In this document: positions 1 through 64,000 of the stretch, piece by piece | How the letters are laid out: every line of letters begins with the position of its first letter | Numbering within the stretch: position 1 is the stretch's first letter | Sequence record: ON529860.1 | DNA: 64,000 nt | Direction: 5' to 3' (one strand) | Program-made: the position numbers and the translations under genes | Notes under the pieces: generated by a model | Seen by the model: only the letters and a program-made list of their open reading frames with translations | The model's database searches: none | What the model was told of the DNA's origin: nothing

Positions 1-2
1 TC

Positions 3-1076
3 GAGAACTCCGAGACCGCCGCCCAGCGCGTCGCCTCGTTCGACGAACTCCAGCAGCAACTGAAGTCGGTCCTCCAGGGCGCGGTGCGCACCATCCTGTC
101 GACCAACAAGCTGGAAGAGATCATGCAGGACCGGGCCAAGCTGGGCACCGAGTTCACCGCCGAGGTCAACCACCAGCTTCAGGAATGGGGCGTGACCACC
201 GTCAAGTCCATCGAGTTCATGGACATTCGCGACAGCAGCGGTTCGAAGGTCATCGCCAATATGATGGCGAAGGAGCAGTCGCGCATCGAAAAGGAAAGCC
301 GCATCACCGTCGCGGAAAACCTGCGCGAAGCCGAACTGAAGGAAATCGACGCCGACCGCGTCGTCGAGGTTCAGAAGCAGGACGCCCAGCAACAACTCGG
401 CATCCGCACCGCCGAAAAAGAACGCGCCGTCGGCATCGCCGATGAGCAGACGCGCCAGGAAGTCCTGCTGGAAAGCAAGCTGACCGCCGAGCGCCAGATG
501 GACGTCCAGAAGATCAACGACGTGAAGACGGCCGAGATCGCCAAGGACGTCGCCATCGTCAAGGCCGAGCAGGATCGCGAGGTCCTGGTGGTCAAGTCGG
601 AAGCCGAGAAGCGCCAGACGGTCATCGCAGCCGAGGCGCAGAAGGAGCGCACCGAGGTTGTCGCCAAGGGCGATCTTGCAGCGGCCCAGAACGAGGCCCT
701 GGGCTTGCAAGCGATCGGCGAGGCGAAGGCCAAGGCGGAAGAAGCCATCTTGATGGCGCCGGTCACCGCCCAGATCACCCTCGCCAAGGAGATCGGCGAG
801 AACCAGCCCTACCAGCAGTATCTGATCACGGTCGAGCAGATCAAGGCGGGCCAGGCGGTCGGCACCGAAATGGCTCAGGCCCTGAAGAGCGCCGACCTGA
901 AGGTCATCGCCAACTCGGGCGACGTCCAGTCGGGCGTGGGCGCGCTGGGCGGCATCCTGTCGCCGGCCGGCGGCACCGCGATCGCCGGCGCCCTGTCGGC
1001 CCTGTCGCAACTGCCCGAAGGCAAGGCCCTGGTGGACCGGCTCACCGGCGCGGACAAGGCGGCGACCACCGCCTGA
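3..1076 (+). CDS. SPFH/band-7/flotillin-like protein (5' truncated by window)
   Basis: Frame open from base 3. SPFH-type 'LQGAVRTIL..LEEIM..R..F..EV..QL.EWGV' followed by a long AEA-rich coiled-coil tail. Confidence 0.8.
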   Translation, partial: ENSETAAQRVASFDELQQQLKSVLQGAVRTILSTNKLEEIMQDRAKLGTEFTAEVNHQLQEWGVTTVKSIEFMDIRDSSGSKVIANMMAKEQSRIEKESRITVAENLREAELKEIDADRVVEVQKQDAQQQLGIRTAEKERAVGIADEQTRQEVLLESKLTAERQMDVQKINDVKTAEIAKDVAIVKAEQDREVLVVKSEAEKRQTVIAAEAQKERTEVVAKGDLAAAQNEALGLQAIGEAKAKAEEAILMAPVTAQITLAKEIGENQPYQQYLITVEQIKAGQAVGTEMAQALKSADLKVIANSGDVQSGVGALGGILSPAGGTAIAGALSALSQLPEGKALVDRLTGADKAATTA

Positions 1077-1098
1077 CGCCTCGGGTTGAGCACGACGG

Positions 1099-1128
1099 AA
1101 ACGGCCGGTCAAATGACCGGCCGTTTTT
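1099..1128 (+). terminator. Intrinsic terminator
   Basis: AAACGGCCGGTC-AAAT-GACCGGCCGTTT followed by T tract. Confidence 0.85.
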
Positions 1129-1139
1129 GTGTGTGAGGG

Positions 1140-1169
1140 TTGACAGACAACATTCCTGACAGGTAGTGA
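1140..1169 (+). promoter_or_regulatory. sigma70-type promoter
   Basis: TTGACA-17-GTAGTG directly after the terminator. Confidence 0.55.
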
Positions 1170-1177
1170 CAATCGCG

Positions 1178-1588
1178 ATGACATTCGTTGCTGACCCTCT
1201 TGAACCGGCGATCAACTCCGTGACCAACGGCCAGATTCTCTGCGAGACCCTGCCGCCGTGCTTCCGGCTGACGTGGCTGGATCAGTCGTTCCACGACGCG
1301 CCTAAAGGCGCTGAGGCCGCGCCCTACCACCGGGCGCGCGACTTCAAGCATCTTGGCGGCGCGATCGCCTGGGCGCGCCGGAGGATTTTCCACGGAGAAG
1401 CGTTCGGCGACGTGATCGAACTGGTCCGCGTTGACCGCCGGCGCCTGAACGGCGTCTACGTCGAGGAGCCTTACGAGGCGCGCGACATCACCCTGGCGGG
1501 CTTCCTGCCCTGGGATCGGAAAAACTGGAGCGGGAGCCCCACCGAGGTGGTCCTTTCGCACCCCCACAAGAGGTGTATCTGGGAATGA
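1178..1588 (+). CDS. Hypothetical protein
   Basis: ORF with phage codon bias, ATGA overlap with the next gene. Confidence 0.65.
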   Translation: MTFVADPLEPAINSVTNGQILCETLPPCFRLTWLDQSFHDAPKGAEAAPYHRARDFKHLGGAIAWARRRIFHGEAFGDVIELVRVDRRRLNGVYVEEPYEARDITLAGFLPWDRKNWSGSPTEVVLSHPHKRCIWE

Positions 1589-2697
1589 CCCTTCGAGGCC
1601 TGAAGAAGAAACCCGACGTGATGGTCTTCATCGGTCGTTTCCAGCCGCTCCATAACGGGCACCTGGACGTGATCGCCCAAGCCCTCGCCGCCGCCGAACG
1701 GCTGATCATCCTGGTGGGCTCGGCCAACCTGGCCCGCGACACCCGCAACCCCTTCACCTACGAAGAGCGCGCCGCCCTGATCCGCACCGCGATCGAGCAG
1801 AAGTTCGGCGCCGAGACCGCCGCCCGCGTGGTGGTTTGTCCGGTGCCGGACAGCCCCTATGATCTTCAGGAATGGATCGAAACCGTCCAGATGACGGTCA
1901 AGATGAACACCGTGCCGTTCGTGCGTCCGACGATCAACCTGACCGGACACGATCGCGACGAGACCTCCTTCTATCTGAAGCTGTTCCCGCAGTGGCCCTA
2001 CGCCGGAGCCGAAGGCGCCACCGACCTCAACGCCTCGGCCCTGCGCGCCGACTACTTCAACGGCGGCGTCGACCTCTTCAACAACGCCTGGCGCGACAGC
2101 GGCCCCGTCTGGCCGGCGGTGGTCCCGCCGGCGACCCTGGCCTTCCTTCAGGCCTTCCGGGATCGCCCCGAATACGCCCGCCTGATGCGTGAACTGAAGG
2201 CCGAGCGCGCCTACAAGGCCAAGTACGGCCCCGGCCCTCATGTCACCCTCGACGCGGTGGTGATCCAGTCGGGCCACGTTCTGGTCGGTCGCCGCAAGGG
2301 CGAATACGGCCACGGCATGCTGGCCCTGCCAGGCGGCTTCCTGGAGGTCGAGCGCAACGAAACCCTGCTGGAGGGCGCCGAGCGCGAGTGCTTCGAGGAG
2401 ACCGGGCTGTTCAACCACTTCGGCCCCGACAACCTGATCACCGACGAACGCCGGCGCATGCTGCACACCCACCTGCGCGGCGAGGACGTCTTTGGCGACC
2501 CGAACCGCTCGCGGCGCGGTCGCCTGATCACCCACGCCCACCTGTTCAAGCTGCCGGACGACTACACCCTGCCGCCGGTCGAGCCCTGGGACGATCTGGA
2601 GGACGTGCACTGGATGCCGATCTCGGACGTCCGCGCCGACGAGTTCTTCGAGGACCACGCCTTCATCATCGAAAAGATGATCCGGCAGTTCCTGTAA
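1585..2697 (+). CDS. nadM: Bifunctional NMN adenylyltransferase / Nudix (ADP-ribose pyrophosphatase)
   Basis: [11 protein letters not shown] (HxGH) motif plus Nudix box [25 protein letters not shown]. Confidence 0.92.
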
Positions 2698-2730
2698 ACC
2701 CAACCACATTCACACGAGGGGGAAATCTCC

Positions 2731-4158
2731 ATGGTCATTCGCGACACTGACGATCTGCCGAACCATCTGGCGCCGCTGCCCTACAACCTGATCGCCGATA
2801 CCGACAGCTACAAGCTGGGTCACTGGACGCTCTATCGGAAGGGCACGACCACCGTCTACAGCTACATCGAGCCGCGCGGCGGGCGCTACCCGGTGGTGAT
2901 GTTCGCCGGGCTCCAGAAGCTGCTCTACGAGAAGCTGGGCCAGCCCATCACCCGCGACCAGATCGAGGAGATGGCGAAGTTCGTGCCCGCGCACGGCTTC
3001 GAGTTCAACCGCGAGGGCTGGGAGATCATCCTGAACGAATACGACGGCAAGCTGCCGCTGCTGATCAAGGCCGTGCCCGAGGGCCTGGTCCTGCCCGTTC
3101 GCAACGCCCTGTTCACCATCGAAAACCTCGATCCGCGCCTGCCGTGGCTGACCTCCTACCTGGAGACGATGATCCTGCGCGACCTGTGGACGTCGTGCAC
3201 CATCGCCACGCGCATCTACCTGATGACGCAGCGCCTCAAGGGCCACTGGGAGCAGCACTCGGACAATCCCATGAGCCCCTTCGCCCTGCTCGACTTCTCG
3301 TCGCGCGGCACCATGGGCTATGACCACTCGGTCATGGGCGGCATCGCCTACCTGTTCCACTTCATGGGCTCGGACAACGTGCCGGCCGTGCGGGAAGCCA
3401 ACTACTACTACTTCGAAGAGATGTCGGCCTATTCGGTGCTGGCCGCAGAGCACTCGATCTCCTGCTCCTTCGGCCGCGACAACGACGACGACTACATCCG
3501 CAACTCGCTGGAGGTCGCCAAGCCGAACTCGCCGCTGTCGCTGGTCGGCGACACCTGGAACATCTTCAAGTTCGCCGAGAAGGTGGTCGCCAACCACAAG
3601 GACCTGATCATCAACAAGGGGATCAAGTTCGTCGCCCGTCCGGATTCTGGCGAGATCGCCGACGTCCTGCCGCCGGTCTTCACCACCCTGGCGAAGGGCT
3701 TCGGCACCGACCGCAACTCCAAGGGCAAGGACGTCATCCGCTACGGCGCCGCCGTCCTGCAAGGCGACGGCATGAACGAGCACTCCCACATGGTGCCGTT
3801 CCAGGTCGCCGACGCCCTGGGGCTGGCCCCGGACAGTGTGATCACCGCAGCCGGCGGCGGCCTGATGACCGCCGACCTGGACCGCGACACCATGAAGTGG
3901 GCGATGAAGGCCTCCGAGATGGTGATCGACGGCGAGCGCGTCGACATCTTCAAGGACCCGATCACCGATCCGGGCAAGCAGTCCAAGCGCGGCCGCTTCG
4001 CCCTGGTGCGCAATGAAGACGGCGAGTTCGCCACCATCAATCGCATCAACGACGCCGAGGACCGCGCCGACCTGCTGGAGCCGCGCTTCCTCAAGGGCGA
4101 CGTGATCAACGCCACCACCCTGGCCCAAGTGCGCGAACGCGTCTCGGCCCAACTCTAA
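2731..4158 (+). CDS. nadV: Nicotinamide phosphoribosyltransferase (NAMPT)
   Basis: TDSYKLGH, DFSSRG, AAEHS, RPDSG, LQGDG, KDPITDPGKQSKRG motifs. Adjacent to NMNAT. Confidence 0.92.
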   Translation: MVIRDTDDLPNHLAPLPYNLIADTDSYKLGHWTLYRKGTTTVYSYIEPRGGRYPVVMFAGLQKLLYEKLGQPITRDQIEEMAKFVPAHGFEFNREGWEIILNEYDGKLPLLIKAVPEGLVLPVRNALFTIENLDPRLPWLTSYLETMILRDLWTSCTIATRIYLMTQRLKGHWEQHSDNPMSPFALLDFSSRGTMGYDHSVMGGIAYLFHFMGSDNVPAVREANYYYFEEMSAYSVLAAEHSISCSFGRDNDDDYIRNSLEVAKPNSPLSLVGDTWNIFKFAEKVVANHKDLIINKGIKFVARPDSGEIADVLPPVFTTLAKGFGTDRNSKGKDVIRYGAAVLQGDGMNEHSHMVPFQVADALGLAPDSVITAAGGGLMTADLDRDTMKWAMKASEMVIDGERVDIFKDPITDPGKQSKRGRFALVRNEDGEFATINRINDAEDRADLLEPRFLKGDVINATTLAQVRERVSAQL

Positions 4159-4168
4159 GGACCCTCCC

Positions 4169-6210
4169 TTGACCCAGATGATCCTCGAAGGCTCAGCCTC
4201 CACCCATCAGACCCCGCTGGCGCCCAACCGCGCCGTCTGGGTCGTGGACGCCGAGGCCAAGACCGCCACCGCCGAACTCCTCGGCGGTCAGGCGGTCATC
4301 ACCCGCCGCGCCAAGGACAACACCCTGCGCGGCGTCTTCACCCTGCCGGTGGCGCTGGGCGGCCTGGAGCAGTCCTTCTCCCTGGCGGACTGCGCCACCG
4401 TCTATCTGGCGCAGCAGCGCGCCGAGACGCTGATCCGCGAGACGATGAACAAGACCCATCCGGTCATGTACGCCGACCTCGCCAGGGCCGAGATCGAAAA
4501 GGCCAACGCCGAAGCCGGTCCGGACCCGTTCTGATGGCGAACCTGGACGCCGAGGTCGCACGCCTGCCGCCTCGGCTCCAGGTGGCGCACGCCCAGGGTT
4601 ACATGGTGACCGATGACCTGGAAGGATTCCCGATCGACAACGCGATGCGCTTCCGGGTCCAGGTCTTCTCCCCGCGTTACGGCTGGGTCAACGCCTGGAG
4701 CACGAAGGGCGAGTTGCACGCCGATACGCCCGAGCGCCTGATCAGCATCTGCAACACCCTGGCCGCCCACGGCGACCGGGTCCGAATCATCGAACTTGTT
4801 CCCTCTCTTTACAGGACTTTCGAGCCAGAATGACCCGTTTCACCGCCCGGATCGACGCCGAGTTCGACGTCGAGATTGATGAGAGCAAGGTCACGGCCGA
4901 GGTGCTGGAAGAGTTCAGCGCCTACATCACCTATGTCGGCAACGTCGAGGACCTGGTCGAGTACCTGGCGAACCTCTACGCGCGCGGCGTCATCGACGGC
5001 TCCGACCGGATGATCGAGGGCCTGGGTCTTCCGTCCGCCTTCGGCCTGAAGTTCATCGGGGCGCACGGCGCCACGGATTTCGGCATGGTCAACGTCAATG
5101 TCGACATCGAGCGGGCCTGACGTGGTCTCGATCCGAGAACGCTACGCCCGCATCACCAAACGCGGCAAGGCCGACATCGCCGCCTGGAAGGCGTCGCTGG
5201 AGAAGGCGGTCGCCCTGGGCGTGGCCGGAGCGGCGGAAGAACTGCGTCTGCTGAACCACTACGAAGCCCGCGCCCGACGCGACTATCGCGCGGCGCCCAA
5301 GCGCAAGGCCTCCTGATGTTCCAGCCCATCTACACCGACGAAGCCCAGATCGCCCACTACCCCGAGGACGTGCAGACGCTCATTCGCGGAATCCAGGCCA
5401 AGCTGGATGAGCGCTGGCGCTTCATCATGGAGCAGTATTCTCACAGCGAGACGCTCGACAGCGGGGCGGTGGTCCATCTGTCCAAAGACGGCGCCTATAT
5501 GCAGGAACAGGTCGGCTACTTCTTCAACCTGTCCTACGCCGCCTGGCTCTGCCTGCCGCGCCTGGCGCTTCAGGAGATGCCGCTGGACTGGCAGGCGCGC
5601 TTCGTCGCCCTGATGGAAGAGGGTTATGAGCGCGGACTGACGGGACCGAGCAATGTGTCGGTGGTGCGTAAGAAGGGCGGCAAGTTCGTCAACAACGATC
5701 ACTGGAACAACTATCGACGCGGCACGGTGCGTCACGCCAAGGCCCGCGACGCCGAACTCGGTATTGAGGATTGGACCGACGATGTCTGACCGCGACGCCG
5801 AAACAGCCGCCATCGCCATGCTGTCGCATCAAGGCTACGGCTATTACACCGATCCGATGGAGGGCGGGCAGGACGCCTATGATCTCTCCATGCAGATGCT
5901 GGACCTGGCGGAGGCGGCGGTCAACGCCCTGCGCCGCACTGGAAGACTGGCCTTGAACAACGACGCACCCGCCAATCAATTGCTGTCGGACGAACGCAGC
6001 GACAACGCGCCGCCGGCGATCCGCGCCCTGTTCCGGGAGTACGATCAGGGGTGGGTCTTCAGCGCCCTGTCAGCGGCCGGCATCAACGGCAACCCGGCGC
6101 TCTACACCGAGCGCCAGTTGACCCAAGGCGTGGCTCTCGCCACGGCGCTTCTGGAGGCCCAGCGCCGCCGCGACACCGAGGCTCTTTTTCGGACCCCGCC
6201 TGGCGGTTGA
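4169..6210 (+). CDS. Six small tandem hypothetical ORFs (4169-4534, 4534-4833, 4830-5120, ~5098-5316, 5316-5789, 5782-6210)
   Basis: Start/stop overlaps and phage codon bias. No recognisable motifs. Confidence 0.65.
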
Positions 6211-6213
6211 GCG

Positions 6214-6242
6214 TTGACGGACAAGATTGCTGGTAGTAAGTG
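6214..6242 (+). promoter_or_regulatory. sigma70-type promoter
   Basis: TTGACG-17-TAAGTG, ATG about 7 nt downstream. Confidence 0.5.
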
Positions 6243-6248
6243 TCAGGC

Positions 6249-6773
6249 ATGACGGCAATCACCTCACACGCGATCCTCTCCGAGGAAAATCCGCCCCTCT
6301 ACCGCTACTGGCTGGAGCGGGTCTGGGATGAGGCTCTGCCGGTCATGGTCTGGGTGATGCTGAACCCGTCGACGGCCGACCACACCGTCAACGACCCCAC
6401 CATCCTGGCCTGTATGGACTTCGCGCGCCGGAACGGCTGCGGATCGATCGCGGTGGTCAATCTCTACGGCTTCCGCTCGCCGCACCCCAAGGTGATGAAG
6501 GCGGCGAAGGACCCGGTCGGCGACCTGACCTACGACTACCTGCAACGGGCGATGCGGATGGTGCGGGATCGGCCGGGCTCGTTGGCGATCTGCGGCTGGG
6601 GCAACGGCGACTTCAACTACATGGCGCTGGGGCTGCGCCGGCATGCCCAGGACGCCGGCGTGACGCTGCATTGCTTCGGCGTCACCAAGGACGGTTCGCC
6701 CAAGCACCCGCTGGCGCGAGGGCTCCACCGCATCCCGCGCGACACCTCGCCCCTGCCCTACGCGATCGTCTGA
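6249..6773 (+). CDS. DUF1643-family protein
   Basis: YRYWLER.W..VMLNPSTAD..DPT..NLY..R..P..L..AWG..GSPKHPL pattern. Confidence 0.8.
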   Translation: MTAITSHAILSEENPPLYRYWLERVWDEALPVMVWVMLNPSTADHTVNDPTILACMDFARRNGCGSIAVVNLYGFRSPHPKVMKAAKDPVGDLTYDYLQRAMRMVRDRPGSLAICGWGNGDFNYMALGLRRHAQDAGVTLHCFGVTKDGSPKHPLARGLHRIPRDTSPLPYAIV

Positions 6774-8105
6774 TGAGCAAGCCGCCGTCGACGCTTCAGA
6801 ACCTGTGTCTGGACATACCGCAGTCACCGTCTCCCGCGCCCTACATCATCAGCGTCGATCCGGCGTCAAAGGACTCCAAGTCCTGTGGCATGGCGATCCT
6901 GCCGCGCAATCGGGTGCCCGCGCCGCCGACTTCGCCTCCGGTCGTGTCCGCGACGCAGCAAACGATCGACTGGAAGTCGGTTTCCGTTGGCGTCGACTGG
7001 GCGGATGCGGCGGCCGCCATGGCGAAGTACCGTGATGCGATCGCCTCCATTTCTCAGGCTCAAATGAACTCCTACTTCCAGACGAACATTCTCGGCGCCC
7101 ATTCCCCCTTCAGAGACCTCAACGAGTCGCGGTTTGCGCCGACGCGGGCGGAAGACCTGGGCTGCGTCACCGCCATGATTCAGGCCGTGCGGGACCATTT
7201 CGGCTCCGACGACGGCCTGAGCATGGACTACCGCGTGGAGTGCTGGCAGGACGAGAACCCCTACTACCTCAATGCCTGGCTTTTCGGCCCGCGCGGTGAA
7301 TTCACCGGATACGCGCGCGTCGACGCGCTCAAGGACGAGTTCAAGCATCACGCGCGCACCGCCCGACGCGGCGACGTCGTGACGGCGAAGCTGAGAGGCG
7401 TTCCGATCCCGGTGACTTTCCGGGTCACGATGCTGGCGGGCCTCGATGACGCCATGCGGGGCAGCCGCCTTTACGGCCGGCGCGACGAACCCCAGGCCTA
7501 TTACCAGTTCGCCTCCTACGAAGACTACGCCGCCTGGGAATCCCTGGCGGCCTACGACCGGACCAGCCTCCATGACCTCTAAACCCGATCGCGCCCTGGT
7601 GCTGGAATTCTCCTCGGCCTTGCAGTTTCTCAAGCCGGATGAGGAGGCGTTCACCCTGTGGCTCAACACCATGGCGGGCGGCGACTACGCCTTCGGCTAC
7701 GGCCTGCTGCGCACCTATGAAGACGAGTACGACCCGTGCGGCATTCTGGTGGCGATCAACGGGGGAGACTGGCGGTGGGACGCGCAGGACGAATCCTGGG
7801 CCTACGCGGACTCCGCCACCACCCTGAATCCCATGACTGTGGCGAAATGGCTCGGGATGGCGCGGGACTGGCATTGGCTGAACATCTTCCTGGACTCCCT
7901 CACGCGCCTGAGCGACGAGAGCACCGCCTTTGCACCGATCGTCGCCGTGTTGCGCGAGGCGCTGTCGACGATGCAGACCACGCGTGAGCGCTTCCATGAC
8001 GGCGTACACCTGGCGCACACCTCGGGACGAATGCTTGGACCCGACTCGGACCTGCGGACCAAGAACCTCTTGCGCCGCGACCTCAAGCCCTTCTACGCCC
8101 GATGA
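6773..8105 (+). CDS. Two hypothetical ORFs (6773-7582, 7572-8105)
   Basis: Overlapping start/stop codons, codon bias. Confidence 0.6.
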
Positions 8106-8518
8106 GCGCGATCGCCAATATCATCGTCTGCGGCGGCCGGGTCGGGCGCAACCTGACCCAGCAGCGGGTCTGGAAGGTCATGGATACGCTGGCGCCCAAC
8201 TGGCCGCGCCCGTTCCGCATCGTCCAGGGCCAGGCGCAGTTCGCCGACAAGTGGAGCGGGCAGTGGGCGCTGAACCGGGGTCACCCGATGCAGCCGGTTC
8301 CGATCGACCCGCGCTTCGATGGCGACGACCTGGACGCGCCCTATCAGCGCAACCAGCGGATGGCGGATCACTTCCCGCCTTACGCCTGCGTCGGCTTCCC
8401 CGGCGGCAACGGCACCCTGAACATGATGACCATCTGCCACGATCTCGGCGTGCCCGTCGCCGACGTCGAACTCAACCATGACGGGACGTTTGCAATCCAT
8501 TGGTGGCCTCAGAAATGA
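8102..8518 (+). CDS. SLOG/YspA-like (DUF2493) protein
   Basis: IIVCGGR, QG.A.FAD..A..WA, RNQRM, FPGG.GT.NM motifs. Confidence 0.75.
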   Translation: MSAIANIIVCGGRVGRNLTQQRVWKVMDTLAPNWPRPFRIVQGQAQFADKWSGQWALNRGHPMQPVPIDPRFDGDDLDAPYQRNQRMADHFPPYACVGFPGGNGTLNMMTICHDLGVPVADVELNHDGTFAIHWWPQK

Positions 8519-9774
8519 CCGACTTCATCCACGCCTACGACCCGGAAGACGCCGCGACCGACGTCGGGCCTGTGCTGCGCCACCGGCCGATCTACAAGGT
8601 CGACGCCCTGGGCAAGATGCGCGTCTGGTTCATGGAGCGTCAGGACGAGAAGCACCGCGTCGTCGCCGGCTTCGACGGCGGGTCGCTGGTGGAAAACGCC
8701 TGGACCGTGTGCAAGTCCAAGGGCAAGGGCAAGGCCCAGACCACGCCGCTGCAACAATGCGCCAAGGAGGTCGAGGCCCTCTACAAGAAGGCTCTGGAGC
8801 GCGACTATTACGAGACCCACGCCGAGGCCAAGGGTCCGCCGCGCAACTACCTGCCCATGCTGGCCGAAAGCTGGAAGGACACCACCTGGGACAAGTGGGT
8901 CGCCCGCCTGAAGAAGGCGGGCTCCACGCCGCTGCCGGGCACGTCCGGGGTCTACTTCCAGCCCAAGCTGGATGGCTACTGCTGCATTTCCTACGACCGC
9001 AAGATGCAGTCTCGTGAAGGCCTGCCGATCCTGACGGCGCCCCACGTCGTCGCCGCGCTGGAATCCTTCTATGCGATGTTCCCCGGCCGACCGCTCCACG
9101 GCGAACTCTACAACCACGACCTCAAGGAAGAGTTCGAGGCCCTGGGTTCGCTTCTGAAAAAGCAAAAGGACATCACCCAGGACCACATCGACGAGGTCGT
9201 CGCCAAGGTCCAGTTCCACATCTACGACTATCCGGGCGCCGGCGAACACCTGCCGTTCGGCGAGCGGATCGCGGCGCTGAAGCGCGACCTGATCGCGGCC
9301 GGCGTCGACCTCGACAGCGGCGTCATCCAGATCGTGGAAACGACCGAGGTCCAGGACGAGGCGCACCTGGAGACCCTGTGCGGGCTCGCCCTGGAAGCCG
9401 GTTATGAAGGCGGCATCGGCCGCCTGCACCTGGCTTACGAAAAGGCCAAGCGTTCCTGGAGCGTCATCAAGATCAAGATTTTCGACGACGCCGAGTTCGA
9501 GGTGGTGCTGGTCCTGGAGGGCGAAGGCAACTACGCCGGCTACGCCAAGGCGGTGGTCTGCTGGCTGCCGGGCGCGGACCAGTCCGAGGGGCCGACCAAG
9601 GACACCACCTTCAAGGCCGGCATCAAGGGCCAGAAAAACCAGCGCCTCAAGGACCTGCTGACCGAGGAGAACCGGATCGTGACGATCCGCTACTTCGGCT
9701 ACACCTACGGCGGCACGGGCAAGCCCCGATTCGCGGTCGCCACCAAATGGCACGGCCTGGAACGGGTGCTCTGA
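8515..9774 (+). CDS. lig: ATP-dependent DNA ligase
   Basis: PMLA, QPKLDG (KxDG), LHGELY, FHIYD, GYEG, K.K..DAEF motifs. Confidence 0.92.
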   Translation: MTDFIHAYDPEDAATDVGPVLRHRPIYKVDALGKMRVWFMERQDEKHRVVAGFDGGSLVENAWTVCKSKGKGKAQTTPLQQCAKEVEALYKKALERDYYETHAEAKGPPRNYLPMLAESWKDTTWDKWVARLKKAGSTPLPGTSGVYFQPKLDGYCCISYDRKMQSREGLPILTAPHVVAALESFYAMFPGRPLHGELYNHDLKEEFEALGSLLKKQKDITQDHIDEVVAKVQFHIYDYPGAGEHLPFGERIAALKRDLIAAGVDLDSGVIQIVETTEVQDEAHLETLCGLALEAGYEGGIGRLHLAYEKAKRSWSVIKIKIFDDAEFEVVLVLEGEGNYAGYAKAVVCWLPGADQSEGPTKDTTFKAGIKGQKNQRLKDLLTEENRIVTIRYFGYTYGGTGKPRFAVATKWHGLERVL

Positions 9775-10616
9775 TGGAAACCTTCAATCGCGGCCTTGAA
9801 CTGATCGGCACCGGCGCCGCCGGCCTGTTAGCATTGGTGTGCCTCATCTTCGGCGCCTGCTGGTGCGGGATGAAGGTCGGCGGCGTCCTGGAACCGCTCG
9901 TCACCTGCGCCCGCGCCCGCCAGAACGCCTGGACCGCCACGAAGGCCCTGACCCAGGTCCTGTTCTGGATCGTCGTGATCCTGGGCGCGCTGGCGGCCCT
10001 GGGCTGTCTGGTTGAACTCTTCCTCGGCGCGCCCCTGGCGGAGGCCGTCAACACTCTCGCGAGGTCCTGACATGGAACCTGACCCCACCTTCATCGACGT
10101 CGGCATCCTCTACCTGTTCGGCCTGGGGGCTGCGACGGCTCTGATCGTCATGGGCGTCAACCTGGTGCGGCGTTTCTCAACGACCGGGTTCGCAGGCGTC
10201 TGGCGCAGCCTGCGCTATACCGCCATTGGACTTTCCCTGACCATCGCCGCCGGCGGGATCGCCATCGGCGTCCTGTTGGTCCTCGCCTACGCGATCGGCT
10301 GGATCGTCCACCTCCTGGGTTGGTGGCCCTATTGACGGCGGACCTGGAGCGCTACTTCGGCGCCGGGGGCAGCGTCCTGATGGTCCTGTTCCTGATGGGG
10401 TTCGGTTTGTGGTGCGCCTGGCGCGTCTACGTCATCACCCGGACGCGGCGCTGGGGAACAATCCTCCGCATCGTGCATGAGTACGCCGCACCCATCTACC
10501 CCATGTTTGTCATGCTGGCGTTGTTCGCGGTTCTCGCCGTTCTCAGCGTCGCCATCGGCTGGACCCTGGAACACCTCAACCTCTGGCCTTTTTGGCTGGC
10601 CCCTGCTACAAGCTGA
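9774..10616 (+). CDS. Three small membrane proteins (9774-10070, 10072-10335, ~10320-10616)
   Basis: Each has about two hydrophobic helices. Confidence 0.6.
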
Positions 10617-10638
10617 GCCGTTAGAAGAAAGTAAGCCG

Positions 10639-11115
10639 ATGAGCACTCTGAAAGACCTCCAAGACCTCGCCCTCCAGCAGCGCAAGGCCGCCGCCCAGGG
10701 CGACGGCGGCGAGCACGCCGTCTTCCTCGCCATGATTCTGTCCGACGCCGCCGGCCTCGCCAAGAGCCAGCAGCGGTCGATGACGGACGAAGACGCCGAG
10801 ACCGCCATCCGATCGACCGTCAAGGCGTTCGACAAGACCCTGGCCGGCGACGAGGCCAAGGGGCTCAAGGCGGTCGATCCCGACAGCGACTACGGGCGCA
10901 AGATGATCGCCCAGCGCGACGTCATCGCCGCCCTGGTGCCGGCGCCTCTGGACGGCCACCTGCTCGCGATGGCGATCCGCGACGCCGCCCAGGCGACCGA
11001 GAGCGAGATCAGCGCCAAGGGCATGGGCAAGATCATGGGCTGGCTGAACGCGCAATACCCTGGCCGGGTTGACGGCGCCAAGGTCAAGGCCGTCCTGGTC
11101 TCGGGCGCCGCCTGA
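10639..11115 (+). CDS. GatB/YqeY-domain protein
   Basis: Helical protein ending MGKIMGWL....GRVDG..V..VL. Confidence 0.75.
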   Translation: MSTLKDLQDLALQQRKAAAQGDGGEHAVFLAMILSDAAGLAKSQQRSMTDEDAETAIRSTVKAFDKTLAGDEAKGLKAVDPDSDYGRKMIAQRDVIAALVPAPLDGHLLAMAIRDAAQATESEISAKGMGKIMGWLNAQYPGRVDGAKVKAVLVSGAA

Positions 11116-11336
11116 TGAGCGAGGCACAGACGCGAATCGTCTACGGTGAACCCGGTGTCGGCAAGACCACGAACGCCGAACGCCTGCGGCTTAAGTTCGA
11201 CTGCACGTCGATCGTCGATGATTGGAACGGGCGAGACCCCTTGGCTGCTGGAGCCCTGGCACTGACCACCTGTCCCGGCCCTTATCGTGATGCGCCGGAT
11301 GTCGAGGTGCTGACCTACGAACAGGCGATGGCCTGA
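11115..11336 (+). CDS. Very small P-loop protein
   Basis: GEPGVGKTT Walker A in a 73-aa ORF. Confidence 0.55.
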   Translation: MSEAQTRIVYGEPGVGKTTNAERLRLKFDCTSIVDDWNGRDPLAAGALALTTCPGPYRDAPDVEVLTYEQAMA

Positions 11337-11339
11337 AAC

Positions 11340-11375
11340 AAAAGGCCCGCTGGATCACTCCAGCGGGCCTTTTTC
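11340..11375. terminator. Bidirectional terminator between convergent genes
   Basis: AAAAGGCCCGCTGGA-TCAC-TCCAGCGGGCCTTTTT. Confidence 0.9.
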
Positions 11376-11627
11376 TTATCGCCGTTTCTTGAACGACCGG
11401 GTCTTGGGCTTGAACCCCTTCACCATCGGGGCGCCGACGTGCCAATGATCGCCGTGGCGGCAGGGATAGGGCTCGACCGGCGTGGCGCCCGGAAGCGTCA
11501 TCAGGTAGGCGGCGTGACGCTCGGCGTCTGTCCGTGACCGCGCGATCTTACCCCGACACTCATTCGGGGGCGCGGGGTCAACCGTTGGTGTCGGCAGGTC
11601 CCGCAAAGAGCGCAGCAGACTACCCAC
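11376..11627 (-). CDS. Small Cys/His hypothetical protein
   Basis: ORF ending at the terminator. C..K and PYPCRHGDHWH motifs. Confidence 0.55.
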   Translation of the reverse strand: MGSLLRSLRDLPTPTVDPAPPNECRGKIARSRTDAERHAAYLMTLPGATPVEPYPCRHGDHWHVGAPMVKGFKPKTRSFKKRR

Positions 11628-12132
11628 GCGACACCTTGCCCAGTCCCAGCGAGACGTTCTCCATCCGCATGTTCAGGTCGTTGAGCGCGGCGCGGAGTCC
11701 GCCGTAAACCGGGATGCCGTAACGTTCGCCCATGATGTCGATATTGCCCTTGCGCCAGAACCCGTCGGGACAACACACGATCGTCTGTTGAGGCTTGAGG
11801 GCGCAGCACAGGCCGAACTCGGCCATGGTCACGGGGCTCTTGGAGCCCGGAAGGAAGTTGAACAGGACGAAGTCGGCGCGCTCGATCATGTCGAGTTCCC
11901 AGTGGGCCTGGTTGTTGAAGGCCTCACTGTCGATCGACTGCGCCCAGGTCGAGTCCCAGGCGGCCCGGCGCGGATTGTAGATGAATTCCGCCCGCCGGCC
12001 GATGTCCTCCGCCGCCTGGGCCTGCCAGTCCTGGGACTCGCCCATGTCGATGGTGCCCGCAAGAAAGACAGTGGCTTTGCGCGAGAGCGCCCCTTTATAG
12101 CGGATCAGGGGCGGGTAGACGACGTTGGACAC
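11620..12132 (-). CDS. Nucleoside 2-deoxyribosyltransferase-like protein
   Basis: VFLAGTI..WQ..YNPRR..W..WEL..AD..F..SPVT..EFG. Confidence 0.8.
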   Translation of the reverse strand: MSNVVYPPLIRYKGALSRKATVFLAGTIDMGESQDWQAQAAEDIGRRAEFIYNPRRAAWDSTWAQSIDSEAFNNQAHWELDMIERADFVLFNFLPGSKSPVTMAEFGLCCALKPQQTIVCCPDGFWRKGNIDIMGERYGIPVYGGLRAALNDLNMRMENVSLGLGKVSRG

Positions 12133-12572
12133 TAGACCTCGCGAGGCGGTTGCTGGCCCGGCAGGGGCTCCAGCGCGGTGGTGATGGCGTCAACCGCCTC
12201 GTCGACCTGGGACAGACCGGCGTAGGGCATGCCATGCAGGTTCATCAGCTTGGCGAGCGCGACGATGCGCTCGGTGAGGATGAACTGGAGGTGGCGGGCG
12301 ACAGGAGGGTTCAGGTCGCGAGACTTGTTGAGGTAACGCGTGACCTGGGACTTGGAGCAGCCGATCGCCTTGGCGATGTCGGCCTGCCAGTGATCCCCGT
12401 TGAGCGTAGAGCCGATCAGGCGAAAATCCTCAGGGCTCAGAATTGGCGGCGTGGGGGCCACGGCAGCCGTCTTAGCAGGGCGAGCGCTCGCTGCTCGCGC
12501 AGGCCGTCCAGGGGACTTGGCGGGGGCAGTCGCACGGCGGGCGGGGGGCGTAAGGGTGGGGGCGTCCGGCAT
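12132..12572 (-). CDS. HTH DNA-binding protein
   Basis: WQADIAKAIGCSKSQVTRYL helix-turn-helix. Confidence 0.65.
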   Translation of the reverse strand: MPDAPTLTPPARRATAPAKSPGRPARAASARPAKTAAVAPTPPILSPEDFRLIGSTLNGDHWQADIAKAIGCSKSQVTRYLNKSRDLNPPVARHLQFILTERIVALAKLMNLHGMPYAGLSQVDEAVDAITTALEPLPGQQPPREV

Positions 12573-12573
12573 G

Positions 12574-13185
12574 TCATGCAGTCTCCGGGAGGGCGCCGCC
12601 GCCTTTGAGCAAGGCGGCGTATTCAAACAGGGTCATGGGGGCGTCAGCGGCGCGATTGGCCCAGGCGGCGGCGGTCCCGCCGACCTGAACGGACGCGCCG
12701 GCGCCAAGGGTTTCCGCCAGAGCGAAGGCCTGAACCCCGACGTCCGTGGGATAGTAGCGGGTCCGGCGCACCTGGAAGCCGACATGCTGATCCGTGGTGC
12801 GCAGCGCGCCGCCCTTCACCAGGCCGCGCACCGCTCCAGGCACGGAGCCGCACAGCGCGGACTGTCCGGTCTGTTCCAGATAGGCTTGGATGTCCTTGAC
12901 CGCCACCCCCGGATCGTCCGCGCCCTGCACCCGCAGGGCGGACCAGGCGCTCCAGACGGCCTTGAAGATCGGCAGATGGCTCAGGGTAAGTCTCAGGGCG
13001 GGCTGGTCAGCCTTGCGCAGCACGACGGCGTCGCGTCTCGCCCCCGGCGGACTGCCGCTGATTCGACCTCCGGGGCGCACCGACGCGATCGCCGCCATCT
13101 CAGCCGGGCGGACGATCTTGCGGCGCGGTCGGGCGCCCACCACTTCGGTGGCGCCGTCGTCGTCGATGTCGTCGAAACCCTGCAT
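12574..13185 (-). CDS. Putative winged-HTH protein
   Basis: ORF downstream of a TTGACA promoter. wHTH-like 'VKDIQAYL..SVPGAVRGLVKGGAL..RYYPT'. Confidence 0.5.
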   Translation of the reverse strand: MQGFDDIDDDGATEVVGARPRRKIVRPAEMAAIASVRPGGRISGSPPGARRDAVVLRKADQPALRLTLSHLPIFKAVWSAWSALRVQGADDPGVAVKDIQAYLEQTGQSALCGSVPGAVRGLVKGGALRTTDQHVGFQVRRTRYYPTDVGVQAFALAETLGAGASVQVGGTAAAWANRAADAPMTLFEYAALLKGGGALPETA

Positions 13186-13332
13186 ATGCACTCCACGCCC
13201 CCGATGGGGATCAAGGGGCTTAACCGTATTGGAGACGCCTGTCAACGATCTCGGTCAAAAGACGTCGAGTGTTGACTGACAGCAGAGTTATGTCATACTT
13301 GCGCTTCCCCCGCAACGAAGGAGTATCCCTGC

Positions 13333-13886
13333 ATGCAGATCAACACCCGAGGCGTGCTCCTGATCGCCGCCGTCGCCCTAATCGTGCTCAAGCTGGCCGG
13401 CGTCATCGCCTGGCCCTGGCTTGCGGTTCTCGTCCCCGCCCTGGTCTATCTGGCGCCCTTCATCTGGTCGCTCGCCTGCGCCATCGGCGCGGTCGCCGTG
13501 GGCCTGATCTTCCTGATCGGCATCCTGATCGTGGGCGCCTGCGCCAGCCTGGTTGAGGCGGTGCAGACGCAGCGCTGGAAGGCGGCGCGCCAGGCCCAGT
13601 TGAAGGCCGGCGCCCTGGAAGGCCCCTGGGACCTGCGCGCCTGATGGGCATGGCGACCGGATCGTCCGGCTCCAACACCATGCCGGACTGGGTTCATGTC
13701 TACGACACCGCCGTCAGCCACAATCAGCCCGTCGGCGACGACAAGCCCGCGCCCCCGCCGAAGCGGCGCAAGCGCGCCAAGGCCCGCCAGAAGACGGTGG
13801 AGCACCTCTACGCCGATCTGATCAAGGCGGGGATCGTGCGGATCGAACGCAAGAAGGGGCAGCCGCCTCGGATCATCTGGCTCTGA
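13333..13886 (+). CDS. Membrane protein (13333-13644) and small basic protein (13644-13886)
   Basis: GAAGGAG RBS and upstream TTGACT-16-CATACT promoter. Confidence 0.6.
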
Positions 13887-13888
13887 TA

Positions 13889-13928
13889 GAAAAACCCCGT
13901 AGGCGTCAGCCCACGGGGTTTCTTTTTG
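13889..13928. terminator. Bidirectional terminator
   Basis: AAAAACCCCGT..ACGGGGTTTCTTTTT. Confidence 0.8.
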
Positions 13929-14142
13929 CGCCGACCTCCGACGTCGCGAACGCCTGGAGGCCGCCGAGGCCTGACTTTTCGACCGACTTTCACGGTCGGG
14001 TTGGTCAATCACGCCGGCCCACCTAACCCGATGGCCCCTGTTCATGAGGCGCGGCCTTGGCCCGTCGACTGACTGTACCGCACGCCCACCCTAGAGCGTG
14101 ACCCGGTCAACGTCAAGATTTACGGCACTGTGAAACGCCAAA

Positions 14143-14171
14143 GGCCCCGGCGACGAGCGCCGGGGCCTTTC
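14143..14171. terminator. Terminator downstream of primase gene
   Basis: AAGGCCCCGGCG-ACGAG-CGCCGGGGCCTT. Confidence 0.75.
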
Positions 14172-14216
14172 TGATCCTGCCGTATTCCCACCCGGCAGGA
14201 CCGCCCGCCGGTCCCC

Positions 14217-17200
14217 TTAGGCAGCGAGGGGATCGGGCTGAGGCTGTTCTTCGAGGTACTGATCCACCCGTTGCAGGAAGAACATCGGATCGCCTTCCTC
14301 CGACAGACCCGAACGGACCAGATAGTCGAGGTTGTCGATGCGGAAGGCGCGGCCGTCCAGGTTGTGCATCTTCTTCTGGAACATGCGCTTCTTCTGGTCG
14401 TCGTTGTTGCCTTCGATGATGTCCATCTCCATGCCGTAGGCGTGGTTGAACAGGTCGCCGGTGAGCACCTTGTTGAAGCCGTACTTCTTGATCCACTCCT
14501 TCACGAAGGCGCGGATCGCCGTCTCGTCCATGTCGGCGATGGCGCTGGCGCGGTTGTCCAGGAAGCCTTCGATGCCGCAGGCCTGGAGCACGCCGCCGAC
14601 CTTGCGCGACCAGTCCTCGAACGAGGCCCGCTTGCGCTCTTCGAACATCGGCTTCTCCAGGTCGATCCAATACTGGATCATCGTCAGGATGTAGCCGACG
14701 ATCTTGGAGCGGTTAGAGTTCAGGAAGTCGGTGAAGTCCTTGTGACGGAACACCCGCGTCTGGATGTCGACCGTCTTGCCGTTCAGACGCACCCAGACGA
14801 TTCGGCGCTCCATTTCCGACAGCACGATCGGGTTGTTGCCGGTGCCGATCCAGTTGAACAGGTTCGGCCGGCTGACATTGGCCGTCTTGCCCAGCATGCG
14901 CCCGCCGATTTCCTGCGCCGTGATCGACTGGAGCAGGGCGCGGTTATTGAACTCCTTGACGTCGTCGAAGAACAGGTGAGAACGAGTCTCAATAATCGCC
15001 GACAGCAGCGACTTCTGCATCTCCTCCTCGTTCTGCGTATAACGCATCGGGGCGCTCTCCTGGCCGTCGAACAACAGCATCGGCAGCTTGCCCAACAGGG
15101 TGCCGCCGGTGCCGGGGGTCGGTTTGGAGACGAAGAAGACCGGCGTACAGCCGTTGATCATCCGTCGCATGAACGGGGTGATGATCATCGCCAAGGCGTT
15201 GGCCTCGGACGGCCCGCGCCGTTCGTTGCCGTTCGTGTCGTAGTCCAGGAAGGGGAAGTCGATCAGGACCTCTTCGCGCAGGAAGGCGACCGCCTCCTCC
15301 ACCTCGTCCCAGGTCGGCGACTGCGGCACCGCGACCGTGAAGTTGATGTTCGCCATCAGGATGTTGAGGTCGGGCTTATAGCCCGGCGTCATCACCAGAT
15401 CGCCGTCGGCGGTGAACAGGGGCGTATAGATGATCTCCGGCGATTGCGGCAGTTCATTGTAGCACTGCTGGTAGACGTATTCGCCGACCTCCTTGGGGAT
15501 GGCCTCACGCGTGCCGTCGCCCTTCTCGGAGCGCCGCATGAAGGTCATGCGCTTGTTCATCTCCGAGCGCATCGCCGCCTCGTTCAGGACGTCGAAGGAG
15601 ATGCGCCCCGTCTTGGCGTTGCGGTTCAGGCGCACGGGATCAGTCTGCACGCAGGAGAAGGTGGGTTCCTTGTCCTTCTTGTTGGTCATGGTCAGGGTGC
15701 GGAAGCAGGCGTCGAAGGCTTCGTCGAAGTTGTAGCTGCTCTCGTACTCGAACACCTCGCGGCCCTTCGGGTCCTTGATCGAGCCCTTTTCGTTCTTCGC
15801 CCGCGAAATCTCCGCGCGCGCCGACTTCAACAGCTTGGTGACGTTGGGCTGAGAGAGTTTCAGCGCCTTCCTGATCTTGGCCTCGATCTGAATGCTGCGC
15901 CGCGTCGGCAGGTTGGCTTCGATCACCGCGCGCAGGCAGTCGTCGACGTCCTCTTCCGAGGAATCCTCCGTCAGGCCGTCGACCAGCTTTTCGTAGACCT
16001 CGCGGGCGTCGTCCTCGGCCTTGATCTTCTCGCCTTCTTCCGACAGACCTTCGGCGCCTTCCTCCAGAAGGGCGTTGTAGGTCGGGTCGTCGATGGTGTC
16101 GCGGTCGAACCAGTCGTCCTTGAGCATCTTGCCCAGGAAGTCGAGATTGGTGCGCTGCGAGCAGCTATCGTGCTGGCACTTGATGGTGAAGATTTCGCTG
16201 GGACCGTCGCCGGCGTTGACCGCGAAACAGCCCTTGTCTTCAGGATTGCCCGGATCGGAGTGATCCTCGTCGAAGGGGCACTCGATGTCGATCTTGTGGG
16301 CGCCGTTGGTGCGGATGCGGTCGTCGGCGTGATCCTTGATCAGGTCGACGATCTGGAAGCCGCCGGCCGCCTTGATCGACCAGCGGCCGAGATCGCGCCC
16401 TTCCTCGGTGGTGGACTTGGACTTCGGCTTGGTCTTGTCGGTGGCCTTGACCTCGTTGAGCACCAGGTCGAGCAGAGCGTCTCCGGTGGGCGCGTCGTCA
16501 GCGCCGCCCGAGGTCAGTTCCAGCGACTTCCAGTCCAGCAGATCGCCGCCGACGATGCGGGCTTCGAACGGCCGGTTGGCGGCGTGGCGCGGGAAGTAGA
16601 ACAGACGCGACGGGTCAACGGCCGACCGGTCGAGCGGCAGGTCGCCCAGGGCCTTCGCCAGCGCGTGGCAGACCTCGCCCCACATCTTCATGCCTTCGTC
16701 GTGGGTCTTCGCCACGGCGGTGGGCACGAACGGCTCGATCAACGGCAGCACGATGCGGTGTTTGGGCATCGGAATGTGGTCAAGCTGGACCATGAACCCT
16801 TCCGGGTCATGGACGTCGTCGACGTATTCGACCGTCTTGATGATCGATTCGTCCCACCGCATGGTGGGCTCTTCGCGCAGGAAGCGCTCGATCGTCTGCT
16901 GGTTCACGCCCTCGTCGATGTCGTGCTTCTTGCACCACTTGGCGATGCGGTCCTTCAGCATCTTGGTCGAGGTCTTGGCGTGGCTGTGGGTGGTGTAGCG
17001 CACCGCCAGCTTGCCCAGCTTGCTCAGGGCCTCGTCGATCACGACGCCTGAAACGCCCACGTCGATGTCGAGCCCAACGCCGTAGCAGGCCTTGACGGCG
17101 GCCTTGCGGCGCTGATTGCCGACGATCTCGGCCAGGACGAAGGCCAGGCCGTCCTTGTTCTTGTCCTCGCGGTGACGCGAGAGCATGTCGACGAAGGTCC

Positions 17201-17873
17201 ACACCGGCATCGCCTTGGGCGCCCACTTGACGGATTCGCGGTTGGCGCCGATGGAGATGATCATCTCGGGGGCGTAGCGCGGATCATCAAGCTGGAACGG
17301 GCTCAGCAGCTTGGCGTCGTTGAGCGCGCCGAAGTCTTCGTCTTCCCACGGCAGGGCGTAGCCTTCCGTCTGCACCGCCGGGGTGTCGATCAGCCCTTCC
17401 GGCGCCGGCGGGGCGTCATCGGCGTAGACCTCGGCCAGTTGCGCGAAGGTGACATAGTGTTCCGGATCGAGGTGGACGAGGTCCCAGCCGTTGGCGCCGG
17501 GCGTCGGCACCGGGTCCGTCAGGAAGCCCGCCATCGCATCGGCGATCGCCGTCACTTCCGGCGTCGCTTGAACCGCCGTATCCAGGGCGTAGGCGCAGAT
17601 CAGCAGGCCGTCCTTGAACAGGACCGCCGTGGGCTTGACGACATCGTCCTGCCACTGGTCGGGCTGGGCGTTTTCGGTAAAGGCGTAGAGGAACGGCACA
17701 TCGCCGTTGGCGGTCACCGGGTCCAGATAGAGGGCCTCGGTTCCAGCGGCGGCAGCGGCCGCCTCCAGGGATTCAGGGGTGGTGATTTCTGCGGTGACGT
17801 CACCGTAGATCAGGCGAAACGCGTCTTCGGTTGCGCTGACCAGCGCCGACAGGAATTCGTTCAGGGCTGCCAT
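14217..17873 (-). CDS. Large primase/helicase-like replication protein (1218 aa)
   Basis: Prim-pol-like region (GLDID, YTTHSH, DPSRLFYFP), CPF..H..C.H..C zinc motif, C-terminal P-loop-like domain (SKPTPGTGGT, LFFDD, GNN). Confidence 0.75.
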   Translation of the reverse strand: MAALNEFLSALVSATEDAFRLIYGDVTAEITTPESLEAAAAAAGTEALYLDPVTANGDVPFLYAFTENAQPDQWQDDVVKPTAVLFKDGLLICAYALDTAVQATPEVTAIADAMAGFLTDPVPTPGANGWDLVHLDPEHYVTFAQLAEVYADDAPPAPEGLIDTPAVQTEGYALPWEDEDFGALNDAKLLSPFQLDDPRYAPEMIISIGANRESVKWAPKAMPVWTFVDMLSRHREDKNKDGLAFVLAEIVGNQRRKAAVKACYGVGLDIDVGVSGVVIDEALSKLGKLAVRYTTHSHAKTSTKMLKDRIAKWCKKHDIDEGVNQQTIERFLREEPTMRWDESIIKTVEYVDDVHDPEGFMVQLDHIPMPKHRIVLPLIEPFVPTAVAKTHDEGMKMWGEVCHALAKALGDLPLDRSAVDPSRLFYFPRHAANRPFEARIVGGDLLDWKSLELTSGGADDAPTGDALLDLVLNEVKATDKTKPKSKSTTEEGRDLGRWSIKAAGGFQIVDLIKDHADDRIRTNGAHKIDIECPFDEDHSDPGNPEDKGCFAVNAGDGPSEIFTIKCQHDSCSQRTNLDFLGKMLKDDWFDRDTIDDPTYNALLEEGAEGLSEEGEKIKAEDDAREVYEKLVDGLTEDSSEEDVDDCLRAVIEANLPTRRSIQIEAKIRKALKLSQPNVTKLLKSARAEISRAKNEKGSIKDPKGREVFEYESSYNFDEAFDACFRTLTMTNKKDKEPTFSCVQTDPVRLNRNAKTGRISFDVLNEAAMRSEMNKRMTFMRRSEKGDGTREAIPKEVGEYVYQQCYNELPQSPEIIYTPLFTADGDLVMTPGYKPDLNILMANINFTVAVPQSPTWDEVEEAVAFLREEVLIDFPFLDYDTNGNERRGPSEANALAMIITPFMRRMINGCTPVFFVSKPTPGTGGTLLGKLPMLLFDGQESAPMRYTQNEEEMQKSLLSAIIETRSHLFFDDVKEFNNRALLQSITAQEIGGRMLGKTANVSRPNLFNWIGTGNNPIVLSEMERRIVWVRLNGKTVDIQTRVFRHKDFTDFLNSNRSKIVGYILTMIQYWIDLEKPMFEERKRASFEDWSRKVGGVLQACGIEGFLDNRASAIADMDETAIRAFVKEWIKKYGFNKVLTGDLFNHAYGMEMDIIEGNNDDQKKRMFQKKMHNLDGRAFRIDNLDYLVRSGLSEEGDPMFFLQRVDQYLEEQPQPDPLAA

Positions 17874-17983
17874 TCAAACTTCGGGGGCGGGGGTGAGCCG
17901 AGGGTGGGGCCTCGTAATGAAGCCGCACCCTCGTCTATCCCGTCTCGAATGTCAAGATTGACGGCAATGATTGCCGTGAATTC

Positions 17984-18658
17984 TCACCAGTTCGCGACGT
18001 TGACCAGATCGCGCTGATAGTCACTGGGCTCGATGTAGGCGGCGGTGGTTTCCAGCCGCTTGTGGCCCATCAGCTTCTGGACGTCCAGGATCGAGCACTT
18101 CTTCTGGTTCGCCATGCGGGCGCGCACGGTGCCGAAGGTGCGACGACCGCTGTGCGAGGTCGCCCCGTCCAGAGACGCCTTGGCGTAGAGGCGGCGGAAC
18201 CACTGCACCACGGCGTTCGGCGTCACCGAGCCGGGCACATAGTCGTTGGCGATGGTGGAGACACGCTTCTTGGCGCGGGTCAGCTTCACCGTGCCGTCAG
18301 CGGCCTTGGCCTTGGGTGGCATGTAGTTGTGCAGGGCGTAGAAGACATATTCGTCTTCGGGGCGAGCCTTGCGCAGGCGTTGCAGCACCGAGGCCAATTC
18401 CGGCTCGATCGGGATCAGGCGCTCGACCGAACGCTTGCCGACATCGCCGGTGATCGCCAGGGTCGAGCGGACCTTGCCGCTGGCGTCGAGCACGTTGGTC
18501 CGCCAGCGCAGCTTGGCGATCTCCGAGGCGCGCAGGCCGGCGAAGAAGGACAGGCGCAGCGCCGCTTCGTCGCGCAGCGGGCTGTCGCTGGTGCGCGTGA
18601 TCTTCAGGGCCGCCTTGAACTGTTGTCCGGTCAGGGTCTGGGCGCGCTTGGTAGCCAT
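17984..18658 (-). CDS. Tyrosine recombinase, catalytic domain only
   Basis: GLRASEI (R), HSGRR (HxxR), MGH, TAAY (Y). Confidence 0.85.
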   Translation of the reverse strand: MATKRAQTLTGQQFKAALKITRTSDSPLRDEAALRLSFFAGLRASEIAKLRWRTNVLDASGKVRSTLAITGDVGKRSVERLIPIEPELASVLQRLRKARPEDEYVFYALHNYMPPKAKAADGTVKLTRAKKRVSTIANDYVPGSVTPNAVVQWFRRLYAKASLDGATSHSGRRTFGTVRARMANQKKCSILDVQKLMGHKRLETTAAYIEPSDYQRDLVNVANW

Positions 18659-18907
18659 GGGAAAGTTCCTCCGTTGATGTCGTCACGGAGTCACATAAAG
18701 AAGGTCGACGTGACTGTCAAGCGTCTGTCAACGATCTCACGCCAAAATCGTCAGATCGGCTTCTTGGCGCGGTTTTTGCCGGCGCGCGCGCCGCAGTGGC
18801 CGCACTTGCCACCGGCGCGAACCAGGCAGGCGTCGCAGCGACACCAGAAGCTGCGTCCGCGCGGCTGCCGCGAGGCCTCGCGGTTGGTCAGCGGCGGGTC
18901 TTGCACA

Positions 18908-19913
18908 TCAGGCGGGATAGCGGCGGCCCGCGTGAACGCCGTCCTGCGTGGTGGTCGGCGCCGGCTCTACGCCAGTCTTGCCGTCCATGAACCGCGCGCG
19001 ATGCGACGCCTTGGCGCCGGCCAAGGCCTTCGCCAGCAGGTCGCGGTCTTCGCCGATCGCCGTCTTGAACGCCGCCTCGAAGCGGTCCATGGCGACGTCC
19101 AGGTCGACGTCCATCTTCACCTGGTAGATCGGCACGTCCTCATGGACGAACTGGGTCCAGCGCGTTTGGCGTCGGCCCTGGCTGTCGTAGCCCGGCTTGA
19201 TGATGTGGAAGGTCTCTCCGCCCATGACGAAGGCGCCGATCTTGTTGGCCTTGAGCGCCCCGGCGTAGAGGGCGTGCGCTTGACGGCTCAATGGACCGCT
19301 CGGCTGTCCGGCAGGAGAATGCCGTGCACGCGCTTGCCGTATTCGCGGTTGAAGGCGCGGTTCCAGTATTCCGCCGCCGCGTGATTCGACCAGGCTTCCG
19401 TGGTCGTCAGTTCGGGGTTCTCATCCAGCAGGCGCGCGAAGAACAACGTGCGCAGGTAGGAGAAGTAGAGCCCCGCGCTGATCAGGCTCAGGTCGTCGGA
19501 CAGTTGCCAGTCATCGAGCGGCAGGGGCAGGTCGAGGTGGAAGTGGTCCGGGTGCAGGCGCAGGGCCTCGGCGATGTAGGCCACCTTGTCCTTGTTGCTG
19601 ATGCGCGACTGGAAGGCCTCGTCCGGCGAATCGTCGCTCAGGACGGCGGCGTGGAGTTTGTCGTACTGGTGTCCGTAGCTGGGGATTCGCTGGGGTCCGT
19701 CACCGTCACCGTGATTCCGTGAATTTCGCATGACTTCCTCGCGTACCAGACAGGCCGCGACGCATCGTCGGGGCCGAATATTTCGACAAACTCATTCCGG
19801 GCCGCGCGCTCTTGGCAGATGCAGCCTTCCACACCACGCTGGGGGAGTTCGGGATGATGAGGAAAACGCCCGCGCACCTTGGCGGGGGTGGTTTCCTGCG
19901 TGATGTTTCGCAT
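18908..19913 (-). CDS. Three hypothetical ORFs (18908-19291, 19288-19731, 19638-19913)
   Basis: Downstream of a TTGACG-17-CAGAAT promoter. Confidence 0.55.
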
Positions 19914-20052
19914 TCAGTAATTCTGACTGAAATCGTCACGATCGTCAAGAATTACGGCATAGTTCGGTGCTCAGGTGGCGTTTATGCGTTGACAGTCGGC
20001 GTCCACAAGGCCTATGCCGTTAATACCGTCATCGCCTACCGGAGTTCCCGCC

Positions 20053-22203
20053 TTGCGCTACGCCTACAAGCCCGACCACATGGAGGCCTCGGGCGTCCTG
20101 GCTGTCCGGAAATCGTCCACGCACACCTCGCGCAAGACGATTCGCATGCAGATCAACGATCTCTACTCCGACAAGGTCGGCGCGATCGTGCGCGAGATCA
20201 CCGCCAACGCCGATGATTCGCACCGACGCGCCGGTCAGGAGCGTCCCTTCTACGTTCACGTCCCCACGGCCCTGGAGCCGGAGTTCTTCGTGCGCGATTT
20301 CGGCTGCGGCATGACCGACCAGGTCATGGAAGAGGTCTACATCGTCATCGGCCTGAGCGACAAGGACGAGAGCGACGCCGAGACCGGCATGTGGGGTCTG
20401 GGCTCCAAGACGCCCTTCTCCTACGCGGACCAATACACCATCACCTGCTTCGACGGCGAGACCGCGCGCCACTACGGATACGGCATCGCCGATGACGGCA
20501 TCCCCAACCTCTACACTCTGGCGATCGAGCCTTCCGACGAGCCCTGCGGCGTGCGCATCGGCCTGGCGGTCGAGGCCCAGGACTTCCACCTGTTCGAGAC
20601 GGCGGTCAAGCACAGCGCCGTCGCCCATGAGGGTCGGTTCGAGCACAATCTGGGCGAGATCAAAACCGGATCGGTGGCCTACCAGGGCGCCGGATGGACC
20701 GCGCTCTCCGAGGCCCCCTTGACCGGCGCCAGCACCTACAACGACACCTGGTGGGTGCGACAGGGCTGCGTCGTCTATCCGCTCAAGGACTCGCAGATCA
20801 CCCTGCCGCAGAGTTCGCGGATGGACGGGCGGCTCGCCTACATCCTGGACTGCCCGATCGGTTCGGTGCGCATGACCCCGTCGCGTGAAGCCCTCCAGTA
20901 TGACGCGGAAGGGGTTGAATACCTCAAGGCGCGCATCGAGAGCGTCAAGGCGGAGATCGGCGACGCCGTGCATGAGGCGACCAAGGACATCGTTTCGGTC
21001 GTCGACTATTTCGAGAAGGTGGCGAAACTCAAGCCCTCCTTCCTCCAGCGCAACTTCACCCACCCGCTCACCGGCTTGACGACCAGCGCGCTCCACCTGG
21101 GCTGGCCCTCCCTGCTCTACAGCGCCGAACGCCGGGCCACCGGGGAGTGGGCGTTCGACATGCCGGGCGCCCTCGACCTGCGCTTCACCCGAACTGATCA
21201 TCGTCGGGTGTTCATTCTGGACGACATCCAGCCCTTGCTCGATCCGTCGCGTGGGGAAAAGGACGCCAAGACGGGCGACACCAAATGGCTGACGCGCAGC
21301 GAACTGCGCCGGGTGAGCCGTTTCGTGCGTCACTTCCTGGAATCGAAGCACGTCAACAACGCCTACCTGGTGTGCAACGTCGATTGGAGCGATGAGTTCA
21401 TCCAGGCCTTTAGCCACCAGAAAGGTCATCCGGTCGCCGCCTTCGAGCGACTGTCGTTCGAAGACCTGCGGGCGGCGGTCCCGCGTCGCGTGGCGCCGCC
21501 CACGCCGGCGGCCGCCACGCCGCCGATCCGGGGCCTCGCCCTCGCCAAGGCCGCCGGCGAGCAGAAGCCGGTGTTCTCGGTGCATGAGGCGAATGAGAAA
21601 TACGCCTGGGTCGCCTCCGACGAGTACCGCAAGCAGGCGGGCGCCCTGTTCAAGCTGGCGCGAAAGGCCGGCGTCGAGGCGCTCTACATCGCCGCCGAGG
21701 GCGACGCCCAGAAGCAGGTGATCGACGCCGGTCATCCCCACCTGTCGATCTTCCTGGGCAAGATGTTCACCCGCGCCGGCTGGTCGATGGCGACGCACGA
21801 GTTCGTCCGTCTGACCTTCCCGTCGGACTACTCGAACAAGACGTCTGATTTCCTGCGCACCTTGAAGCAGATCAGTCCCGAGCAGTACGACCGACTCGCT
21901 CAGGGCGACGGCGTCTACTCGCAACTGGCGGCGGCCCTGTCCAAGGTGATCGCCAAGCCTCTGGTCAGTCTGAGCGACGACGAGCGCCGGGTGATGGAGA
22001 CCTTGCTGCCCAAGCCTGAGATCAAGGTGACCAAGAAGCTTCAAGAGGCTCAGACGCTCTACAAGTCCCTGGAATCCCACTACCACAACCCGACAAGCAA
22101 GTTCGTCAGCGAACTGAAAGTCACCAAGGAACGGGCCGAGGACTACGTCAGCGCCGTCCTGGCGCTCCAGACCATCATCCCGCCCACCGCCCGCCACTCC
22201 TGA
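20053..22203 (+). CDS. rIIA: rIIA-like protein (GHKL/Hsp90-type ATPase N-terminus)
   Basis: LYSDK..VREI.ANA.D, RDFG.GM, GMWGLGSKTPFSY. TTG start chosen from the GGAG RBS. Followed by rIIB. Confidence 0.88.
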   Translation: MRYAYKPDHMEASGVLAVRKSSTHTSRKTIRMQINDLYSDKVGAIVREITANADDSHRRAGQERPFYVHVPTALEPEFFVRDFGCGMTDQVMEEVYIVIGLSDKDESDAETGMWGLGSKTPFSYADQYTITCFDGETARHYGYGIADDGIPNLYTLAIEPSDEPCGVRIGLAVEAQDFHLFETAVKHSAVAHEGRFEHNLGEIKTGSVAYQGAGWTALSEAPLTGASTYNDTWWVRQGCVVYPLKDSQITLPQSSRMDGRLAYILDCPIGSVRMTPSREALQYDAEGVEYLKARIESVKAEIGDAVHEATKDIVSVVDYFEKVAKLKPSFLQRNFTHPLTGLTTSALHLGWPSLLYSAERRATGEWAFDMPGALDLRFTRTDHRRVFILDDIQPLLDPSRGEKDAKTGDTKWLTRSELRRVSRFVRHFLESKHVNNAYLVCNVDWSDEFIQAFSHQKGHPVAAFERLSFEDLRAAVPRRVAPPTPAAATPPIRGLALAKAAGEQKPVFSVHEANEKYAWVASDEYRKQAGALFKLARKAGVEALYIAAEGDAQKQVIDAGHPHLSIFLGKMFTRAGWSMATHEFVRLTFPSDYSNKTSDFLRTLKQISPEQYDRLAQGDGVYSQLAAALSKVIAKPLVSLSDDERRVMETLLPKPEIKVTKKLQEAQTLYKSLESHYHNPTSKFVSELKVTKERAEDYVSAVLALQTIIPPTARHS

Positions 22204-22217
22204 TCGGACCCCATCTG

Positions 22218-23783
22218 ATGACCGCCACCACCGCCACGCCGCCGGCGCCCGCCGCTATGCCGATCGCCTTCATGATCGGCAAGGAGCGCGTCAGCTTCGT
22301 GCTGAACTCCCGCCACCGCTCCTACCACCTGAAGTCGCAACAAGGTCAGGACCTCGTCGCCCTGCTGCGCGCCGAGCCGCAAGACGTCGAACGCATCGGT
22401 GAACTGGCCGACATCATCACCTATATCGCCAAGCAGTCGAACGGGCGCGTGACGGTGGATGACTGCGACCGCCTGCGTCTGGACGGCAAGTTGATCGACT
22501 ACGGCCTGTCGGGGCGCATGGCCCAGGTCGTTGAGGCGGGCGTGCCGTTCGACGCGCTCAGCCGCTTCATCGAGAAGGTGTCCGAGAACCCCGACAAGAC
22601 CGTGGCGGAAGACCTTTATCGCTTCATGGAGAAGGGCGGCATCCCGCTCACCCCGGACGGCAACATCCTGGTCTTCAAGAAGGTTGACCCGAACTACTAT
22701 TCCTACGCCTCGGGCACGACGATGGCGCGCGCCACCCTGGCTGACGGCACCGTCAAGGAGATGACCGGCAAGGTCCTCTACCCGTTGGGGGGCTATGTCG
22801 AGATGGATCGCGAGGATTGCGATCCGAACCGCCAGCGCACCTGCTCCAAGGGCCTGCACGGCTGCTCGCCGGAATACCTGAACTTCTGGTACAAGCAGGC
22901 CGGCATCGTCCTGATCGGCGAGGTCGACCCCAAGGACGTCACCGCCATCCCGGCGGACCACAACGACCAGAAGCTGCGCTGCTGCCGCATGAAGATCGTC
23001 GGGGAAATCCCCGAGGACGACGCCAAGACCCACTTCCCCTCGGTGGTCGAGCGGCGCTATGAGACGTCCTACCCGACCTGGGACCTGTCGGACGACGGCC
23101 GCCGCGCCGGCGGTCCGGCGCTGGACGCCGAAGGCCGGACGCAGGCCTGGATCAAACGCGATGCCGTCATGATCTGGGGCGTGGAAGGCGCGTCGGACGA
23201 CGAGGGCTCCGCGCCCACGGCGCCGGCGGACGCCGTCAACGACCGCGCCCCCGCCGAGCCGGAGGCCCATACGCCGCTCCAGTTCGTCGCCACGGACGAG
23301 GACGACAACGAGTTCGACGCCTGGGGCTGCGGCGAGGGCGAGGGGCTCATCGCCGGGCGTCAGGACAAGGCGAACGGCTATCCGGCCGACGACACCATCC
23401 TCAGTGAACCGCGCAACCTCGACGCTGACGACCTGAAATTCTATCGTGAGGGTTACGCCGACGGCTATGCCAGGGGTTACGCCGAGCCCGCCGACGAGAC
23501 CCTGGCTGACGCCGACGGCGAAGGTCGCTGGACCCTGGCGCGTGTGCTCCAGGAGGCCCGCAAGGCGGGGTCGGACGAGGCCAAGAACAATGCGGTCGCG
23601 GACCTGGACTACACCAACGACCCCTGGGACGCCAACGCCCTGGCGACGTTGTCCGAGTGGCTGAACGACGTTCTGCCGGACGACGCCAATACGGAAGACC
23701 ACGCCTTCATCAAGGCGTTCGAGCGGGCCTACCGCGACGCCTACCATACGGCCTGGAACGCGCATGAGGACGCGGCCGCCTGA
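22218..23783 (+). CDS. rIIB: rIIB-like protein with acidic C-terminal extension
   Basis: L..F..K...NP....DLYRF...PLTPDG..L..K.V, CSKGLH, V.PKDV..IP.D....K.RCC.MKIV. Confidence 0.88.
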   Translation: MTATTATPPAPAAMPIAFMIGKERVSFVLNSRHRSYHLKSQQGQDLVALLRAEPQDVERIGELADIITYIAKQSNGRVTVDDCDRLRLDGKLIDYGLSGRMAQVVEAGVPFDALSRFIEKVSENPDKTVAEDLYRFMEKGGIPLTPDGNILVFKKVDPNYYSYASGTTMARATLADGTVKEMTGKVLYPLGGYVEMDREDCDPNRQRTCSKGLHGCSPEYLNFWYKQAGIVLIGEVDPKDVTAIPADHNDQKLRCCRMKIVGEIPEDDAKTHFPSVVERRYETSYPTWDLSDDGRRAGGPALDAEGRTQAWIKRDAVMIWGVEGASDDEGSAPTAPADAVNDRAPAEPEAHTPLQFVATDEDDNEFDAWGCGEGEGLIAGRQDKANGYPADDTILSEPRNLDADDLKFYREGYADGYARGYAEPADETLADADGEGRWTLARVLQEARKAGSDEAKNNAVADLDYTNDPWDANALATLSEWLNDVLPDDANTEDHAFIKAFERAYRDAYHTAWNAHEDAAA

Positions 23784-24187
23784 TGCCGGTCCTGTTCCAG
23801 AAGATCGTCAAGCGCGAGGACCTGCGGCGTAATCCGCAGGTGCTCTACGTGTTCGGCGACAACGTCCAGCGCGTGGGTCTGGGCGGCCAGGCCGGCGAGA
23901 TGCGGCGCGAGGTCAACGCCGTCGGTGTGGCGACGAAATACTCGCCCGCCGACTACTTCGGCGAAGACCCCGCCGAGGTCGCGGCGCAGAACCGGATCAT
24001 CGACCAGGATATGCGGCCCTTGTTCGAGAAGGTGAACCAGGGCGGCATCGTCGTCTGGCCCGCCGACGGGATCGGCACCGGCCTGGCGGACCTGCCGCGT
24101 GTGGCGCCCTCGACCTTCGCCTACCTCAACCAGAAACTGGCGGCCCTGCTGAAGGCGGCCGACCTGTTCGACAAGGAGACGGCATGA
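23783..24187 (+). CDS. Phage VFGDN/GGQA-family protein (possibly Macro-like)
   Basis: YVFGDN.QR.G.GGQA..R...NAVG..TK, WP..GIGTG.A. Confidence 0.55.
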   Translation: MPVLFQKIVKREDLRRNPQVLYVFGDNVQRVGLGGQAGEMRREVNAVGVATKYSPADYFGEDPAEVAAQNRIIDQDMRPLFEKVNQGGIVVWPADGIGTGLADLPRVAPSTFAYLNQKLAALLKAADLFDKETA

Positions 24188-26136
24188 CCTTGCCCGCCCT
24201 GACCGTGGATCACTACGGACGCGCCGCCGAGCGCGCCAAGCCGGTGCTGAAGCGCGGCGACAAGGTCTACATGATCGCGCACGGCGCCGACGGCAACGGC
24301 TTCGCCACCTACACCTTCGACCACTGGGACGAACACTCGCCCGGCGGCGACTTCTTCGTGTCGAAGTCGGGGATCGACGAACTGCATCCCTTCAACATCG
24401 CACGCCTCAACGGCGCGACGATCAGCTTCCGGGACGAGGGTCATGTCGCGGTCTGAGCCTGAAGAAAATCCGTTCGATTCCATCCACGCCTGCATCGCCT
24501 TCTCGCCGCACGACTGGTCCCAGCACCACCGTATGGCGTGGATTTACGGCATCGTGTGCGGCTGGGACGCCGCGTCGATGAAGACGGTGGCGGCCAAGCA
24601 CCGCTGGGGACCGGATGAAGTCGCGCGTCTGAAGCGGCTGCACATCCGCTACCAGGCGCAGAAGAAGGACGCCTGACATGGCGAACTACTGGAGCCCGCT
24701 CTTCTACACCAAGGCGGACTACGACGGGTTCATGGTCCCGGCGGCCGAGGGCGGCCGAGGCCCCGACAACGCGCGCCACGAACTGGGGCTGGAGATCGAC
24801 CACCACGCCGGCATGAAGACGGTGGTGCTGCTGCCGGGCGAGAGCGTCGAGCAGGCCGCCTATCGCGCCATGCGTGAGAGCCACGCCTTCCTGACCGACG
24901 ACAATCACGCCTGGGAGGTCGTTCCGGGCCAGCAGGCGCACTGGATGTCGCGCCTGCGGGTCATCAAGAACGAAAAGTCCGGCTACTTCACCCGCATCCC
25001 CGGCCTGTCGTGGATGATCCTGGAGGACGGACCTGGCGCCCACTGGTTCGACATGCACTTTCGCCTCGCCACCGTCGGCATGATCGCCGCCGAGATCGAG
25101 GCGGACCGAGTGTCGTCCTTGAAGTATGACGCCGAGGCGGACGCCTGCAACGATTCCATCCGGGGCCGCAAGCGCGCCCGGACGGCGCGCAATTGCGCCC
25201 ATTCGGCCCGGTTTCGCGGCGAGGTCGCGCCGGGGCGGCGCTGGCCGAACCACTTCCCCCGCGAGGCGGCGTGATGAAGGTCGTCTTGCTGGACCCTGCG
25301 GGCGTCGTTGTCGGTTATACGGCGGTGGCGCCCTTGCCGGCCGAGGCCCCGCAGCAAATCCCCGACCTGCTGGAGCATCGCCACGTCTTCTACGCCCTGC
25401 AACCGCGCGAAGCCTATCCTGAGGCCTTGTGGAATTGCGAAGCGGCCTTTAAGGAAGTCATCTGCGGCGACATCACGACCCCGGTCTATGCCGACAAGGT
25501 CGACGGTCTGGCGCTGAGGACGCTGGAAGGCCTGAAGTGGTTTCTGTCGCAACCGCGCGACGTCGTCCTGATCGATGATCCGCAGACGGAGGCCGTAGTT
25601 GCTCGGGGTGAAGCCCTTCTGGCGGCGACGACGCCTCTGCGCCCACACAACGCTCAGGTCCTTCAGGACCTCCGCGTCGCAGTCGCCGAGGCCCGCTACT
25701 GGATGAAACCCGACCCCGGCACCGCCAGGGCCGTGGTCCAGGCGCGCGATCGTCGCCACATCGCTGGCGCCCGGACGGACTTCGCCAAGGCGTTGCTCCA
25801 CACACGAGACGAGAGACCCTGATGAACTGGATCATGAACGGGCAGGACCCTGACGCACCGCGCGGGCCGTGTCGCCGTCGATACCTGCCGATCGCCTTGG
25901 CGGCGGCCGCCGCCCTGTCGGGCTGCAAGGGCGTGGCCGAGGAAATCCACGCCGTCGGATTGCAGGCCCGCGACGATCTGATCGCGGGGAACACCTACCA
26001 CTACGACCCCCGCGTGAACCTCTGTTTCGCGGTCGGGGCCTACGCCCGTACCGGCAACTTCACCGACAATCTGACCCAGACCTATGTGCCATGCACCGAC
26101 GAGGTCATGGCCCAAGCCCTGAAAGACGCTCCGTGA
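24184..26136 (+). CDS. Five small ORFs (24184-24456, 24443-24676, 24678-25274, 25274-25822, 25822-26136). The last is lipoprotein-like
   Basis: Translational coupling. Lipobox-like LSGC in the last ORF. Confidence 0.6.
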
Positions 26137-26990
26137 GTTACATCGCCCCCGTCCTGCCGCACGACGTCTACGGCGAGGCCAATGTGCGCCTCGGCCGCGT
26201 AGAGGCTGAAGAGAACGTCACCATCCTGTTCGCGGTGGAGTCCGGGTCGCGCGCCTGGGGCTTCCCTTCGCCCGACAGCGACAACGACGTGCGCTTCTTC
26301 TACGTGCGCCCGATCAGTCACTACCTGGGCCTGGAGTCTCCGCGCGACGTGATCGAACGTCCGATCGAGGACCCGTGGGACCTGAACGGCTGGGACCTGC
26401 GCAAGGCGCTGCAACTGCTGGTCAAGGGCAACGCCACCGCCATGGAATGGCTGTCGAGCCCGCTGATCTATCGTGAGCACGGCCCGCTGCCGGCGCGCCT
26501 GCGCGACCTGATCAAGCGGCACGCCTCGCCGGAATCCAGCGCGCGACACTACTTCGGCCTGACCCGGCAATGCTACGCCGGCGAAATCAGCAACCGGCCG
26601 ACCGCCGCCCAGAACGCCCAGAACGAGGCTGACGGCGTCATCGTCAAGGGCCTGACCCAGGTCAACCTGAAGAAGTACCTCTATGCGGTGCGCGGCGCCA
26701 TGTCGATCGCCTGGATCGCCCGCTACAAGGAGGTGCCGCCGATGACGATGCCGGCTCTGATGAGCCACGCCGTGGCCTCCGAAGCCGTCGCGGCCGAGAT
26801 CACCACCCTGCTGCGGCGCAAGTCGACCATGGGCGAGTTCGGTCACGGCGACCGCATCGCGGTGCTGGATGAGTTCATCGAAGCCCAAATGGAATGGGTC
26901 AAGGCCCAGGGCTTCGACCGGCTGCCGATGAGCGAGGCCTTCGCCGCCGAGGCCGAACAGCTTCTGCTCGACGCCCTGGGGATCGGCTGA
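26133..26990 (+). CDS. Predicted nucleotidyltransferase (YcgL/RlaP-like)
   Basis: AVESGSRAWGFPSPDSDNDVRF, GWDLRKAL.L..K.N....EWL.SP, KKYLY. Confidence 0.85.
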   Translation: MSYIAPVLPHDVYGEANVRLGRVEAEENVTILFAVESGSRAWGFPSPDSDNDVRFFYVRPISHYLGLESPRDVIERPIEDPWDLNGWDLRKALQLLVKGNATAMEWLSSPLIYREHGPLPARLRDLIKRHASPESSARHYFGLTRQCYAGEISNRPTAAQNAQNEADGVIVKGLTQVNLKKYLYAVRGAMSIAWIARYKEVPPMTMPALMSHAVASEAVAAEITTLLRRKSTMGEFGHGDRIAVLDEFIEAQMEWVKAQGFDRLPMSEAFAAEAEQLLLDALGIG

Positions 26991-29758
26991 TGGGGATGCT
27001 TCGTCTGCGCATCGTCGAGGTCGGCGCCGAAGGCGGCTTCCTGATCGAGCGGCGCCGGTGGTGGGGATGGGACGCCGTCGCCGTGCATGATTCTGTGTCC
27101 GAAGCCCATGACGACGCGATCACCATGGGCGTGATGTGGCGGCGGGTCCGAGGCTACGCGGATACGGCCCGCGTGCGCATCGTTGCGAACCACGCCTACG
27201 CATGAGCGCCCAGGCCATTCATCTGCTGGCGTTGATCGTGCTGTTTCCGGCCACGATCGCGTCGTTCGTCTGGTTCCTCATGGCGTGGGGATTCAGGGGC
27301 GGCTTCGGCGTCACCTGGCGCTCGGTCATCCTGTCCGGCGGCGTCTTCCTGACGCTGTTCATCGCCCTGGGCGTGGTCCTCTACCATCCCTACGCCCTGC
27401 CGAACCTCCTGTCCGGCATCGTCCTGCCGCCCAACCCCTTCAAGGTGTCCTAGCATGTTGACCGAGGTCTACTGCGCCCAGAAAACGATCGATGATCGCG
27501 GCGCGCTCGGCGCCGTCATCGGCTATTTCAGCACCGAACCCGCCGCCACCCTCGCGGCGGCGAAACAGGGCTGGTACGGCGGCGACGGTCGGGTCACGCG
27601 CTGCTGGATCATCGCCCATGAGGGCCGCTTCTATCCGATCGAACGGGGCATGGAGAAGGGCATGCCGCTCGCCCTGCTCGACCAGAACATCCCCGAGGAA
27701 ACCAAGCGCCTGCGCGCGGCGGCCTGGATCAAGGTCACCGAGGCGCTCAGCCCCGATGAACGAGACCTCCTGGGTCTCCAGGAGCCGAAGTCATGACCAA
27801 TCCCGTCGTCCTGATCGTCGAGGAGACGATCCAGCGCGCCTATAAGCTGGACCTCGACGATCCCGCCCACGTCGAAATGGTGGACCGGGTGCTGAACAAC
27901 CCCCTGGATCGACCGGCGGTGTTCGCCTTCGAGCGTCACACGCCGCCGGCCTTGTTGGGCAAGCGCGCCCTCAAGGGCAACCGCACGCCCTGGATCAGCG
28001 CCACGAATGCCAAGGGCCACCAGGTGCGCCTGGACCCGGACGCCGAACATGCCGTCAACTCGACGATGACGCTGTTGCACGTCGACGAGAAGGGCAAGGC
28101 CTACCACCAGGTCAAGGTGAAGCGCACCACGGTGGAACGCGGGCCGGTGAAGTCGTGATGGAATCCGACCTGCCCACGCCGGCGTTCCACACCTGCCGGG
28201 TGCGCCAGACGTTCCAAGGCACGCCGCCCGGCGTCATGACGCATGGCTATCGCGTCGAGCGGCGCTCGCGCTGGTGGCCGTTCTGGCGCGCCACCAAAGG
28301 CTTCTACGAGAGCCGTTCGGAGGCGATCGCCATGGCGCAGGCCTACGTGCTGGTCCAGGAGAGCCTCCACCGCGCCGTGCACGAGCCTGATGTTGTTTGG
28401 AGAGGTTGATATGCTTTGCCCTGAAAACGCCATGACGGTGGTCGGCGCGCCGCGCGACAAGAGCGGCCCGATCATCCTGCGCCTGCACGCCAGTCACTAC
28501 GCCCAGGCGGTGCAGGCGCTCCTGGAAGAGACGGCCGCCGACCTGCGCGACGACCTGAGCCCCGAGGAAGAGGCGGACCCGCAGGCCCAGGCGGACGCGG
28601 ACCACCAGGCCTGGAACGACGCCTGCGATCACTTCACCTCGGTGAAGGTCTATCGCGGACACCCGCTTGAAGGGTCGGACGTGGTGACGCCGCTCCAACT
28701 GATCCACGAGGAATAGATGCACCCTGGATTCTATGTCGTGCGGATGCCGAAGCACGGCGCCGGCAGCCGCTTGATTGTGGAGAGCCGACCGTTCCGAAAG
28801 ATCGCCTGGATCGAGGCGGAAGAGCCCGGCTACGCGCGCCGCCAGGCCGAAAGCTGGCGTGACTTCGTCCAGGACGAGCACCCCAAGGATGACGTCTTCG
28901 TCATCGAGCGTGAAGGCCCGATGGACGAATCCCCGCGTCCTCCTCGGCGGACGGACTGATGGAGCCGCCCTGCAAGAAACGCTTCCTGGCGAAGTCCATC
29001 CAGGACTTGGGGGAGTTCACGCGCCATTACGGCCTGACGCCGCCCGAGGGCCATGACCGGAGCCTGAAGGCTCTGGAGCAGAAATCCTGGGCGTGGTTCG
29101 CCAAATCGCTTCACGACGTCAGCGGCGAGATTTACAGCGCCAGCATCGACGCCTACTTGCGCCCGATGGATCGTCAGTGGGGCACGGCCATGGCGATCGC
29201 CTACGAGCCTGTGCGCGTCGGCGGGCTGGTCTTCATCTGGGACGCGCGTCCCTGTGGAAATCTGGATCGCTACTTGGACGCCGTCGGCGTCCTGGTGAAG
29301 ATCGATCGGGAGAAGAACCCCAACCGCCTTTACGAAGAGGACGGCGGACCCGCCAGTTGCGGTCAGCGCTACCACCTCCAGAAACTGGACGGGTCAACCG
29401 TCTCCTGGGGCAACTGCGCCCCGCGCAATGTGGTCTCACACCGGATCACCGAAATGAACCGACAGATCGTCAAGGACCTGGCAAGAGCCCGATGGCCGAC
29501 CCTCTGACCCCCGCCGAGATCGATGAAGGCTGGATGGCCGAGCCCTGCGGCTGCGCCTACCATCCCGGCTCCAGCACCCCGCGCGACCTCGGCGGCGGCA
29601 TGGTCGTGGTCAACGAAGGGTTCCGCCGCCGGTGGTGCCAGACGCACACCGATGAACTCATGCGCGATGGTGCGGCGCTGCGCTATCGGTTGTTCGAAGC
29701 GCCAGACGCGCCGGCGCCTAGCCCGATGGAACACTGGCTCCGGCGCAACCGCTGCTGA
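26990..29758 (+). CDS. Nine small hypothetical ORFs (26990-27205, 27202-27453, 27455-27796, 27793-28158, 28158-28409, 28411-28716, 28717-28959, 28959-29507, 29492-29758)
   Basis: Tight coupling and codon bias. No recognisable families. Confidence 0.6.
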
Positions 29759-29759
29759 C

Positions 29760-30230
29760 ATGGCGGTTCTCGACATCGGCTCATGGAAGCCCTGGCCCTC
29801 GGGCGCCCTGTCCAACTTCCCTCTCCACGCCTTCGTGTTCGAGGACGTCGAATGCGCCTCCATGGAGGGGCTGGTCCAGGCGTTCAAGTTCAACGAGCCC
29901 TACAAACAGGTCATCACCTGCAAGGCCGTGGGCGAGGCCGCCAAGAACATGGGACGGCGACGCAACCTGCACTGGCAGCGCGTCCAGACCCTGTGGTGGA
30001 AGTCGGACGCCTACGACCGCCACAGCCCCGAATACCAGGCGCTGCTGGATCGCGCCTACAACGCCCTGGCGACCAACCAAGACTTCCGCAACGCCTTGCT
30101 CGCGACGGGCGATCACTTCCTGACCCATTCGATCGGCGGACGTGATCCACACGAGACCATCCTGACCGAAGCCGAGTTCTGCACCCGGCTGATGCGGCTG
30201 CGCCGCGAAATCCGCGAAGGCCTGAGATGA
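29760..30230 (+). CDS. NADAR/YbiA-like protein
   Basis: LSNF..F.F....ASMEG..QA.KF, L.W....YDR, LLATG. Confidence 0.7.
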   Translation: MAVLDIGSWKPWPSGALSNFPLHAFVFEDVECASMEGLVQAFKFNEPYKQVITCKAVGEAAKNMGRRRNLHWQRVQTLWWKSDAYDRHSPEYQALLDRAYNALATNQDFRNALLATGDHFLTHSIGGRDPHETILTEAEFCTRLMRLRREIREGLR

Positions 30231-30481
30231 CCGCTCCTTGCATCTATCTTACGGCCCCGGCCGAACTGCATGAGGCCAAGCGCTTTGGCGACGGTTGGCG
30301 CCAGGTGGCGCAGCCGGAGCGCTTCCTGTGCGCCTGGGCCACCTACCACGAGGACGCCGTCACGGCGCTGTCGAAGGCGCCGCCCTGGCTGGTGACCAAT
30401 GCGCTCGCCGGGCACCTGGTGCGCGCCGACAAGGATTGCCCGCGCTGCCCCTACTACAAGGCCGGCGATCCGGTCGAATAG
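30227..30481 (+). CDS. Hypothetical protein
   Basis: ATGA overlap, C-terminal CPRCP. Confidence 0.55.
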   Translation: MTAPCIYLTAPAELHEAKRFGDGWRQVAQPERFLCAWATYHEDAVTALSKAPPWLVTNALAGHLVRADKDCPRCPYYKAGDPVE

Positions 30482-30501
30482 CCGTAAATCCTGACATCTT
30501 C

Positions 30502-30541
30502 TGCCGTATTTCTTGACACCTACGGCGGCGTTAACCATAGT
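30502..30541 (+). promoter_or_regulatory. TGCCGT-N5-TTGACA-17-CATAGT promoter (partial tandem copy at 30480-30496)
   Basis: Direct reading. Motif recurs elsewhere in the window. Confidence 0.7.
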
Positions 30542-30574
30542 CCGAGGCTTGAACCCCCGACCTCAGGACTAGCC

Positions 30575-31777
30575 GTGAGCACCTTTGCTGTTCCGATCCT
30601 CGCGATCGACGACGTCTACGATCACCCCAACGCTGATCGCCTCTCCATCATCCGCATTCGCGGCTACGAAGCCGTCGCCGGCAAGGCCGAGGACGGATCG
30701 CACCGCTTCGTAAAGGGGGAGCGCATCATCTACGTGCCCGAGGGCGCGGTGGTGCCGGCCGCGCACCTGAAGGCGCGGGGCTACTGGAACGAGGCCAAGG
30801 ACATCGGCCTGCTGGCGGGAACCAAGGGCAACCGCGTCAAGGCGATCACCCTGCGTGGCGTGCTGAGCCAGGGCCTGGTGTGGAAGACCGAGGCCCCTAT
30901 TAACGGGAATGCCGTTGATGCCCCGTTGTCGCTCCTTCACGGCCACGGAGAGAATGGCGTGCCGCAAGTTCGGCTGGCTGCGCTAGGCGACGACGTCGCC
31001 GACTTCTTCGGCATCACCAAGTACGATCCGCCCATCCCGCCGGGCCTGGACGGCGACGTCTTTGGCCTGTTCGAGGCGATGTTCAACTACGACATCGAGA
31101 ACGCCAAGGCCTTCCCGAACCTGTTCACCGAGGACGACGTCGTCACGGTGACGGAGAAGCTGCACGGCACCTTCTGCCGGATGACCTACATGCCCGGCAT
31201 CGAGCCGCGCGACGATCTGTTCGGCGACGGCCGCGTGGCGATCACCTCCAAGGGCCTGGGCGCCGACGGCCTGGTGTTCAAGAACACCGCCTTCAACCGT
31301 CAGAAGAACGTCTACGTCCGCAACATGCTGCCGCTGGTGGACCACTTCGTCTCGGCCTGCAACCAGGACGCCAAGGGCCTGACCGTCCACCTGATGGGCG
31401 AGGTTTACGGCGCTGGCGTGCAGGACCTCAAGTACGGCCGCACCGAAGACCAGGGCTTCGCCGCCTTCGACGTCTGGATCGAGAAGTCGGGCTTCCTGGC
31501 CGAGGTCGAGAAGGACTACGCCTGCATCGCCTTCGGGGTGGAGCGGGTGCCGGTGCTGTTCGAGGGCTTCTACGACAAGGCGCTGATCGAAGACTTCGCC
31601 AAGGGCGACACCACGATCGACGGCGCCGAGAACATCCGCGAGGGCGTCGTCGTGACCCTGACCGGCGAGCAGGACAAACGCCCTGACGGCAACGGCCTGG
31701 GCGGCACCCTGCGCCCGATCTGCAAGGTCGTGTCGGAAGCCTACCTGACCCGCAAGGGCGGGACCGAACTGCAATAG
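30575..31777 (+). CDS. RNA ligase, DRB0094/Rnl2-like family
   Basis: N-terminal HPNADRL..YVPEG..LRG.LSQGL. TEKLHGT adenylylation motif, GEVYG, AAFDV, REGVV, KVVS..YL. Confidence 0.85.
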   Translation: MSTFAVPILAIDDVYDHPNADRLSIIRIRGYEAVAGKAEDGSHRFVKGERIIYVPEGAVVPAAHLKARGYWNEAKDIGLLAGTKGNRVKAITLRGVLSQGLVWKTEAPINGNAVDAPLSLLHGHGENGVPQVRLAALGDDVADFFGITKYDPPIPPGLDGDVFGLFEAMFNYDIENAKAFPNLFTEDDVVTVTEKLHGTFCRMTYMPGIEPRDDLFGDGRVAITSKGLGADGLVFKNTAFNRQKNVYVRNMLPLVDHFVSACNQDAKGLTVHLMGEVYGAGVQDLKYGRTEDQGFAAFDVWIEKSGFLAEVEKDYACIAFGVERVPVLFEGFYDKALIEDFAKGDTTIDGAENIREGVVVTLTGEQDKRPDGNGLGGTLRPICKVVSEAYLTRKGGTELQ

Positions 31778-31792
31778 GAGTCACGTTTTCCG

Positions 31793-32137
31793 ATGCAGTC
31801 GCTTCAGGACGGCCTGGTTGAATGGGCCACCTACGCCTTCGGGCGTGAAACGATCGACGACCAGCGCCAGCGCGCCATGCGCTGCCTGGAAGAGGCGGTC
31901 GAACTGGCCCAGGCCCTGGGTGTGGATGAGGCGGCCTGCCACCGGCAGGTCGTCCACACCTATGGCCGCCCCGTCGGCGATCCCGCCCAGGAGGTCGCCG
32001 GCGTCATCAACGGCGCTCTGATGGCGGCCGAGAGCATCGGCGTCGACGGCCTGCTGGTCGCCGAGGCTGAACTGGAGCGGGTCTGGCTCTGCGTGGACGA
32101 CATCCGGGTCAAGCAACTGGCGAAGGTTCAGCCTTAA
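31793..32137 (+). CDS. MazG-like all-alpha NTP pyrophosphatase
   Basis: LEEAVEL ... QEVAGV helical acidic motifs. Confidence 0.6.
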   Translation: MQSLQDGLVEWATYAFGRETIDDQRQRAMRCLEEAVELAQALGVDEAACHRQVVHTYGRPVGDPAQEVAGVINGALMAAESIGVDGLLVAEAELERVWLCVDDIRVKQLAKVQP

Positions 32138-32140
32138 GCC

Positions 32141-35119
32141 GTGGCCCACATCGACTATGAGAACAACCTGTTCCTCGGACGCGGCACGTTCGAGGAGCGG
32201 GAAATCTTCCGCGATGTCCTGGGCAAGTTCCAGGGCTTCACCTTCTCCAAGGAATACGGCTGCTGGACGACCGGCGACGTCGTGATGGCCCAGGCGGTCA
32301 AGGGCGTGGTCTGGACCGACCGCGCCATGGCGCGTCTGCGCACCCTGCTGGAAGCCGCCAAGATCAGCGAAGAACTGTCGTGGCGATCGGATACGACCTA
32401 TGTGCCGCCGTCGCCGCCGGGGTTGAGTTACCTCCCCTACCAGCGCGCCGGCATCGAATACGCACTGATGCGCAAGGACACGCTGATCGCCGATCAGCCC
32501 GGCCTGGGCAAGATGGCGAGCGTCAATACGCCCGTACTGACCCCGTCTGGGTGGCGCCGTATGGGCGATCTGGCCGTGGGTGACGACGTGATCGCCGTTG
32601 ATGGTCAGTCCACGCGGGTCATCGGGGTCTATCCCCAAGGCATTCTGCCAAACTATCGGGTTCGATTCCGGGACGGCACGACGACCAACTGCGGCGCCGA
32701 CCATCTCTGGGCCGTCGGAAGCCCGACGCGTCGAAACCGCGCAAAAGCGATGGGCAGGCCAGACTACGAATACACGGTCAAGTCCCTTCAAGAACTGATG
32801 GACGGCGGGCTCACCTCGTCTCCCGACGGCGTCCGCGTGGGGGCGAAATGGTATGTGCCTCTGGTCGAGCCGGTCGCGCACCCCGCGCGGGACCTGCCGA
32901 TCGACCCCTACATTCTCGGCGTTCTCCTGGGCGACGGCGCCTTGACCTCCTGCGGCACCGGGTTCTCCAACCCGGACATCGACGCGGACATTCGCGACGA
33001 AGTCTCACGGCGCCTGCCCGACGGCTACCACCTGCGCGTGGACCGATCTTCGGGCTGCCCGCGCGGCATGATCGTATCGGAGACGCACAAGGTTCACGCG
33101 CTCAAGGCCGCGCTCCGTGACCTGGGGCTGAACGCCCTCAGCGGCGATCGCTTCATCCCTGAAGGCTATATCCTCGCCTCCGTCGAACAGCGGCTGAGCC
33201 TGCTGCGCGGGCTCATGGATACGGACGGCTCATCGAGCGGAAACCGGATCGCCTTCCACACGACGTCGCCCAGGTTGGCGGCGGGGGTGGCCGAACTCGT
33301 CCGCTCGCTGGGAGGCGTAGCGATCGAACGGTGGTATGACCGCGAGGCTGAGGGTAAGCCTGCCGAATGTCAGGTCAACGTGAAGATGGCGATCTGCCCC
33401 TTCTTCGCACGACGCAAGGCCCGCAACTGGTCACCCCAAAACCCGCGCCGATACATTCATGCCGTTGAGCGGATCGAGGACTGCGAGCAGGTCTGCATCG
33501 CGGTCGATCACCCTCGCCGGCTCTATGTCGCCGAGCACTACATCGTCACGCACAACACGATTCAGGCGATCGGCGTCCTGAACGCTGACGAGACCATCAA
33601 CAGCGCCCTGTTCATCGTACCGGCCTCGCTGAAGATCAACTGGCACCGCGAGATCGACAAGTGGATGCTGCCCAACCTGACCTTCGGCATCGCCGAGGCC
33701 AAGCGGATCGACAAGGAGTTGATCGGTTACGCCAAGGCCTATGAATATGTCGAGGACGGGGTCTACAAGACCGGGGCCAAGGCGGGCCAGCCCAAGTTCA
33801 AGAAGGTCGAGGTCCAGGGCAAGCCCAAGTATCGCAACGTCGAGACGTCCGACTACTGGCCCGACACCGACGTCGTCATCATCAACTACGACATCCTGGA
33901 GCGCTTCGCGGTCCAGATCAAGGAACGCAACTGGGATTACCTAGTCTGTGACGAATGCCATGCGCTGAAGAGCGCCGCCACCGGCCGCACCCTGTTCGTC
34001 CTCGGCGGAAAGCAGGAGTTCAACAAGGCCCAGCGCGACAAGCGCAAGGCCGAAGGCCTGTCGTCGCGACCGATCTGGCATCGCGCCATCGACGCCAACC
34101 GTCGCGTCTTCCTGTCCGGCACGCCGATGATGTCGCGGCCGGTGGAGTTGTGGCCCGTCGCCCACGCCTTCAACCCCTCCGACCTGGGTCGCGACTATGT
34201 CGACTTCGCCTACCGCTACTGCGCCGCCTGGACGACCGCCTACGGTCTGGACGTTTCGGGCGCCTCGAACCTGGAGGAGTTGGGCCAGAAGGCCCGCGCC
34301 AGCTTCATGGTGCGCCGGCTGAAACGCGAGGTGCTGCCGGAACTGCCGCCCAAGCGCCGCATCGTCGTCACCTTGGATAGCCCTGAAATCCGCGAACTGG
34401 TCGCCCGTGAAGACGAACTGGCCCAGGCGTTGCGCCTCTACGAGAACGTCACCCTCAACAAGGGCGTGGTGGTCGACGAGATCAACCACGGCATCCAGAT
34501 CGTCAACCACATGACGCGGATGGGGATGACGGACGAGTTCGATCCCGACAATCCGAACTGGCGCTCGCTCGACCTCGACTACGCCGCCTCGGTCGCCGGT
34601 CTGGAGCCGCCGGCCGTCGCCATCCTGTTCGAGGAAATGGCGAAGGTGCGCCGCGATCTCGGGCTCGCCAAGCTGAGCGCGCTCAAGCCGTGGATGGATG
34701 ACTTCCTGGAGGGCGGCGAGAAGCTGCTGATGTTCGCCTACCACTCCGACGTGGTCAAGGCGCTGGCCCTGGCGGCCGAGAAGTGGAACCCGGCGGTGAT
34801 CTGGGGCGGCACGCCCCTGCACAAGCGCCAAGGCGAGGTCGACAAGCTGCAAGGCGACGAAAGCTGCCGCCTGTTTATCGGCAACATCCAGGCGGCCGGC
34901 GTCGGCTTCACCATGACGCGCGCCCATGACGTCGCCTTCGCCGAGGGCGACTGGGTGCCCAGCCAGATTGAGCAGTGTGAGGACCGCGCCTGCCGCATCG
35001 GCCAGACGGCCGAGAAGATCAACAGCTACTTCCTGGTCGCCAACGGCTCGCTCGATTCCCGCATCGCCCAGGCCGCCAAGGCCAAGGAAGACAACATCAA
35101 CCTGGCGATGGGGGCGTGA
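32141..35119 (+). CDS. Snf2/SWI2-like SF2 helicase, intein-interrupted
   Basis: YQ..G, ADQPGLGK|TIQA, DECH, LSGTP, RRLK.EV, QCEDRACRIGQ. Confidence 0.9.
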   Translation: MAHIDYENNLFLGRGTFEEREIFRDVLGKFQGFTFSKEYGCWTTGDVVMAQAVKGVVWTDRAMARLRTLLEAAKISEELSWRSDTTYVPPSPPGLSYLPYQRAGIEYALMRKDTLIADQPGLGKMASVNTPVLTPSGWRRMGDLAVGDDVIAVDGQSTRVIGVYPQGILPNYRVRFRDGTTTNCGADHLWAVGSPTRRNRAKAMGRPDYEYTVKSLQELMDGGLTSSPDGVRVGAKWYVPLVEPVAHPARDLPIDPYILGVLLGDGALTSCGTGFSNPDIDADIRDEVSRRLPDGYHLRVDRSSGCPRGMIVSETHKVHALKAALRDLGLNALSGDRFIPEGYILASVEQRLSLLRGLMDTDGSSSGNRIAFHTTSPRLAAGVAELVRSLGGVAIERWYDREAEGKPAECQVNVKMAICPFFARRKARNWSPQNPRRYIHAVERIEDCEQVCIAVDHPRRLYVAEHYIVTHNTIQAIGVLNADETINSALFIVPASLKINWHREIDKWMLPNLTFGIAEAKRIDKELIGYAKAYEYVEDGVYKTGAKAGQPKFKKVEVQGKPKYRNVETSDYWPDTDVVIINYDILERFAVQIKERNWDYLVCDECHALKSAATGRTLFVLGGKQEFNKAQRDKRKAEGLSSRPIWHRAIDANRRVFLSGTPMMSRPVELWPVAHAFNPSDLGRDYVDFAYRYCAAWTTAYGLDVSGASNLEELGQKARASFMVRRLKREVLPELPPKRRIVVTLDSPEIRELVAREDELAQALRLYENVTLNKGVVVDEINHGIQIVNHMTRMGMTDEFDPDNPNWRSLDLDYAASVAGLEPPAVAILFEEMAKVRRDLGLAKLSALKPWMDDFLEGGEKLLMFAYHSDVVKALALAAEKWNPAVIWGGTPLHKRQGEVDKLQGDESCRLFIGNIQAAGVGFTMTRAHDVAFAEGDWVPSQIEQCEDRACRIGQTAEKINSYFLVANGSLDSRIAQAAKAKEDNINLAMGA
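32513..33556 (+). mobile_element. LAGLIDADG intein (348 aa) in helicase Walker A
   Basis: GK|MASVNTPVLTP...HLW...LGVLLGDG...LRGLMDTDG...QVCIAV...IVTHN|T. Confidence 0.9.
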
Positions 35120-35538
35120 CCTCCCGCACCGCGTGGCAAAAAGAGGTCGACGACCTGTTCTGGGGCGGCGAGCCGTTCGCCGCCCGCCAGCGCCGGGTCG
35201 AGACTGAACGCCGCGAGCGGTGGTCCCAGGAAGTGCGCATCAATCCGTCGGCCGAGGTCTTGGTCGGGCTGTGCCGTAAAGCGCGGTCGCAGGGTCTGCG
35301 CGGCATGTTGCACCAGGGCGACCTCTACTGGTGGCAGGCCTATTACGCCACGCACCACGACGTCCTTCACTGGATGGCGATCCCCGGCAACAAACTGGCG
35401 ACCGGCGTGGAGTTGCACGTCTTCGATGACGGAGCCGTCGGCCTGACCACGTTCGACCGGACGACCTTCGAGGCGTGCTTGATCCATCCGAGTCTGATCG
35501 GCCGGATCGACGCTGAAGGCGTGCTGATCAGCCGCTGA
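35116..35538 (+). CDS. Hypothetical protein
   Basis: GTGA overlap with helicase stop. Confidence 0.6.
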   Translation: MTSRTAWQKEVDDLFWGGEPFAARQRRVETERRERWSQEVRINPSAEVLVGLCRKARSQGLRGMLHQGDLYWWQAYYATHHDVLHWMAIPGNKLATGVELHVFDDGAVGLTTFDRTTFEACLIHPSLIGRIDAEGVLISR

Positions 35539-35619
35539 CAGGCGCCGGCGTTTTCGGCGCCGCAACAAAACTGTGATAGGGGCGTTGGTCAGGTTGTAGT
35601 TTTTGCCTTCAGGACCCCT

Positions 35620-35949
35620 ATGCATACCCGACAACCCGAAGAGTTCGCCCGAATCCTCGACGAGGCGGCCGAGCATATCGCACGCCAACCCATCCATCCC
35701 GGCCAATCCCTGCCGGGGTTATGGAACCTGGACGACGATTCTCACGAGCCGGCGCGCCTGATCGGCGTCATCGTGGCCTCGGCCCTGGCCCAGGTCTGCA
35801 AGACCGGCGATTGCGACCTGCAAGAGGCGCTCGCCAGCTATGCGGCGGTCTCTCACAACATCCCCCTGGTCGCCAAGGGCGGTCCGGACGTGATCGCGGC
35901 GCAGAACCTGCGCGACGCCGCCAGGACCCTGCGCGAAGCGCGCCATTGA
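35620..35949 (+). CDS. Hypothetical protein
   Basis: ORF preceded by AGGA, ends at the terminator. Confidence 0.55.
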   Translation: MHTRQPEEFARILDEAAEHIARQPIHPGQSLPGLWNLDDDSHEPARLIGVIVASALAQVCKTGDCDLQEALASYAAVSHNIPLVAKGGPDVIAAQNLRDAARTLREARH

Positions 35950-35952
35950 CGC

Positions 35953-35987
35953 AAAAAGGCCCGTCGCTGTCGAGCGCCGGGCCTTTA
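35953..35987. terminator. Bidirectional terminator closing the minus-strand RNA operon
   Basis: AAAAAGGCCCG...CGGGCCTTT. Confidence 0.8.
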
Positions 35988-35991
35988 ATGT

Positions 35992-36078
35992 TGGAGGTGC
36001 GACCTGGACTCGAACCAGGATGAGGGTTTCCCCTACGGCTTATGAGGCCGCTGCCTATTCCAGCCGCGCCACCGCACC
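35992..36078 (-). tRNA. tRNA, anticodon CAU, long variable arm, U73, encoded CCA
   Basis: GGTGCGG/TCGCACC acceptor, GCGGC-CTCATAA-GCCGT, variable arm AGGG-GAAA-CCCT, CCTGG-TTCGAGT-CCAGG. Confidence 0.85.
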
Positions 36079-36089
36079 AAAAAGAAGTC

Positions 36090-36168
36090 CAGGCGTGCTC
36101 CCGTTACACTAAACCGGCGAGGGTCATGACCCTCGGGCGCCGGCTGCGGGATCGAACCGCTCTACCTG
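36090..36168 (-). ncRNA. Circularly permuted tRNA mimic (YrlA-type module)
   Basis: 5'-CAGG, T arm GCGG-TTCGATC-CCGC, AGCCGGC/GCCGGTT acceptor closed by a palindromic loop, D arm GTGT-AACGGGA-GCAC, CCTG. Confidence 0.75.
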
Positions 36169-36210
36169 TGTATCCGCTGTCCGCGCCACGCCAGCGTCCG
36201 CCGCTAAGCG

Positions 36211-36277
36211 GGCGCCTGGAGAGTCGAACTCCGACAACGAAGATTCGGACCAGCCCGTCGGCCGGTCCACGAACGCC
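36211..36277 (-). ncRNA. Aberrant tRNA-like element
   Basis: T arm GGAG-TTCGACT-CTCC, weak acceptor, 9-bp hairpin replacing the D arm, no CCA. Confidence 0.4.
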
Positions 36278-36309
36278 GCGACGCCGAGGGAGGCGTCGGG
36301 GCGGTCGAA

Positions 36310-36387
36310 TGGGAGCGGGGACACGATTCGAACGTGCGATCTCTTGGTTATGAGCCAAGAATGTTGACCGGGCTACACTACCCCGCG
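36310..36387 (-). tRNA. tRNA-Met(CAU), initiator-like (C1:U72 mismatch)
   Basis: CGCGGGG/CCCCGCT, CTTGG-CTCATAA-CCAAG, GCACG-TTCGAAT-CGTGT, CCA. Confidence 0.85.
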
Positions 36388-36391
36388 ACTC

Positions 36392-36780
36392 TTAGGCGCC
36401 AGTTCCGACGGCAGTGCGCCGGCTGGTACTCAACGGGCTCCTCCGCCGACCCTGCGCCAGGAACCATGGCGGGCACAGGATCAAGACGGAGGCGTTGCTT
36501 TACACCCACCTTGGACGTCGGACCCGTCGGGCCGACGAAACTTTGACCAGGGGTTGTGGGACGAGTAATCCCGCCCTCTGGCCCGGCGGACTACTAGGCC
36601 TGCCCTTGCCTGGGCTCCCCCAGGCGTCCGGCACGACTTTTGGTCAACCAACCTTTACTCACGAAGACGGACGTAGCACCCGGCGTGGATCGGAACTGGT
36701 AGGCCCCTCTCCTGAACGGGCCGCCGTGCTCTGGCGGGGGTCCGTCGTCATCGCCGCCGGCGTCCGCCTGCGAGAGTAAA
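36392..36780 (-). ncRNA. Unassigned ~390-nt structured RNA
   Basis: No credible ORF. Long-range helices 36690-99/36399-408 (10 bp), 36654-60/36774-80, TTGACCA/TGGTCAA arm. Confidence 0.55.
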
Positions 36781-36782
36781 GT

Positions 36783-37118
36783 GGGGAACTTTCTGTTCCA
36801 AGGCCCGGCAAGCCGGGGTTCCCCATACCCGTGGTCGCCCTTAGGCGGCCAGGAGGACTCGTTCGCCAGCGGCGAAGTTGTCGTTGGAAGCTTCGACAGT
36901 TGTCAAAGTTGGATCGTGAGCGGCCTAAACCGCCATGCAGACCCTAGCACTCGCCATTCAATCCCGTCACCAACGTCAATCGATACTGTTCGGCCCCTCA
37001 AACCGCGCCCGTCTCCCATCATAGGAGGGGGATTGGTGGAGCCGACGGGATTCGCACCCGTGTCTTGCCCGTCTGTTTCGTTCTCTCTGCTTCGGACCGA
37101 AGTCCTCCGCGCGACGAA
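36783..37118 (-). ncRNA. ssrA: Circularly permuted (two-piece) tmRNA
   Basis: T arm plus CGGCTCC-A-CCA (37034-44) precedes GGGGCCG (36991-97) with a G3:U70 pair. Tag ORF 36891-36841 = ASNDNFAAGERVLLAA*. Confidence 0.92.
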
Positions 37119-37122
37119 ATGC

Positions 37123-37163
37123 CTGTATACAGAGTCCGTTTTGGAGTGTCAAGGATTACGTCA
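37123..37163 (-). promoter_or_regulatory. tmRNA promoter
   Basis: TGACGT-N5-TTGACA-17/18-(G)TATAC(A). Confidence 0.7.
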
Positions 37164-37171
37164 AAGATTTT

Positions 37172-37258
37172 TGGAGGGACGGGTGAGAATCGAACTCACG
37201 CCAGGCTTTCGCCAGGAGGATTTGCAGTCCCCCGCCTTACCACTCGGTCCACCGTCCC
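37172..37258 (-). tRNA. tRNA-Cys(GCA) with long variable arm
   Basis: GGGACGG/CCGTCCC-U73-CCA, GGGGA-CTGCAAA-TCCTC, variable arm GGC-GAAA-GCC, GTGAG-TTCGATT-CTCAC. Confidence 0.88.
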
Positions 37259-37267
37259 CTGGCATCG

Positions 37268-37404
37268 GTCTGGAAAGGGGAACCCGCCCGTGCCCGCCGC
37301 AGGTCCCGTGGTCGGTCCCGGCGGCGTCAGGGTTTCACGGCCCCAGGTCGACCCGCTCCCGTGATAGAGGGCGATACGCTGCGGGCGGGCTCGCCTTTCC
37401 AGAC
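37268..37404 (-). ncRNA. Rod-shaped RNA, 6S-like (tentative)
   Basis: 11-bp closing stem GTCTGGAAAGG/CCTTTCCAGAC, second stem, asymmetric bubble, apical stem. 3' CCTGCGGCGG. Confidence 0.5.
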
Positions 37405-37463
37405 GAAAAGGACCGCCCTGTTGCACTCCCCGGAGGGATCGTGTGACGGCCCGTGACCCTCGC

Positions 37464-37492
37464 CTTATAACGGAAGCGGTCGGGGCAGGCAA
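37464..37492 (-). promoter_or_regulatory. sigma70-type promoter of the RNA operon
   Basis: TTGCCT-17-TATAAG. Confidence 0.6.
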
Positions 37493-37637
37493 GTTCGAAA
37501 ACGCGCGGATGTCAAAAATCTCGGCACTTCGACAGGATTCTGCCGATAAAATGTCGATTGAACTTTATGTTAAGACGTGCTAAGGTTCTCATGCAGTCGT
37601 CAGCAACAGACTGCGTCCTGCCAACGGAGACATACAG

Positions 37638-38375
37638 ATGCTGCACAGTGTTCATGGTACGGTTCCTAAGCTTAAACGATGGTGCGGCCCCTCCGCCATC
37701 TCCATCATTACAGGCCAGCCCTATCACCACGCTTTGGCGTTGCTTAAGGACGTCAAGGCCGCCAGACGAACCTACCGCGTAACGAAGGCGCCGATTGTCA
37801 AGGGCGCGTCATCGCCTAGCGTGCGCGCCGTTCTGAAGAGCCTGGGTTATCTGACGACGCAGCGGGTGACGCCGGCAGGGATCACCGTCGCGGCCTGGCT
37901 GGCGGCGCGTCCTCCCGCCGACCAGTTCACCACCTTCCTGATCGTGGCGGCCAACCACTGGATGGTGGTGCGCGGCGACGAGGCCTGCTGCGGCATTCTC
38001 GGGACGCCGACGCCGGTCGAGCGCATGAAGTTCCGACGCGGCGTCGTCACCGAATGCTGGGTCGTCACGCCGTCCTCGCAGGGCGTGGCCCCGATCGTGA
38101 CCGAGGCGCGCAAGCCGTCCGCTCGGGCAGCGTCCTCCTGGGACCGCAGCGAGGCGCGCGACCGCCGCGCCTTCGTCAAGCTGGCGCGCCAGCACGCGTT
38201 CACCTACGACATCGTCCGGGATTGCGACACGATCCGCTACATGGAGATCGCGCCCTGCGCCGTCTTCCCCAAGGGGCTGGACACCCTGCACCATGACTGG
38301 GCGGAAACCCTGGATCGGGTCCGGCATTGCCTCGATCACCCCGAGGACGCCGCCTCGGGCAGCTACGGCCGCTGA
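37638..38375 (+). CDS. Papain-fold (peptidase C39-like) protein
   Basis: WCGPSAISII and ANHWMVV Cys/His motifs. GGAGA RBS and TTGAAC-17-TAAGGT promoter. Confidence 0.55.
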   Translation: MLHSVHGTVPKLKRWCGPSAISIITGQPYHHALALLKDVKAARRTYRVTKAPIVKGASSPSVRAVLKSLGYLTTQRVTPAGITVAAWLAARPPADQFTTFLIVAANHWMVVRGDEACCGILGTPTPVERMKFRRGVVTECWVVTPSSQGVAPIVTEARKPSARAASSWDRSEARDRRAFVKLARQHAFTYDIVRDCDTIRYMEIAPCAVFPKGLDTLHHDWAETLDRVRHCLDHPEDAASGSYGR

Positions 38376-38381
38376 ACGCAA

Positions 38382-38415
38382 GAGCCCCGACCGATCACTC
38401 GGTCGGGGCTTTTTC
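38382..38415 (+). terminator. Intrinsic terminator
   Basis: AGCCCCGACCGA-TCAC-TCGGTCGGGGCT-TTTT. Confidence 0.9.
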
Positions 38416-38434
38416 TCGCGCCATCGTCTGTGTC

Positions 38435-39402
38435 TCGGCCGGCGCAGCGTCAGAAGGGTGTGTCGCGAGACCTCCGTCGCGGTCCCAGGGCACTGGGGCT
38501 CCCTGGAACAAACCTCACCTGAACGTGGCTTTCCTCCCCAAGGGGCTGAAGGTGGCGGGGTCCAGGCGACCCTGTGGGGCTCACACGGCAAGGCCTCTTC
38601 TCAATGCCAGGCATAGAAGTAGGCAGAGAGCATAGGTTCTTCCTACCCTCGTCATTGTCGTGGTCCGTTTTCCGTCTATCACAGCCTCTGGCTGCCGTCA
38701 CGCCTGGTTCCCATTTCTAGGACGGCGTTCCCCTCAGAAGACGGGTCCTGGTAGACCGCGTGTGGCTCTTCAGCGCCTGACGGAACTCGACGACGTGGTT
38801 GCCGGCCGTCTGAACTAGCGTCCCCAAGCGCCCCCATGGACATGCCGTAGGGGTGTGGCAGGGTCCGCCCCACGCTGTGTCAGGATATACGACAATGAAG
38901 AGGGGGAGGTCAATACCGCCTCTGGCGGCCGTCACGCCTAATCGTTCGTCTCGGGCGGCGTTCCCGTCAGGCCTGATTGTCCCCGGCCGAGGTTTGTTCG
39001 GGGGAGCGGTGCGGTCAATCACCCCGACTCACGTTCTCTCGTAACCCGACAGCACGGGCTTAAGCGCGCACGAGCGCTGTGATACAGTCACGCGGTGGTC
39101 GACCTATGGTGAGGTCATCGAGCCCAGTCGCGCAATCCCACCCTGTATGACGGGATTCATGGCTATCGTCAAGGGGTAACGGGCGCTCTCTCCCGGTCAC
39201 GCCTCGTCCTGATGTCTCAGCCGGCGTTCGCTTCAGACAGTACGGCAATCTCGGGGCCGTCCCACGCTCCCGCTGTCGTCGGGCCTGTTCCCAGAGGAAG
39301 GTCTACTCCAGGGCAGTCTGCTCCAGAGGCCAGGTCAGGGCGAACCCTGTGTGCTGCGCCTAAGGACCTTCAGCAAGATTGAAGCCTACCAGAACAAACC
39401 GA
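38435..39402 (-). ncRNA. Giant (~960 nt) ORF-less structured RNA
   Basis: Bounded by terminators. Four 8-11-bp perfect long-range complementarities and three copies of a covarying module. G:U polarity favours the minus strand. Confidence 0.7.
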
Positions 39403-39410
39403 AACGGGCA

Positions 39411-39444
39411 AAGAAAAACGGCCCCGATCCGAAGATCGGGGCCG
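39411..39444 (-). terminator. Terminator downstream of Ro60
   Basis: CGGCCCCGATC-TTCG-GATCGGGGCCG-TTTTTCTTT on minus strand. Confidence 0.9.
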
Positions 39445-39502
39445 CATCGTTCTTTACGCGACAGCGTAATTCCGCGAACGGATTACGAATACCCGTATTG
39501 GA

Positions 39503-40888
39503 TCAGCCGCCGACGAGGCCGTCGTCGAACTCCATCGCCTCGACCTCACGGATATAGCGCAGGACGCTCTCCGAGAAGCCGTCGATGTGGACCCATCCGT
39601 TGCCGTAGCCGATGCCATTCGCATAGCTGGCGACGTTGATCATATAGGCCTTGCCGGCCTTGGGCGCCGGCAGTCGCCCGCCGCCCATGCCGCTGCTCAG
39701 CGTTCCCGACGCCTGTTCGTCGGTGATGACGATCAGGCGGTCGCAGGCGAACTGACGGTTCACCACGTCCACGGCCTGGGCCAGGGCGGTGCCCTGGTGC
39801 GGCTGCGAACGGATCACCGCCTCGACGCCCGCCATGCCCTTGCGGGCCGGGACCTCGACCAGACCGTTGGAGAAGGTCACGACGCGCACGTCGCCCGGCA
39901 GGATCGCCGCCAGCGTCGCCGCCGCATCCATCCGGGTCAGGTCCGACTTTCCGGACAGTTTTTGCCGCATGGAGTAGGAGACGTCGACCATGACCACGGT
40001 CGAACCCTTCAAGGGTTCGGCCTGATCAATCGTCGCCACGAGGGCGTCGTCCAGCGCCCGCTCGAACGAGGGCGCATAACGCGCCGCCGCCGTGAAGCGG
40101 AAGGGCAGGACGCGGTCCGCGCCCTTGCGCGCGCGGATCGCAGCATTGACCAGATCGCGGTCGACGCCGGCCTGATCCATGTTGCGCAGGTTGCGCAGCA
40201 GGGCGAGGTAGCCCAGCTTTCCGTCGGCCAGCAGACGCGTGAACGTCGCCTTCTTGTCGGCGCCGCCCGACAGGGCGACTTCCCAGGTGTCGGGCGCCGT
40301 CAGTTCATTGTCGACCAGCTTCTTGTAGAGGGCCTCGCGGTCGTCGTTCGCCGGCTTGGCGTGCGCCAGGAACAGAACGTCGCGCAGGCGCACGGACTTG
40401 GCCCGGTCGTACTTGGCGATCTGATAGGCGTCGAAGTTGCCGAAGGCCAGCGACAGCCCCTTCTTCACCTGAGCGGACAGCGGCGCCTTCTTGCCGTCGG
40501 CGCGCACCGGGTTGAGCGCCCAGTAGAGGGCCAGGAACTCGCTCAGTTCATCGGCGCGTTGGATGACGCGGGCGATGGTCAGCGACACCAGGGCCGAGCC
40601 GGACCCGCGTTGGGCCAGAACGACGAGCAGCAGAAGGGGGACGTGACGCAGCTTGGCGTCCTCACGCGCTTCAATCGCGATCTGGGCGAGGGTCTCGACC
40701 GGAACTTCCTTGGCGAGGCTCTGGATACGGTCGGCGATCGACACGCCGCTCTCGTAGAAATTGTCTTCCCACAGCAGGCAGGACATGACCGACCGGCGCA
40801 GGGCCTGGGTCTTGGTCATCCGATCGGCCGGTGCGCCTTCATGGGTGCGCGCGGTGGTCGTCTTGGGCTTTGCGTTGATCGACGCCAT
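39503..40888 (-). CDS. rsr: Ro60/TROVE-domain RNA-binding protein with vWA C-terminus
   Basis: RSVMSCLLWEDNFYE, LRHVPL, QRADEL, YQIAKY, TWEVALS, YLALLRNLRNM, DVSYSM (MIDAS), VITDEQ. AGGAG RBS. Confidence 0.93.
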   Translation of the reverse strand: MASINAKPKTTTARTHEGAPADRMTKTQALRRSVMSCLLWEDNFYESGVSIADRIQSLAKEVPVETLAQIAIEAREDAKLRHVPLLLLVVLAQRGSGSALVSLTIARVIQRADELSEFLALYWALNPVRADGKKAPLSAQVKKGLSLAFGNFDAYQIAKYDRAKSVRLRDVLFLAHAKPANDDREALYKKLVDNELTAPDTWEVALSGGADKKATFTRLLADGKLGYLALLRNLRNMDQAGVDRDLVNAAIRARKGADRVLPFRFTAAARYAPSFERALDDALVATIDQAEPLKGSTVVMVDVSYSMRQKLSGKSDLTRMDAAATLAAILPGDVRVVTFSNGLVEVPARKGMAGVEAVIRSQPHQGTALAQAVDVVNRQFACDRLIVITDEQASGTLSSGMGGGRLPAPKAGKAYMINVASYANGIGYGNGWVHIDGFSESVLRYIREVEAMEFDDGLVGG

Positions 40889-40910
40889 AATGGGTCCCCT
40901 CCTCGTCTGG

Positions 40911-41088
40911 TCAAGCGACCAAGAGGTCGGGGAGGAACAAGCACGAGCCCGGTTCATCCGGTGCGTCTACCACTTCCGCCACCTGCACCAGAGATGCAGG
41001 CCAGGACTTGAACCTGGATACCCTTGACGGGCGCCGGCTCCAGCGAAGTATAGGCTCGTTACGCCATCCCCGACCTCGCGGTCAGTGA
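40911..41088 (-). ncRNA. Y-RNA-like element D: permuted class-II (Leu-like) tRNA mimic
   Basis: Terminal stem GAGGTCGGGGA/TCCCCGACCTC, variable arm, T arm CCAGG-TTCAAGT-CCTGG, looped acceptor CCTGCAT/GTGCAGG, D arm GCG-GAAGTGGTAGA-CGC. Confidence 0.8.
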
Positions 41089-41090
41089 AC

Positions 41091-41233
41091 TCCGGCGCTC
41101 TGGTAGGAAGGCGGGGGAACATGCGCGACCGGATGCGGGATCGAACCGCGAGACCGGGGGTTTGAATCCCGGCTTATCAACCAGCGATGTAACCGACCGC
41201 TCTCACCACCCGCCCACCAACCAGGGCGCCGGA
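41091..41233 (-). ncRNA. Y-RNA-like element C: non-permuted tRNA mimic within a long stem
   Basis: TCCGGCGC/GCGCCGGA closing helix. Core 41125-41200 with 8-bp acceptor, T arm GCGG-TTCGATC-CCGC, loop ATTCAAA, no CCA. Confidence 0.65.
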
Positions 41234-41241
41234 AAAGCAGA

Positions 41242-41396
41242 AACATGAAGGCGGCGGGGGAATAAGCGACCCCACTCTTTTTTAGGCGTGCTACCGTTAC
41301 ACCAAACGCCGCTAGGCGACGTTGCGGAATCGAACCGCTCATCCCGCTCCACATGCGATGAAAGTGACGTCTATCGCCACCCACCGCCTTCATGTT
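41242..41396 (-). ncRNA. Y-RNA-like element B (YrlA-type)
   Basis: 13-bp stem AACATGAAGGCGG/CCGCCTTCATGTT, T arm, looped acceptor, D arm GTGT-AACGGTA-GCAC. Confidence 0.8.
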
Positions 41397-41404
41397 GTTG
41401 GCTC

Positions 41405-41579
41405 AGAAGCGTGTGGTGGATCGACAGGGGAACCGGCGGAAAGGCGCCGTTTGGACTATCGTTCTACCAACTGAACTACCGCCGCGCCCGAAGGTGCGCC
41501 GAGTGGGATTCGAACCCACGACCTACAGTTTGCGAAGAAGGCCTCTCCCTCACCACCTGTCGATCCGCCACACGCTTCT
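41405..41579 (-). ncRNA. Y-RNA-like element A (YrlA-type)
   Basis: 24-bp terminal stem with one mismatch. ACTGT-AGGTC-GTGGG-TTCGAAT-CCCAC, acceptor capped by cUUCGg, D arm GTTC-AGTTGGTA-GAAC, ATAGT. Confidence 0.88.
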
Positions 41580-41763
41580 CAACCCTGTCCTAGACAGACC
41601 CGAGGACCCAACCCCGGACGAGGAACCGAAGTTCCCCGGCGGGATCAGGATCGTCCGGGAATAGGCGGAACCGAGAGCGGGGCCAAGGCCCCCACGTACC
41701 AAAAACGAAGAACTCGGTCCCTGTCGCCACGGACAATGACTGTGTGCCCGATCCCGGTTCAGG

Positions 41764-41780
41764 TGTCAACAACAACGGCA
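41764..41780 (-). promoter_or_regulatory. Promoter (-35 region) of the Y-RNA/Ro60 unit
   Basis: TGCCGT-N5-TTGACA. The -10 element is not clear. Confidence 0.55.
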
Positions 41781-41801
41781 GAAAAAGTTGAGATTACCGG
41801 C

Positions 41802-41835
41802 AAAAAGAAAACCCCCGGCCGAAGCCAGGGGTTTC
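41802..41835 (-). terminator. Terminator after repressor gene
   Basis: AAACCCC..GGGGGTTTTCTTTTT on minus strand. Confidence 0.75.
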
Positions 41836-41867
41836 CACGACATCTGACGTCGGCGGGGGTTCCAGGG

Positions 41868-42647
41868 TCAGACGCCGATCTTGCCCACCACCTTGCCCAG
41901 CAGGGTGAGGCTCTTGGCCGGAACGTCGCGGTGGCTGCGACGGTCCTGATCGAAAATGCGGTAGGGGCCGTTGGCGCTGGGGCGGGTCAGGTGGTCGACG
42001 CGGACCTCGCCGTCCAGGGCGTAGACAAAGGTGGCGCCGGTGGGGGTGGGGGTCGCCTCGCGTTGGACGAAGGCCATTTCGCCCGGTTGCAGGTTCTCGG
42101 CGAAATCGTCGATTCGGATCAGGGCGAGGGATTCGGTCGGCACGTCGAACTGGGTTTGCAGCCAATCGGCGAACATGGGCCAGGCGCGGGCGGCGGTGAA
42201 TCCCTTGCGGACGCCGAAGTATTCCACCTCTTGCAGGGTGACGAGGTCGTCGATCCCGTCGGCCAGCCACTGCGGCGCGGTTTGCAGCGCCTCGGCCAGA
42301 ATGTCTTCCTTCTGGGTGCCGAACGCCAGCCATTCCGGCGAACATTGCAGCGCCTCGGCCAGGGTCACGATCTTGTCAATGTCCGGCAAGACGTCGCCGG
42401 TCTCATACATGCAGTAGGCCGAGCGGGACAGCACCTTCCACTCGCCCTGGCGTTTGTTGAAGAACCTGATCTTGGCCGCCACTTCGGCCTGGGACATGTC
42501 CAGTTCCATGCGGCGCGACGTCATGCGCTCCTGCATGGTGGTGGGATTATCGATCATCCCCTTGAGCGAACCCTTGCGATGCATGGGTCCCTTCTCCTTG
42601 ACAACGGCAGACTTGGTCGTGCGGGTCGCTTCCAGCGTGCTCGGCAT
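41868..42647 (-). CDS. XRE/CI-like repressor (HTH plus S24-like C-domain)
   Basis: RRMELDMSQAEVAAK..YETG..P..I..LA.AL..SPEWL.FG. beta-rich C-domain. Confidence 0.8.
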   Translation of the reverse strand: MPSTLEATRTTKSAVVKEKGPMHRKGSLKGMIDNPTTMQERMTSRRMELDMSQAEVAAKIRFFNKRQGEWKVLSRSAYCMYETGDVLPDIDKIVTLAEALQCSPEWLAFGTQKEDILAEALQTAPQWLADGIDDLVTLQEVEYFGVRKGFTAARAWPMFADWLQTQFDVPTESLALIRIDDFAENLQPGEMAFVQREATPTPTGATFVYALDGEVRVDHLTRPSANGPYRIFDQDRRSHRDVPAKSLTLLGKVVGKIGV

Positions 42648-42983
42648 TTCGTATAGTCCTCTTCTCAGGCGACCGGTCTCCCGGCCTGCGGCGCCATGTC
42701 AACAGCGGTAACCGCGACTGACAGGAATGGTTGCAGAGGCTTGTAACGATTGTCTGGCAACGAATCAACGCCAGACAACGAAAAAACCCCGGCGACACGC
42801 AAAATCAGCGCGGCCGCCGGGGCTTCAACCATCAGTATGAGGCGATCTTGTGACGAACTTGCGGACGTTAAATGCCCGCCCGAACACGGATATTGGTGTT
42901 TTTCCTGACGGAAGCCGCCAAACATCCTCACAGGGTTGGGGTGCGACAATCTGCCTCACCCTAATCCACGCAACTTTACGCGA

Positions 42984-43628
42984 TCAGGCTTGACCGGTGG
43001 AACCGAATCCGCCTGCGCCCCGCGCCGTGGGGCTCAAGGCCTCCACCTCCACCCAGCGCGCCTGGACGACCGGCGCCACCACGGCCTGGGCGATTCGATC
43101 GCCGCGTGCGATGTGGAACGTCTCCTCGCCGGCATTGAACAGGATGACCTTGATCTCGCCGCGATAGTCGGCGTCGATCGTGCCTGGCGCATTCAGGACG
43201 AAGACGCCGTGTTTGGCCGCCAGGCCCGATCGCGACCGGACCTGGAGTTCATACCCGGCGGGGACGGCGACATTGAACCCCGTGGGCACCATGGCCCGCG
43301 CGCCCGGCTTGAGATAGATGCTGGAGTGCTCCATGATCGCCGCCCGCAGGTCCATGCCGGCGGCCTGGGCCGTCTCATAGGCCGGCATGGGCAGATCGAC
43401 GCCATAGGGCAGGGCGACGAACTCGATCGGCACGGCCTTGTCGAGCCCATGCAGGTAGAGCGCGGCGTCGTGCCAGGTCATCCGCGTGCCCGAGGGCAGG
43501 ACGACGACGTCCTGCTCGCCGTAACCGACGTGGATGTTGTCGAAGCCGGCGGCGACGAACTGCCGACGCAGGGCCTCGGCCGCCTCATGGCGACCGGACC
43601 GCACGTACTGGATCAGAACCTCGCTCAC
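42984..43628 (-). CDS. dut: Trimeric dUTPase with N-terminal extension
   Basis: [36 protein letters not shown]. Confidence 0.93.
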
Positions 43629-44959
43629 GCGGTCAGGACCTTTTCGAGTTCGGCCGCGCCGCCGAGGAAATCGGCCTCGTGGAAGAACTCCTCGGTGCCG
43701 ACGCCGACACCGGCGTGGACGGCGCCGACGTCGAACACCAGCGGGAAGGTGCGCCAGCCCGGTTTGGCTGCTTCCTTGAGACGCGCGCGTTCTTCCGCGT
43801 CCTCGATCAGATGGAACTCGACCTTATGGTCCGATCCCAGCAGCAGGGCCTTGGCCTTGTCGCAGTAGGGGCAGTTCGGCATGGTGTAGACCACGAACGC
43901 CTTCGGCAGGGCCGTAATCAGCGTCTTGGCGATCTTGCCGGCGCCGCCCTCGACCAGCAACGGACCGCGCTTCAGGAAGCTGAAGGCGTTATCCCAGCCC
44001 TGGGTCTCGCCCTTGCCGTATTCCGTCGAGCGCTGCTCGAAGAAGTTGGTGTGGGTCGGGGCGTTCATGATCCAGTCGAGCCAGTCGAACGGGTTCTCCT
44101 TGACGCCGTAGTTGGCCTTCAGGCCCAGTTGCAGCAGGCGGCGGTCGGCGATGTAACGGATATAGGCCTTGGCCTCGGCGGGCGTGACGCCCTCCACGCC
44201 GCCCAGGGAGAAGGCTTGGTCGATGAAGGCGTCTTCCAGGTCCACCATGTCGCGGCAGGCCTGATAGATGCGCTGCTTGGTCTCGTCGTTCCAGATGCGC
44301 GGATGCTCCTTGATCAGTTCGTGGAGCAGCTTGATCATCGATTCGACGTGGTGGCTCTCATCGCGGATCGACCACTCGACGATCGTCGTCATGCCCTTCA
44401 TCAGGCCGCGACGCTGGAACGACATCAGCAGGGCGAACGACGAGAACAACTGCATGCCTTCGCCGAAGGCCGAGAAGACGGCGATGTCGACGGCCAGATC
44501 GGAGATGCCCTTGCCGGTGTTGCGCTCGAACATGTATTCGTGCTTGGAGCGCATAGCGGCGTAGTCCTGGAACGCCTTGAACTCGATTTCAGGCAGGCCA
44601 AGCGTGTCGATCAGAGTTGCGTAGGCGTCGATATGGTTCGCCTCGGCAGCAATGAACGACCCGATCATCATGCGCAGTTCAGGATGTTGGAAGCGCAGGG
44701 CGTACTTCTCGAAGTAACCGCGCGCTACATCGACGTCCGCCTGAGTAAAGAACCGAAAAAGCTGGGTGAGGAGCGACTTTTCATTGTCGTTCAACTTCTT
44801 CTGCCAGTCCTTGACGTCTTCCGCCATAGGGGCTTCGTGCGGCAGCCAGTGCATGGACTGCATCGTCTTGTAGGCCTGGTAGGCCCAGGGGTAGGCGAAG
44901 GGCTTGTAGTAGTCGCGGGGCTCAAGGAGCGAAGGCTGAACGTGGGGGGCGGTGGTCAT
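43625..44959 (-). CDS. nrdB: Class I RNR beta subunit fused to glutaredoxin
   Basis: [30 protein letters not shown]-terminal CPYC domain. Confidence 0.92.
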
Positions 44960-44966
44960 GTCTATC

Positions 44967-45536
44967 TCAGATGTGGATGGGGTCGGGGGCTTGGTTGCCC
45001 CACAGAGCCCAGCCGGGTCGGGCGCGGCGGGCGAAAAGTTCGATCTTGGACGCCTCGGGGTAGAGAGCCTCGATCCGTTCGTGGACGTCGTCCGGTTTGC
45101 GGGAATGTTCGGTTCGGGGCGCGAAGACGGTCTGGACCACCTTCTCGCTCGCCAGCTTCATCGGGCGGCCCTTGGCGACCGGAGAGGCCGCCAGGACGTA
45201 TTCGGTCAGCGGCTTCACGATGGAGGGGCGCACCCCCTGGGCGCCGATGGGCGTGCCGTCCATCTTGGTCTTGATCCAGACGAACGCCACGCCGCGATAG
45301 TGCAGCTTCCAGGCGCGCAGGCAGTCGATCGCGAAGTCGAGACGCGGCGCCGTCACCCACATGAACAGGACGCCGTTGTCGGACAGTAGCTGGCGCATGG
45401 GAAACGCCAGCAGGTCCGCGTCGGGCATCGTGGGGTAGTGGTTCGCCGCCGCGCCCATCTTGTCCTGCTGGCCGTGGTATTCCCACGGCGGGTCGGCCAG
45501 CACGACATCGAAGGTCCCCTGAGGGAGGGCGATCAC
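44967..45536 (-). CDS. MT-A70-family adenine methyltransferase
   Basis: LADPPW, LFMW, W.K, HSRKP, KIELFAR, WGNQ. Confidence 0.88.
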   Translation of the reverse strand: MIALPQGTFDVVLADPPWEYHGQQDKMGAAANHYPTMPDADLLAFPMRQLLSDNGVLFMWVTAPRLDFAIDCLRAWKLHYRGVAFVWIKTKMDGTPIGAQGVRPSIVKPLTEYVLAASPVAKGRPMKLASEKVVQTVFAPRTEHSRKPDDVHERIEALYPEASKIELFARRARPGWALWGNQAPDPIHI

Positions 45537-45540
45537 GCCC

Positions 45541-48366
45541 TTACCCTTCGCACGCGATGCAGGTGCTGTCGTCGAGCGGGTTGGCGCTGAGGCCGTTCGA
45601 CGGCGGCGCCTCGTAGGCCTCGATCACCTTGCGCTCCACCTTGGAGTTGGTGTTCTCGGCGCGACGCGGCGTCGTCGAACGGTAATAGTAGAGGCTCTTC
45701 AGCGGCGCGCCCTCGCCGTCCGGGTCCCAGGCCATGTAGTGGACCTCGGTCGCATAGCCGGCGTCGGCGTCGTGCGGGAAGGCCAGGTTGATCGACTGCG
45801 CCTGGTCGATTTCACCCTGACGGTCACGGGCGTGCTGGACGACCCAGCGCATATCCAGTTCCGTGAAGGTCTTGAACACGGCGCGGACGTGATCCCAGTC
45901 GTCGGCGTCCACGAAGGTGCCGAAGATGTCGTAGACCGCCGGCTCGCCCAGCTTCTCGATACGCACGCCCAGGTTCTGGATCGACCCCTCGTCCGCGACG
46001 ATGGCCTTCCAGACCTCGGCCGTATCCAGGTTCCGCTTGCGCAGTTCACGGATCAGGAAGGGGTTCTTGACCGCGAAGGACCCCGACAGGGTCTTCTGGA
46101 GGTAGGCGTTGGCGCGCCAGGGTTCGACCGACGGCGAGGTGTTGCCGCACAGGATCGAGGACGAGGCGTTCGGCGCGATCGCCAGCTTGTGGGCGAAGCG
46201 TTCGCCGGTGCCGGCCATGTCCGGAGCCTCGCCGCGCTCGGCGCCCAGGACCAGCGAAGCCTGATCGGCGTCCGCCCGGATGTGGCGGAAGATCAGCTTG
46301 TTGATCTCGCGCGCCGCATTCGATTCGAACGCGATCATCTTGCGCTGGAGCAGGGCGTGGAAGCCGAGCAGGCCCAGACCCACCGACCGCTCCTGGGTCG
46401 CCGAATAGACCGCATAGGCCAGTTCCGGCGGGGCGTCGTTGATGAAGACCTCCAGGCAGTTGTCAAGCATCCGCATCAGGTCAGGGATGAACTCCGGCAC
46501 CGTGCTCCACTCGGGATACTTCTCGCCGTTCACCGACGACAGGCAGCAGACGGCGGTGCGCTTGGCGCCCGTGTCGTCGCGGCCGGTCGCCAGGGTGATT
46601 TCGGTGCAGTTGCCGGTCAGCAGGCCGTTGAAGACGCCGCGCGACCGCTGGGATTCGGTGAAGCAGAAGGTGTCCGACTTCCAGGCGAGAGGCTGGACGT
46701 CGACGACGACCGGCAGAGGGGTCAGCTTGCCGATGTGATCTTCCGGCAAACGTGACTCCTGCTTGACCAGCAGGCCCTTGTTCGCCAGGCGATGCACGTC
46801 ATAGACGTTCAGCATGAAGCCGGCGCCGGTGTCGGTGATGCGCACGCGCGGGGTCAGACCGGCCTCCAGGGCCGCCAGGCGCATTTCGCGCACCAGGTCG
46901 GCGTCGGTCGTGGCGACCGACAGGTAATCCCGGAACCCGGTGGCGTCCGCCTGGTCCAGTTCGATCCACTCGCCCGCCGCATCCATGACGCCGGCGAACC
47001 AGGCCAGACGCGCCTCTTGCGACCAGCGCAGGGGCGCGCGGCCCGACGGGATCGTCTGGGGTTCGAAGCGGATGTAGAGACCTTCCGCGACCGTGTCGGC
47101 CTGGGAGTCCACCGACACCGACAACAGCCGCTTCAGGACGCCCACGTCGGTCTCCCGCGCGAACACCGACAGGCGGTTCTTGTCCTCGAAACCGGTGAAG
47201 GTCGCATAGCCCGCCGTGTAGGCGGTGTCGATCGAATGGGCGGCGTCGTTCGGGTTGACGACGGTCGGATGGTTGGCCGGCTCCAGGCGCAGGCCCGGCG
47301 TCAGTTCGCCGGCGCGTTTCAGGCCTTCGGTGGTGTAGAACTTGTGGTGGGGCGTGCAGTCCAGATGCGAACCGTCTTCAAACCAGACGCGCACCAGTTC
47401 CTGGGCCGTGCCGGTCTGCTCGACGGTGGTGACGCTCCAGTCCTCGCCGTTCCAGACCTCGACCTGCCGGCCCTTGAGGGCGCCGATCGGCGCATAACCG
47501 TCGCGGGTCAGGATTTCCGTCTGCGGCGTGACGCACAGGTTGGACTGATTGACGCGCAGGCCCTTGGCCTTCTGCGTCGCCGGCAGGGCGGCGTTGGCGT
47601 GATCGACGAAGAACAGATAGGGCTCGCCCGTCTGCTTGCGGGTCTCGATGATCAGGCGCCACAGAGCGCGGGCGTCCACCGTCTCGGTGACCGCCTTGGT
47701 CTTCGGGTCGACCAGATCGAACGTGCCTTCATCGCCGACGGCCCGCATGAACTCGTCGGTGATGCAGACGGCGTTGTGCAGGTTGGTGAACTTGCGGTTC
47801 TCGTCGCCGCCCGTCGGCTTGCGACCGGTGATGAACTCGACCACCTCGGGGTGGCTGATGTCCAGGTAGGCCGCGTAGGAGCCGCGACGGGTGCCGCCCT
47901 GGCTGACCGACAGGATCAGGCGGTCGACGGTGGCGATGAAGGGGACGACGCCGGTCGAGGCCGAGCCCTTGGAGGTCTTGGCGCCGTTCGAGCGCAGGCC
48001 GCCCCAGTAGCCGCCGACGCCGCCGCCGACCGACGACAGCCAACCCGTCTCGGCCCAGTGATCGAAGATGCCGGCGCGGCTGTCTTCGGCGGTGGTCAAG
48101 AAGCAGGAGATCGGCAGGCCGCGATCGGTGCCGCCGTTCGACAGCAGCGGCGTAGCGAACATGAACCAGCCCTGGGACACGTAGTCGTACAGGCGCTGGG
48201 CATGGGCTTCATCGTCGGCGAAGGCGGCCGAGGCGCGCGCGAAGGCCTCCTGAGGCGAGGTCTCGCCAGGGATCAGGTAGCGGTCCCGGAACGTCTGAAG
48301 GGTGAATTCATCGAACACCTCGTCGCGCGTGAGATTGAGACGAAGAGACGAGCGATCGACAGACAT
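45541..48366 (-). CDS. nrdA: Class I RNR alpha subunit, intein-interrupted
   Basis: ATP.L.N.G..GLPISCF, GGT.RGS, SNL|C.EI, APNASSS, KSLYY, C-terminal CIACEG. Confidence 0.93.
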   Translation of the reverse strand: MSVDRSSLRLNLTRDEVFDEFTLQTFRDRYLIPGETSPQEAFARASAAFADDEAHAQRLYDYVSQGWFMFATPLLSNGGTDRGLPISCFLTTAEDSRAGIFDHWAETGWLSSVGGGVGGYWGGLRSNGAKTSKGSASTGVVPFIATVDRLILSVSQGGTRRGSYAAYLDISHPEVVEFITGRKPTGGDENRKFTNLHNAVCITDEFMRAVGDEGTFDLVDPKTKAVTETVDARALWRLIIETRKQTGEPYLFFVDHANAALPATQKAKGLRVNQSNLCVTPQTEILTRDGYAPIGALKGRQVEVWNGEDWSVTTVEQTGTAQELVRVWFEDGSHLDCTPHHKFYTTEGLKRAGELTPGLRLEPANHPTVVNPNDAAHSIDTAYTAGYATFTGFEDKNRLSVFARETDVGVLKRLLSVSVDSQADTVAEGLYIRFEPQTIPSGRAPLRWSQEARLAWFAGVMDAAGEWIELDQADATGFRDYLSVATTDADLVREMRLAALEAGLTPRVRITDTGAGFMLNVYDVHRLANKGLLVKQESRLPEDHIGKLTPLPVVVDVQPLAWKSDTFCFTESQRSRGVFNGLLTGNCTEITLATGRDDTGAKRTAVCCLSSVNGEKYPEWSTVPEFIPDLMRMLDNCLEVFINDAPPELAYAVYSATQERSVGLGLLGFHALLQRKMIAFESNAAREINKLIFRHIRADADQASLVLGAERGEAPDMAGTGERFAHKLAIAPNASSSILCGNTSPSVEPWRANAYLQKTLSGSFAVKNPFLIRELRKRNLDTAEVWKAIVADEGSIQNLGVRIEKLGEPAVYDIFGTFVDADDWDHVRAVFKTFTELDMRWVVQHARDRQGEIDQAQSINLAFPHDADAGYATEVHYMAWDPDGEGAPLKSLYYYRSTTPRRAENTNSKVERKVIEAYEAPPSNGLSANPLDDSTCIACEG
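46609..47535 (-). mobile_element. Intein (309 aa) at the NrdA active-site cysteine
   Basis: NL|CVTPQT...CTPHHKF...GLLTGN|CTEI. Confidence 0.9.
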
Positions 48367-48445
48367 AGGCGTTTCCGAAGAAAAGGCTCTGCCCAGCAAA
48401 AAGTGCTGTCTAAACAGAGCCTTAGAGATTTAGTGAAAGGTGGTC

Positions 48446-48485
48446 ACTCTATCGAGAAACCGGTTGATTGTCAATTATTACGGCA
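48446..48485 (-). promoter_or_regulatory. RNR operon promoter
   Basis: TGCCGT-N5-TTGACA-17-TAGAGT. Confidence 0.75.
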
Positions 48486-48537
48486 GTCAGTTGGGGAGAT
48501 TGATTCCTTGACAGGCACTCATCCCGAAACGTGACTC

Positions 48538-50738
48538 TTACTCGTCCGCGTACTTCAGATTGGCCGCGCGCAGGATGTCCCTGACATTGCACAGCTTTCC
48601 ATCCAGGGTGTAGCCCAGCTTGGTCTCCTTCATACGGGGACCGAGAATCGTCTGGGCGATCTCCATCAGAGGCGGCGGGTCGTTGAAAGGCACGACGGGG
48701 TGGTTGTCCTCGCGCGGCAGGCGCTTGGACAGTTTCTCGTTGACGGGTTTGCGAGCCATAGGCTAGGCGGCCCCTTTACAGGTCTTGGGATGGGCGTTGT
48801 CCGGGACGACGCAGGTGCGCTCGGTGCGGACGCAGATTTGGCGCGGATGATCGACGTCGATCCACTGTCCCTGGACCAGGCGACGGACCTGGCCCAGTTC
48901 GGTGCGGTAGGCGGCGCAGGTCGTCTCCCAGTACGGCCGGGGCTTGATCACCCCGACCGCTTTGGAGACCTCGTAGGCGCCCCCGGCCGCGCCGGCGAGC
49001 GCCACGAACCAGAACGCGACGCGTAGCTGAGTGACGATGCGCATCAGGCGCCGCGCACCCGGTCGGGATAGGCGGTATGGATCGGGCTCGGGGCCGTGAT
49101 CTTGACCTTGGTGATCCGATGCGGCGGATAGTGGACCAGCACATGCGGCTGGTTCGTCTGGACCGAGCGATAGCCCGTCGCGATGATGGCCGAGACGTGC
49201 TCGCGCGCCGCCGGCATCGACGGCAGGTCGTATTCGTAGACGAGGCCGTCGTCGATATAGACCGAGACGACCCAGTTCTGCGGAATCGTGCCGCCGCCGG
49301 CCGCAGCGGCGTCGCCAGGGCCTCCCCGATAAACGTCGCGGGGCACGGCGCTGCCGCCGCCGAGGGTCGAGACCGCCGCCTCGCCGCCGCCCACGACGAC
49401 GGGAACGTCAGCGGCGGAGGCGTAGGGACGTCCGGACGCGTCTTCGCGCCCCATGCCGAGGAAACCGGGGCTCACGCCCTAGCCCTCGACGGTCGAGACG
49501 GCCCCGGCCAGGGCTTCGTCGGCGGCGTCGGCGATCGCGTCTTCCGCCTCGCCGGCTTCAAGCTGCTGCGTGACGCTGCGCAGGGTCTCATTGACCAGGT
49601 TGACGGCGCTGCGGAAGTCTTCCGGCTGCGTCTGGATGATGTTCGACACCGCCAGGGCGATCACGTCGACGATCGACACCGGGAACGACTTGTCCGGGTA
49701 GAGTTCGTTCATCTTGGCGCCGTGCAGGCCCAGGCCGACGGTGAAACCGCCGCCGGGGGCTTCGGTCAGGGTGATGATGGCCTTGGGGGCTTCGGTCATG
49801 GCGGACTTCTTGGCTTGACGGCGCTGGAGGCGCGACTTGGAGGAGGTGGTCATGAGACTCTTGGGTTAGGCGCCGAGCGGTTCGTCTTCTCGGCGCAGCA
49901 GGTGTTGAATGCGGTTGGCGGCGTCGACCTCGTTGATCGAGCCCGACGCCAGCAGTTCATCCATGCGGTCGGCGATCAGGCCCTCTTCGTCGAGGGTCAG
50001 GACCGCGAGGAGGTAGAGACCCGCCAGCGAGACGTGCTTGCGGATGTCCGGCCGTTCAGGGAAGTTGACGATCAGTTCCACGTCGGCTTCTTCGTCGTCG
50101 CCGACGTCAAAGAGGTCCAGCGTGTATTGCCGCAGCGCGAACAGATCGTCGGTGGGGGTAGAGGACATGACCGGCGGTCTCCAGAACGTCATTGCCGTGA
50201 TTGTTGTCAATCATTGTCATGATGGCTGGCGCCGGTCAACGGTGTTTCCCCTAAGAAACCCTGTCGGTTGAGGGAGTTGACCCGAAGCGCGCAGGAGGGT
50301 GCGGCAGCGGAGTCCACCATTCGTGATAGCCCGGCCAACCGCCCAGATTGACCACGGCGGTGAAGTCGCCGATCGACAGTTCGTAGCCCCGGCCCAGGCA
50401 CAGGGGCGAACCGACATAGGGCGCCTCGGTGACCGGGTTGGTCCACCACAGAACGTCGCCCATGTCCTCGTGCCACTCGTCGATATGTCGGGCGTCAGGG
50501 GACGGCGGGCGCGCGGTCATGCCCATTCTCCCTGATGCAGGCGGCTGTCGCCGTATTGGCGCTCCAGCGGGGCCTTGAAAACGACGTCCTGGGGGCCGGC
50601 GACCTTCTTGGCGTAGGGCGGGATGAAGAGCCCGGACATGCCGGGCTCGTCGATCCAATCCTGCCACTCCGACCGCGCCGCCTGCTCGACCAGATACCAC
50701 TGATCGCGCACCTGGGAGAGGAAGTAGTAGCCTCGCAT
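48538..50738 (-). CDS. Seven small hypothetical ORFs (48538-48759, 48763-49044, 49044-49475, 49479-49853, 49866-50168, 50251-50520, 50517-50738)
   Basis: Coupled starts/stops, codon bias. Confidence 0.55.
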
Positions 50739-51673
50739 CACAGGCACTCGTTCGGCACGAACTTGCGGAACTGGGCGAAGCCCTTGAGATTGCCCTGCAC
50801 CCAGTCAGGCTCGACGTCGAAGGCGATGCGGGCCTGGTGCTCCAGCGGCGAGGCGTGCAACGGCGTGGCGCCGGCCAGGCGCAGATAGAGGTTGAGATCA
50901 GTGTCGATCTCGGGACGGGCGCCGTCGTGCTTGGAATAGCTGACGCGGCAGCAGCGGGCGGTGGAGATCGCCAGCAGCAGAGCATCGACCGGCGACACGC
51001 GTTCGAACGGTCCGCCCAGGTTCTTGACGCCGCACAGGGTGTCGATGATCTGGTAGGCGAGCGGATGACGATTGAGTTCGAGGACCACCCGCTTGGCGTC
51101 GGCGATGTCGTCTTCGGTGACATAGGGCAGATGCCAGTCGCCTTCGCGCAGCAGGCGCGGTTCGGCGTCCTGGCGCGCCTGCTTGATCGCCTGGGCCAGA
51201 TGCATGATCTCGTCCTGGGCGTCGGTGTGGTCGCGCAGGGCGTCGAAGTTCGACCAGGTGGTCGAGGTGGCGACCACCTCGATATAGCCGAACCACTCCA
51301 GCGGCCGGTTGACCCACTGCTTGTGCACGTTCAGGCCGTCCTTGGCCGCCAGCAGACGGGTCTTCTCCAGGACGAAGTCCGCCATCTCTCGCCAGATCGC
51401 CTCGGCCTCGGCCTGCTTGTCCGGCGACAGGAAGTCCCCCGGCTGCATGCCGGGCTGATTGACGCGGAACTGCGGGACGTAGATGTCGGCGTCGCGGATC
51501 GTCAGCGAGGCGTGAGGAATGGCGCGGCTCGACGAAGCGTTGCGGCTGAAGACGCGGTGCGTCATGAAGTCGGCGTGCACCATGCGCGGGTAGCGCAGTT
51601 GCAGGGTGTCGATGCGCTCGCCGTCCTCGGTGATCGAGGAGGCGATGGATTTAGCGGTGATTTGAGGAATCAT
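50738..51673 (-). CDS. thyX: Flavin-dependent thymidylate synthase-like protein
   Basis: THRVFSRNASSSRAIP variant of the ThyX motif, HKQ..NR, HASP.EH. Confidence 0.75.
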   Translation of the reverse strand: MIPQITAKSIASSITEDGERIDTLQLRYPRMVHADFMTHRVFSRNASSSRAIPHASLTIRDADIYVPQFRVNQPGMQPGDFLSPDKQAEAEAIWREMADFVLEKTRLLAAKDGLNVHKQWVNRPLEWFGYIEVVATSTTWSNFDALRDHTDAQDEIMHLAQAIKQARQDAEPRLLREGDWHLPYVTEDDIADAKRVVLELNRHPLAYQIIDTLCGVKNLGGPFERVSPVDALLLAISTARCCRVSYSKHDGARPEIDTDLNLYLRLAGATPLHASPLEHQARIAFDVEPDWVQGNLKGFAQFRKFVPNECL

Positions 51674-51912
51674 TCGGAAGGCTTCCAGTCCTTGGACCAG
51701 CTTTGCTTGATCGCGGCGGTGAAGAGTTGAACGGGGCGGCTGTAGAAGTCGGCGAAGGCCTCCCAGGCGTCGCCCAGGGCGCTGGGAAGGACCCAAAGGA
51801 CGGTCGGGGCCATGCCGACCACCATCACCGGCACGGCGATGAAGATCACCGCCAGGCGTCGCAGGAAGGTGGAGCGGATGCCGCCGATCAGGCCGTTGGG
51901 TCCGGGAGCCAT
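51670..51912 (-). CDS. Small membrane protein
   Basis: One hydrophobic helix, coupled to neighbours. Confidence 0.5.
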   Translation of the reverse strand: MAPGPNGLIGGIRSTFLRRLAVIFIAVPVMVVGMAPTVLWVLPSALGDAWEAFADFYSRPVQLFTAAIKQSWSKDWKPSE

Positions 51913-52532
51913 CAGACGATGGCCGGGCCGGTGGTGAAGGTCGCCAGCGGCACGGCGTGCGCCGGCGCCAGCAGCAGGGCGGTGTCACGCAGTTCGCGAA
52001 CCGTGCGATCGTTGACGATCGTCAGGTCGACCCGCAGCAAGGGGATTTCGCGTTCCGAGGCGTGGGCGCCGTAGACGTCCATGATCTTCTGATCGTCGCC
52101 GTGGTTGTTCATCTTGCGCGGGTCGGTGATCTTGACCAGAGACGCGCCCATGGAGCGCAGCATGGCCGCCTCGTTCAGGAAGCGGCAGTCGGAACAGATC
52201 ACGCCTTCGGCCCCATCACGCAGCAGGTCAGAGACCGTGCGTTCGAACGCCTTGACCCAGGTATCGTCGAGGTAGCCCCGGAACATCTCGGTGCCGATCC
52301 GCTGAAGCAGTTCGCGCGGCGATTTGAACGGATAGCGATCCAGCGGCGTCTCTTTCAGCACCGGGTCGAGCATCTCGATGTAGGAGACGCCGTAGACGCG
52401 ATGGCAGACGTCCCGCACCGGGTCGGCGAAGTTGACGTGGGCGTAGCCGTAGGTTTCGGTCAGGGCTTCGGCGGCGGTGGTCTTGCCATGGCCGCGCAGT
52501 CCGGTGAACGCGATGATGGGGCGGGCGCTCAT
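51912..52532 (-). CDS. Deoxynucleoside monophosphate kinase
   Basis: GLRGHGKTT, NFADP, PRELLQRIGTE, SDCRF.NE, H.SE. Confidence 0.88.
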   Translation of the reverse strand: MSARPIIAFTGLRGHGKTTAAEALTETYGYAHVNFADPVRDVCHRVYGVSYIEMLDPVLKETPLDRYPFKSPRELLQRIGTEMFRGYLDDTWVKAFERTVSDLLRDGAEGVICSDCRFLNEAAMLRSMGASLVKITDPRKMNNHGDDQKIMDVYGAHASEREIPLLRVDLTIVNDRTVRELRDTALLLAPAHAVPLATFTTGPAIV

Positions 52533-52556
52533 GGGCGCAGTCCTTTCAGGCAAGGG

Positions 52557-53921
52557 TCAAACGAGGATTTTGAGGGTTTCAGCGGCGCGGGTGATGCCGG
52601 TGTAGAGGTGCTTGTCCGCGTCCTCCCGGAAGCAGCCCGACTCGTCGATGAGCACGACATGGTCCGACTGCGAGCCCTGGAAGTTGTGCACCGTCAGCGC
52701 ATAGGCCCAGTCGAGTTGGATCAGACGCTGCTTGGCCCGGTAGGCCGAACGGCTGTCGGTCGAGAAGGAGTTCTTCTTGGTCGTGTAGTGCTCTTCGAAC
52801 AGGCCCTGGAAGACGGCCTTGTCCATGTATTGCGCGCCGTCCTCGTCCTCGAACGACATGCGGCAGGCGTTCTGACCCGGCGAGAGATGGACCTGTTCCG
52901 ACAGGCAGGTCGCCAGGGCGCCGTTGACCAGAGCCGGATGCTCCTTGGAGTTCTTGCGAACGATCAGCGGCTCGCCGCCGACCGGGCCGGAGGCCAGGCC
53001 TTCGCGATACATCCGCGTGATCCGCCACCGCGTGCGGTTGGTGCCGCACAGCACCTGAGGCACCTCGACGTCGAGACCCTGACGACGTTCCGCCGCCGCC
53101 TGGATGGCGCTCTCGGGGTCATAGTCGCGACGGCTCAGAACCTCGGCGCGCACGACGCCCGAGGAATCCTTGAACTGCCCCATCGGCAGGTCCTTGCCCT
53201 GACGGGCCAGGGTGGCAAGCTGGATGATGGGGTTGTCGGCGGCCTGGCGGTGGATTTCGGTAAGGAAGAAATCGGGGTCGCCCGCCGTCAATCCAGGCTT
53301 GTCGCCGACCGGGGGAAGCTGGCCCGGATCGCCCATGGCGATGATCGGCACCTTGAACGACATCAGGTCACGCGTCATCTGGAGGCCGACCATGGAGGCC
53401 TCGTCGACGACGATCACCTTCTTGTTGGCGATCGCGCTGTCGCCGTTAAGCTGGAAGTTGATGCGGTCCTCGACGTAGCAGTTCTCCAGGTCGGCTTCGA
53501 GGCGGCGGATCGTGGCCTGGACCTTGACGATCTCGGCATGAGCGCCGCCCGACTTCAGCAGGACGTCGCGCGCGACCTGGGCGGCGTACAGTTCGTTTTC
53601 CAACTGGCCCACAGGCGCCGGCTTGGCGCGATAGATGGCCGAGTGGATCGTCGAGGCGAACGGCAGGGCGAACTTCTGCGCCTTCAGCTTGGCGCTCATG
53701 ATCTTGGCGGCCTTGCCGGTCGGCGCGCAGAAGCCGATCTCTTCCGGCTTGAAACCCAGATCATCCAGAATGAACGGCAGGATGGTCGACTTACCGGTGC
53801 CCGCGTAGCCGCCGATATAGGTGACGTCCTCCGGATACTCGCCTTTCAGGCGGGCCGTGACGACGCGCACGGCATCGCCCTGGTGTTCGGTAAGGGTGGT
53901 CATATCCGAAAGGTGCGCCAA
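52557..53921 (-). CDS. RecD/Dda-like SF1 helicase
   Basis: GYAGTGKS, TIHS, VDEASM, GD..QLPPV, HRQA, YALTVH..QGS, YT.ITRA. Confidence 0.9.
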   Translation of the reverse strand: MAHLSDMTTLTEHQGDAVRVVTARLKGEYPEDVTYIGGYAGTGKSTILPFILDDLGFKPEEIGFCAPTGKAAKIMSAKLKAQKFALPFASTIHSAIYRAKPAPVGQLENELYAAQVARDVLLKSGGAHAEIVKVQATIRRLEADLENCYVEDRINFQLNGDSAIANKKVIVVDEASMVGLQMTRDLMSFKVPIIAMGDPGQLPPVGDKPGLTAGDPDFFLTEIHRQAADNPIIQLATLARQGKDLPMGQFKDSSGVVRAEVLSRRDYDPESAIQAAAERRQGLDVEVPQVLCGTNRTRWRITRMYREGLASGPVGGEPLIVRKNSKEHPALVNGALATCLSEQVHLSPGQNACRMSFEDEDGAQYMDKAVFQGLFEEHYTTKKNSFSTDSRSAYRAKQRLIQLDWAYALTVHNFQGSQSDHVVLIDESGCFREDADKHLYTGITRAAETLKILV

Positions 53922-54074
53922 GGGGTCTTGGACGGGATCACACTGAAGGAGGTCGGCAGCCGATCAGGCGCACGCACGCTCCCCCAGTCGAACCGACTGA
54001 GAGCGATGGAGAGGAAACGGGTGAGAGGGAAGCGCCCCGCCCGGTTCACCGGGCGGGGCCTTCAGCCACGTCGC

Positions 54075-54911
54075 TTAGAAGCGACGGCCACGGCCGGCGG
54101 GGGCCGCCGCTGCGGGAGCGGCTTGCTCCTGGGTTTCCGCCGGAGCGGCGTTGGCCGAGCGGGGGGTGCCCGCCGAGGCCGGGGCGTCGCGACGTCCGCC
54201 GCGCTTCGGCGCTTCAGCGGCCGGTTCCGGAGTGGGTTCCGGCGCCGGCAGCGCGGCCTGCTGGTTCACTTCGCCTTCGGCGGCGTAGTCGTCGGCGTTG
54301 GAGCCTTCGCCTTCCTTGTAGCCGGCGAACTCATCCTGGGTGATCCAGCCCTTGATCGTGAACTTCGGCGCGTGCTTCTTGACCTTGCGGCCGCCGTCGC
54401 GGGGCTTGGCTTCGAACTCGTTGGCGCCGAGTTCGATGACCGGGACCATGCCGGGGTTGTTCTTGAACTGGCGCGCGAAGTCCTTCATGACCGCTTCCAG
54501 GGCGTTCATCTTCGAGCGGTTGTTCGCCTGGAACAGCAGGGCCGGGGCGTCGCCCTCGATCGGCACGAACTCGATCGTCTTCTGCTCCGACCAGCCGTCG
54601 TCCTGGCCGTAGGGGCCGTAGTCGGGCAGCAGGTGCTTCTGCGGCGGAACGCCCTCTTCGAGGGTCATCATGATCTCTTCCTGGACCTTGCCGTCCTTCC
54701 AGCAAATCCAGCCGCGCTTCAGCGTGCGCGGGTCCATCGCCGCCTGGGTGCCGATCTCCAGATCGGTGTCGTCGGCGCCGTAGCTGTAATAGCCGTCGTT
54801 GCCGTTGAACTTCAGGAAGGCCGATCCGCCGCCACCGCCACGGTAGCTTTGGGCTTCGGCCGCGAGGGCGGCGTAATAGTCGTCCGTGGACGTAACGAGA
54901 GCGTTGCTCAT
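54075..54911 (-). CDS. Putative single-stranded DNA-binding/annealing protein
   Basis: LKF..G..GWI.W..GWS.Q..P.IEL..P.F.I.GW core, low-complexity tail, location among replication genes. Confidence 0.6.
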   Translation of the reverse strand: MSNALVTSTDDYYAALAAEAQSYRGGGGGSAFLKFNGNDGYYSYGADDTDLEIGTQAAMDPRTLKRGWICWKDGKVQEEIMMTLEEGVPPQKHLLPDYGPYGQDDGWSEQKTIEFVPIEGDAPALLFQANNRSKMNALEAVMKDFARQFKNNPGMVPVIELGANEFEAKPRDGGRKVKKHAPKFTIKGWITQDEFAGYKEGEGSNADDYAAEGEVNQQAALPAPEPTPEPAAEAPKRGGRRDAPASAGTPRSANAAPAETQEQAAPAAAAPAGRGRRF

Positions 54912-54963
54912 CTTCTTCTACTTCTAAATCTAAGACTAAGTCTAAGGGGTTGGGGGTTTCCCG

Positions 54964-55010
54964 CCCGACTACGCGCCGGGCGGGAGTTGTCCTCCCGACT
55001 ACGCGCCGGG
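54964..55010. repeat. 17-bp direct repeat (period 30) in the SSB leader
   Basis: CCCGACTACGCGCCGGG at 54964-80 and 54994-55010. Confidence 0.9.
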
Positions 55011-55117
55011 TGAACGGGGTCTTTCGTCAGACCATTTTGCGTTTTGTTGTTATTGTCGAGAGGTGGCTTCGACGAATATAGTCTTAGCACAAATCTCATC
55101 TTGTCGGAAGTAAAACG

Positions 55118-56215
55118 CTACTCCTCGTCAGAGATTTTTGGACCCTTTTCCTTAATGGTGAGGCGATCGTGACCTTCCGACGTCTTGGTGAAATCATCCA
55201 CCGGAAGCCCTGCGGCCCGCATGGCTTCAACGTCGTAGGTCTTCCTGCCCTTCATCCAGGAGAGGGAAACCTTCGCCAGACCGGGCACCTCGGCCCGACG
55301 AACTCCAACGTCGCGGAACCAGGCCTTAAGTCTCTCTGAGGCTGACCTGTATGCCGCTTCCGAGGCCTTGCGCGCTGCGGACGCCGCCCGCTCTTCGCGC
55401 AAGATGTCCTCGAATTCCTTCATGATCGGCATCGCCATATTGCTGGCGTTGGCTTCACCCTGGGTCGGCGTGGAAAGCCGCGACGCCTTGGCGCAAGCCT
55501 GGGTGAACTTGCAGTAGGTGCAGCCGCCGTCGACCTTGCCCTCGGGATAGACCTGGCCGACATCCTTGATGGTGTAGACCGATCGGGCGCGCTCCTTGGC
55601 GATGTCGTAGGTGTGCTGATCGAACGGGATCACGAACACTTCGATGTCGTCGAAGAAGGAGGCGTCGATGTAGACGATCACCGCATAGTTCGGCCGATAG
55701 TCGGTCGTCTCGCGGATCGTGCCCATCTGCACCTGGGTCTGGCCCCGGTGAATCCCCTTCTCCTCCTTCAGATTTACGCGGGGATCGATCGACTTGATCT
55801 CAAAGTTGAAGCATCCCGTGCCGCCCAGGCTGGGAATGCCGTAGACGGCGAGGGCGTCGTCGTCGGCGTCGATGACCAGACCGTCCGGCGTGGCGGTGAG
55901 AGGCGCGTCGGCGGCTCGGAACGTCTGCTGGTCGTCGCCGCCCCAGATCAGGCGGGTGTCCCAGAAGTAGTTCTCCAGAAACCACTTGACCGCCGGCTCG
56001 GCGAAGTGCTGCTCGATCAGGTCGCCGCGTTGCAGGGCGCCCCAGCTTTCGACATAGTCCTTGTCGACCTCGCCGCCGTGCTTGGCGAACCACGTCTTGC
56101 GCAGACAGCCGAACGCCTCCGAGGCGCCGACCGTCTTGGAGCGGTCATGCGCCCAGACTTTCTGGTGGCCCTTGACGTAGGTGTCGTAGGCTTCCTTGAA
56201 GTCGATTTCAGCCAT
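55118..56215 (-). CDS. Cas4-like PD-(D/E)xK exonuclease (solo)
   Basis: CLRK.W, ATPDG...EIKS, Q.Q..M, CTYCKFTQAC Fe-S motif. Confidence 0.85.
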   Translation of the reverse strand: MAEIDFKEAYDTYVKGHQKVWAHDRSKTVGASEAFGCLRKTWFAKHGGEVDKDYVESWGALQRGDLIEQHFAEPAVKWFLENYFWDTRLIWGGDDQQTFRAADAPLTATPDGLVIDADDDALAVYGIPSLGGTGCFNFEIKSIDPRVNLKEEKGIHRGQTQVQMGTIRETTDYRPNYAVIVYIDASFFDDIEVFVIPFDQHTYDIAKERARSVYTIKDVGQVYPEGKVDGGCTYCKFTQACAKASRLSTPTQGEANASNMAMPIMKEFEDILREERAASAARKASEAAYRSASERLKAWFRDVGVRRAEVPGLAKVSLSWMKGRKTYDVEAMRAAGLPVDDFTKTSEGHDRLTIKEKGPKISDEE

Positions 56216-56358
56216 TACGGATTTCGTGACTCATTCAGACCGGCGCGGCGCCGGACATGTTGGGCGGGTCGCCGGGCATGAAGAGCGCGACGAGCAAAAG
56301 CAGGAGGGCGAGGGCTTCCATCACAACAACAGGATGAAGCGCGGCAGGAGCGTCTCGG

Positions 56359-56973
56359 TCACGTCGCCGCCTCGGCCTTGGCGGCGCGCTCGGCCGCCAG
56401 GTGGTCCTGGATGAACCAGAAGAGGTCACGGCAGTCGATCACGTCGCCGATCGCCTGGTGAGCCGAGGTCGGTTCACGCCCCAGCAGCTTGCGCACCGCG
56501 TCTTCCAGCTTGGGCCAGGCGTAGCCCTGATAGCCGTTCTTGTTGGGGAACTTGCAGATCGGAATGCCGGTCTGCATGGTGCAGAACTGCTGCTTGCCCT
56601 GGAAGACGTCGAGGGCCGGATTGCCCGACAGCAGACGCGCCGCGTTGTTGACGATGTTGACGTCGAACTCGATGTTGTGCGCCACCAGAACATCGGCGAC
56701 CGCGACCATGTCGCAGAACACATCCAGAACCGGTCCTTCCGTCAGGCCGATCGCCTGAGACACCGCCGTGGTGGTGCCGTGGACGTTGGACGAGGCCAGC
56801 GGAATGGGCTGGTCGCGGTAGACGATCAGGTCCATGCGCATGAGTTCGGCGCGCGTGTCGCTGTCCTGAAGGATCGCGGCGATCTGGACGATGCGCGGTT
56901 GAGCCTCGTGGCCGCACGGCGAACGCTTGTCCCAGAGGCCGGTGGTTTCGGTGTCGAAGAAGAGCAGGTTCAC
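56359..56973 (-). CDS. DnaQ/DEDDh 3'-5' exonuclease
   Basis: FFDTETTGL, VAHNIEFD, FCTM, HQA..DV. Confidence 0.88.
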   Translation of the reverse strand: MNLLFFDTETTGLWDKRSPCGHEAQPRIVQIAAILQDSDTRAELMRMDLIVYRDQPIPLASSNVHGTTTAVSQAIGLTEGPVLDVFCDMVAVADVLVAHNIEFDVNIVNNAARLLSGNPALDVFQGKQQFCTMQTGIPICKFPNKNGYQGYAWPKLEDAVRKLLGREPTSAHQAIGDVIDCRDLFWFIQDHLAAERAAKAEAAT

Positions 56974-56974
56974 G

Positions 56975-57481
56975 TCACGCGTCTCCCGACGGAGTCGGAT
57001 TCTTCAAGGCGTCAAGACGCTCCTTGAGGAAGTCGGTCATGTAGGCGACGGTCCCCTCGGGCGCGGGGCGTTCCGACGCCTCCGTCGCACGGACCATGGC
57101 GTGGATTTGATCCTGAGCCGCGCAGGCGGCGTTGGCCTGCGCCTGGGCGTAGGCCGCCATGGTCGTCAGGATGTGGGCCGCCACCAGGGTGTAGCCCTCG
57201 AACATTCCCCGCGTCCGGACGGCGGCCGCGTGATTGATCAACGCCCAGGCGGCGTTGAAGACGAACCAGCCGATCGCCGCCAGCATGGTGACGCGAAGCA
57301 GGCCGGCGGATGGCGCGCCGATGAGGCCGGGCGCCAGGGCGTGCCCGATCGTGAAGAACAGCGTCAGGCCGCTGGTGACCAACAACAGCAGCGAGGTCAG
57401 GGCGCGAAAGCCCGCCGCGTCCGCCGCAGGCTGATGCGGCGTTGGTTTCACCGGCTTGTTGAGGGGAGTGTCGGAGGACAT
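56975..57481 (-). CDS. Membrane protein
   Basis: Two TM helices. TGCCGG-N5-TTGACA promoter at 57530-57546. Confidence 0.55.
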   Translation of the reverse strand: MSSDTPLNKPVKPTPHQPAADAAGFRALTSLLLLVTSGLTLFFTIGHALAPGLIGAPSAGLLRVTMLAAIGWFVFNAAWALINHAAAVRTRGMFEGYTLVAAHILTTMAAYAQAQANAACAAQDQIHAMVRATEASERPAPEGTVAYMTDFLKERLDALKNPTPSGDA

Positions 57482-57572
57482 CGGGGCGTCTCGTTCTTGA
57501 GGGTCTTTGTTAACCATATTGGCGATGAATGTCAACATTCCCGGCAATGAAATGCCGGAAAATGTGACTCCA

Positions 57573-60056
57573 TCAGTGCGTTTCAGACCAGCGACGGCCG
57601 AACTTGGTGTCCACGTCGACGGGCAGGCGGAAGCCGAAGCCGGCGCCGGCGTCGTAGGCCGCGTCCCTGATGTTTTTCTCGCAGATCGCCATGATCCGGG
57701 CGTCGTCGCGAACGGCGACCTGGAGTTCGTCGTGAATCCAGGCGACGATGGCGAAATCGCCGTCCCAGCCATGTTTCAGGCCGTCTTCCAGGCAGTATTC
57801 GTGGAAGTTCACGCACCACTGCTTGGCGATGGTGGCGCCGGCGCCCTGAAGCAGGGTGTTCAAGGCGGCGTGCTGCGCCCGCACGAACAGTCGACGCCCA
57901 TCCATCGCGTCCAGCATGCCGGACTTGGCCTGCTTCTGGATATTCTTGACCACCATGCCCAGGGCGGGAATGCGGGTCATCAGGCGACGGCGCATTTCGG
58001 CGCCGACCTTCTTGGCCTCGGTCGGCCGCAGCGCCAGCGCCGGGTCGATGACCGTGCCCAGCTTGAAGTCCTGGGCGCCGTAGATCAGGGCGTAGATGAA
58101 GGTCTTGGCCGTGTCGCGGTTGTTCAGTTCCAGCGCGGCGGTGTGCAGGTCGTGAGGATCGGATTCGACCACCAGGCGGCCGTAGACGCCGTCGTCGAAC
58201 TCCGCCATGAAGTGACCGAGGGCGCGCAGTTCGATGCCCTTCTGGTCGGAACCCATCAGAATCCAGCCCTTGGGCACGATGAACAGGTCGCGGCAGTTCC
58301 AGCCGTGATCGCCGGGGCGGCCCTTGAGCATCTGCTTCTTGGTCAGAATCTTCTGACCCTCGTCCAGCAGATACCAGCCGTCACGGCCGTCGATCGCCTC
58401 GACCCGGACGAACTCGCCCGCCTCGTTGAGATAGCCGTTCAGGCCGTCGCGCACGATGACGTCCAGCGCCGAGCCGTCCTTCATCTTGGCCTTGGCGGGG
58501 TTTCCTTCAAGCTGCTTGCCGGTCAACGGATCGAGCAGCGGCGTCAGATCGGCGCGGTGCTCGAAGACCTGCTTGTCGTCAGGGCCGTCGACCCAGTAGC
58601 CGTAGATGATCTTGCCCTGCTGGAAGTCGATGCCGACGCCCGCCTCCAGCCACTGCTTCAGCTTCTTGAAGACGACGCGAGGGACCTGGGCGATGTTCGG
58701 GTTGGCGTGCGAGGCGCGGTTGGTCACCGTCCCGCCGACGTTGAACGTCGGGTGGATGCGTCCGTCGCCGCGCTCCAGGGCCTTGCCGATCCAGCCGTTC
58801 TTGCCGTCGACAAGCTGGCCGAGCCGCTTGTTGTAGTAGAAGAGTTCGGCCAGTTCGTCGCAGATCGGAATCGTCTGGGCGAGGTCGCGCAGGATTTCGT
58901 CGTTGACGGCGATGCCGCCGGCTTCCGTCTTGTCGCGGTCGTCGTGATCCCAGCCGTAGACCTTTTCCAGTCGCTCGATGATCTGCGGGCGCGAGCCGGG
59001 GTTGAACTCCTTCAGTTCCACCGGGCAGTAGGCGCAGCCTTCCATCCGGTCCGGCTTGCCCGAGCCCGGCTTGAACTTCATCGTCTTCTTGGGAACCGTG
59101 ATGTCGCCCCAGTTGGAGCGGCCCAGGTCTTCGCCGTGCTCGGTGCGCGGCTTGTAGGCGATCTTGGTCTTCTTGATCTTCCCGTCATCGTCCAGCAGGG
59201 GCTTGCCGGTCTCGGGATCAAGCATCTCGACCGTGTATTCCTTGCCGACGGTCTTCCACTTCGACGGCACCCACCACTCGCCGAAGTGCGCGATCGCCTT
59301 GCGCTGCTTCTCGTCGACGACTTCGCGCAGTTCGGCCTCAAGGGCGCGCGCGGCCTCCATGTCGAAGGGGAAGCCGTTGTTGGTGACCTCCTCCATCAGG
59401 GCGTGGACGCGGTGCTCCAGCGTGATCGACTGTTCGGAGTGCCGGCGCGGGTCGGCCTCCATCAACCGCCACAGGGCCTCGTTGACGTTCAAGTCCTGAA
59501 CGCAGTAGTCCTCCATCTCCTGGTTCCATTCGGACCAGACGAGACGGATCAGTTCTTCCTTCGGGTAGTCCGGGTAGAGGGACTTGTAGTAGGCCTGCTG
59601 GGTCTTGGCGTAGTCGCCCTTGGGGAAGCCCAGGCGCTGGCCCCAGGCCTCAAGGCCGTGACGGCCGATCTGGGCGCCCTCGATCTCGTCGCGCTTGAAG
59701 CGGCGGAAGTCGCGTTCCTTCTCGTCCGCATAGAAGATGCGGCTCAGCACCATGGTGTCGCGCACCAGGGCGTTGCACTGGAACTGCGGGTAGAGCAGTT
59801 CGATCGCGGGAATATCGAAGCCCACGATGTTGTGCCCGACCAGCAGGTCGGCCTCGGCCAGCATCGCCACGCCGCGCGCGATCTGGTCCGTCCGCTTGTT
59901 CTTGCGGAAGACGTGCGTCTGACGCGTGGTCAGATCGCGGATCGCGAGGATGTGGATACGGCTCTTGACGTCGTCGCCCTTGTGGGCGGTCAGATAGGGC
60001 AGCAGGCCCGTCGTTTCGATGTCGAAGAGGTACTGCTTACCGGGGGGCAGTTGCAT
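57573..60056 (-). CDS. polA: Family A DNA polymerase, T7-like
   Basis: FDIET, GHNI..FD, DT...S, FNPGSR, SDQKGIELR, AKTFIYALIYG, HDE. Confidence 0.93.
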   Translation of the reverse strand: MQLPPGKQYLFDIETTGLLPYLTAHKGDDVKSRIHILAIRDLTTRQTHVFRKNKRTDQIARGVAMLAEADLLVGHNIVGFDIPAIELLYPQFQCNALVRDTMVLSRIFYADEKERDFRRFKRDEIEGAQIGRHGLEAWGQRLGFPKGDYAKTQQAYYKSLYPDYPKEELIRLVWSEWNQEMEDYCVQDLNVNEALWRLMEADPRRHSEQSITLEHRVHALMEEVTNNGFPFDMEAARALEAELREVVDEKQRKAIAHFGEWWVPSKWKTVGKEYTVEMLDPETGKPLLDDDGKIKKTKIAYKPRTEHGEDLGRSNWGDITVPKKTMKFKPGSGKPDRMEGCAYCPVELKEFNPGSRPQIIERLEKVYGWDHDDRDKTEAGGIAVNDEILRDLAQTIPICDELAELFYYNKRLGQLVDGKNGWIGKALERGDGRIHPTFNVGGTVTNRASHANPNIAQVPRVVFKKLKQWLEAGVGIDFQQGKIIYGYWVDGPDDKQVFEHRADLTPLLDPLTGKQLEGNPAKAKMKDGSALDVIVRDGLNGYLNEAGEFVRVEAIDGRDGWYLLDEGQKILTKKQMLKGRPGDHGWNCRDLFIVPKGWILMGSDQKGIELRALGHFMAEFDDGVYGRLVVESDPHDLHTAALELNNRDTAKTFIYALIYGAQDFKLGTVIDPALALRPTEAKKVGAEMRRRLMTRIPALGMVVKNIQKQAKSGMLDAMDGRRLFVRAQHAALNTLLQGAGATIAKQWCVNFHEYCLEDGLKHGWDGDFAIVAWIHDELQVAVRDDARIMAICEKNIRDAAYDAGAGFGFRLPVDVDTKFGRRWSETH

Positions 60057-60191
60057 CAGAAGTGACCAGTTGGCGCAGGTCCCCGGCCGTGATCGGGCCG
60101 GGGCTGAGCAGTTGTTGGATCAGGGCGGCGGGCACGCCAGCCGCCCTAAGCATCGTCGCGGGGTCGCGAGACATCAGCAGCGGCGGAGGAG

Positions 60192-61199
60192 TCACGCTGC
60201 TTCGCGTTTCATGACTCTATCCAGACGTTCGCCGAGCCAGCGGACGACCGGAACAGCCAGGGAGTTGCCGATGGCGGTGCGGCGCGCCGTGACCGAGGCG
60301 CCGGGGATGTCGGTGTAGCCGTCCGGCATCCCTTGCAGGCGCTCGTATTCCACCGGGGTCAGGGCGCGCACGACCCAGCGCCCTTCATGCTGGGTCAGGA
60401 CCTGGGCGACGGACCCGCCGCCGGCGGCCGTGCGCAGGCAGTTGGAAACCTCGTCGCCCTGCTCGATCTGCTGGGCCTTGACGCCCTTCAGGAGGCGTCC
60501 ACGGATGGCGATGCGATAGGCAGGGGCGATAGCGCCTCCAGCAGTTCCGGCGACAGGGTCCGTCCCGCCGCCCGCGCGTTCGCCAGCAGCGTCGCCTTGC
60601 GATCCTCGCTCAAAAAGAACGTCGCGGGGATCGATTCCGCCCCGAGGACACGCGACAACGTAGACGCGCTCGCGTTGTTGGGGCAGGCCGAAGTGTTGTG
60701 CGTCCAGGACTCGCCAAGCAATGGCCCGTTTGGGGCCAAGCACATAACCAGCGTTCGTCCACCGATCCCCTGACGGGACGAGGTTCCCAAACTCTCCGGC
60801 CAGGGCTCCGAGGAATTGTCCAAAGGCGTTGCAGTCATCGGTGAGCAGTCCGGGCACGTTTTCGAAGAAGAAGACATCAGGATCGATTTCGTCGATCAGC
60901 TTGATGCCGGCGAGGGTGAGGAAGCCACGGCCGCCGTCGACACCGGCCTTCTTGCCGGCCTCGGAAAAATCCTGACAGGGGAAGGAGGCCCACAGGATGT
61001 TGACGGCCTTGCGGAAGGCTTCGCCGTCGATCGTCAGCAGGTTGCCCAGGTTGGGCGTTTCGCCGTAGCGGTGATGCAGAAATCGGGTCGGGAAGGCGGC
61101 GTTGTCGGCAAAGAATACCGGCTTCAGCTTGAGGTCCTTCCACGCCAGAGACACGGCTTCAATGCCGGAGCAGAGGGTGGCGAAGGTGCGTTGGGTCAT
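60192..61199 (-). CDS. C5-cytosine DNA methyltransferase
   Basis: LCSGI, SFPCQDFS.AG, ENVPG, Q.RER, LTP.E.ERLQG.P, GNS.AV. Confidence 0.9.
   Translation of the reverse strand: MTQRTFATLCSGIEAVSLAWKDLKLKPVFFADNAAFPTRFLHHRYGETPNLGNLLTIDGEAFRKAVNILWASFPCQDFSEAGKKAGVDGGRGFLTLAGIKLIDEIDPDVFFFENVPGLLTDDCNAFGQFLGALAGEFGNLVPSGDRWTNAGYVLGPKRAIAWRVLDAQHFGLPQQRERVYVVACPRGGIDPRDVLFERGSQGDAAGERAGGGTDPVAGTAGGAIAPAYRIAIRGRLLKGVKAQQIEQGDEVSNCLRTAAGGGSVAQVLTQHEGRWVVRALTPVEYERLQGMPDGYTDIPGASVTARRTAIGNSLAVPVVRWLGERLDRVMKREAA
60488..60877 (-). CDS. Alternative-frame ORF inside the methyltransferase (EcoHK31I beta-like)
   Basis: CPDCS..SS..W..SLG..GESWTHNT..STLSRVL..FFLS..LL..A..L..L..AL. Confidence 0.55.
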   Translation of the reverse strand: MSSSSKTCPDCSPMTATPLDNSSEPWPESLGTSSRQGIGGRTLVMCLAPNGPLLGESWTHNTSACPNNASASTLSRVLGAESIPATFFLSEDRKATLLANARAAGRTLSPELLEALSPLPIASPSVDAS

Positions 61200-61260
61200 G
61201 GGTCCGGTATGGTTAACGAATGCCGTAGATGGAGTCAAGGATTGACGGGAAAACTGACAA

Positions 61261-62037
61261 TCACTCCACCTGACCCGGCCAGACACGGTCCGCCAGCCGC
61301 AGCAGGGCGCCGATGACCAGCTTCTTGTCCTTACCGTTGACGAAGGGGCTCATCGTCTCAGGCCAGCGCGGCGGCAGGCCCAGGAAGGGCAGGGTGCGCT
61401 CGGCCGCCTCGAACTCCGAGGCGGCGAAGGCGGCGACCTGCTGAAGACCGACGGCGTAGGAATGCAGGCCGTACTGCTTCGCGTTGCCGCCGTCGTGGTA
61501 GCCCATGCCCAGGCGGATTTTCTCGATCTCGCTGTCGTAGGCCATCCAGCAGAACCGGCCGTCGGGCAGGTCGAGGTGCTGGGTGTCCCAGTCCAGCGGA
61601 TGGCCGAAGGCGTCGATGCGGCAGCGATCGACGGCCTGGGAGAAGGGCTCCAGGCGGCCGATCGCCTTGATGGTGGAGACCAGAGGCATGAAGCGGCCCG
61701 CCGCCAGTTCCAGGCACGGGGTCTGGTCCAGCAGGGCGCGGTATTCCGCCACGGTTTGTCCGGCGCTCGACAGCGGATGGCGCTTGCCCTCGATCTGTTC
61801 GCGCAGCAGCAGGCCGTCGATCGGATCACGCGCCGCCAGCCATTCCACAAAGGCCGAGACGTGATACTCGTGCACCTGAGGCCCCAGAATGTGGGCGCGC
61901 TGGAGTTCGTTGACCGATTCCATGCCAAAGCCGATGTGCAGGCTGTTGTTCTCGTCCTGGTGCAGGGCGTAGAGGAACAGCCGACTGGCGCCGGTGGCCT
62001 TCAGCGGCGTGCGTTCATAGGCGTTGAGGAGGCTCAC
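61261..62037 (-). CDS. Hypothetical protein
   Basis: GTGA overlap with upstream stop, codon bias. Confidence 0.6.
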   Translation of the reverse strand: MSLLNAYERTPLKATGASRLFLYALHQDENNSLHIGFGMESVNELQRAHILGPQVHEYHVSAFVEWLAARDPIDGLLLREQIEGKRHPLSSAGQTVAEYRALLDQTPCLELAAGRFMPLVSTIKAIGRLEPFSQAVDRCRIDAFGHPLDWDTQHLDLPDGRFCWMAYDSEIEKIRLGMGYHDGGNAKQYGLHSYAVGLQQVAAFAASEFEAAERTLPFLGLPPRWPETMSPFVNGKDKKLVIGALLRLADRVWPGQVE

Positions 62038-63746
62038 AGGCGCCACTTCGCTCCCTGCATGGTGATGATCTGGCGCTGGCCGTTGTGCAGGGTCACGACG
62101 TGGCTGTGCGACCACGACGAGAGGCCCTTGTTGTAGCCCATGTCCAGCTTGGAGGTGGTGCCGGAGACGAAGGCCCCGTCGATGATCTGACACGAATGGG
62201 TGTGCCCGGTGGTCGACTTGGCGCCGGCGCGGGTGAACTGCCGGGGATTGCCGCGCGCGCCATTGGCGCCCAGGTGCCCGTGCATGCCCTTTTCGATGTC
62301 CATCACCTGGAAGGACTCGTCCTCGCGCAGGAAGCGCACGCCTTCGCAGGCGATGTCGTCGAAATAGTCCGTCAGGACATATTCGAACACCGAGAAGTCG
62401 CCGTCATGTTCGCGGATCGCCTGGTAGGCGCGCCGCTGGCAGGCCAGGAAGAACTCGGCGTTGCGCGGATCGTGGCGATAGTCGGCTTCCTTGAGCCAGC
62501 GCTTCAGCGCCAGGTCATGGTTGGACTCCACCACGACCGTCTTGCAGAAATCCCGTCGCGTGGATTCGATGAAGGACGCCACCTCGCGCAGTTCCGTCTC
62601 GACGGAGTCGGCGCCGGCCACGAACAGGGCGAACATGTGGTGGGGATCGCGCAGATTGTGGTGGTTGCGCGCCTGGAAGTCGCAGACGTCGTGATAGAAC
62701 TGGTACGACGGCCGCAGCGCGTCCAGGATCGGCATCGGATCGCTCTCGCCCGAGGTCGCCCAGCGCCGGCCGGACCCGCGCCCCTTGGCGTCAAGCGGGT
62801 AGAAGCCGAAGCAGGACTTCGCCACGATCGGGTCGATCTGGGCGACATGGAGGTCGCCCCAGTTGATCGCCGCCACGCGGTGACGGTGGGTGATCAGGGG
62901 CGTGTTGCCGCGCGCGGACTTGTCCGCGCGCGTCTGCACCCGGATGTCCAGGTCCATGAAGGAGCCGTCCGGCTCGGCGATCAGGTGGCGGCAGAAGAAC
63001 TCGCCCTGGTCGTTCATCTCGACCAGCAAGGCCGCGACTTCGTGGTGGAAGGCCGCCTTGATGCCGGCCTTCTTCTTGACGTAGTTGGGCAGGGTGATCG
63101 AGCCGGTCGTCATGTTCTGCTTGGCCGGGGCGTGCTTCATCGTCGGGACCGACTGAAGCTGAACCTTGGCGTGCGGGAAGATGCCCCAACGATGCTTGGT
63201 GTAGGTTTCGAACCCGCTGAGCGGCGTGACCGCCGTCGGCAGGGTGTTCATCTCGCCGCAGTAGTCGATCTTGTCGCCCAGGCGGATGCGCTCGTTCGAG
63301 ATGTAGGGCTCGATGCGGAAGTGGTAGTAGGGCTTCTGCTCGTTTCGACCCTTGTCATCGCCGTCTTTGGCGTGGCCCCGATACATCTTCTTGTTGTAGG
63401 TGTAGCCCGAGATCATGATCTGGCACGGGCCGTCCTTGGACAGATGATCGCGATAGGCTTCCAGGTTGGTCAGGAAGTCCTCATGGATCGACGTCTCGGA
63501 CTGGGCCGAAGTCAGGATGAAGCGCTGCACGGTGCCGGGCGCGACCACGATCTTCTTCGGCTCGACCGGCGGGATGTAGCTGAACGGGTCGCGGTGCACC
63601 TTGTGCAGGCGCAGTTGCAAGGTCGAGCGCGCCACGCCGTAGTGACGGCTGAACTGACGCTGGCCGCCCATCTCGGTGACGATGCGGTCGAGTTCCTCGG
63701 GCGAGACGGAGTCGAGGTCGAAGGACCCCTTGGCTTCAGCCGGCAA
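62034..63746 (-). CDS. Calcineurin-like metallophosphoesterase with N-terminal HTH
   Basis: GDLH, DVCD, SNHD, HGH, GHTHS. Confidence 0.75.
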   Translation of the reverse strand: MPAEAKGSFDLDSVSPEELDRIVTEMGGQRQFSRHYGVARSTLQLRLHKVHRDPFSYIPPVEPKKIVVAPGTVQRFILTSAQSETSIHEDFLTNLEAYRDHLSKDGPCQIMISGYTYNKKMYRGHAKDGDDKGRNEQKPYYHFRIEPYISNERIRLGDKIDYCGEMNTLPTAVTPLSGFETYTKHRWGIFPHAKVQLQSVPTMKHAPAKQNMTTGSITLPNYVKKKAGIKAAFHHEVAALLVEMNDQGEFFCRHLIAEPDGSFMDLDIRVQTRADKSARGNTPLITHRHRVAAINWGDLHVAQIDPIVAKSCFGFYPLDAKGRGSGRRWATSGESDPMPILDALRPSYQFYHDVCDFQARNHHNLRDPHHMFALFVAGADSVETELREVASFIESTRRDFCKTVVVESNHDLALKRWLKEADYRHDPRNAEFFLACQRRAYQAIREHDGDFSVFEYVLTDYFDDIACEGVRFLREDESFQVMDIEKGMHGHLGANGARGNPRQFTRAGAKSTTGHTHSCQIIDGAFVSGTTSKLDMGYNKGLSSWSHSHVVTLHNGQRQIITMQGAKWRL

Positions 63747-64000
63747 AATACATCTCCGCCTTGGCGTGGGGGGCGGTCAGGGCCTTGCGCCAGTCCCAGA
63801 CGTACCAGGCGTAGGAGAAGCGCGGGCTCTTGGACTCCTCGCCCTCCTTCTTCTCGACCCAGACCGGGCGGAAGCGCAGGGTGATCTTGGCGATGAAGGC
63901 GGGGTGATCGATCAGGTGGGCGCGGCCCTTGGCCGTGTCCCACTCATGGCGCATCAGCATGGCGACATAGCCCTGCTCCGCCTCCATCAACTCCAGCGCC
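63736..64000 (-). CDS. C-terminus of a probable DNA adenine methyltransferase (5' truncated)
   Basis: AMLMR..W....R..L...P.....L.FRP.W......SPRFSYAWYVWD. Confidence 0.55.
   Translation of the reverse strand, partial: ALELMEAEQGYVAMLMRHEWDTAKGRAHLIDHPAFIAKITLRFRPVWVEKKEGEESKSPRFSYAWYVWDWRKALTAPHAKAEMYFAG

Follow-up and report, generated by a model that had tools for sequence, protein, structure and literature searches.

The giant phage vB_BpoS-Papperlapapp (ON529860.1; 356,874 bp; Dolichocephalovirinae; host B. pondensis LVF1) carries a complete, well-formed ssrA gene of the permuted, alphaproteobacterial type, which very probably yields a functional tmRNA working through partners provided by its host. 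This gene for a two-piece tmRNA lies on the minus strand at about positions 36781-37120 of the window, by which we mean the whole stretch of 64,000 nucleotides that was analysed. The preliminary description of this DNA had proposed a phage-encoded tmRNA, and this is borne out by the 100% identity of positions 36700-37300, along with the surrounding 15 kb, to the complete genome of Brevundimonas phage vB_BpoS-Papperlapapp.

The gene has been missed in the public record. The features of ON529860.1 in this region are two tRNA-Met genes and one tRNA-Cys gene, and 36387-37172 is blank. In the Papperlapapp paper, ARAGORN was run for tRNAs and tmRNAs, with the comment "(none could be detected)" (PMC10070969); our ARAGORN run on the window returned three tRNAs and no tmRNA. 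The same locus is blank in the GenBank records JX100810, MH588545, MH588544, JX100814, MZ574433 and ON529850-ON529857, in each of which the Rfam model RF04321 (tmRNA_permuted) detects a tmRNA at 57-90 bits, and Bajun (ON529858) is the only record among the relatives with the tmRNA annotated. ARAGORN detects the tmRNAs of CcrPW, RB23 and Bajun and misses those of Papperlapapp, Colossus, BL10 and Rogue. Its failure to detect the more divergent copies accounts for the blank locus in at least 10 related giant-phage GenBank records. With the newer Rfam model, all these tmRNAs are recovered, so that the annotation can be corrected. A plus-strand open reading frame of 221 aa (36781-37446) lies across the tmRNA and tRNA-Cys genes; it has no Pfam match and was rejected as spurious.

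The match to RF04321 scores 60.2 bits (gathering score 47; E = 3.7e-9 in the 64-kb window), covers the full model (positions 1-213) at 36841-37096 on the minus strand, and is the single match of this model in the whole 356,874-bp genome. A chance match is excluded because this score is significant and homologues are kept in ten other phages. The preliminary description had named ARAGORN and the Rfam alpha_tmRNA family as checks, and the outcome is divided: RF04321 identifies the gene, but with the curated alpha_tmRNA model (RF01849) the score is 47.8 bits, just below the threshold of 50, and the match is confined to model positions 73-180 of 355 (the tRNA-like domain), and ARAGORN makes no call. 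The full-length RF01849 model passes its threshold in relatives (CcrPW, 66.8 bits; Bajun, 57.4; Colossus, 53.5). The Papperlapapp tmRNA is therefore of the alpha type by layout, host range and relatives, and at the same time a poor fit to the curated RF01849 model. The Rfam scan found no riboswitch or other family at the tmRNA gene. Minimum free energy folding of the 338-nt precursor was uninformative (z = -0.13; T arm not recovered), and the structural assignments below come from a pair table that covers 11 phage and 33 host genes and sets each position at a constant distance from conserved anchors, or from the other sources given on each line.

37172-37258, minus strand: tRNA-Cys(GCA), the upstream neighbour, called by ARAGORN and Rfam and syntenic in all related phages
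37124-37152, minus strand: putative promoter, with a -35 box TTGACA at 37152-37147, a 17-nt spacer and a -10 box TATACA at 37129-37124
37034-37120, minus strand: acceptor piece of about 87 nt, from the Rfam alignment and pair table, with the 5' end predicted from the promoter
37120-37111, minus strand: 5' strand of the distal P2 helix, hand-drawn proposal
37120-37111 with 36970-36961, minus strand: distal P2 helix, AUUUCGUCGC with GUGACGGGAU, hand-drawn proposal
37105-37094, minus strand: GGAC-UUCG-GUCC hairpin of the acceptor piece
37072-37065, minus strand: 5' strand of P2a in the acceptor piece, followed by GAC
37061-37045, minus strand: T arm, ACGGG / UGCGAAU / CCCGU, read directly
37044-37038, minus strand: 3' strand of the acceptor stem, CGGCUCC, read directly
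37037-37034, minus strand: A73 and the encoded CCA, read directly
36998-37033, minus strand: intervening segment of 36 nt, comprising a small hairpin and, ahead of G1 of the coding piece, a single-stranded leader of 10 nt, removal predicted
36781-36997, minus strand: coding piece of about 215 nt, from the Rfam alignment, pair table and comparison
36997-36991, minus strand: 5' strand of the acceptor stem, GGGGCCG, in seven standard pairs with CGGCUCC and followed by the UCGA linker
36979-36973, minus strand: 3' strand of P2a, from the pair table
36950-36911, minus strand: candidate PK1, GUGC/GCAU and GGGUC/GAUCC, hand-drawn proposal
36841-36897, minus strand: tag frame GUC GAA GCU UCC AAC GAC AAC UUC ... 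GCC GCC UAA, read directly
36831-36783, minus strand: 3' pseudoknot or nested hairpin, hand-drawn proposal
36310-36387, minus strand: tRNA-Met(CAU), the downstream neighbour, annotated as tRNA-fMet in CcrPW and CcrBL10

The permuted order and the G3:U70 pair noted in the preliminary description both stand: the ACCA end at 37034 precedes a 36-nt spacer and the GGGGCCG that begins at 36997, and the G at 36995 lies opposite the U at 37040. All 12 pairs of the 7-bp acceptor stem and the 5-bp T arm, with its 7-nt loop, are standard, and the G3:U70 pair, A73-CCA, the GAC before the T arm and the UCGA linker are the same in the 33 host genes. The P2a pairs of the window are likewise all standard, and P2a has the layout found in hosts (3 bp, a 2x1 loop and 3 bp), with two pairs changed on both sides of the helix (CG AU AU in the window versus CG CG GC in the host). 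The first pair of the T arm is AU in the window versus CG in hosts, and acceptor pair 5:68 varies between CG and GC among the phages. The UUCG hairpin shows a compensatory swap of A:U to U:A in Kabachok and Marchewka; in a coding-piece hairpin, the changes are to G:U pairs only.

Transcripts of permuted tmRNA genes are cut by the tRNA-processing enzymes (PMC11915505), and removal of the intervening segment is predicted here because permuted tmRNA genes are known to be processed in this way (PMC11915505). The comparison among phages is consistent with such removal. Within the Brevundimonas-phage group, identity of the mature parts is 93-100%, and in Gurke and Kikimora the intervening segment is replaced by an unrelated, structured segment of 126 nt between flanks that are about 97-100% identical. 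Conserved mature parts combined with a swapped spacer make up the pattern expected of a spacer that is discarded.

The longer spacers have features of their own. In Gurke (599-724), Kikimora (600-725) and Bajun (632-749; all in locus coordinates), the spacer is a conserved multi-helix domain of 118-126 nt, in which the pairs of the closing stem are kept through four double changes and the motifs ..CCCAUCCGGC.. and ..GUCAGGGGAUGAGGCUAGU.. recur. For the structured spacer of Bajun, the Rfam search gave no family match (best E = 1.7). Colossus, CcrPW and RB23 have a different spacer of 81-87 nt with a long closing stem, and the motif ..CCCAGCGA..UCGG.AUCUGAACGG.. is found in these spacers across two phage genera. 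The tmRNA spacers thus look modular and are possibly functional, for example as processing signals.

Beyond the tRNA-like domain, the 3' end, at about 36781-36783, matches the terminal motif of the alpha-tmRNA consensus (..GGAACAGAAAGUUCCCCAC). The helix homologous to distal P2 covaries in relatives (CGUCG/CGACG in CcrPW versus CGUUG/CAACG in BL10), and in CcrPW and Colossus an H-type knot can be drawn with a topology like that of candidate PK1 (UAGG/CCUA and GAUCU/GGGUC) and a matching distance to ..UGUC. Within the close group, the distal P2 and candidate PK1 sequences are invariant, leaving no covariation to read. The MAFFT alignment of 11 phages was unreliable in the PK1 region, and fixed-offset pair tables were used instead. 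Pairing of the 5' end of the acceptor piece with the coding piece, scored with RNAduplex, was no better than in shuffled sequences (z from -1.2 to +1.1), and its partners were inconsistent in the window's group.

The tag frame ends in VLLAA-UAA, with the stop codon at 36843-36841. If translation resumes at GCU (36891-36889), the tag is ASNDNFAAGERVLLAA, and if it resumes at GUC (36897-36895), the tag is VEASNDNFAAGERVLLAA. Accordingly, the degradation-type tag of the preliminary description holds as to its frame and its LLAA-UAA end, but its start at GCU is not fixed, given that GUC and GAA lie in frame just upstream. All 11 phage tags keep the NDN block, a hydrophobic-AA end (LAA or IAA) and the stop. 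In hosts, the resume codon is GCG directly after ..AACU or ..AAAU, and this position is taken by GUC in 11 of 11 phages, likewise after ..AACU or ..AAAU. The gap from GUC to NDN amounts to 0 nt in Colossus and PW, 6 nt in BL10, Rogue and Bajun, and 9 nt in RB23 and the window's group, and so is always in frame. The host comparison and this spacing lend modest support to resumption either at GUC, which lies two codons before GCU, or in the frame of GUC. A start at GCU is equally open: in Kabachok and Marchewka, where GCU UCC is replaced by GCA CAC, Ala is kept synonymously and Ser becomes His.

Rogue, which infects Caulobacter, and Bajun, which infects Brevundimonas, match base for base over a segment that runs from ..AAAUGUC across the whole tag and both stop codons to the first post-stop bases; their tRNA-like domains, spacers and PK1 regions differ. 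An identical tag within otherwise differing genes suggests exchange of tag modules between phages.

The tags of Brevundimonas hosts (ANDNFAGEVRLAA, ANDNFAGEVALAA, ANDNFAGEYAVAA and close variants) follow the pattern NDNFA..GE..LAA, with LAA or VAA at the end. Past its first residues, the phage tag reads NDNFAAGERVLLAA; it is of this host type and is two residues longer between NDNF and LAA. In other systems, SspB-type adaptors bind the N-terminal block of the tag, and the C-terminal block is the ClpX degron. Altered adaptor or protease routing, another suggestion of the preliminary description, finds no support: the tag keeps the host-like NDNF block and hydrophobic-AA end, and the phage encodes no SspB or ClpP. 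Such a host-like tag argues for ordinary ClpXP-directed tagging and against rerouting. A related proposal, which we regard as quite unlikely, is that the gene is not a mere spare: translation would resume at GUC, the longer tag VEAS-NDNFAAGERVLLAA would alter the decay rate or the choice of adaptor, and an early, host-independent operon would sustain translation. If this were true, the two extra residues between the adaptor-binding and ClpX-binding blocks, together with the N-terminal extension, would alter the destruction of rescued proteins, and an early operon of tmRNA, a further RNA and tRNA-fMet would keep translation going against host shutdown.

Upstream of the gene, the claim of an own promoter is supported by comparison: the hexamers are conserved across 11 phages, and TTGAC[A/T]-N17-TAnAnn is present at the matching position in every one of them. 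From Papperlapapp to Gurke, just 1 of the 12 hexamer positions has changed, as against 8 of the 17 positions that separate the two boxes. A strict sigma-70 scan does not list this promoter, the -10 hexamer ending in A rather than T, and the call is retained on comparative grounds only. A direct repeat, TTGAC-N7-TTGAC (TTGACGTAATCCTTGACA; 37147-37164, minus strand), whose second copy forms the -35 box, is kept in 5 of 5 aligned Brevundimonas giant phages and could provide a second -35 box or a regulator site.

No terminator-like site was found between the tmRNA and tRNA-fMet genes, and the first terminator-like hairpin downstream on the minus strand is at 36269-36246; it is thus likely that the tmRNA heads a longer RNA transcript and that its 3' end would be formed by processing. 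Directly 3' of the tmRNA, the stretch 36392-36780 (minus strand) is highly conserved in all close relatives, and its start, ..CGCAGGCGG.., recurs in Caulobacter phages; an additional conserved RNA is probably co-transcribed with the tmRNA from this stretch. In Bajun, locus positions 1-37, upstream of the tmRNA, give a weak partial match to the 5' end of the GOLLD RNA (24.6 bits; E = 0.0013), the match being cut at the end of the locus; in the window, there is no GOLLD match at the gathering threshold. Two of the neighbouring minus-strand tRNAs, tRNA-Met(CAU) at 35992-36078 and tRNA-Cys(GCA) at 37172-37258, are both 87 nt long and have a long extra arm, which is unusual for Met and Cys identities and is kept in Colossus, CcrPW, BL10 and Rogue. 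In the only RNA-labelled virome run that contains the region, 64% of the sampled words of the locus are present. A contig from that run, 36708-37102, crosses the intervening segment, and over 5 kb the helicase coding sequence is covered as thinly as the RNA genes; the contig could be DNA or precursor and shows neither expression nor processing.

The ten related phages have a homologue in the same arrangement of tRNA-Cys, tmRNA and tRNA-fMet (57-90 bits with RF04321). Identity at the locus is 95-100% in Domovoi, Kabachok, Marchewka and Bambus and about 90% in Gurke and Kikimora. In CcrColossus (83.8 bits) and CcrPW (90.4 bits), the tmRNA lies between tRNA-fMet and tRNA-Cys, and CcrBL10, CcrRogue, RB23 and Bajun carry a permuted tmRNA at 74-88 bits, all with RF04321. 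Searches with blastn also reach BL47, C1, C2, J4 and others. The other Dolichocephalovirinae share with Papperlapapp the locus, the promoter layout, the ..UGUC before the tag and the terminal motif, and RB23 and Bajun also have the UUCG hairpin after the distal P2 strand. In contrast, the P2-PK1 stretch is only 53-63% identical to that of the other phage clades, their spacers measure 81-126 nt against 36 nt in Papperlapapp, and the tags differ (that of CcrPW is VNDNDAPVMEQRLAA).

One alpha_tmRNA gene was found in 57 of 61 Brevundimonas genomes, at about 200-240 bits, the genus having been reached by a pattern scan. The cellular tmRNA of Caulobacterales has the same permuted order as that of the phage and shares its P2a layout, the NDNF start of the tag, the hydrophobic-AA end and the terminal ..AACAGAA..CCAC. 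The acceptor stem of the Brevundimonas ssrA (GGGGCCG/CGGCUCC), with G3:U70 and ACCA, is identical to that of the phage, and the T loop, UGCGAAU in the phage, is one base off in most Brevundimonas hosts (UGCGAUU) and the same in one host. Elsewhere the two have diverged: the P2-PK1 stretch of the phage is 44-49% identical to host genes, and its RF01849 score of 47.8 compares with 200-246 bits in hosts. Moreover, the 5' hairpin follows the distal P2 strand in the phage and precedes it in the host, and the phage RNA has about 30 nt less after the stop and 3-5 more residues in its tag, with GUC instead of GCG at the resume-codon position. Divergence from the host combined with fixed synteny fits an old acquisition inherited within the phage subfamily.

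The low score in the alpha model and the failure of ARAGORN might be taken to mark a decaying relic, either a non-functional old copy of the host ssrA or a leftover ssrA integration site, and phages that integrate into ssrA indeed often carry ssrA fragments (PMC9004378). However, the Papperlapapp gene is complete rather than a 3' fragment, its promoter is conserved, all pairs of the tRNA-like domain are kept through compensatory changes, and the same locus is occupied in at least 4 phage genera while the spacer and flanks vary freely, making a relic extremely unlikely.

Permuted phage tmRNAs themselves are already known (CcrPW, CcrSC, CcrBL9, Bajun), and it is the Papperlapapp tmRNA that was previously missed. 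The Caulobacter ssrA goes back to Keiler, Shapiro and Williams (2000), as cited in PMC9004378; for phages, ssrA genes have appeared in listings from the Bxz1 group of mycobacteriophages onwards (PMC4131195). A 2022 survey counted 402 phages with a tmRNA, 53 of them permuted, and its Table S1 includes CcrSC, CcrBL9 and CcrPW (PMC9004378); a 2025 tmRNA database holds 79 phage sequences (PMC11915505). Phage Shash was reported with one tmRNA, and the phiCbK genome paper does not mention tmRNA (PMC3556154). The marine phage Melnitz and the pelagimyophages have an alpha-type permuted ssrA with an early-looking promoter and no phage smpB reported, as here, but Melnitz belongs to an unrelated lineage with a different host and has a glutamine riboswitch 3' of the gene, unlike Papperlapapp (PMC9004378). 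Mycobacteriophages of the Bxz1 group and Bacillus phage G likewise have their own ssrA that relies on host SmpB, although the gene order is unpermuted there (PMC4131195). A scan of IMG/VR for the signature of the tRNA-like domain yielded at least 120 matches, and at least 75 of these contigs have a complete permuted tmRNA gene, with very diverse tags. Among the matches listed, several come from 100-360-kb AT-rich phages, the genes have TTGACA promoters and long closing stems in the spacer, and some tags have an N-terminal extension before NDN.

The protein complement of the phage bears directly on how the RNA could work. The preliminary description had noted the absence of smpB from the window, and this absence extends to the whole 356,874-bp genome, in which no SmpB was found (PF01668, E <= 1) with a search that matched in control genomes. 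Equally, the whole phage genome yielded no SspB, ClpP, RF-1/ArfB or peptidyl-tRNA hydrolase, the control genomes again being matched. Without SmpB, SspB, ClpP, ArfB and Pth of the phage's own, the RNA could act only through host proteins. The phage does not carry a self-sufficient system of ssrA plus smpB, there being no cognate smpB in its genome, and SmpB was found in 5 of 5 Brevundimonas genomes searched, so that the use of host SmpB, as originally proposed, is the only available reading.

The same absence would allow an abundant phage RNA to compete with the host tmRNA, and the RNA might thus serve as an inhibitor or decoy that soaks up host SmpB (or AlaRS or EF-Tu) and shuts down host trans-translation. 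There is a proposed precedent, the mini-tmRNA of phage DS6A (PMC4131195), which, unlike the Papperlapapp RNA, consists of the tRNA-like domain only and has no tag frame (PMC4131195). A decoy needs just that domain, whereas here the NDN block, the in-frame spacing, the LAA-type end and the stop are conserved in 11 phages, and the 3' terminal motif is conserved too. We therefore consider a decoy very unlikely.

A different possibility is counter-defence, in which the phage tmRNA would replace host tmRNA that is destroyed or withheld, or clear ribosomes stalled by ribotoxins, together with the Ro60, Y RNA and RNA ligase neighbours; replacement of cleaved host tmRNA had also been raised in the preliminary description. 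Host tmRNA might be lost to a ribonuclease defence or to cell-cycle-timed turnover, the latter being known for tmRNA in Caulobacter. Genes for TROVE/Ro60 (39503-40957, about 2.4 kb off) and an RNA ligase (30575-31777) are found no more than about 6 kb away from the tmRNA, and its own promoter would make the phage copy independent of the control of host ssrA. The linkage is not conserved, however, as in CcrColossus some 20 kb separate TROVE (about 107-113 kb) from the tmRNA (about 132 kb); furthermore, the tag is host-like, and the sequence is silent on cleavage of host tmRNA. Taken together, these observations leave replacement unlikely.

Under the preferred reading, a phage-borne tmRNA working with the host machinery, transcription would start from the gene's own sigma-70-like promoter, the tmRNA probably being the first gene of an RNA operon that continues into the conserved RNA of ~390 nt and tRNA-fMet. 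Host tRNA-processing enzymes would then mature the transcript: RNase P would cut 5' of G1 of the coding piece, an endonuclease and 3' exonucleases would trim the spacer back to the encoded CCA, and the two pieces would be held together by the acceptor stem and the P2 helices. Host AlaRS would charge the RNA by way of G3:U70 and A73, and host SmpB and EF-Tu would bring it to ribosomes stalled on broken or stop-less mRNAs. Resumed translation would append (V-E-)A-S-N-D-N-F-A-A-G-E-R-V-L-L-A-A, and the tagged protein would pass to host SspB/ClpXP. The likely benefit would be extra capacity for ribosome rescue during an infection in which mRNAs are under degradation, which fits the 24 tRNAs that the phage genome also carries.

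In the searchable literature, we found no experimental demonstration of the function of a phage tmRNA. The Dolichocephalovirinae carry ssrA at a fixed locus, always without smpB, and offer, with B. pondensis LVF1 or Caulobacter CB15 as host, a culturable system in which the benefit of ssrA to a phage can be investigated. Their conserved mature parts combined with replaced spacers also make these genes a set of natural variants for studying how the precursor of a two-piece tmRNA is cut.

What the first reader, a model, noticed from the sequence alone, without database searches (positions are those of the whole stretch)
38681..39229. Triplicated covarying module inside the giant RNA
Seen (minus strand): GAACGCC-N17/18-AGGCGTGAC-hairpin at 39229-196, 38963-931 and 38730-697. 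CGCC/GGCG is flanked by a potential tandem G.A motif. The following hairpin changes compensatorily (CCGCC-AGA-GGCGG vs CAGCC-AGA-GGCTG). A second motif, CACAGGGT(T)CGCC(C)TG(G)ACC, occurs at 39333-51 and 38559-76. Inference: repeated protein-binding or oligomerisation domains, meaning the RNA grew by domain duplication.
Basis: seen in the sequence. Interest (0 to 1): 0.7.

Follow-up and report, generated by a model that had tools for sequence, protein, structure and literature searches.

The report
Widespread phage two-hairpin RNA motif, triplicated
The three repeated modules are real, but they are local copies of a small two-hairpin RNA motif, absent from Rfam, that occurs between genes and next to tRNAs in hundreds of unrelated phages and prophages, so they are not special domains of this one long RNA or Ro60-specific sites.

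Summary
The window comes from Brevundimonas jumbo phage Papperlapapp. A fourth, degenerate copy lies just ahead of the terminator.

They lie in a conserved noncoding unit of about 1 kb. The unit has its own promoter-like hexamers and sits between a Ro60/Rsr gene and a tRNA-Cys/permuted-tmRNA/tRNA-Met cluster.

A covariance model built only from unrelated metagenomic phage sequences recovers all three modules. They therefore belong to a widespread motif: (G)GA-ACGCC, a loop of 8-58 nt, GGCGU-GAC(A/G), then a 4-6 bp hairpin with a GAGAGA or AGA loop. I found 181 distinct instances with 89 different hairpin stems. Covariation is strong and G.U pairs occur on one strand only. Hosts span at least eight bacterial phyla.

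Rfam 15 has no match, and the motif is not HK022 put.

The motif lies on the gene strand in short intergenic gaps: after major capsid genes, before terS or lysis genes, 2-18 nt before tRNAs, 6-21 nt after tRNAs, often in tandem, and twice beside pistol ribozymes. It does not travel with Ro60.

My best guess (0.3) is a cis-acting RNA processing and end-protection "punctuation" element. Antitermination, a released small RNA, a ribozyme and a DNA-level signal remain open. No transcript data were obtained.

The parts
39173..39240 (-). Module 1. It comprises CUGA-AGC-GA, P1 (ACGCC 39227-39223 with GGCGU 39203-39199), GAC, and P2 (CGGG 39195-39192 with CCCG 39183-39180, 8-nt AGAGAGCG loop).
   Evidence: Pattern match. 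Covariance model R1 hit, E = 8.6e-4 in a 115 kb search and 3e-5 locally. Orthologue with the same hairpin type in CcrColossus.
38909..38974 (-). Module 2. P1 is 38961-38957 with 38938-38934, followed by a GACG linker. P2 is GCCGCC 38929-38924 with GGCGGU 38920-38915, with an AGA loop.
   Evidence: (E = 2.4e-5). This module gave the only BLAST match to CcrColossus.
38678..38741 (-). Module 3. P1 is 38728-38724 with 38704-38700, followed by a GACG linker. P2 is GCAGCC 38695-38690 with GGCUGU 38686-38681, with an AGA loop.
   Evidence: E = 7.7e-3; 2.7e-4. The minimum-energy fold reproduces P1 and P2.
38415..38453 (-). Degenerate fourth module. It has CUGACGC, then GCGCC, a loop with GGCCGAGAC, then GGCGC-GAG. 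The terminator hairpin takes the place of P2.
   Evidence: Repeat family D4, the sequence itself and the fold. It is not scored by model R1.
38385..39376 (-).
   Evidence: Frame-breaking indels between close relatives argue against a conserved ORF. Identity between Papperlapapp and Bambus is 90%, against 84-89% for the flanking genes and 73% for the upstream spacer. No Rfam family matched at E up to 10.
39383..39411 (-). Promoter-like TTGCCC, 17 nt, TAGGCT just after the Rsr terminator.
   Evidence: The hexamers are invariant in four phages while the spacer diverges. Equivalent sites occur in Gurke (TTGACA-18-TAAATG) and CcrColossus (TTGACC-17-TAGGGA, L002 3274-3302). The strict sigma-70 scan found nothing.
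38380..38413 (.). Bidirectional terminator hairpin at the 3' end of the unit. The T-run is better on the + strand and the U-tract is poor on the minus strand.
   Evidence: I3; z = -4.4.
39336..39351 (-). Second motif, copy A (CAGGG-UUCG-CCCUG hairpin).
38563..38576 (-). Second motif, copy B (CAGG-GUCG-CCUG).
   Evidence: One pair is broken in Bambus.
39503..40957 (-). Ro60/Rsr orthologue (TROVE plus vWA domains) upstream on the same strand. It is a neighbour, and no functional link to the modules has been shown.
   Evidence: Pfam and tblastn.

Best explanation
Each module is a copy of a widespread cis-acting phage RNA motif made of two adjacent hairpins. P1 has a conserved sequence (ACGCC/GGCGU), a purine flank and a cap of any length. 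P2 is a short covarying hairpin with a conserved purine loop (GAGAG or AGA). A GAC(A/G) linker joins them.

I propose that it works as a punctuation mark in long phage transcripts. In this model a conserved host ribonuclease cuts beside the compact, sequence-specific structure. RNase P acting on the P2 minihelix is one concrete possibility; RNase E cutting in the G-poor tail is another. After cutting, the structure stays on as a protective end for the RNA on one side.

In this window the modules would split or buffer a ~1 kb untranslated transcript roughly every 250 nt. In Caulobacter phage CcrColossus the equivalent RNA is the leader of the tRNA-Cys/tmRNA/tRNA-Met operon.

What is shown: the motif, its structure, its strand, its breadth and its positions. 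What is inferred: that cleavage occurs, which enzyme does it, and that the ends are protected.
For: - Family membership: model R1, built from 28 unrelated IMG/VR sequences, finds the three window modules.
- Structure: 99% of cells are paired and 104 cells have double changes, against 21 in shuffles, with 0 of 500 shuffles reaching the observed value. There are 89 distinct P2 stems. P1 variants are ACGCC/GGCGU, ACGUC/GGCGU, ACACC/GGUGU and ACGUC/GACGU.
- Strand: about 50 G.U cells against 8 unpaired cells, so only the gene-sense strand folds.
- Punctuation-like positions: the motif fills short gaps between same-strand genes. Upstream genes include major head protein (7 of 29), gp2.5-like SSB and RusA. 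Downstream genes include minor tail protein, terS and head-tail adaptor.
- tRNA contacts: a tRNA starts 2-18 nt after P2 in 14 cases, and a tRNA ends 6-21 nt before P1 in 8 cases. These distances are typical inter-tRNA spacings.
- Arrays and neighbours: tandem copies in 22 of 173 locus-strands. Pistol ribozymes share the same intergenic region in L062 and L109.
- Possible RNase P and RNase E features: P2 starts with G-C in 76% of cases and is followed by A (68%), C (57%) and C/U, like an acceptor-end minihelix. The tail is G-poor.
- Host range: spread over at least eight phyla argues for a universal host partner.
Against: - No transcript ends were obtained. The only runs holding related sequence were assembled contigs, probably DNA.
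- End protection alone does not need the strong sequence conservation seen in P1, the linker and the loop.
- The ACC tail is only partly conserved and is absent from the window's own type-2 modules.
- P2 is shorter than normal RNase P substrates.
- A hairpin 2 nt before a tRNA could hinder rather than help RNase P.
- Tandem copies are not obviously needed for cutting.
- The instance set was collected with patterns that fix GGCGTGAC and GAGAGAC or CCAGAGG, so conservation of those letters is overstated.
Confidence: 0.3

Rival explanations
1. The motif is an element that acts on RNA polymerase. The nascent RNA binds the elongating host polymerase, or blocks Rho, and makes transcription resistant to terminators. 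This would work like HK022 put, protecting long untranslated tRNA and ncRNA operons and late operons.
For: - The motif sits near the start of early-left operons in temperate phages RHph_N2 and EBPR podovirus 1.
- In Morganella phage IME1369_02 it lies between a terminator/promoter region and a terminator-like hairpin just ahead of the holin and terS genes.
- It follows RusA, where lambdoid late control normally sits.
- It precedes structured RNA genes.
- In CcrColossus three copies lie in the 750-nt untranslated leader of the tRNA/tmRNA operon.
- Conserved helix and loop letters, together with hosts from many phyla, fit a universal partner such as RNA polymerase.
- It is sense-strand specific, as put is.
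Against: - Model R1 finds nothing in the HK022 segments searched, which should hold the put sites, which I did not locate.
- There is no sequence likeness to put as described in PMC9378689.
- Many copies sit after major capsid genes or 2 nt before tRNAs, where loading a polymerase makes little sense.
- Several copies per operon are not needed for a processive modification.
- Terminator-like sites downstream are only weakly enriched (12% against a 7% background) and are just as frequent upstream.
Confidence: 0.2
2. The motif is a small RNA gene. Flanking tRNA processing, or cuts in mRNAs, would release a stable RNA of about 50-70 nt that acts in trans, for example as a decoy or sponge for a host nuclease or defence protein. 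Arrays would raise the dose.
For: The motif occupies tRNA-like slots in tRNA arrays with tRNA-like spacing. Tandem arrays are common. Loop and linker letters are conserved, as expected for a protein-binding site. The window's unit would yield three or four copies per transcript.
Against: Most copies lie in 5' UTRs or between ORFs with no evident releasing sites. No partner protein co-occurs in the flanks. The only recurrent neighbours are ordinary structural and replication genes.
Confidence: 0.12
3. The motif is a self-cleaving ribozyme of a class not yet described. It would cut phage transcripts without any host enzyme.
For: It has the same habitat as pistol, twister, hatchet and hammerhead ribozymes: phage intergenic regions, tandem copies, and proximity to tRNAs and to pistol itself. 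It is small, has an optional-length stem cap, and its conserved letters are in the junction and loop. Its spread is independent of host.
Against: No pseudoknot or closing helix was found. The P1 helix is conserved in sequence, which is unusual for small ribozymes. The motif is abundant next to known ribozymes. From my own knowledge, earlier screens of ribozyme neighbourhoods would probably have met and tested it.
Confidence: 0.1
4. The modules are repeated protein-binding (Ro60/Rsr) or self-association domains of one giant scaffold RNA that grew by domain duplication.
For: The RNA lies directly downstream of rsr on the same strand in seven Brevundimonas phages, the usual place for bacterial Y RNAs (PMC4201824). 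The whole unit is conserved, including its non-module parts. Modules 2 and 3 look like lineage-specific duplicates.
Against: - The motif is general and occurs without Ro60. PhiCbK has three copies and no TROVE gene.
- In CcrColossus the TROVE gene is 24 kb away.
- In CcrPW there is no module in the 7.4 kb fetched around rsr.
- Only 1 of 178 motif loci has TROVE in the DNA held.
- No YrlA or Y RNA match from Rfam at E up to 10.
- The GNCGAA(N)G motif of YrlA fits only the Gurke copy.
- Predicted long-range helices are not kept in close relatives.
Confidence: 0.08
5. The motif is a DNA-level signal. It could be a promoter, either SP6-like for a single-subunit polymerase or a hairpin promoter. 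It could also be a structure-specific recombination or priming site on single-stranded DNA.
For: The motif always lies just 5' of units (ORFs and tRNAs) and is co-oriented with them. From GTGAC to the GAGAG loop, with a 5-nt stem arm, it resembles the SP6 promoter core GTGACACTATAGAAGAG (my own knowledge). The type-2 hairpin (5-6 bp, purine triloop) recalls N4 virion-polymerase promoters (my own knowledge). Some carriers have T7-like replication genes.
Against: - Free covariation of the stem around the would-be start site, and of P1, is not expected for a duplex promoter.
- G.U pairs on one strand only point to a folded single strand.
- Carriers include jumbo siphophages, Mu-like, P22-like and HK97-like temperate phages, which as far as I know have no phage polymerase.
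- The AAC-to-CGT spacing varies from 13 to more than 40 nt, which rules out an ECF-type GGAAC-N17-CGT promoter.
- When a tRNA starts 2 nt after P2 there is no room for a sigma-70 -10 element.
Confidence: 0.1

Closest known systems
RNase III processing signals between genes of phage T7 (own knowledge)
   Same: Both are structured RNA elements repeated in the short gaps between genes of polycistronic phage transcripts, on the sense strand. After cutting, the T7 signals leave protective hairpin ends.
   Different: T7 sites are long irregular duplexes without a shared sequence core and are specific to the T7 group. This motif is about 50 nt, has a strongly conserved core, spans many phage types and host phyla, and also abuts tRNAs. 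Cutting has not been shown.
HK022 put RNA (PMC9378689)
   Same: Both are two adjacent hairpins in nascent phage RNA. Both act, or may act, in cis and are sense-strand specific. Both occur in early operons.
   Different: No similarity by covariance model. Put is about 70 nt with long irregular stems and a triplex, and is known from about ten lambdoid sequences. This motif is far more widespread and occurs many times per region.
Small self-cleaving ribozymes of phage metagenomes (pistol, hatchet, twister-sister; HDV-like ribozymes beside phage tRNAs, own knowledge)
   Same: Same habitat, size, tandem occurrence and proximity to tRNAs. Pistol lies within about 200 nt of the motif in two loci.
   Different: No Rfam ribozyme model matches. 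The loop between the P1 strands can be as short as 8 nt, too short for an HDV-type nested fold. No pseudoknot was seen.
Bacterial Y RNAs (YrlA) bound by Rsr/Ro60 (PMC4201824)
   Same: The window's RNA is encoded just downstream of rsr on the same strand. It is a modular noncoding RNA near tRNAs.
   Different: No tRNA-like domain and no Rfam match. The module occurs mostly in phages without Ro60.
GOLLD and ROOL large ornate RNAs (10.1101/2024.12.08.627333)
   Same: Both are large noncoding RNAs in phages beside tRNA genes.
   Different: No Rfam match. The conserved repeated unit here is a generic small motif. No evidence of multimeric architecture.
Kink-turn (own knowledge)
   Same: A possible tandem sheared G.A/A.G at the base of a Watson-Crick helix.
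   Different: No 3-nt bulge plus canonical helix on the other side. The flanks show no pairing beyond chance.

Membership tests
Widespread phage two-hairpin motif defined here (model R1) | P1 ACGYC/GRCGU with a variable cap, a GAC(A/G) linker, and P2 of 4-6 bp with a GAGAG or AGA loop, scored by a covariance model built without any window relative | tested here: met
   Window modules score 30.3, 23.6 and 19.5 bits, with E = 2.4e-5, 8.6e-4 and 7.7e-3 in a 115 kb search. No other significant hit in the 64 kb window.
Any Rfam 15 family (including YrlA/Y RNA, GOLLD, ROOL, pistol, hatchet, twister-sister, HDV-like, riboswitches) | Covariance-model match at the gathering score, or at least E up to 10 | tested here: not met
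   No hit on 38400-39400 at E up to 10. None on the motif in 9 loci at gathering score. None at E up to 10 in L136 8480-8860.
HK022-type put antiterminator RNA | Sequence and structure similarity to putL/putR | tested here: not met
   Model R1 with filters off gave nothing below E = 0.05 over HK022 24000-40751. I take this segment to hold the immunity region; I did not locate the put sites.
HK022-type put antiterminator RNA | Terminator read-through dependent on the RNA and on the beta-prime zinc domain | not testable with these tools
   Needs a reporter assay.
Y RNA / Ro60 ligand | Co-occurrence with a TROVE gene within a few kb on the same strand | tested here: not met
   This holds only for Brevundimonas phages. 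PhiCbK, CcrColossus and 177 of 178 motif loci lack a nearby TROVE gene.
Y RNA / Ro60 ligand | tRNA-like domain and GNCGAA(N)G near the 5' end (PMC4201824) | tested here: not met
   ARAGORN and Rfam found no tRNA-like element in 38385-39400. The short motif fits only the Gurke module.
Kink-turn | Tandem G.A pairs, a 3-nt bulge and a flanking canonical helix | tested here: inconclusive
   The G.A flank is plausible. No flanking helix beyond the shuffled expectation.
ECF sigma promoter (GGAAC-N16/17-CGT) | Fixed spacing between AAC and CGT | tested here: not met
   The P1 cap is 8-58 nt, so spacing ranges from 13 to more than 40 nt.
Self-cleaving ribozyme | Site-specific self-scission in vitro | not testable with these tools
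   Only the habitat is similar.

The most novel reading that the evidence does not exclude
The motif is a universal phage punctuation signal that hijacks a core host machine. It could be an RNase P minihelix that lets phages cut mRNAs and ncRNAs the way tRNAs are cut. It could instead be a compact RNA that reprograms RNA polymerase, or a further class of self-cleaving ribozyme. The window's 1 kb RNA would then be an array of such signals.
Probability: 0.3. Interest if true: 0.85.

Novelty: new variant of a known kind. Interest (0 to 1): 0.62.

Why it matters
A ~50-nt RNA structure with an almost invariant core turns up in jumbo, T7-like, P22-like, Mu-like and HK97-like phages and in prophages of Proteobacteria, Cyanobacteria, Acidobacteria, Verrucomicrobia, Planctomycetes, Chloroflexi and others. 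That spread implies a common, still unnamed step in phage gene expression that depends on a conserved host machine.

It has no Rfam family, and I found no description in the papers searched. If its action is worked out, it would explain many 'empty' intergenic gaps and tRNA-array spacers in phage genomes. It could also provide a portable insulator or processing part.

For this window, the result changes how the 'giant RNA' should be read. Its most conspicuous repeats are generic signals, and the Ro60 neighbourhood is probably incidental to them.

Tried and rejected
- Rfam at gathering and permissive thresholds on the window and on relatives: nothing on the modules.
- Put-type RNA: no model hit in the HK022 segments searched.
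- Ro60 dependence: rejected by distribution.
- ECF-type promoter GGAAC-N17-CGT: rejected because the spacing varies.
- Sigma-70 reading with GTGACA as the -35 element: fails where a tRNA starts 2 nt after P2.
- HDV-like fold: the P1 cap can be as short as 8 nt.
- Closing helix between the flanks, or a kink-turn C-helix: no better than shuffled sequence.
- Long-range helices of the 1 kb RNA (19 nt and 16 nt complementarities): one arm changes in Kabachok and Bambus with no compensation.
- Terminator enrichment downstream of the motif: weak and symmetric.
- Transcript evidence: public runs hold only fragments as assembled contigs. One wastewater 'RNA' run is probably DNA. No ends could be read.
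- E. coli genomes: no copy found by blastn with the Morganella-phage copy as query.
- First broad pattern scan of IMG/VR: mostly chance hits, and useful only after filtering.
- Genome scan: roughly half chance hits, filtered with the model.
- Literature searches by sequence words were useless.
- Papers on phage structured RNAs and on the phiCbK genomes do not describe the motif.

Full report
**Where the window comes from and what surrounds the finding.**
The stretch 37260-39500 is 100% identical to Brevundimonas jumbo phage vB_BpoS-Papperlapapp (357 kb, Dolichocephalovirinae). It is 86-99.6% identical to four sister phages. On the minus strand the order is as follows.
- A Ro60/Rsr orthologue (TROVE plus vWA domains, 39503-40957).
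- A strong terminator (39445-39418).
- About 1 kb without a conserved reading frame.
- A bidirectional terminator hairpin (38413-38380).
- A convergent plus-strand ORF of unknown function (37638-38375).
- tRNA-Cys, a permuted tmRNA and two tRNA-Met genes.

**The observation.**
Modules 2 and 3 end in 6-bp hairpins with an AGA loop. These hairpins differ by one compensatory C-G to A-U change. Module 1 carries a different hairpin, 4 bp with an 8-nt AGAGAGCG loop.

A fourth, degenerate copy (about 38453-38415) precedes the terminator.

The second motif occurs twice as stated. It is a small, unremarkable hairpin, and one pair is lost in phage Bambus.

**The long RNA.**
Right after the Rsr terminator there are promoter-like hexamers, TTGCCC, 17 nt, TAGGCT (39411-39383). 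They are invariant in four phages while the spacer between them has diverged. Comparable sites open the homologous regions of Gurke and CcrColossus.

Between Papperlapapp and Bambus the unit is 90% identical. The modules are 94-97% identical, and the 5' part and the segment between modules 2 and 3 are 95%. This compares with 84-89% for the flanking genes and 73% for the upstream spacer. One- and two-base indels between close relatives argue against coding. The region therefore behaves as a functional noncoding unit.

Its two longest internal complementarities are not kept in relatives, so I do not claim a global fold. The minus-strand U-tract at the 3' hairpin is poor, so the 3' end is uncertain. 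Public runs gave no transcript information.

**The modules belong to a widespread motif.**
A first scan of IMG/VR gave mostly chance hits. Eight loci, however, also had a GAGAG-loop hairpin after GGCGUGAC, although the pattern did not ask for one. A second scan for the 3' half returned more than 116 contigs. In nearly all of them the stem arms are complementary, and most have an upstream (A)ACGYC that was not asked for.

A covariance model built from 28 of these metagenomic sequences (A2, R1) recovers the three window modules (E = 2.4e-5 to 7.7e-3) and nothing else significant in the window. It also finds three to six copies in CcrColossus, three in phiCbK and one in Gurke and Kikimora.

On 95 distinct model hits, 99% of cells pair. 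There are 104 cells with double changes against 21 in shuffles, and 0 of 500 shuffles reach the observed value. G.U pairs are about six times more common than mismatches. This means the gene-sense strand is the one that folds.

Across everything fetched I count 181 distinct instances and 89 different P2 stems. P1 caps run from 8 to 58 nt. P1 variants include the compensatory ACACC/GGUGU and ACGUC/GACGU. These sets were collected with fixed words, so core conservation is overstated.

**Breadth.**
Cultured carriers include phages of Caulobacter, Brevundimonas, Rhizobium, Bradyrhizobium, Pseudomonas, Stenotrophomonas, Morganella, Providencia and Planktothrix/Synechococcus.

In a genome scan about half the pattern hits were chance. 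The model confirmed 47 copies in Proteobacteria, Myxococcota, Acidobacteria, Verrucomicrobia, Planctomycetes, Gemmatimonadota, Chloroflexi and Cyanobacteria. None of the Firmicutes, Actinobacteria or archaeal hits was confirmed. No copy was found in E. coli genomes.

**Not a known family.**
Rfam 15 gives nothing at permissive thresholds. The model finds nothing in HK022, and put as described in PMC9378689 has a different architecture. The papers I could search on phage structured RNAs and on the phiCbK genomes do not mention the motif. I cannot exclude that it sits unnamed in a large candidate list.

**Context.**
The motif lies on the strand of the neighbouring genes, in short gaps.
- Upstream genes are often the major head protein (7 of 29), gp2.5-like SSB, RusA or exonucleases.
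- Downstream genes are often minor tail protein, terS, head-tail adaptor or methyltransferases. A Rhodobacter prophage shows the capsid-to-adaptor placement clearly.
- In temperate phages a single copy sits early in the leftward operon or just ahead of holin and terS.
- A tRNA starts 2-18 nt after P2 in 14 cases and ends 6-21 nt before P1 in 8 cases. In some arrays the motif takes a tRNA-like slot.
- Tandem copies 47-255 nt apart occur in 22 of 173 locus-strands. One 330-nt gap after a capsid gene holds three.
- Pistol ribozymes share the gap in two loci.
- The tail after P2 is A, C, C/U and G-poor. No helix closes the motif.

**Relation to Ro60.**
PhiCbK-type phages carry the motif but gave no TROVE match. 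In CcrColossus the three modules form the ~750-nt leader of the tRNA-Cys/tmRNA operon, 24 kb from its TROVE gene. CcrPW has no module next to rsr. Among 178 motif loci, only Gurke has a TROVE gene in the DNA held.

The array therefore travels with the tRNA/tmRNA cluster, not with Ro60. In the window a convergent ORF with its terminator appears to have been inserted between the leader and the tRNA-Cys gene. This is an inference from comparison with CcrColossus.

**Duplication.**
Only about 65 nt is repeated, not whole units. Modules 2 and 3 share the GACGG linker and AGA triloop with CcrColossus modules 2 and 3, and with the Gurke and phiCbK copies. Module 1 shares its 8-nt loop with CcrColossus module 1.

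The array and its order therefore predate the split of these genera. Local duplication of a generic element is the simplest account. The AGA-loop variant also occurs in unrelated contigs, again right before tRNAs.

**Mechanism.**
Positions at unit boundaries, tRNA-like spacing, tandem use, sense-strand folding and an enormous host range point to a cis-acting RNA signal read by a conserved machine. I rank the possibilities as follows.
1. Processing and end protection: 0.3. RNase P on the P2 minihelix is one concrete version.
2. Polymerase-directed antitermination or anti-Rho: 0.2.
3. A released small RNA: 0.12.
4. Self-cleavage: 0.1.
5. A DNA-level signal: 0.1. The GTGAC-to-GAGAG stretch is strikingly like the SP6 promoter core (my own knowledge), but covariation and the phage types argue against this.
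6. The Ro60/scaffold reading: 0.08.

None of these is demonstrated. The decisive data are RNA end maps and simple in-vitro cleavage and read-through assays.

Noticed in passing
window 36841-37096 (-), with tRNA-Cys 37172-37258 and tRNA-Met 36310-36387 and 35992-36078: The phage encodes a two-piece (permuted) tmRNA inside a small tRNA cluster. The same arrangement is present in CcrColossus and phiCbK.
   Followed up: partly
window 37464-37492 (-): A second promoter-like site, TTGCCT, 17 nt, TATAAG. It lies about 200 nt ahead of tRNA-Cys and is followed by a GC-rich, probably structured leader (37260-37460).
   Followed up: no
window 37638-38375 (+): A 245-aa ORF with no Pfam match, convergent with the long RNA and sharing its terminator. 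It is absent at this position in CcrColossus, so it is probably an insertion that split an RNA leader from its tRNA operon.
   Followed up: partly
window 30575-31777 (+) and 39503-40957 (-): An RNA ligase (PF09414) and a Ro60/Rsr gene lie within 10 kb of the tmRNA/tRNA cluster. Together they look like an RNA repair and quality-control set in a jumbo phage.
   Followed up: no
L062 2308-2374 (+); L109 1577-1649 (-): Pistol ribozymes lie within about 200 nt downstream of one or two copies of the motif, after the same upstream gene.
   Followed up: partly
L242 (Pseudomonas phage Itty13) 2560-3150: A noncoding stretch of about 1.2 kb ahead of terS starts with the motif. It contains several tRNA-like T-arm sequences that are not annotated as tRNAs.
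   Followed up: no
L126 (Gurke) 5647-5745: A module-like copy keeps CUGACGG and the GG-hairpin-AGA part, but about 100 nt replaces the usual P1. It is possibly an insertion into the P1 cap.
   Followed up: no
window 38498-38516 / 38989-39007 and 38646-38661 / 38889-38904: Two long internal complementarities of 19 and 16 nt in the 1 kb RNA. One arm of each varies in sister phages without compensation, so they are probably not conserved helices.
   Followed up: yes
window 38552-39283, run X5: A metagenome contig from a diverged relative keeps the module-containing blocks and replaces three intervening stretches of 68-118 nt. This shows that the conserved parts of the RNA are discontinuous.
   Followed up: partly
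L129 (Xanthomonas phage Sopo) 2890-3563: About 675 nt with no annotated gene lie upstream of a close Rsr homologue (58% identity) in a 44 kb phage, with no module in it. This is a candidate place for a phage Y RNA.
   Followed up: no

What the first reader, a model, noticed from the sequence alone, without database searches (positions are those of the whole stretch)
40911..41579. Head-to-tail array of four tRNA-mimic Y-like RNAs directly upstream of a phage Ro60 gene
Seen: four self-closing elements tile the leader with gaps under 10 nt (A 41405-579, B 41242-396, C 41091-233, D 40911-41088). Each has a long terminal stem enclosing a T-loop (TTCGA/TTCAA) tRNA-like domain, and D ends just before the Ro60 RBS. 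In A, B and D the order is T arm, looped acceptor, D arm. Established: this permuted topology is that of YrlA Y RNAs, which bind Ro60/Rsr and are encoded beside rsr. Inference: one transcript supplies Ro60 with a panel of at least four different effector RNAs built on different tRNA scaffolds. I am not aware of such a diversified array, but have not searched.
Basis: partly seen in the sequence, partly recalled or inferred. Interest (0 to 1): 0.93.

Follow-up and report, generated by a model that had tools for sequence, protein, structure and literature searches.

The report
Tandem Y-RNA array before phage Ro60
The leader of a giant Brevundimonas phage's Ro60 gene encodes five back-to-back Y-like RNAs, three of them rearranged tRNA look-alikes; the feature is real and conserved, but it is a phage version of the known Ro60/Y-RNA partnership, and such arrays turn out to be common.

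Summary
On the minus strand, four self-closing RNA elements (A 41400-41584, B 41242-41396, C 41091-41233, D 40911-41085) tile the leader of a TROVE+vWA (Ro60) gene of Brevundimonas phage vB_BpoS-Papperlapapp. A fifth, smaller unit (U0, 41646-41739) lies upstream.

- **Shared module:** all five carry the same stem module.
- **Heads:** A, B and D enclose a T arm, closed acceptor and D arm (YrlA topology). D is built on a tRNA-Leu-like class II scaffold. C has a hairpin plus T arm, and U0 only a hairpin.
- **Conservation:** related phages keep the array with 5, 6 or 8 units. Covariation is strong (14-20 compensatory pairs per unit; 29 of 35 pairs across 19 units).
- **Family membership:** no unit reaches Rfam's YrlA threshold (best 27 bits against 69).
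- **Distribution:** a model built from these units finds 2-5 tandem copies upstream of Ro60 in 18 of 29 other viral loci, in Xanthomonas and Rhizobium phages, and in chromosomal Caulobacterales rsr loci.

The reading as Y RNA is supported; the claim of uniqueness is not. Transcription as one precursor, processing and Ro60 binding remain inferred.

The parts
41807..41836 (-). Intrinsic terminator of the upstream HTH (XRE-type) gene; it marks the start of a separate transcription unit
   Evidence: 13-bp GC-rich stem followed by a T run.
41764..41769 (-). TTGACA, candidate -35 box of the array/Ro60 promoter
   Evidence: Read directly. The same hexamer sits at the same place before U0 in Marchewka, Gurke, CcrColossus and CcrPW. 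The -10 box is not a sigma-70 consensus, so promoter function is inferred.
41646..41739 (-). Unit U0: a mini Y-like unit with the stem module and a simple hairpin head, and no tRNA-like domain
   Evidence: R1 model 33.5 bits, E = 1.8e-7, and the unit was not in the training set. Conserved in 5 phages, with 3 compensatory pairs in the inner helix. Its own fold z-score is only -1.7.
41585..41645 (-). Spacer with a short hairpin, at the place where Gurke and CcrColossus carry a further unit (U1). Its 3' part is the 5' strand of a candidate long-range helix
41400..41584 (-). Unit A: Y-like RNA with a class I permuted tRNA-like head (T arm 41503-41519, closed acceptor 41479-41502, D arm 41461-41476)
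   Evidence: Rfam YrlA 27.1 bits, below the threshold of 69, model positions 23-85. R1 112.5 bits. Ortholog alignment A1: 20 of 58 pairs compensatory, 92% of cells paired against 44-49% when slid. The D-arm segment matches class I tRNA genes.
41242..41396 (-). Unit B: Y-like RNA with a permuted tRNA-like head (T arm 41324-41338, closed acceptor 41305-41323, D arm 41288-41302)
   Evidence: R1 110 bits. Alignment A2: 18 of 50 pairs compensatory, 93% paired against 40-52% when slid.
41091..41233 (-). Unit C: Y-like RNA whose head is a hairpin (about 41153-41173) followed by a T arm (41135-41149). It is not permuted and has no D arm
   Evidence: R1 47.5 bits, E = 3e-8, not in the training set. Alignment A3: 17 of 48 pairs compensatory, 89% paired against 42-49% when slid. 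Weak tRNA-Sec hit of 21.8 bits.
40911..41085 (-). Unit D: Y-like RNA with a class II (tRNA-Leu-like) permuted head. It has a long variable arm (about 41020-41033), T arm 41001-41017, closed acceptor 40982-41000 and a D arm with a 3-bp stem (40963-40979)
   Evidence: R1 116.5 bits. Alignment A4: 14 of 55 pairs compensatory, 95.6% paired against 37-49% when slid. Its 5' acceptor/D-arm segment matches annotated tRNA-Leu genes at 87-96% over 22-31 nt.
40896..40904 (-). Shine-Dalgarno run of the Ro60 gene. It lies in the 3' strand (40890-40915) of a candidate long-range helix with 41583-41611
   Evidence: Read directly. Duplex -30.3 kcal/mol; the equivalent pairing ranks first of about 1000-1200 windows in Marchewka and CcrPW, third in CcrColossus, and is absent in Gurke. 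Suggestive only.
39503..40888 (-). Ro60 homologue (TROVE HEAT-repeat ring plus vWA domain), 461 aa, annotated 'RNA-binding protein'
   Evidence: Pfam TROVE 8.7e-12 and VWA_2 4e-6. PHROG 850 at 1.3e-61. PDB 9KOP/9L5Y at 1.4e-20 over residues 11-452. GenBank annotation.
39418..39445 (-). Intrinsic terminator closing the array-Ro60 unit
   Evidence: 12-bp stem, 9 GC pairs, T run.

Best explanation
The 0.87-kb leader of the Ro60 gene is a precursor for five Y-like RNAs (U0, A, B, C, D).

**Common docking module.** Each unit is built in the same way:
- a long terminal stem formed by its own 5' and 3' ends;
- an asymmetric loop, with a GGCG/GGUG-type motif on the 5' strand facing a UUCCCC-type run on the 3' strand;
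- a 7-8-bp inner helix;
- a large internal loop with a CUUCG/CAUCG-type motif on its 5' side.

**Variable head.**
- A and B: a circularly permuted class I tRNA-like domain.
- D: a permuted class II, tRNA-Leu-like domain.
- C: a hairpin plus a T arm.
- U0: a plain hairpin.

**Proposed working.**
1. The array and Ro60 are transcribed together from the promoter before U0.
2. The units are cut apart.
3. Each docks by its stem module on the outside of the Ro60 ring.
4. Its head then gates the ring or tethers it to other proteins. Candidates are an exoribonuclease such as PNPase, as in the Deinococcus RYPER complex, or tRNA-recognising enzymes. One protein would thus get several adaptors.

**Shown here:** the structures, their conservation and covariation, the shared module, and the strict same-strand linkage to Ro60 genes in phages and bacteria.

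**Inferred:** co-transcription, processing, Ro60 binding and the partners of the heads.
For: **Structure and covariation.** Four ortholog alignments give 14-20 compensatory pairs each and 89-96% paired cells, against 37-52% when the partners are slid. Across 19 paralogous and orthologous units, 29 of 35 pairs show double changes and 93.4% of cells are paired against 42-51%.

**Shared module.** In all 32 units of five phages the 5' motif reads TGGCG (28) or TGGTG (4). The loop motif reads CTTCG (22), CATCG (5) or CTTCT (5).

**Independent recognition.** Units C, U0 and U1 were not used for training, yet they match model R1 end to end (47.5, 33.5 and 31-48 bits).

**tRNA likeness.**
- Sub-threshold YrlA hits in the window and in relatives.
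- U8, A14, G18G19, A21 and the T-loop UUCRA are in place.
- The 15:48 Levitt positions read A:U in D of Papperlapapp and Marchewka and in U7, and G:C in D of CcrColossus and in A and U5.
- D matches tRNA-Leu genes.

**Linkage to Ro60.**
- All 108 R1 hits in 48 bacterial loci lie on the Ro60 strand, nearly all of them upstream of the gene.
- The same holds in viral loci.
- The 64-kb window has no other hit above 17.4 bits.

**One transcription unit.** Terminators lie only before the promoter and after Ro60, with none inside. D ends 7 nt before the Shine-Dalgarno run, so Ro60 mRNA must include the array.

**Precedents.** Two Y RNAs processed from one precursor upstream of rsr, and RNase P cutting of a 7-bp acceptor (PMC4201824). 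Two Yrl RNAs upstream of a phage Ro60 that bind it and host PNPase (PMC12135203).
Against: - No expression, end-mapping or binding data exist for this phage or its relatives.
- No unit reaches Rfam's YrlA gathering score (27.1 against 69), and none does in 20 other viral Ro60 loci.
- The exact GNCGAAN0-1G motif of Chen et al. is absent from the leader; only near variants sit at the expected place.
- U0 folds little better than shuffles (z = -1.7).
- I derived the helices tested from these same sequences, which favours them on paired cells.
- The sequences come from only three to four lineages, so many counts are inherited rather than independent.
Confidence: 0.75

Rival explanations
1. The array acts in cis as a structured 5' leader that controls Ro60 translation. 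Ro60 might bind its own leader, or a long-range helix might hide the ribosome-binding site. It would then not be a source of separate RNAs. This can coexist with the main explanation.
For: There is no internal promoter or terminator. The segment just 5' of unit A can pair with the segment holding the Shine-Dalgarno run (-30.3 kcal/mol). The equivalent pairing, with different sequences, ranks first in Marchewka and CcrPW and third in CcrColossus among about 1000-1200 windows. Gurke has a local hairpin over its Shine-Dalgarno run instead.
Against: In Caulobacter ginsengisoli the array is followed by a terminator-like hairpin with a U run before rsr, so units exist without a translational link. 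Published Y RNAs in such positions are processed into separate RNAs (PMC4201824). Other windows reach similar duplex energies by chance. Five different heads are more than a leader switch needs.
Confidence: 0.15
2. The heads are tRNA decoys or sensors aimed at host enzymes that cut or modify tRNAs (anticodon nucleases and the like). Ro60 and the phage RNA ligase would serve RNA protection or repair. The variety of scaffolds would then reflect the variety of targeted tRNAs.
For: Distinct tRNA scaffolds are used, Leu-like class II against class I. Unit U5 of relatives carries a canonical 7-nt anticodon-like loop, which annotators took for tRNA-Ser. An RNA ligase gene lies 9 kb away. Ro60 with a tRNA-like partner has been proposed as an RNA-repair platform in jumbo phages (PMC7824862).
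Against: Units A, B and D of this window have no anticodon arm, because the Y stem replaces it. The hairpin loop of C varies from 7 to 9 nt between lineages. Chromosomal Caulobacterales loci have the same kind of array, so the design is not specific to phage counter-defence.
Confidence: 0.1
3. The elements are decayed or rearranged tRNA genes from the phage's large tRNA set, with no link to Ro60.
For: The phage has 24 tRNA genes (PMC10070969) and a tRNA/tmRNA cluster 4 kb away. Annotators called 'tRNA-Ser' and 'tRNA-Gln' inside the arrays of relatives.
Against: ARAGORN and Rfam tRNA find nothing here. The arm order is permuted and the acceptor is closed by a loop. All units share a non-tRNA stem module that covaries. 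The array keeps its place before Ro60 from phages to bacteria.
Confidence: 0.02

Closest known systems
YrlA / YrlB of Salmonella Typhimurium and YrlA-like RNAs (Rfam RF02553; Chen et al. 2014, PMC4201824)
   Same: Encoded on the Ro60 strand within 4 kb. The ends pair into a stem. The head has a T arm, a closed acceptor-like stem-loop and a D arm in that order, with tRNA tertiary-contact nucleotides in place. Some loci hold more than one such RNA.
   Different: Scores are far below the family threshold (27 bits against 69). The exact GNCGAAN0-1G motif is absent. An extra inner helix and a large internal loop separate the docking stem from the tRNA-like head. There are five units rather than one or two. 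One head is class II Leu-like, and two heads are not permuted tRNA mimics at all.
Mycobacterium smegmatis YrlA and YrlB
   Same: Both lie upstream of rsr, are processed from a single precursor, and are bound by Rsr. [quoted passage not shown] Units A, B and D here have acceptor analogues of at least 7 pair positions.
   Different: Two units there against five here. Processing and binding are shown there and only inferred here.
Deinococcus radiodurans Yrn1/Yrn2 and the four small RNAs upstream of rsr; the RYPER complex
   Same: A cluster of several small RNAs upstream of the Ro60 gene. The Y RNA tethers Ro60 to PNPase (PMC4201824).
   Different: Yrn1 has a different arm order and no full D arm. 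No sequence similarity was found here.
Thermus phage phiLo Ro60 with Yrl1 and Yrl2 (PMC12135203; PDB 9KOP, 9L5Y)
   Same: A phage Ro60, the best solved relative of this protein, with Y-like RNAs directly upstream. They bind the protein and host PNPase in vitro.
   Different: Two units, described as stem-bulge-stem with a CGAA motif. No tRNA-like heads are reported.
YrlA-like RNAs of Caulobacter phage CcrColossus (cited in PMC12135203 from Chen et al. 2014)
   Same: The same phage subfamily and the same locus. Its Ro60 is 69% identical.
   Different: The published table is not held, so the number of RNAs listed is unknown. Three of its eight units give Rfam YrlA hits that would plausibly pass the authors' cut-off (my inference). 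The eight-unit array as such was not found described in the papers searched.

Membership tests
YrlA (Rfam RF02553; Chen et al. 2014) | Encoded within 4 kb of a Ro60 ortholog on the same strand | tested here: met
   The units end 23 nt before the Ro60 ATG, on the same strand.
YrlA (Rfam RF02553; Chen et al. 2014) | T arm, closed acceptor-like stem-loop and D arm in this order (permuted tRNA-like domain) | tested here: met
   Met for A, B and D. Not met for C (hairpin plus T arm) or U0 (hairpin only).
YrlA (Rfam RF02553; Chen et al. 2014) | Nucleotides of tRNA tertiary contacts (U8, A14, G18G19, T-loop UUCRA, 15:48 pair able to covary) | tested here: met
   Read in A and D. The 15:48 positions read A:U or G:C in different units. 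In B the 15:48 pair is unclear.
YrlA (Rfam RF02553; Chen et al. 2014) | GNCGAAN0-1G motif near the 5' end | tested here: not met
   There is no exact match in 40890-41800(-). At the expected place stand GGCGATAG (B), GGTGAGAG (C) and GGCGTAACG (D). Relatives mostly have GGCGTAG, one letter off.
YrlA (Rfam RF02553; Chen et al. 2014) | Score at or above Rfam's gathering threshold (69 bits) | tested here: not met
   Only A matches, at 27.1 bits. Relatives reach 29.9-42.3 bits. None of 20 other viral Ro60 loci passes.
YrlA (Rfam RF02553; Chen et al. 2014) | Carries tRNA-type modifications (pseudouridine 55, dihydrouridine) | not testable with these tools
   Needs RNA from infected cells.
Y RNA (general) | 5' and 3' ends pair into a long stem that holds a conserved, interrupted helix; a large internal loop lies above it | tested here: met
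   Outer stems are 98.7% paired, with 9 of 12 pairs compensatory. The inner helix has 7 of 7 pairs compensatory. The interrupted module is conserved in 32 of 32 units.
Y RNA (general) | Bound by Ro60 | not testable with these tools
   Supported only by strict genomic linkage.
tRNA gene | Canonical cloverleaf with free acceptor ends and an anticodon arm, detected by tRNA finders | tested here: not met
   ARAGORN finds none in the region. There is no Rfam tRNA hit at threshold.
Ro60 / TROVE protein (the adjacent gene) | TROVE HEAT-repeat ring followed by a vWA domain | tested here: met
   Pfam TROVE 8.7e-12 and VWA_2 4e-6. PDB 9KOP/9L5Y at 1.4e-20 over residues 11-452.

The most novel reading that the evidence does not exclude
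The array is a library of adaptors expressed with Ro60 from one transcript. Each head, built on a different tRNA scaffold, directs the same Ro60 ring to a different host tRNA-handling or RNA-degrading enzyme, or decoys it. A long-range helix that brackets the array and covers the ribosome-binding site ties Ro60 translation to excision of the RNAs. Phages would have expanded this library (5-8 units) beyond the 2-5 of their hosts' order as an infection-specific tool.
Probability: 0.15. Interest if true: 0.8.

Novelty: new variant of a known kind. Interest (0 to 1): 0.5.

Why it matters
What the tRNA-like module of bacterial Y RNAs is for remains an open question (PMC4201824).

**A natural comparison set.** One Ro60 protein sits next to five to eight RNAs that share a docking module but differ in their heads:
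- class I tRNA-like;
- class II Leu-like;
- hairpin plus T arm;
- plain hairpin.

The set is repeated in several phage lineages and in the host order. Which head goes with which partner could therefore be read from expression and co-purification data.

**Annotation gaps.**
- About 0.9 kb of this genome is unannotated.
- The same units are called tRNA-Ser or tRNA-Gln in relatives.
- Rfam's YrlA threshold misses all phage loci examined here.

Tried and rejected
**Searches and tests that did not help**
- ARAGORN and Rfam at gathering thresholds found nothing in the region.
- ORFs overlapping the array have no Pfam or PHROG match, so a coding explanation is rejected.
- Unit-by-unit orthology between the phage and Caulobacterales arrays: blastn shows only the shared module and generic tRNA-like parts. 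I therefore do not claim that the whole array was captured from a host.
- tRNA identity of unit B: no informative match.
- Unit C as an anticodon mimic: the hairpin loop is 7, 8 or 9 nt in different lineages and the tRNA-Sec hit is weak (21.8 bits), so this is left open.
- The candidate long-range helix is not top-ranked in every phage and is absent in Gurke, so I report it only as a lead.

**Sources not available**
- The supplement of Chen et al. 2014 and the 2020 Annual Review are not held.

**Technical failures**
- One script failed on missing files, one on a regular expression, and one timed out.

The tRNA-Leu likeness rests alone.

No consensus of a unit or of the element was built or used. 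The consensus lines printed by the tools were not used.
Full report
**Source and setting.** The window is part of Brevundimonas phage vB_BpoS-Papperlapapp (ON529860.1, 356,874 bp, Dolichocephalovirinae; 100% match). Window position equals record position minus 248,000. The finding lies on the minus strand.

It sits between an HTH (XRE-type) gene (41868-42647; Pfam HTH_3) and a 461-aa gene (39503-40888). The second gene carries a TROVE domain (8.7e-12) and a vWA domain. It matches PHROG 850 'RNA-binding protein' (1.3e-61). Its best solved relative is the Ro60 of Thermus phage phiLo (9KOP/9L5Y, 1.4e-20 over residues 11-452).

GenBank annotates nothing in the 979 nt between the two genes. The genome paper mentions neither Ro60 nor Y RNAs (PMC10070969).

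**The observation.**
- The stretch 40890-41600(-) folds far better than dinucleotide shuffles (z = -9.65).
- Each unit alone has a z-score of -4.5 to -6.2. Five coding controls on the same strand gave -3.5 to +0.7.
- The minus-strand RNA is more stable than its complement (-430.9 against -383.7 kcal/mol).
- All four units hold a T arm with a UUCRA-type loop.
- In A, B and D the T arm is followed by a closed acceptor-like hairpin and then a D arm.
- For A this core matches positions 23-85 of Rfam's YrlA model (27.1 bits, E = 0.0024, gathering score 69).
- ARAGORN finds no tRNA there.
- The overlapping ORFs match no protein family.

**A shared module and a fifth unit.** I read the homologous leaders of Marchewka (91% identical), Gurke and Kikimora (73%) and Caulobacter phages CcrColossus and CcrPW (72%). 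Every unit has the same frame:
1. an outer stem;
2. two G-C pairs after one unpaired base;
3. a GGCG-type motif, as in GGUGGCGUAG of CcrColossus unit U2 or GAUGGCGUAACG of window unit D;
4. an inner helix of 7-8 bp;
5. a loop that starts with a CUUCG-type motif;
6. the head;
7. the return strand of the inner helix;
8. a UUCCCC-type run that pairs back to the Gs before the GGCG motif.

Among 32 units of five phages the first motif reads TGGCG in 28 and TGGTG in 4. The loop motif reads CTTCG in 22, CATCG in 5 and CTTCT in 5.

The same frame, with only a hairpin as its head, stands directly after a conserved TTGACA box at 41646-41739 (unit U0).

Unit counts are 5 in Papperlapapp, Kabachok, Marchewka and Bambus, 6 in Gurke and Kikimora, and 8 in CcrColossus and CcrPW.

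**Covariation.** RNAalifold on ortholog sets gave the following.

| Unit | Pairs with changes on both sides | Total pairs |
|---|---|---|
| A | 20 | 58 |
| B | 18 | 50 |
| C | 17 | 48 |
| D | 14 | 55 |

Counting on those structures gave 89-96% paired cells, against 37-52% when the partners were slid by 1-3 columns. It gave 14-20 doubly changed pairs against 0-8 when slid. No shuffle in 500 reached the observed covariation score.

I then aligned the 19 units of the T arm / acceptor / D arm type together and imposed one hand-derived structure:
- 93.4% of cells were paired, against 42-51% when slid;
- 29 of 35 pairs had changes on both sides;
- this included all 7 pairs of the inner helix and all 7 pairs of the acceptor analogue.

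Caveats:
- I derived that structure from these sequences.
- The sequences represent only three or four lineages.
- U0 has 3 compensatory pairs in its inner helix, but its fold z-score is weak (-1.7).

**The heads.**

*Unit A.* It shows U8, A14, G18G19, A21, a 5-bp T stem and an acceptor analogue of 7 pair positions, one of them mismatched.

*Unit D.* It has a long extra hairpin between the closing helix and the T arm, and a 3-bp D stem with a large loop. Its 5' acceptor/D-arm segment matches phage genes annotated tRNA-Leu at 87-96% identity over 22-31 nt. These include tRNA-Leu genes of Caulobacter phages. The same segment of A matches class I tRNA genes (His, Met, Asn, Ile). B gave no informative match.

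*The 15:48 positions.* They read A:U in D of Papperlapapp and Marchewka and in U7, and G:C in D of CcrColossus and in A and U5. This is the compensation that Chen et al. described for YrlA (PMC4201824).

*Unit C.* It differs from the others. Its inner helix leads into the conserved loop motif, then a hairpin whose loop is 7-9 nt depending on lineage, then a T arm, with no D arm. In C the docking stem would leave the tRNA-like body at the acceptor end, whereas in A, B and D it leaves at the anticodon end. This last point is my inference.

**How general it is.** I built a covariance model (R1: 147 positions, 35 pairs) from the 19 units.

In the 64-kb window:

| Hit | Bits | Note |
|---|---|---|
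| D | 116.5 | in training set |
| A | 112.5 | in training set |
| B | 110 | in training set |
| C | 47.5 | untrained |
| U0 | 33.5 | untrained, filters off |
| Any other hit | at most 17.4 | |

In the 29 IMG/VR loci with Ro60 homologues other than the two copies of CcrColossus and CcrPW (identities 25-57%):
- 27 have at least one hit at E <= 0.01 on the Ro60 strand;
- 18 have two or more;
- most hits are tandem and end just before the gene, with up to five in L022.

Further points on the viral loci:
- Short units of 63-78 nt that keep only the module occur in L019.
- None of 20 of these loci reaches Rfam's YrlA threshold.

Among cultured phages:
- Xanthomonas phage Sopo (44 kb) has 4 units in an unannotated 670-nt gap.
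- Rhizobium phage RHph_TM61 has 5 units.
- crAss001 has one weak hit, downstream of its Ro60 gene.

In bacterial genomes:
- The closest Ro60 proteins (59-65% identical) belong to Caulobacterales, the order of the phage's host.
- All 108 R1 hits in 48 loci lie on the Ro60 strand, nearly all of them upstream of the gene.
- 33 loci have two or more hits, and up to four.

In Caulobacter ginsengisoli I read five units by eye. That locus is flanked by MeaB and a B12-binding protein, so it is chromosomal. blastn shows no unit-by-unit orthology between the phage and bacterial arrays.

**Transcription unit (inferred).**
- On the minus strand, strong terminators stand only after the HTH gene (41807-41836) and after Ro60 (39418-39445).
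- A TTGACA box (41764-41769) is conserved before U0 in all five phages read.
- D ends 7 nt before the Shine-Dalgarno run.
- The only promoter-like match near the gene overlaps the start codon.

Ro60 mRNA must therefore be transcribed through the array.

**A lead: a long-range helix.** In the unrestricted fold the segment just 5' of unit A pairs with the segment that holds the Shine-Dalgarno run (-30.3 kcal/mol). Equivalent pairings with different sequences rank as follows among about 1000-1200 windows:
- first in Marchewka and CcrPW;
- third in CcrColossus;
- not found in Gurke.

This is a lead, not a result.

**Comparison with what is known.** Chen et al. 2014 (PMC4201824) reported:
- YrlA-like RNAs next to Ro60 in 254 bacteria and 22 phages, sometimes several per locus;
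- that M. smegmatis YrlA and YrlB are processed from one precursor upstream of rsr;
- four small RNAs upstream of D. radiodurans rsr.

A 2025 paper found two Y-like RNAs upstream of a phage Ro60. They bind the protein and host PNPase. The paper cites CcrColossus among phages with such RNAs (PMC12135203).

The kind of feature is therefore known. I did not find the following described in the searchable literature:
- arrays of five to eight units;
- the common docking module with its extra helix and loop;
- the mixture of class I, class II and non-permuted heads;
- the prevalence of such arrays.

The supplement that lists the CcrColossus RNAs is not held.

**Verdict.** The YrlA-like reading is supported as a way of working. 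Strict membership of RF02553 fails on score and on the exact 5' motif. The claim of singularity is not supported. I rate it a new variant of a known kind, with interest 0.5.

Noticed in passing
window 36841-37096 (-): A two-piece (permuted) tmRNA matches Rfam tmRNA_permuted at 60.2 bits (threshold 47). It is not annotated in ON529860.1, and the genome paper states that no tmRNA was detected with ARAGORN.
   Followed up: partly
window 37172-37258 (-) and 35992-36078 (-): tRNA-Cys and one tRNA-Met are 87 nt long, with an extra arm of about 12-13 nt in the variable region. This is unusual for class I tRNAs.
   Followed up: no
L003 2989-3063, L037 1688-1762, L004 2579-2646: The 'tRNA-Ser' of phages Gurke and Kikimora and the 'tRNA-Gln' of CcrColossus lie inside Y-like units (U5 and U3) of their Ro60 leaders. 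They are probably misannotations.
   Followed up: partly
window 41583-41611 with 40890-40915 (-): A candidate long-range helix brackets units A-D and covers the Ro60 Shine-Dalgarno run. Equivalent pairings with different sequences occur in Marchewka, CcrColossus and CcrPW, but not in Gurke.
   Followed up: partly
window 38376-39417: About 1 kb between the Ro60 terminator and the next annotated gene is unannotated. It has no Rfam or R1 hit, and the 101-aa ORF at 38717-39022(-) has no Pfam or PHROG match.
   Followed up: no
window 30575-31777 (+): An RNA ligase gene (Pfam RNA_ligase 6.3e-17) lies about 9 kb from the Ro60 locus. It may be relevant to an RNA-repair reading.
   Followed up: no
L043 1617-1635 and about 2290; L048 about 2080-2100: Chromosomal Caulobacterales arrays are flanked by a palindrome of the type TTGTTGCA...TGCAACAA, possibly an operator. 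In L043 a terminator-like hairpin with a U run separates the array from rsr. The phage promoter region begins with GTTGTTGTTGACA.
   Followed up: no
L009, L018, L029, L091: Many phage Ro60 genes sit next to tRNA gene clusters. Examples are 13 tRNA hits in L009 and tRNA-Leu genes on both sides of the Ro60 locus in Rhizobium phage RHph_TM61.
   Followed up: no

What the first reader, a model, noticed from the sequence alone, without database searches (positions are those of the whole stretch)
40911..41088. Permuted tRNA mimic on a class-II, tRNA-Leu-like scaffold
Seen: element D keeps a long variable arm (CCC-GTCAA-GGG), a Leu-type D arm GGCGGAAGTGGTAGACGC and T arm CCAGG-TTCAAGT-CCTGG. Its acceptor is closed by a loop and its anticodon stem (CCGG/CCGG) opens into the Y stem. 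The YrlA modules I know mimic class-I tRNA. Inference: Y-like RNAs were made repeatedly by permuting different tRNA genes, and this one could engage LeuRS or other class-II-specific factors.
Basis: partly seen in the sequence, partly recalled or inferred. Interest (0 to 1): 0.72.

Follow-up and report, generated by a model that had tools for sequence, protein, structure and literature searches.

The report
Phage Y RNA with tRNA-Leu-derived head
This is the last of five Y RNAs sitting in a row just upstream of the Ro60/Rsr gene of a Brevundimonas jumbo phage. Its tRNA-like head is a rearranged copy of a long-armed tRNA-Leu, which makes it an unusual variant of a known RNA class and not a new kind of element.

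Summary
On the minus strand at 40923-41077 there is a 155-nt stem-closed RNA. Its core, read 5'->3', is an anticodon-stem strand, a long variable arm, a T arm, a closed 7-bp acceptor hairpin, a tRNA-Leu-type D arm and the other anticodon-stem strand.

- **tRNA test:** After re-permutation ARAGORN calls an 88-nt class-II tRNA; none of 500 shuffles is called.
- **Structure:** RNAalifold on four phage orthologues returns the same fold, with 13 of 44 pairs compensated.
- **Isotype:** Every annotated tRNA under the 60 listed phage BLAST matches is tRNA-Leu. The best match is phiCbK tRNA-Leu(GAG).
- **Context:** The window is Brevundimonas phage Papperlapapp. The element lies 34 nt upstream of rsr (Ro60, TROVE+vWA). 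It is the last of five tandem Y RNAs that share one stem and bulge motif. Caulobacter chromosomes carry the same kind of array.

Permuted tRNA mimicry, class-II-like long variable loops and an origin from dimeric tRNAs are all published for YrlA. Charging by LeuRS is unlikely: the acceptor is closed and position 73 is C or G, not A. The CcrColossus orthologue looks more like tRNA-Ser.

What is new is the isotype-specific class-II D arm and the traceable tRNA-Leu ancestry. I rate it a new variant of a known kind, of moderate interest.

The parts
40923..41077 (-). Whole element D: a Y RNA with a permuted class-II tRNA-like head, measured from P1 5' strand to P1 3' strand. A weaker outer extension reaches about 40915-41085.
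41067..41077 (-). P1 5' strand (GAGGUCGGGGA) of the closing Y stem
   Evidence: 11 bp, with compensatory changes in the CcrColossus/CcrPW orthologues
40923..40933 (-). P1 3' strand (UCCCCGACCUC)
41062..41066 (-). UGGCG motif: an invariant bulged U, then GG pairing with the CC of the 3' UUCC. This is the candidate Rsr-binding bulged helix, shared by all five elements.
   Evidence: It resembles the GNCGAAN0-1G motif of Chen 2014, which is inference.
40934..40937 (-). UUCC motif on the 3' side, partner of the UGG bulged helix
41053..41059 (-). P2 5' strand (ACGAGCC)
   Evidence: pairs with 40943-40949, with several double changes among orthologues
40943..40949 (-). P2 3' strand (GGCUCGU)
41044..41049 (-). 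ACUUCG motif. The motif or a close variant (CUUCG) is present in most Y elements of these phages, and in Caulobacter chromosomal Y RNAs. Its role is unknown.
41034..41037 (-). CCGG, the equivalent of the anticodon-stem 3' strand (tRNA positions 40-43)
41020..41032 (-). Long variable arm: a 4-bp stem (G.U plus CCC/GGG) and the loop GUCAA
41001..41017 (-). T arm CCAGG-UUCAAGU-CCUGG
   Evidence: 3 of 5 pairs are compensated in CcrColossus/CcrPW
40982..41000 (-). Closed acceptor hairpin: 7 bp with a 5-nt loop (CUCUG). The discriminator-equivalent base is C at 40993.
   Evidence: The stem sequence differs in each lineage, but the length stays at 7 bp.
40963..40981 (-). U8 and G9 plus the tRNA-Leu-type D arm (3-bp stem GCG/CGC, loop GAAGUGGUAGA)
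40958..40961 (-). CCGG, the equivalent of the anticodon-stem 5' strand (positions 27-30)
40949..40957 (-). AUGAA-CCGG, a remnant of the second tRNA copy's anticodon loop and stem. AUGA matches loop positions 32-35 of phiCbK tRNA-Leu(GAG).
   Evidence: Not conserved in Marchewka or CcrColossus.
39503..40888 (-). rsr, the Ro60 orthologue (TROVE + vWA), 461 aa. GenBank calls it 'RNA-binding protein'.
41092..41232 (-). Y element C. Its head is a non-permuted tRNA-like cloverleaf.
41244..41394 (-). Y element B
41402..41580 (-). Y element A, with a canonical class-I YrlA-type head. Rfam YrlA gives 27 bits at 41457-41527.
41653..41734 (-). Y element 0: a short Y-like RNA without a tRNA-like head
41807..41836 (-). 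Intrinsic terminator of the upstream HTH gene. It marks the start of the Y-array/rsr unit. A TTGACA box follows at 41764-41769.
   Evidence: The promoter is inference from conservation.
39418..39445 (-). Intrinsic terminator after rsr

Best explanation
Element D is a YrlA-class Y RNA of Brevundimonas phage Papperlapapp. It is the rsr-proximal member of a five-element Y-RNA array that probably shares a transcription unit with rsr.

**Shown**
- The architecture, the covariation and the tRNA-Leu ancestry.
- Its two ends pair into a long stem with a conserved bulged helix (stem, U, GG ... CC, stem). All five elements carry this helix.
- Its other end is an L-shaped tRNA mimic, written in permuted order: variable arm, T arm, closed 7-bp acceptor, D arm.
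- The head is class II: a 3-bp D stem, an 11-nt D loop and a 13-nt variable arm.
- The head derives from a head-to-tail pair of tRNA-Leu(GAG)-like genes. The 3' two-thirds of one copy is joined to the 5' third of the next.

**Inferred**
- The bulged helix is the likely docking site for the phage Ro60/Rsr ring.
- By analogy with characterised Y RNAs, the stem holds Rsr while the tRNA-like elbow recruits or competes for a tRNA-binding partner. Candidates are RNase P, TruB, Dus enzymes, or an unknown effector. The RNA would thus gate or tether Rsr during infection.
- It is not a decoding tRNA and is probably not aminoacylated.
For: - **Position:** It lies directly upstream of a TROVE+vWA gene on the same strand. 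Terminators are found only before the array and after rsr.
- **Shared Y module:** The same stem/UGGYG...UUCC module occurs in five tandem elements, with 7-8 of 8 flanking pairs each. Element A has a canonical YrlA head.
- **Bacterial counterpart:** The same motifs and array organisation lie upstream of rsr in a Caulobacter chromosome, whose Rsr is 65% identical to the phage protein in the best tblastn segment.
- **Structure:** The consensus fold returns the full permuted cloverleaf, with 13 of 44 pairs doubly compensated. The tertiary Levitt pair 15:48 switches from A:U to G:C between lineages.
- **tRNA call:** ARAGORN calls the re-permuted form a class-II tRNA and of 500 shuffles.
- **Leu ancestry:** Every annotated tRNA under the 60 listed phage BLAST matches is tRNA-Leu, and the T-acceptor-D stretch aligns across tandem tRNA-Leu junctions. 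D shares exact 10-, 9- and 15-mers with phiCbK tRNA-Leu(GAG), running into the anticodon loop.
- **Model check:** A model built from the element scores a real tandem tRNA-Leu junction at 62 bits.
- **Literature:** YrlA as a permuted tRNA mimic, long variable loops, the dimeric-tRNA origin, and Y RNAs in CcrColossus are all published.
Against: - There is no expression, end-mapping or Rsr-binding data for this phage.
- Rfam YrlA does not match D even at E <= 10. It also fails its gathering score on element A and on every Caulobacterales and phage element tested, so that test is uninformative here.
- The D arm departs from the near-invariant YrlA D arm.
- For the single sequence, the proposed fold (-66.1 kcal/mol) is 10 kcal/mol above the MFE.
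- The effector is unknown.
Confidence: 0.8

Rival explanations
1. It is a permuted pre-tRNA or a two-piece tRNA-like molecule. RNase P and 3' trimming open the acceptor hairpin, as happens with M. smegmatis YrlA. The ends may also be joined, giving a CCA-ended, possibly chargeable, tRNA-Leu-like RNA.
For: - The acceptor is exactly 7 bp in all lineages.
- Marchewka has G-CCA and CcrColossus/CcrPW have C-CCA directly after the acceptor 3' strand.
- Joining the 3' CCGG-AUGA to the 5' GAG-CCGG would recreate the loop AUGAGAG of phiCbK tRNA-Leu(GAG).
- M. smegmatis YrlA, which has a 7-bp stem, is cut by RNase P and receives CCA.
Against: - Papperlapapp itself has C-UCU, not CCA.
- The discriminator is C or G, whereas all six real tRNA-Leu genes examined in Papperlapapp and phiCbK have A73. 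From my own knowledge, A73 is the main LeuRS identity element.
- There is no anticodon loop.
- No bacterial enzyme is known that joins such ends.
- The loop remnants are not conserved in CcrColossus.
- The phage already has three tRNA-Leu genes.
Confidence: 0.07
2. It acts mainly in cis, as an Rsr-binding leader of the rsr mRNA (autoregulation), and not as a free small RNA.
For: - It ends about 34 nt before the rsr start codon, and no terminator lies between them.
- It carries the same putative Rsr-binding helix as the other elements.
Against: - The rsr-proximal slot holds different head types in related phages: class I with an anticodon arm in Kikimora, and element 7 in CcrColossus.
- The head shows covariation, including a tertiary pair, which a mere binding site would not need.
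- Characterised Y RNAs next to rsr are released as small RNAs.
Confidence: 0.08
3. It is a decaying relic of tandem tRNA-Leu genes with no function of its own.
For: - Its core aligns to a head-to-tail tRNA-Leu dimer.
- Leftover anticodon-loop pieces are present.
Against: - Compensatory changes keep every helix intact in three lineages.
- The Levitt pair covaries.
- Acceptor length is held at 7 bp while its sequence turns over completely.
- It is embedded in the conserved Y module.
Confidence: 0.05

Closest known systems
YrlA (Y RNA-like A) of Salmonella Typhimurium and other bacteria (Chen et al. 2014, PMC4201824; Wang et al. 2018, bioRxiv 10.1101/312249; Rfam RF02553)
   Same: - Encoded next to rsr.
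- The ends pair into a stem that carries the Ro60-binding region.
- The head has the order variable region, T arm, closed acceptor, D arm, with the anticodon-stem equivalent running into the Y stem.
- The Levitt pair covaries.
- Long variable loops are reported for many YrlAs.
   Different: - The D arm is a class-II tRNA-Leu type: a 3-bp GCG/CGC stem and an 11-nt loop. The near-invariant YrlA form is UAGCUCA..GGUAGAGC with a 4-bp stem.
- The T loop is UUCAAGU.
- The anticodon stem and variable-arm base are still recognisably those of one tRNA gene.
- No Rfam YrlA match.
Mycobacterium smegmatis YrlA
   Same: - A 7-bp acceptor-like stem.
- The published RNA is cut by RNase P and then receives CCA. 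Orthologues of D encode N-CCA after the acceptor strand.
   Different: - Processing has not been tested here.
- Papperlapapp lacks the CCA.
- The head here is class II.
Tandem tRNA-Leu genes of Dolichocephalovirinae phages (phiCbK L007:1354-1623; Papperlapapp L396:3405-3684)
   Same: - The junction between two such genes has the same order and much of the same sequence as the core of D.
- This matches the dimeric-tRNA origin model of Sim and Wolin 2018, as cited.
   Different: - D lacks the outer halves and the anticodon loops.
- Its two acceptor strands pair with each other.
- It is enclosed in a Y stem.
Circularly permuted tRNA genes of Cyanidioschyzon merolae (Soma et al. 2007, as cited)
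   Same: - The 3' half precedes the 5' half.
- The acceptor starts out as a closed hairpin.
- The anticodon stem is formed by the transcript ends.
   Different: - Those are matured into real tRNAs by splicing endonuclease and ligase.
- Here there is no anticodon loop, and the discriminator is wrong for Leu.
Y-RNA arrays upstream of rsr in Caulobacterales chromosomes (for example Caulobacter sp. KR2-114, L398:1200-1940)
   Same: - Several tandem elements carrying the UGGYG, CUUCG and UUCC motifs.
- An Rsr protein 61-65% identical to the phage protein.
   Different: - Bacterial heads found by my scan all have the canonical D arm, and most have a 5-nt variable loop.
- None is Leu-type or class-II in its D arm.

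Membership tests
YrlA / bacterial Y RNA | Encoded adjacent to an rsr (Ro60, TROVE) gene | tested here: met
   The TROVE+vWA ORF at 39503-40888 starts 34 nt downstream on the same strand.
YrlA / bacterial Y RNA | The 5' and 3' ends pair into a long stem that carries the Ro60-binding motif (GNCGAAN0-1G near the 5' end) | tested here: inconclusive
   The stem and a conserved bulged helix are present and covary. The motif here is GGCGUAAC, which is similar to the published motif but not identical.
YrlA / bacterial Y RNA | tRNA-like module in the order T arm, closed acceptor-like stem-loop, D arm, with tRNA tertiary-pair nucleotides | tested here: met
   U8, A14, G18G19, U54-A58 and the covarying 15:48 pair can be read directly from A1 and A2.
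YrlA / bacterial Y RNA | Highly conserved YrlA D-stem and T-stem sequences (UAGCUCA...GAGC type) | tested here: not met
   D has the tRNA-Leu type GCG-GAAGUGGUAGA-CGC. Of the 34 Rsr-linked modules detected in bacteria and phages, 29 carry the canonical UAG(C/U)UCA...GA(G/A)C type. The exceptions are the 3 D-type elements and 2 others, L019 and L444.
YrlA / bacterial Y RNA | Reaches the Rfam RF02553 gathering score (69 bits) | tested here: not met
   D gives no match at E <= 10. The threshold is also missed by element A (27 bits) and by all CcrColossus, Kikimora and Caulobacterales elements, so it does not discriminate in this clade.
YrlA / bacterial Y RNA | Bound by Rsr; modified by TruB and DusA | not testable with these tools
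   Needs co-immunoprecipitation and modification mapping.
Class-II tRNA / tRNA-Leu | Cloverleaf with a long variable arm and a tRNA-Leu-type D arm and T loop | tested here: met
   Met after re-permutation only. Every annotated tRNA under the 60 listed BLAST matches is tRNA-Leu. The best of 32 phage tRNAs is tRNA-Leu(GAG).
Class-II tRNA / tRNA-Leu | Anticodon loop, and a free acceptor end with A73-CCA | tested here: not met
   There is no anticodon loop. The acceptor is closed by CUCUG and position 73 is C. The real phage tRNA-Leu genes have A73-CCA.
Circularly permuted tRNA gene (matured to a tRNA) | A processing motif at the paired ends that regenerates an anticodon loop | tested here: inconclusive
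   The loop halves AUGA and GAG are present in this phage but are degenerate in CcrColossus. No enzyme is known for this in bacteria.

The most novel reading that the evidence does not exclude
In these jumbo phages the heads of Rsr-bound Y RNAs are repeatedly overwritten from the phage's own tandem class-II tRNA genes. The head is Leu-like in the Papperlapapp group and Ser-like in CcrColossus/CcrPW. The resulting RNAs would act as isotype-class-specific decoys or tethers. Alternatively, after RNase P opening, they would act as two-piece CCA-ended tRNA-like molecules. Either way they would couple Rsr to class-II tRNA-binding proteins, or to host tRNA-directed defences, during infection.
Probability: 0.1. 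Interest if true: 0.7.

Novelty: new variant of a known kind. Interest (0 to 1): 0.42.

Why it matters
Y RNAs of the YrlA type are thought to have arisen from dimeric tRNA transcripts, but the known examples have generic, highly conserved D and T arms that hide their ancestry. This element still carries the D arm, anticodon stem, variable-arm base and part of the anticodon loop of one identifiable phage tRNA-Leu(GAG) lineage. Relatives of the phage keep the matching tandem tRNA-Leu genes. That makes it a concrete intermediate for the dimeric-tRNA model.

It also shows that the near-invariant YrlA elbow sequence is not obligatory, which bears on what the unknown YrlA effector recognises. Finally, it gives a tractable phage-host pair, with five different Y-RNA heads beside one Rsr, for asking what Ro60-Y RNPs do during infection.

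Tried and rejected
- **Rfam.** No YrlA hit for D. The family threshold is missed by every element of this clade, so absence says little.
- **Pattern ACTTCG..GGARCCGGCG in metagenome and viral contigs.** The pattern was too unspecific.
- **Pattern 'T loop ... tRNA-Leu D arm' in viral contigs.** Most hits were ordinary tandem tRNA-X/tRNA-Leu pairs. Complementary acceptor strands alone do not separate closed hairpins from duplicated tRNA-Leu genes, so ARAGORN was needed. Only one of these loci, L043, has an rsr relative nearby.
- **ARAGORN isotype of the re-permuted RNA.** I rejected this as evidence, because the anticodon loop was my own insertion.
- **Single-sequence MFE.** It pairs ACUUC with the D loop GAAGU. 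That pairing is lost in Marchewka, so I rejected it in favour of the covariation-supported fold.
- **tRNAscan-SE isotype models.** Not available. As a substitute I used BLAST against annotated phage tRNAs and local alignment to 32 phage tRNAs.
- **The 2020 Annual Review on bacterial Ro60.** It could not be read.

Full report
**Where the window comes from.** Window 39500-41900 is 100% identical to Brevundimonas phage vB_BpoS-Papperlapapp (ON529860.1, 356,874 bp, Dolichocephalovirinae). Domovoi and Kabachok are 99% identical, Marchewka and Bambus 91%, Kikimora and Gurke 77%. Caulobacter phages CcrColossus and CcrPW match in the protein-coding part only. GenBank annotates nothing between the 'RNA-binding protein' gene and the upstream HTH gene.

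**The observation.** On the minus strand, 40923-41077 reads as follows:
- an 11-bp closing stem P1;
- UGGCG;
- a second helix P2;
- ACUUCG;
- CCGG;
- a variable arm (CCC-GUCAA-GGG, plus a G.U pair);
- the T arm CCAGG-UUCAAGU-CCUGG;
- a 7-bp hairpin CCUGCAU/GUGCAGG closed by 5 nt;
- U and G;
- the D arm GCG-GAAGUGGUAGA-CGC;
- A, then CCGG;
- the return strands of P2 and P1.

The stretch folds better than all 200 shuffles (z = -3.5). I joined the 5' acceptor strand through CCGGA to GCCGG through the 3' acceptor strand, using an arbitrary 7-nt loop. ARAGORN calls the result an 88-nt class-II tRNA for this phage and for Marchewka. It calls none of 500 shuffles and does not call the native order. 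The isotype ARAGORN prints comes from my inserted anticodon and is not evidence.

**Structure from comparison.** Orthologues exist in Marchewka and Bambus, and as the sixth of seven elements in CcrColossus and CcrPW. RNAalifold on the four distinct sequences returns P1, the bulged U with GG/CC, P2, CCGG/CCGG, the variable arm, the T arm, the acceptor hairpin and the 3-bp D stem. It finds 44 pairs, 13 of them with changes on both sides. Specific points:
- Three of five T-stem pairs are compensated.
- The acceptor sequence differs completely in the three lineages, yet its length stays at 7 bp.
- Positions 15 and 48 switch together from A:U in the Brevundimonas phages to G:C in the Caulobacter phages. 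This is the tertiary Levitt pair, whose covariation was also noted for YrlA.
- For the single sequence, the cloverleaf is 10 kcal/mol above the MFE. The MFE alternative is not kept in Marchewka.

**What it is.** The gene that starts 34 nt downstream (39503-40888) has TROVE and vWA domains, so it is an Ro60/Rsr orthologue. Relatives occur in 73 phage records. They also occur, at 59-65% identity in the best tblastn segment, in Caulobacter, Asticcacaulis and Phenylobacterium genomes.

The 980-nt spacer upstream of rsr holds five tandem elements: Y0 41653-41734, A 41402-41580, B 41244-41394, C 41092-41232 and D. Each is closed by a stem that continues through a bulged U and a GG/CC step, in the form stem|UGGYG ... 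UUCC|stem. Element A has a canonical class-I YrlA head, with a partial Rfam YrlA match of 27 bits. Intrinsic terminators lie only before the array and after rsr.

A Caulobacter chromosome carries the same kind of array, with the same UGGCGUAG, CUUCG and UUCC motifs, upstream of its rsr. D is therefore a Y RNA of the YrlA class. Y RNAs in CcrColossus have been reported before.

**Is it tRNA-Leu-like?** BLAST of the native core against 50,697 phage genomes gave three kinds of match besides the orthologues:
- The D-arm half hits annotated tRNA-Leu genes in dozens of unrelated phages (31 nt at 87-90% identity). No other isotype appears among the listed rows.
- The stretch T arm, acceptor, D arm aligns at 76% across the junction of two adjacent tRNA-Leu genes in phiCbK-like phages.
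- CcrColossus element 7 also matches.

Among 32 tRNAs of phiCbK and Papperlapapp, the best match is phiCbK tRNA-Leu(GAG), with 60 of 78 positions identical. D shares with it the exact strings GCCGGCGCCC, GTGGCGGAA and TGGTAGACGCACCGG, followed by ATGA of the anticodon loop. Papperlapapp has three tandem tRNA-Leu genes of its own, with spacers of 9-10 nt.

A covariance model built from the core scores a genuine tandem tRNA-Leu junction at 62 bits, canonical YrlA heads at 19-39 bits and CcrColossus element 7 at 46 bits. As a control, element A hits tRNAs of many isotypes, and B and C hit none. The core of D is therefore the middle of a head-to-tail tRNA-Leu(GAG)-like dimer. That is the published dimeric-tRNA origin model for YrlA.

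**Limits of the Leu reading.**
- The CcrColossus/CcrPW orthologue keeps the flanks, the CCGG stem and the variable arm. Its D loop (GAGUGGCCAAA) and T arm, however, are nearer to tRNA-Ser. Its best non-self BLAST match spans a tandem tRNA-Ser junction, and its best local score is to Papperlapapp tRNA-Ser(CGA). What is conserved is the class-II architecture, not Leu identity.
- The base at the discriminator position is C, G or C in the three lineages, whereas all six real tRNA-Leu genes examined have A73. From my own knowledge, A73 is the main LeuRS identity element. With a closed acceptor as well, leucylation is unlikely.
- Marchewka and CcrColossus/CcrPW encode CCA just after that base, but Papperlapapp does not. 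This could be a relic of the tRNA 3' end. It could also hint at opening by RNase P, as reported for M. smegmatis YrlA.

**How unusual it is.** The literature already describes YrlA as a circularly permuted tRNA mimic with a closed acceptor. It also states that many YrlAs have long variable loops like class-II tRNAs, and proposes dimeric tRNA origins, possibly multiple.

In my sample, 34 permuted modules were detected in 29 Rsr-linked viral contigs, four related phage genomes and 48 bacterial rsr loci. Of these, 29 have the canonical D arm UAG(C/U)UCA..GGUAGA(G/A)C. Wherever the stem could be placed, the variable loop is 5 nt, with exceptions of 12 nt in L399 and 25 nt in two Moraxella MAGs. 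The tRNA-Leu or class-II D arm with a 15-16-nt variable arm occurs only in the Papperlapapp group and in CcrColossus/CcrPW. Kikimora and Gurke lack it.

tRNA-Leu-type closed-acceptor modules do occur in tRNA clusters of unrelated viral contigs, with no rsr in the fetched stretch. Examples are L095 and L149, which keep A73-CCA and a long variable arm. I did not resolve what those are.

**Mechanism.** The architecture, covariation, ancestry and gene context are shown. The rest is inferred from characterised Y RNAs: the P1 bulged helix binds the outer face of the Rsr ring, and the tRNA-like elbow engages a tRNA-binding protein, gating or tethering Rsr. The partner is unknown. Rivals are a processed two-piece or permuted pre-tRNA, a cis-acting rsr leader, and a dead relic. 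I judge them less likely, for the reasons given under each.

**Verdict.** This is a new variant of a known kind, of moderate interest. Its main value is as a traceable intermediate for the tRNA-dimer origin of Y RNAs.

Noticed in passing
window 36841-37096 (-): A permuted (two-piece) tmRNA gene encoded by the phage (Rfam RF04321, 60 bits against a threshold of 47).
   Followed up: no
window 35992-36078 (-) and 37172-37258 (-); also L007:1163-1347: tRNA-Met(CAU) and tRNA-Cys(GCA) of 87 nt have a class-II shape, with a long variable arm and a Ser/Tyr-like D arm, and U at position 73. phiCbK has 87- and 91-nt tRNA-Lys of the same kind. Which amino acid they accept is an open question.
   Followed up: partly
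window 32141-35119 (+): A SNF2-family helicase ORF of 992 aa has a LAGLIDADG_3 domain at aa 349-397, upstream of the matched SNF2 (aa 470-614) and Helicase_C (aa 856-954) domains. This suggests an intein or an inserted homing endonuclease.
   Followed up: no
window 45541-48399 (-): In the ribonucleotide reductase large subunit, the barrel domain matches in two stretches across aa 98-729, which suggests an insertion.
   Followed up: no
L003 2959-3033 (Kikimora), L004 2942-3016 (Gurke), L005 4620-4687 (CcrColossus): The GenBank features 'tRNA-Ser' and 'tRNA-Gln' lie inside Y-RNA elements upstream of rsr and are probably mis-calls. The Kikimora and CcrColossus element-5 type keeps a whole anticodon-arm-like hairpin (GCU or GUU) ahead of the T arm.
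   Followed up: partly
L005 3900-5010 (-) and L398 1200-1940 (+): CcrColossus has seven tandem Y-like elements upstream of rsr. Caulobacter sp. KR2-114 has about five, with the same motifs. In CcrColossus element 3, ACCA follows the acceptor 3' strand, and a spacer hairpin precedes the next acceptor strand.
   Followed up: partly
L095 6051-6133 (-), L149 about 640-760 (+), L137 about 2700-2830 (+), L068 7558-7631 (+), L156, L143, L084: tRNA-Leu-type D arm modules with closed acceptors occur in unrelated IMG/VR contigs, several of them inside tRNA gene clusters (L095, L068, L143), with no rsr in the fetched stretch. L095 and L149 keep A73-CCA and a long variable arm. The element following the module in L095 has an exact GNCGAANG motif. 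L068 looks like tRNA-like modules nested in one another.
   Followed up: partly
L043 about 1300-1500 (-): About 380 nt downstream of a distant rsr homologue, a tRNA-Leu-like gene carries an insertion of about 60 nt where the anticodon loop should be.
   Followed up: no
window 41044-41049 and equivalents in every element: The ACUUCG / UCUUCG motif is conserved in most Y elements of these phages and of Caulobacterales, whatever the head type. In some elements it forms the 5' strand of an anticodon-arm-like hairpin, and in others it is unpaired. Its role is unexplained.
   Followed up: partly
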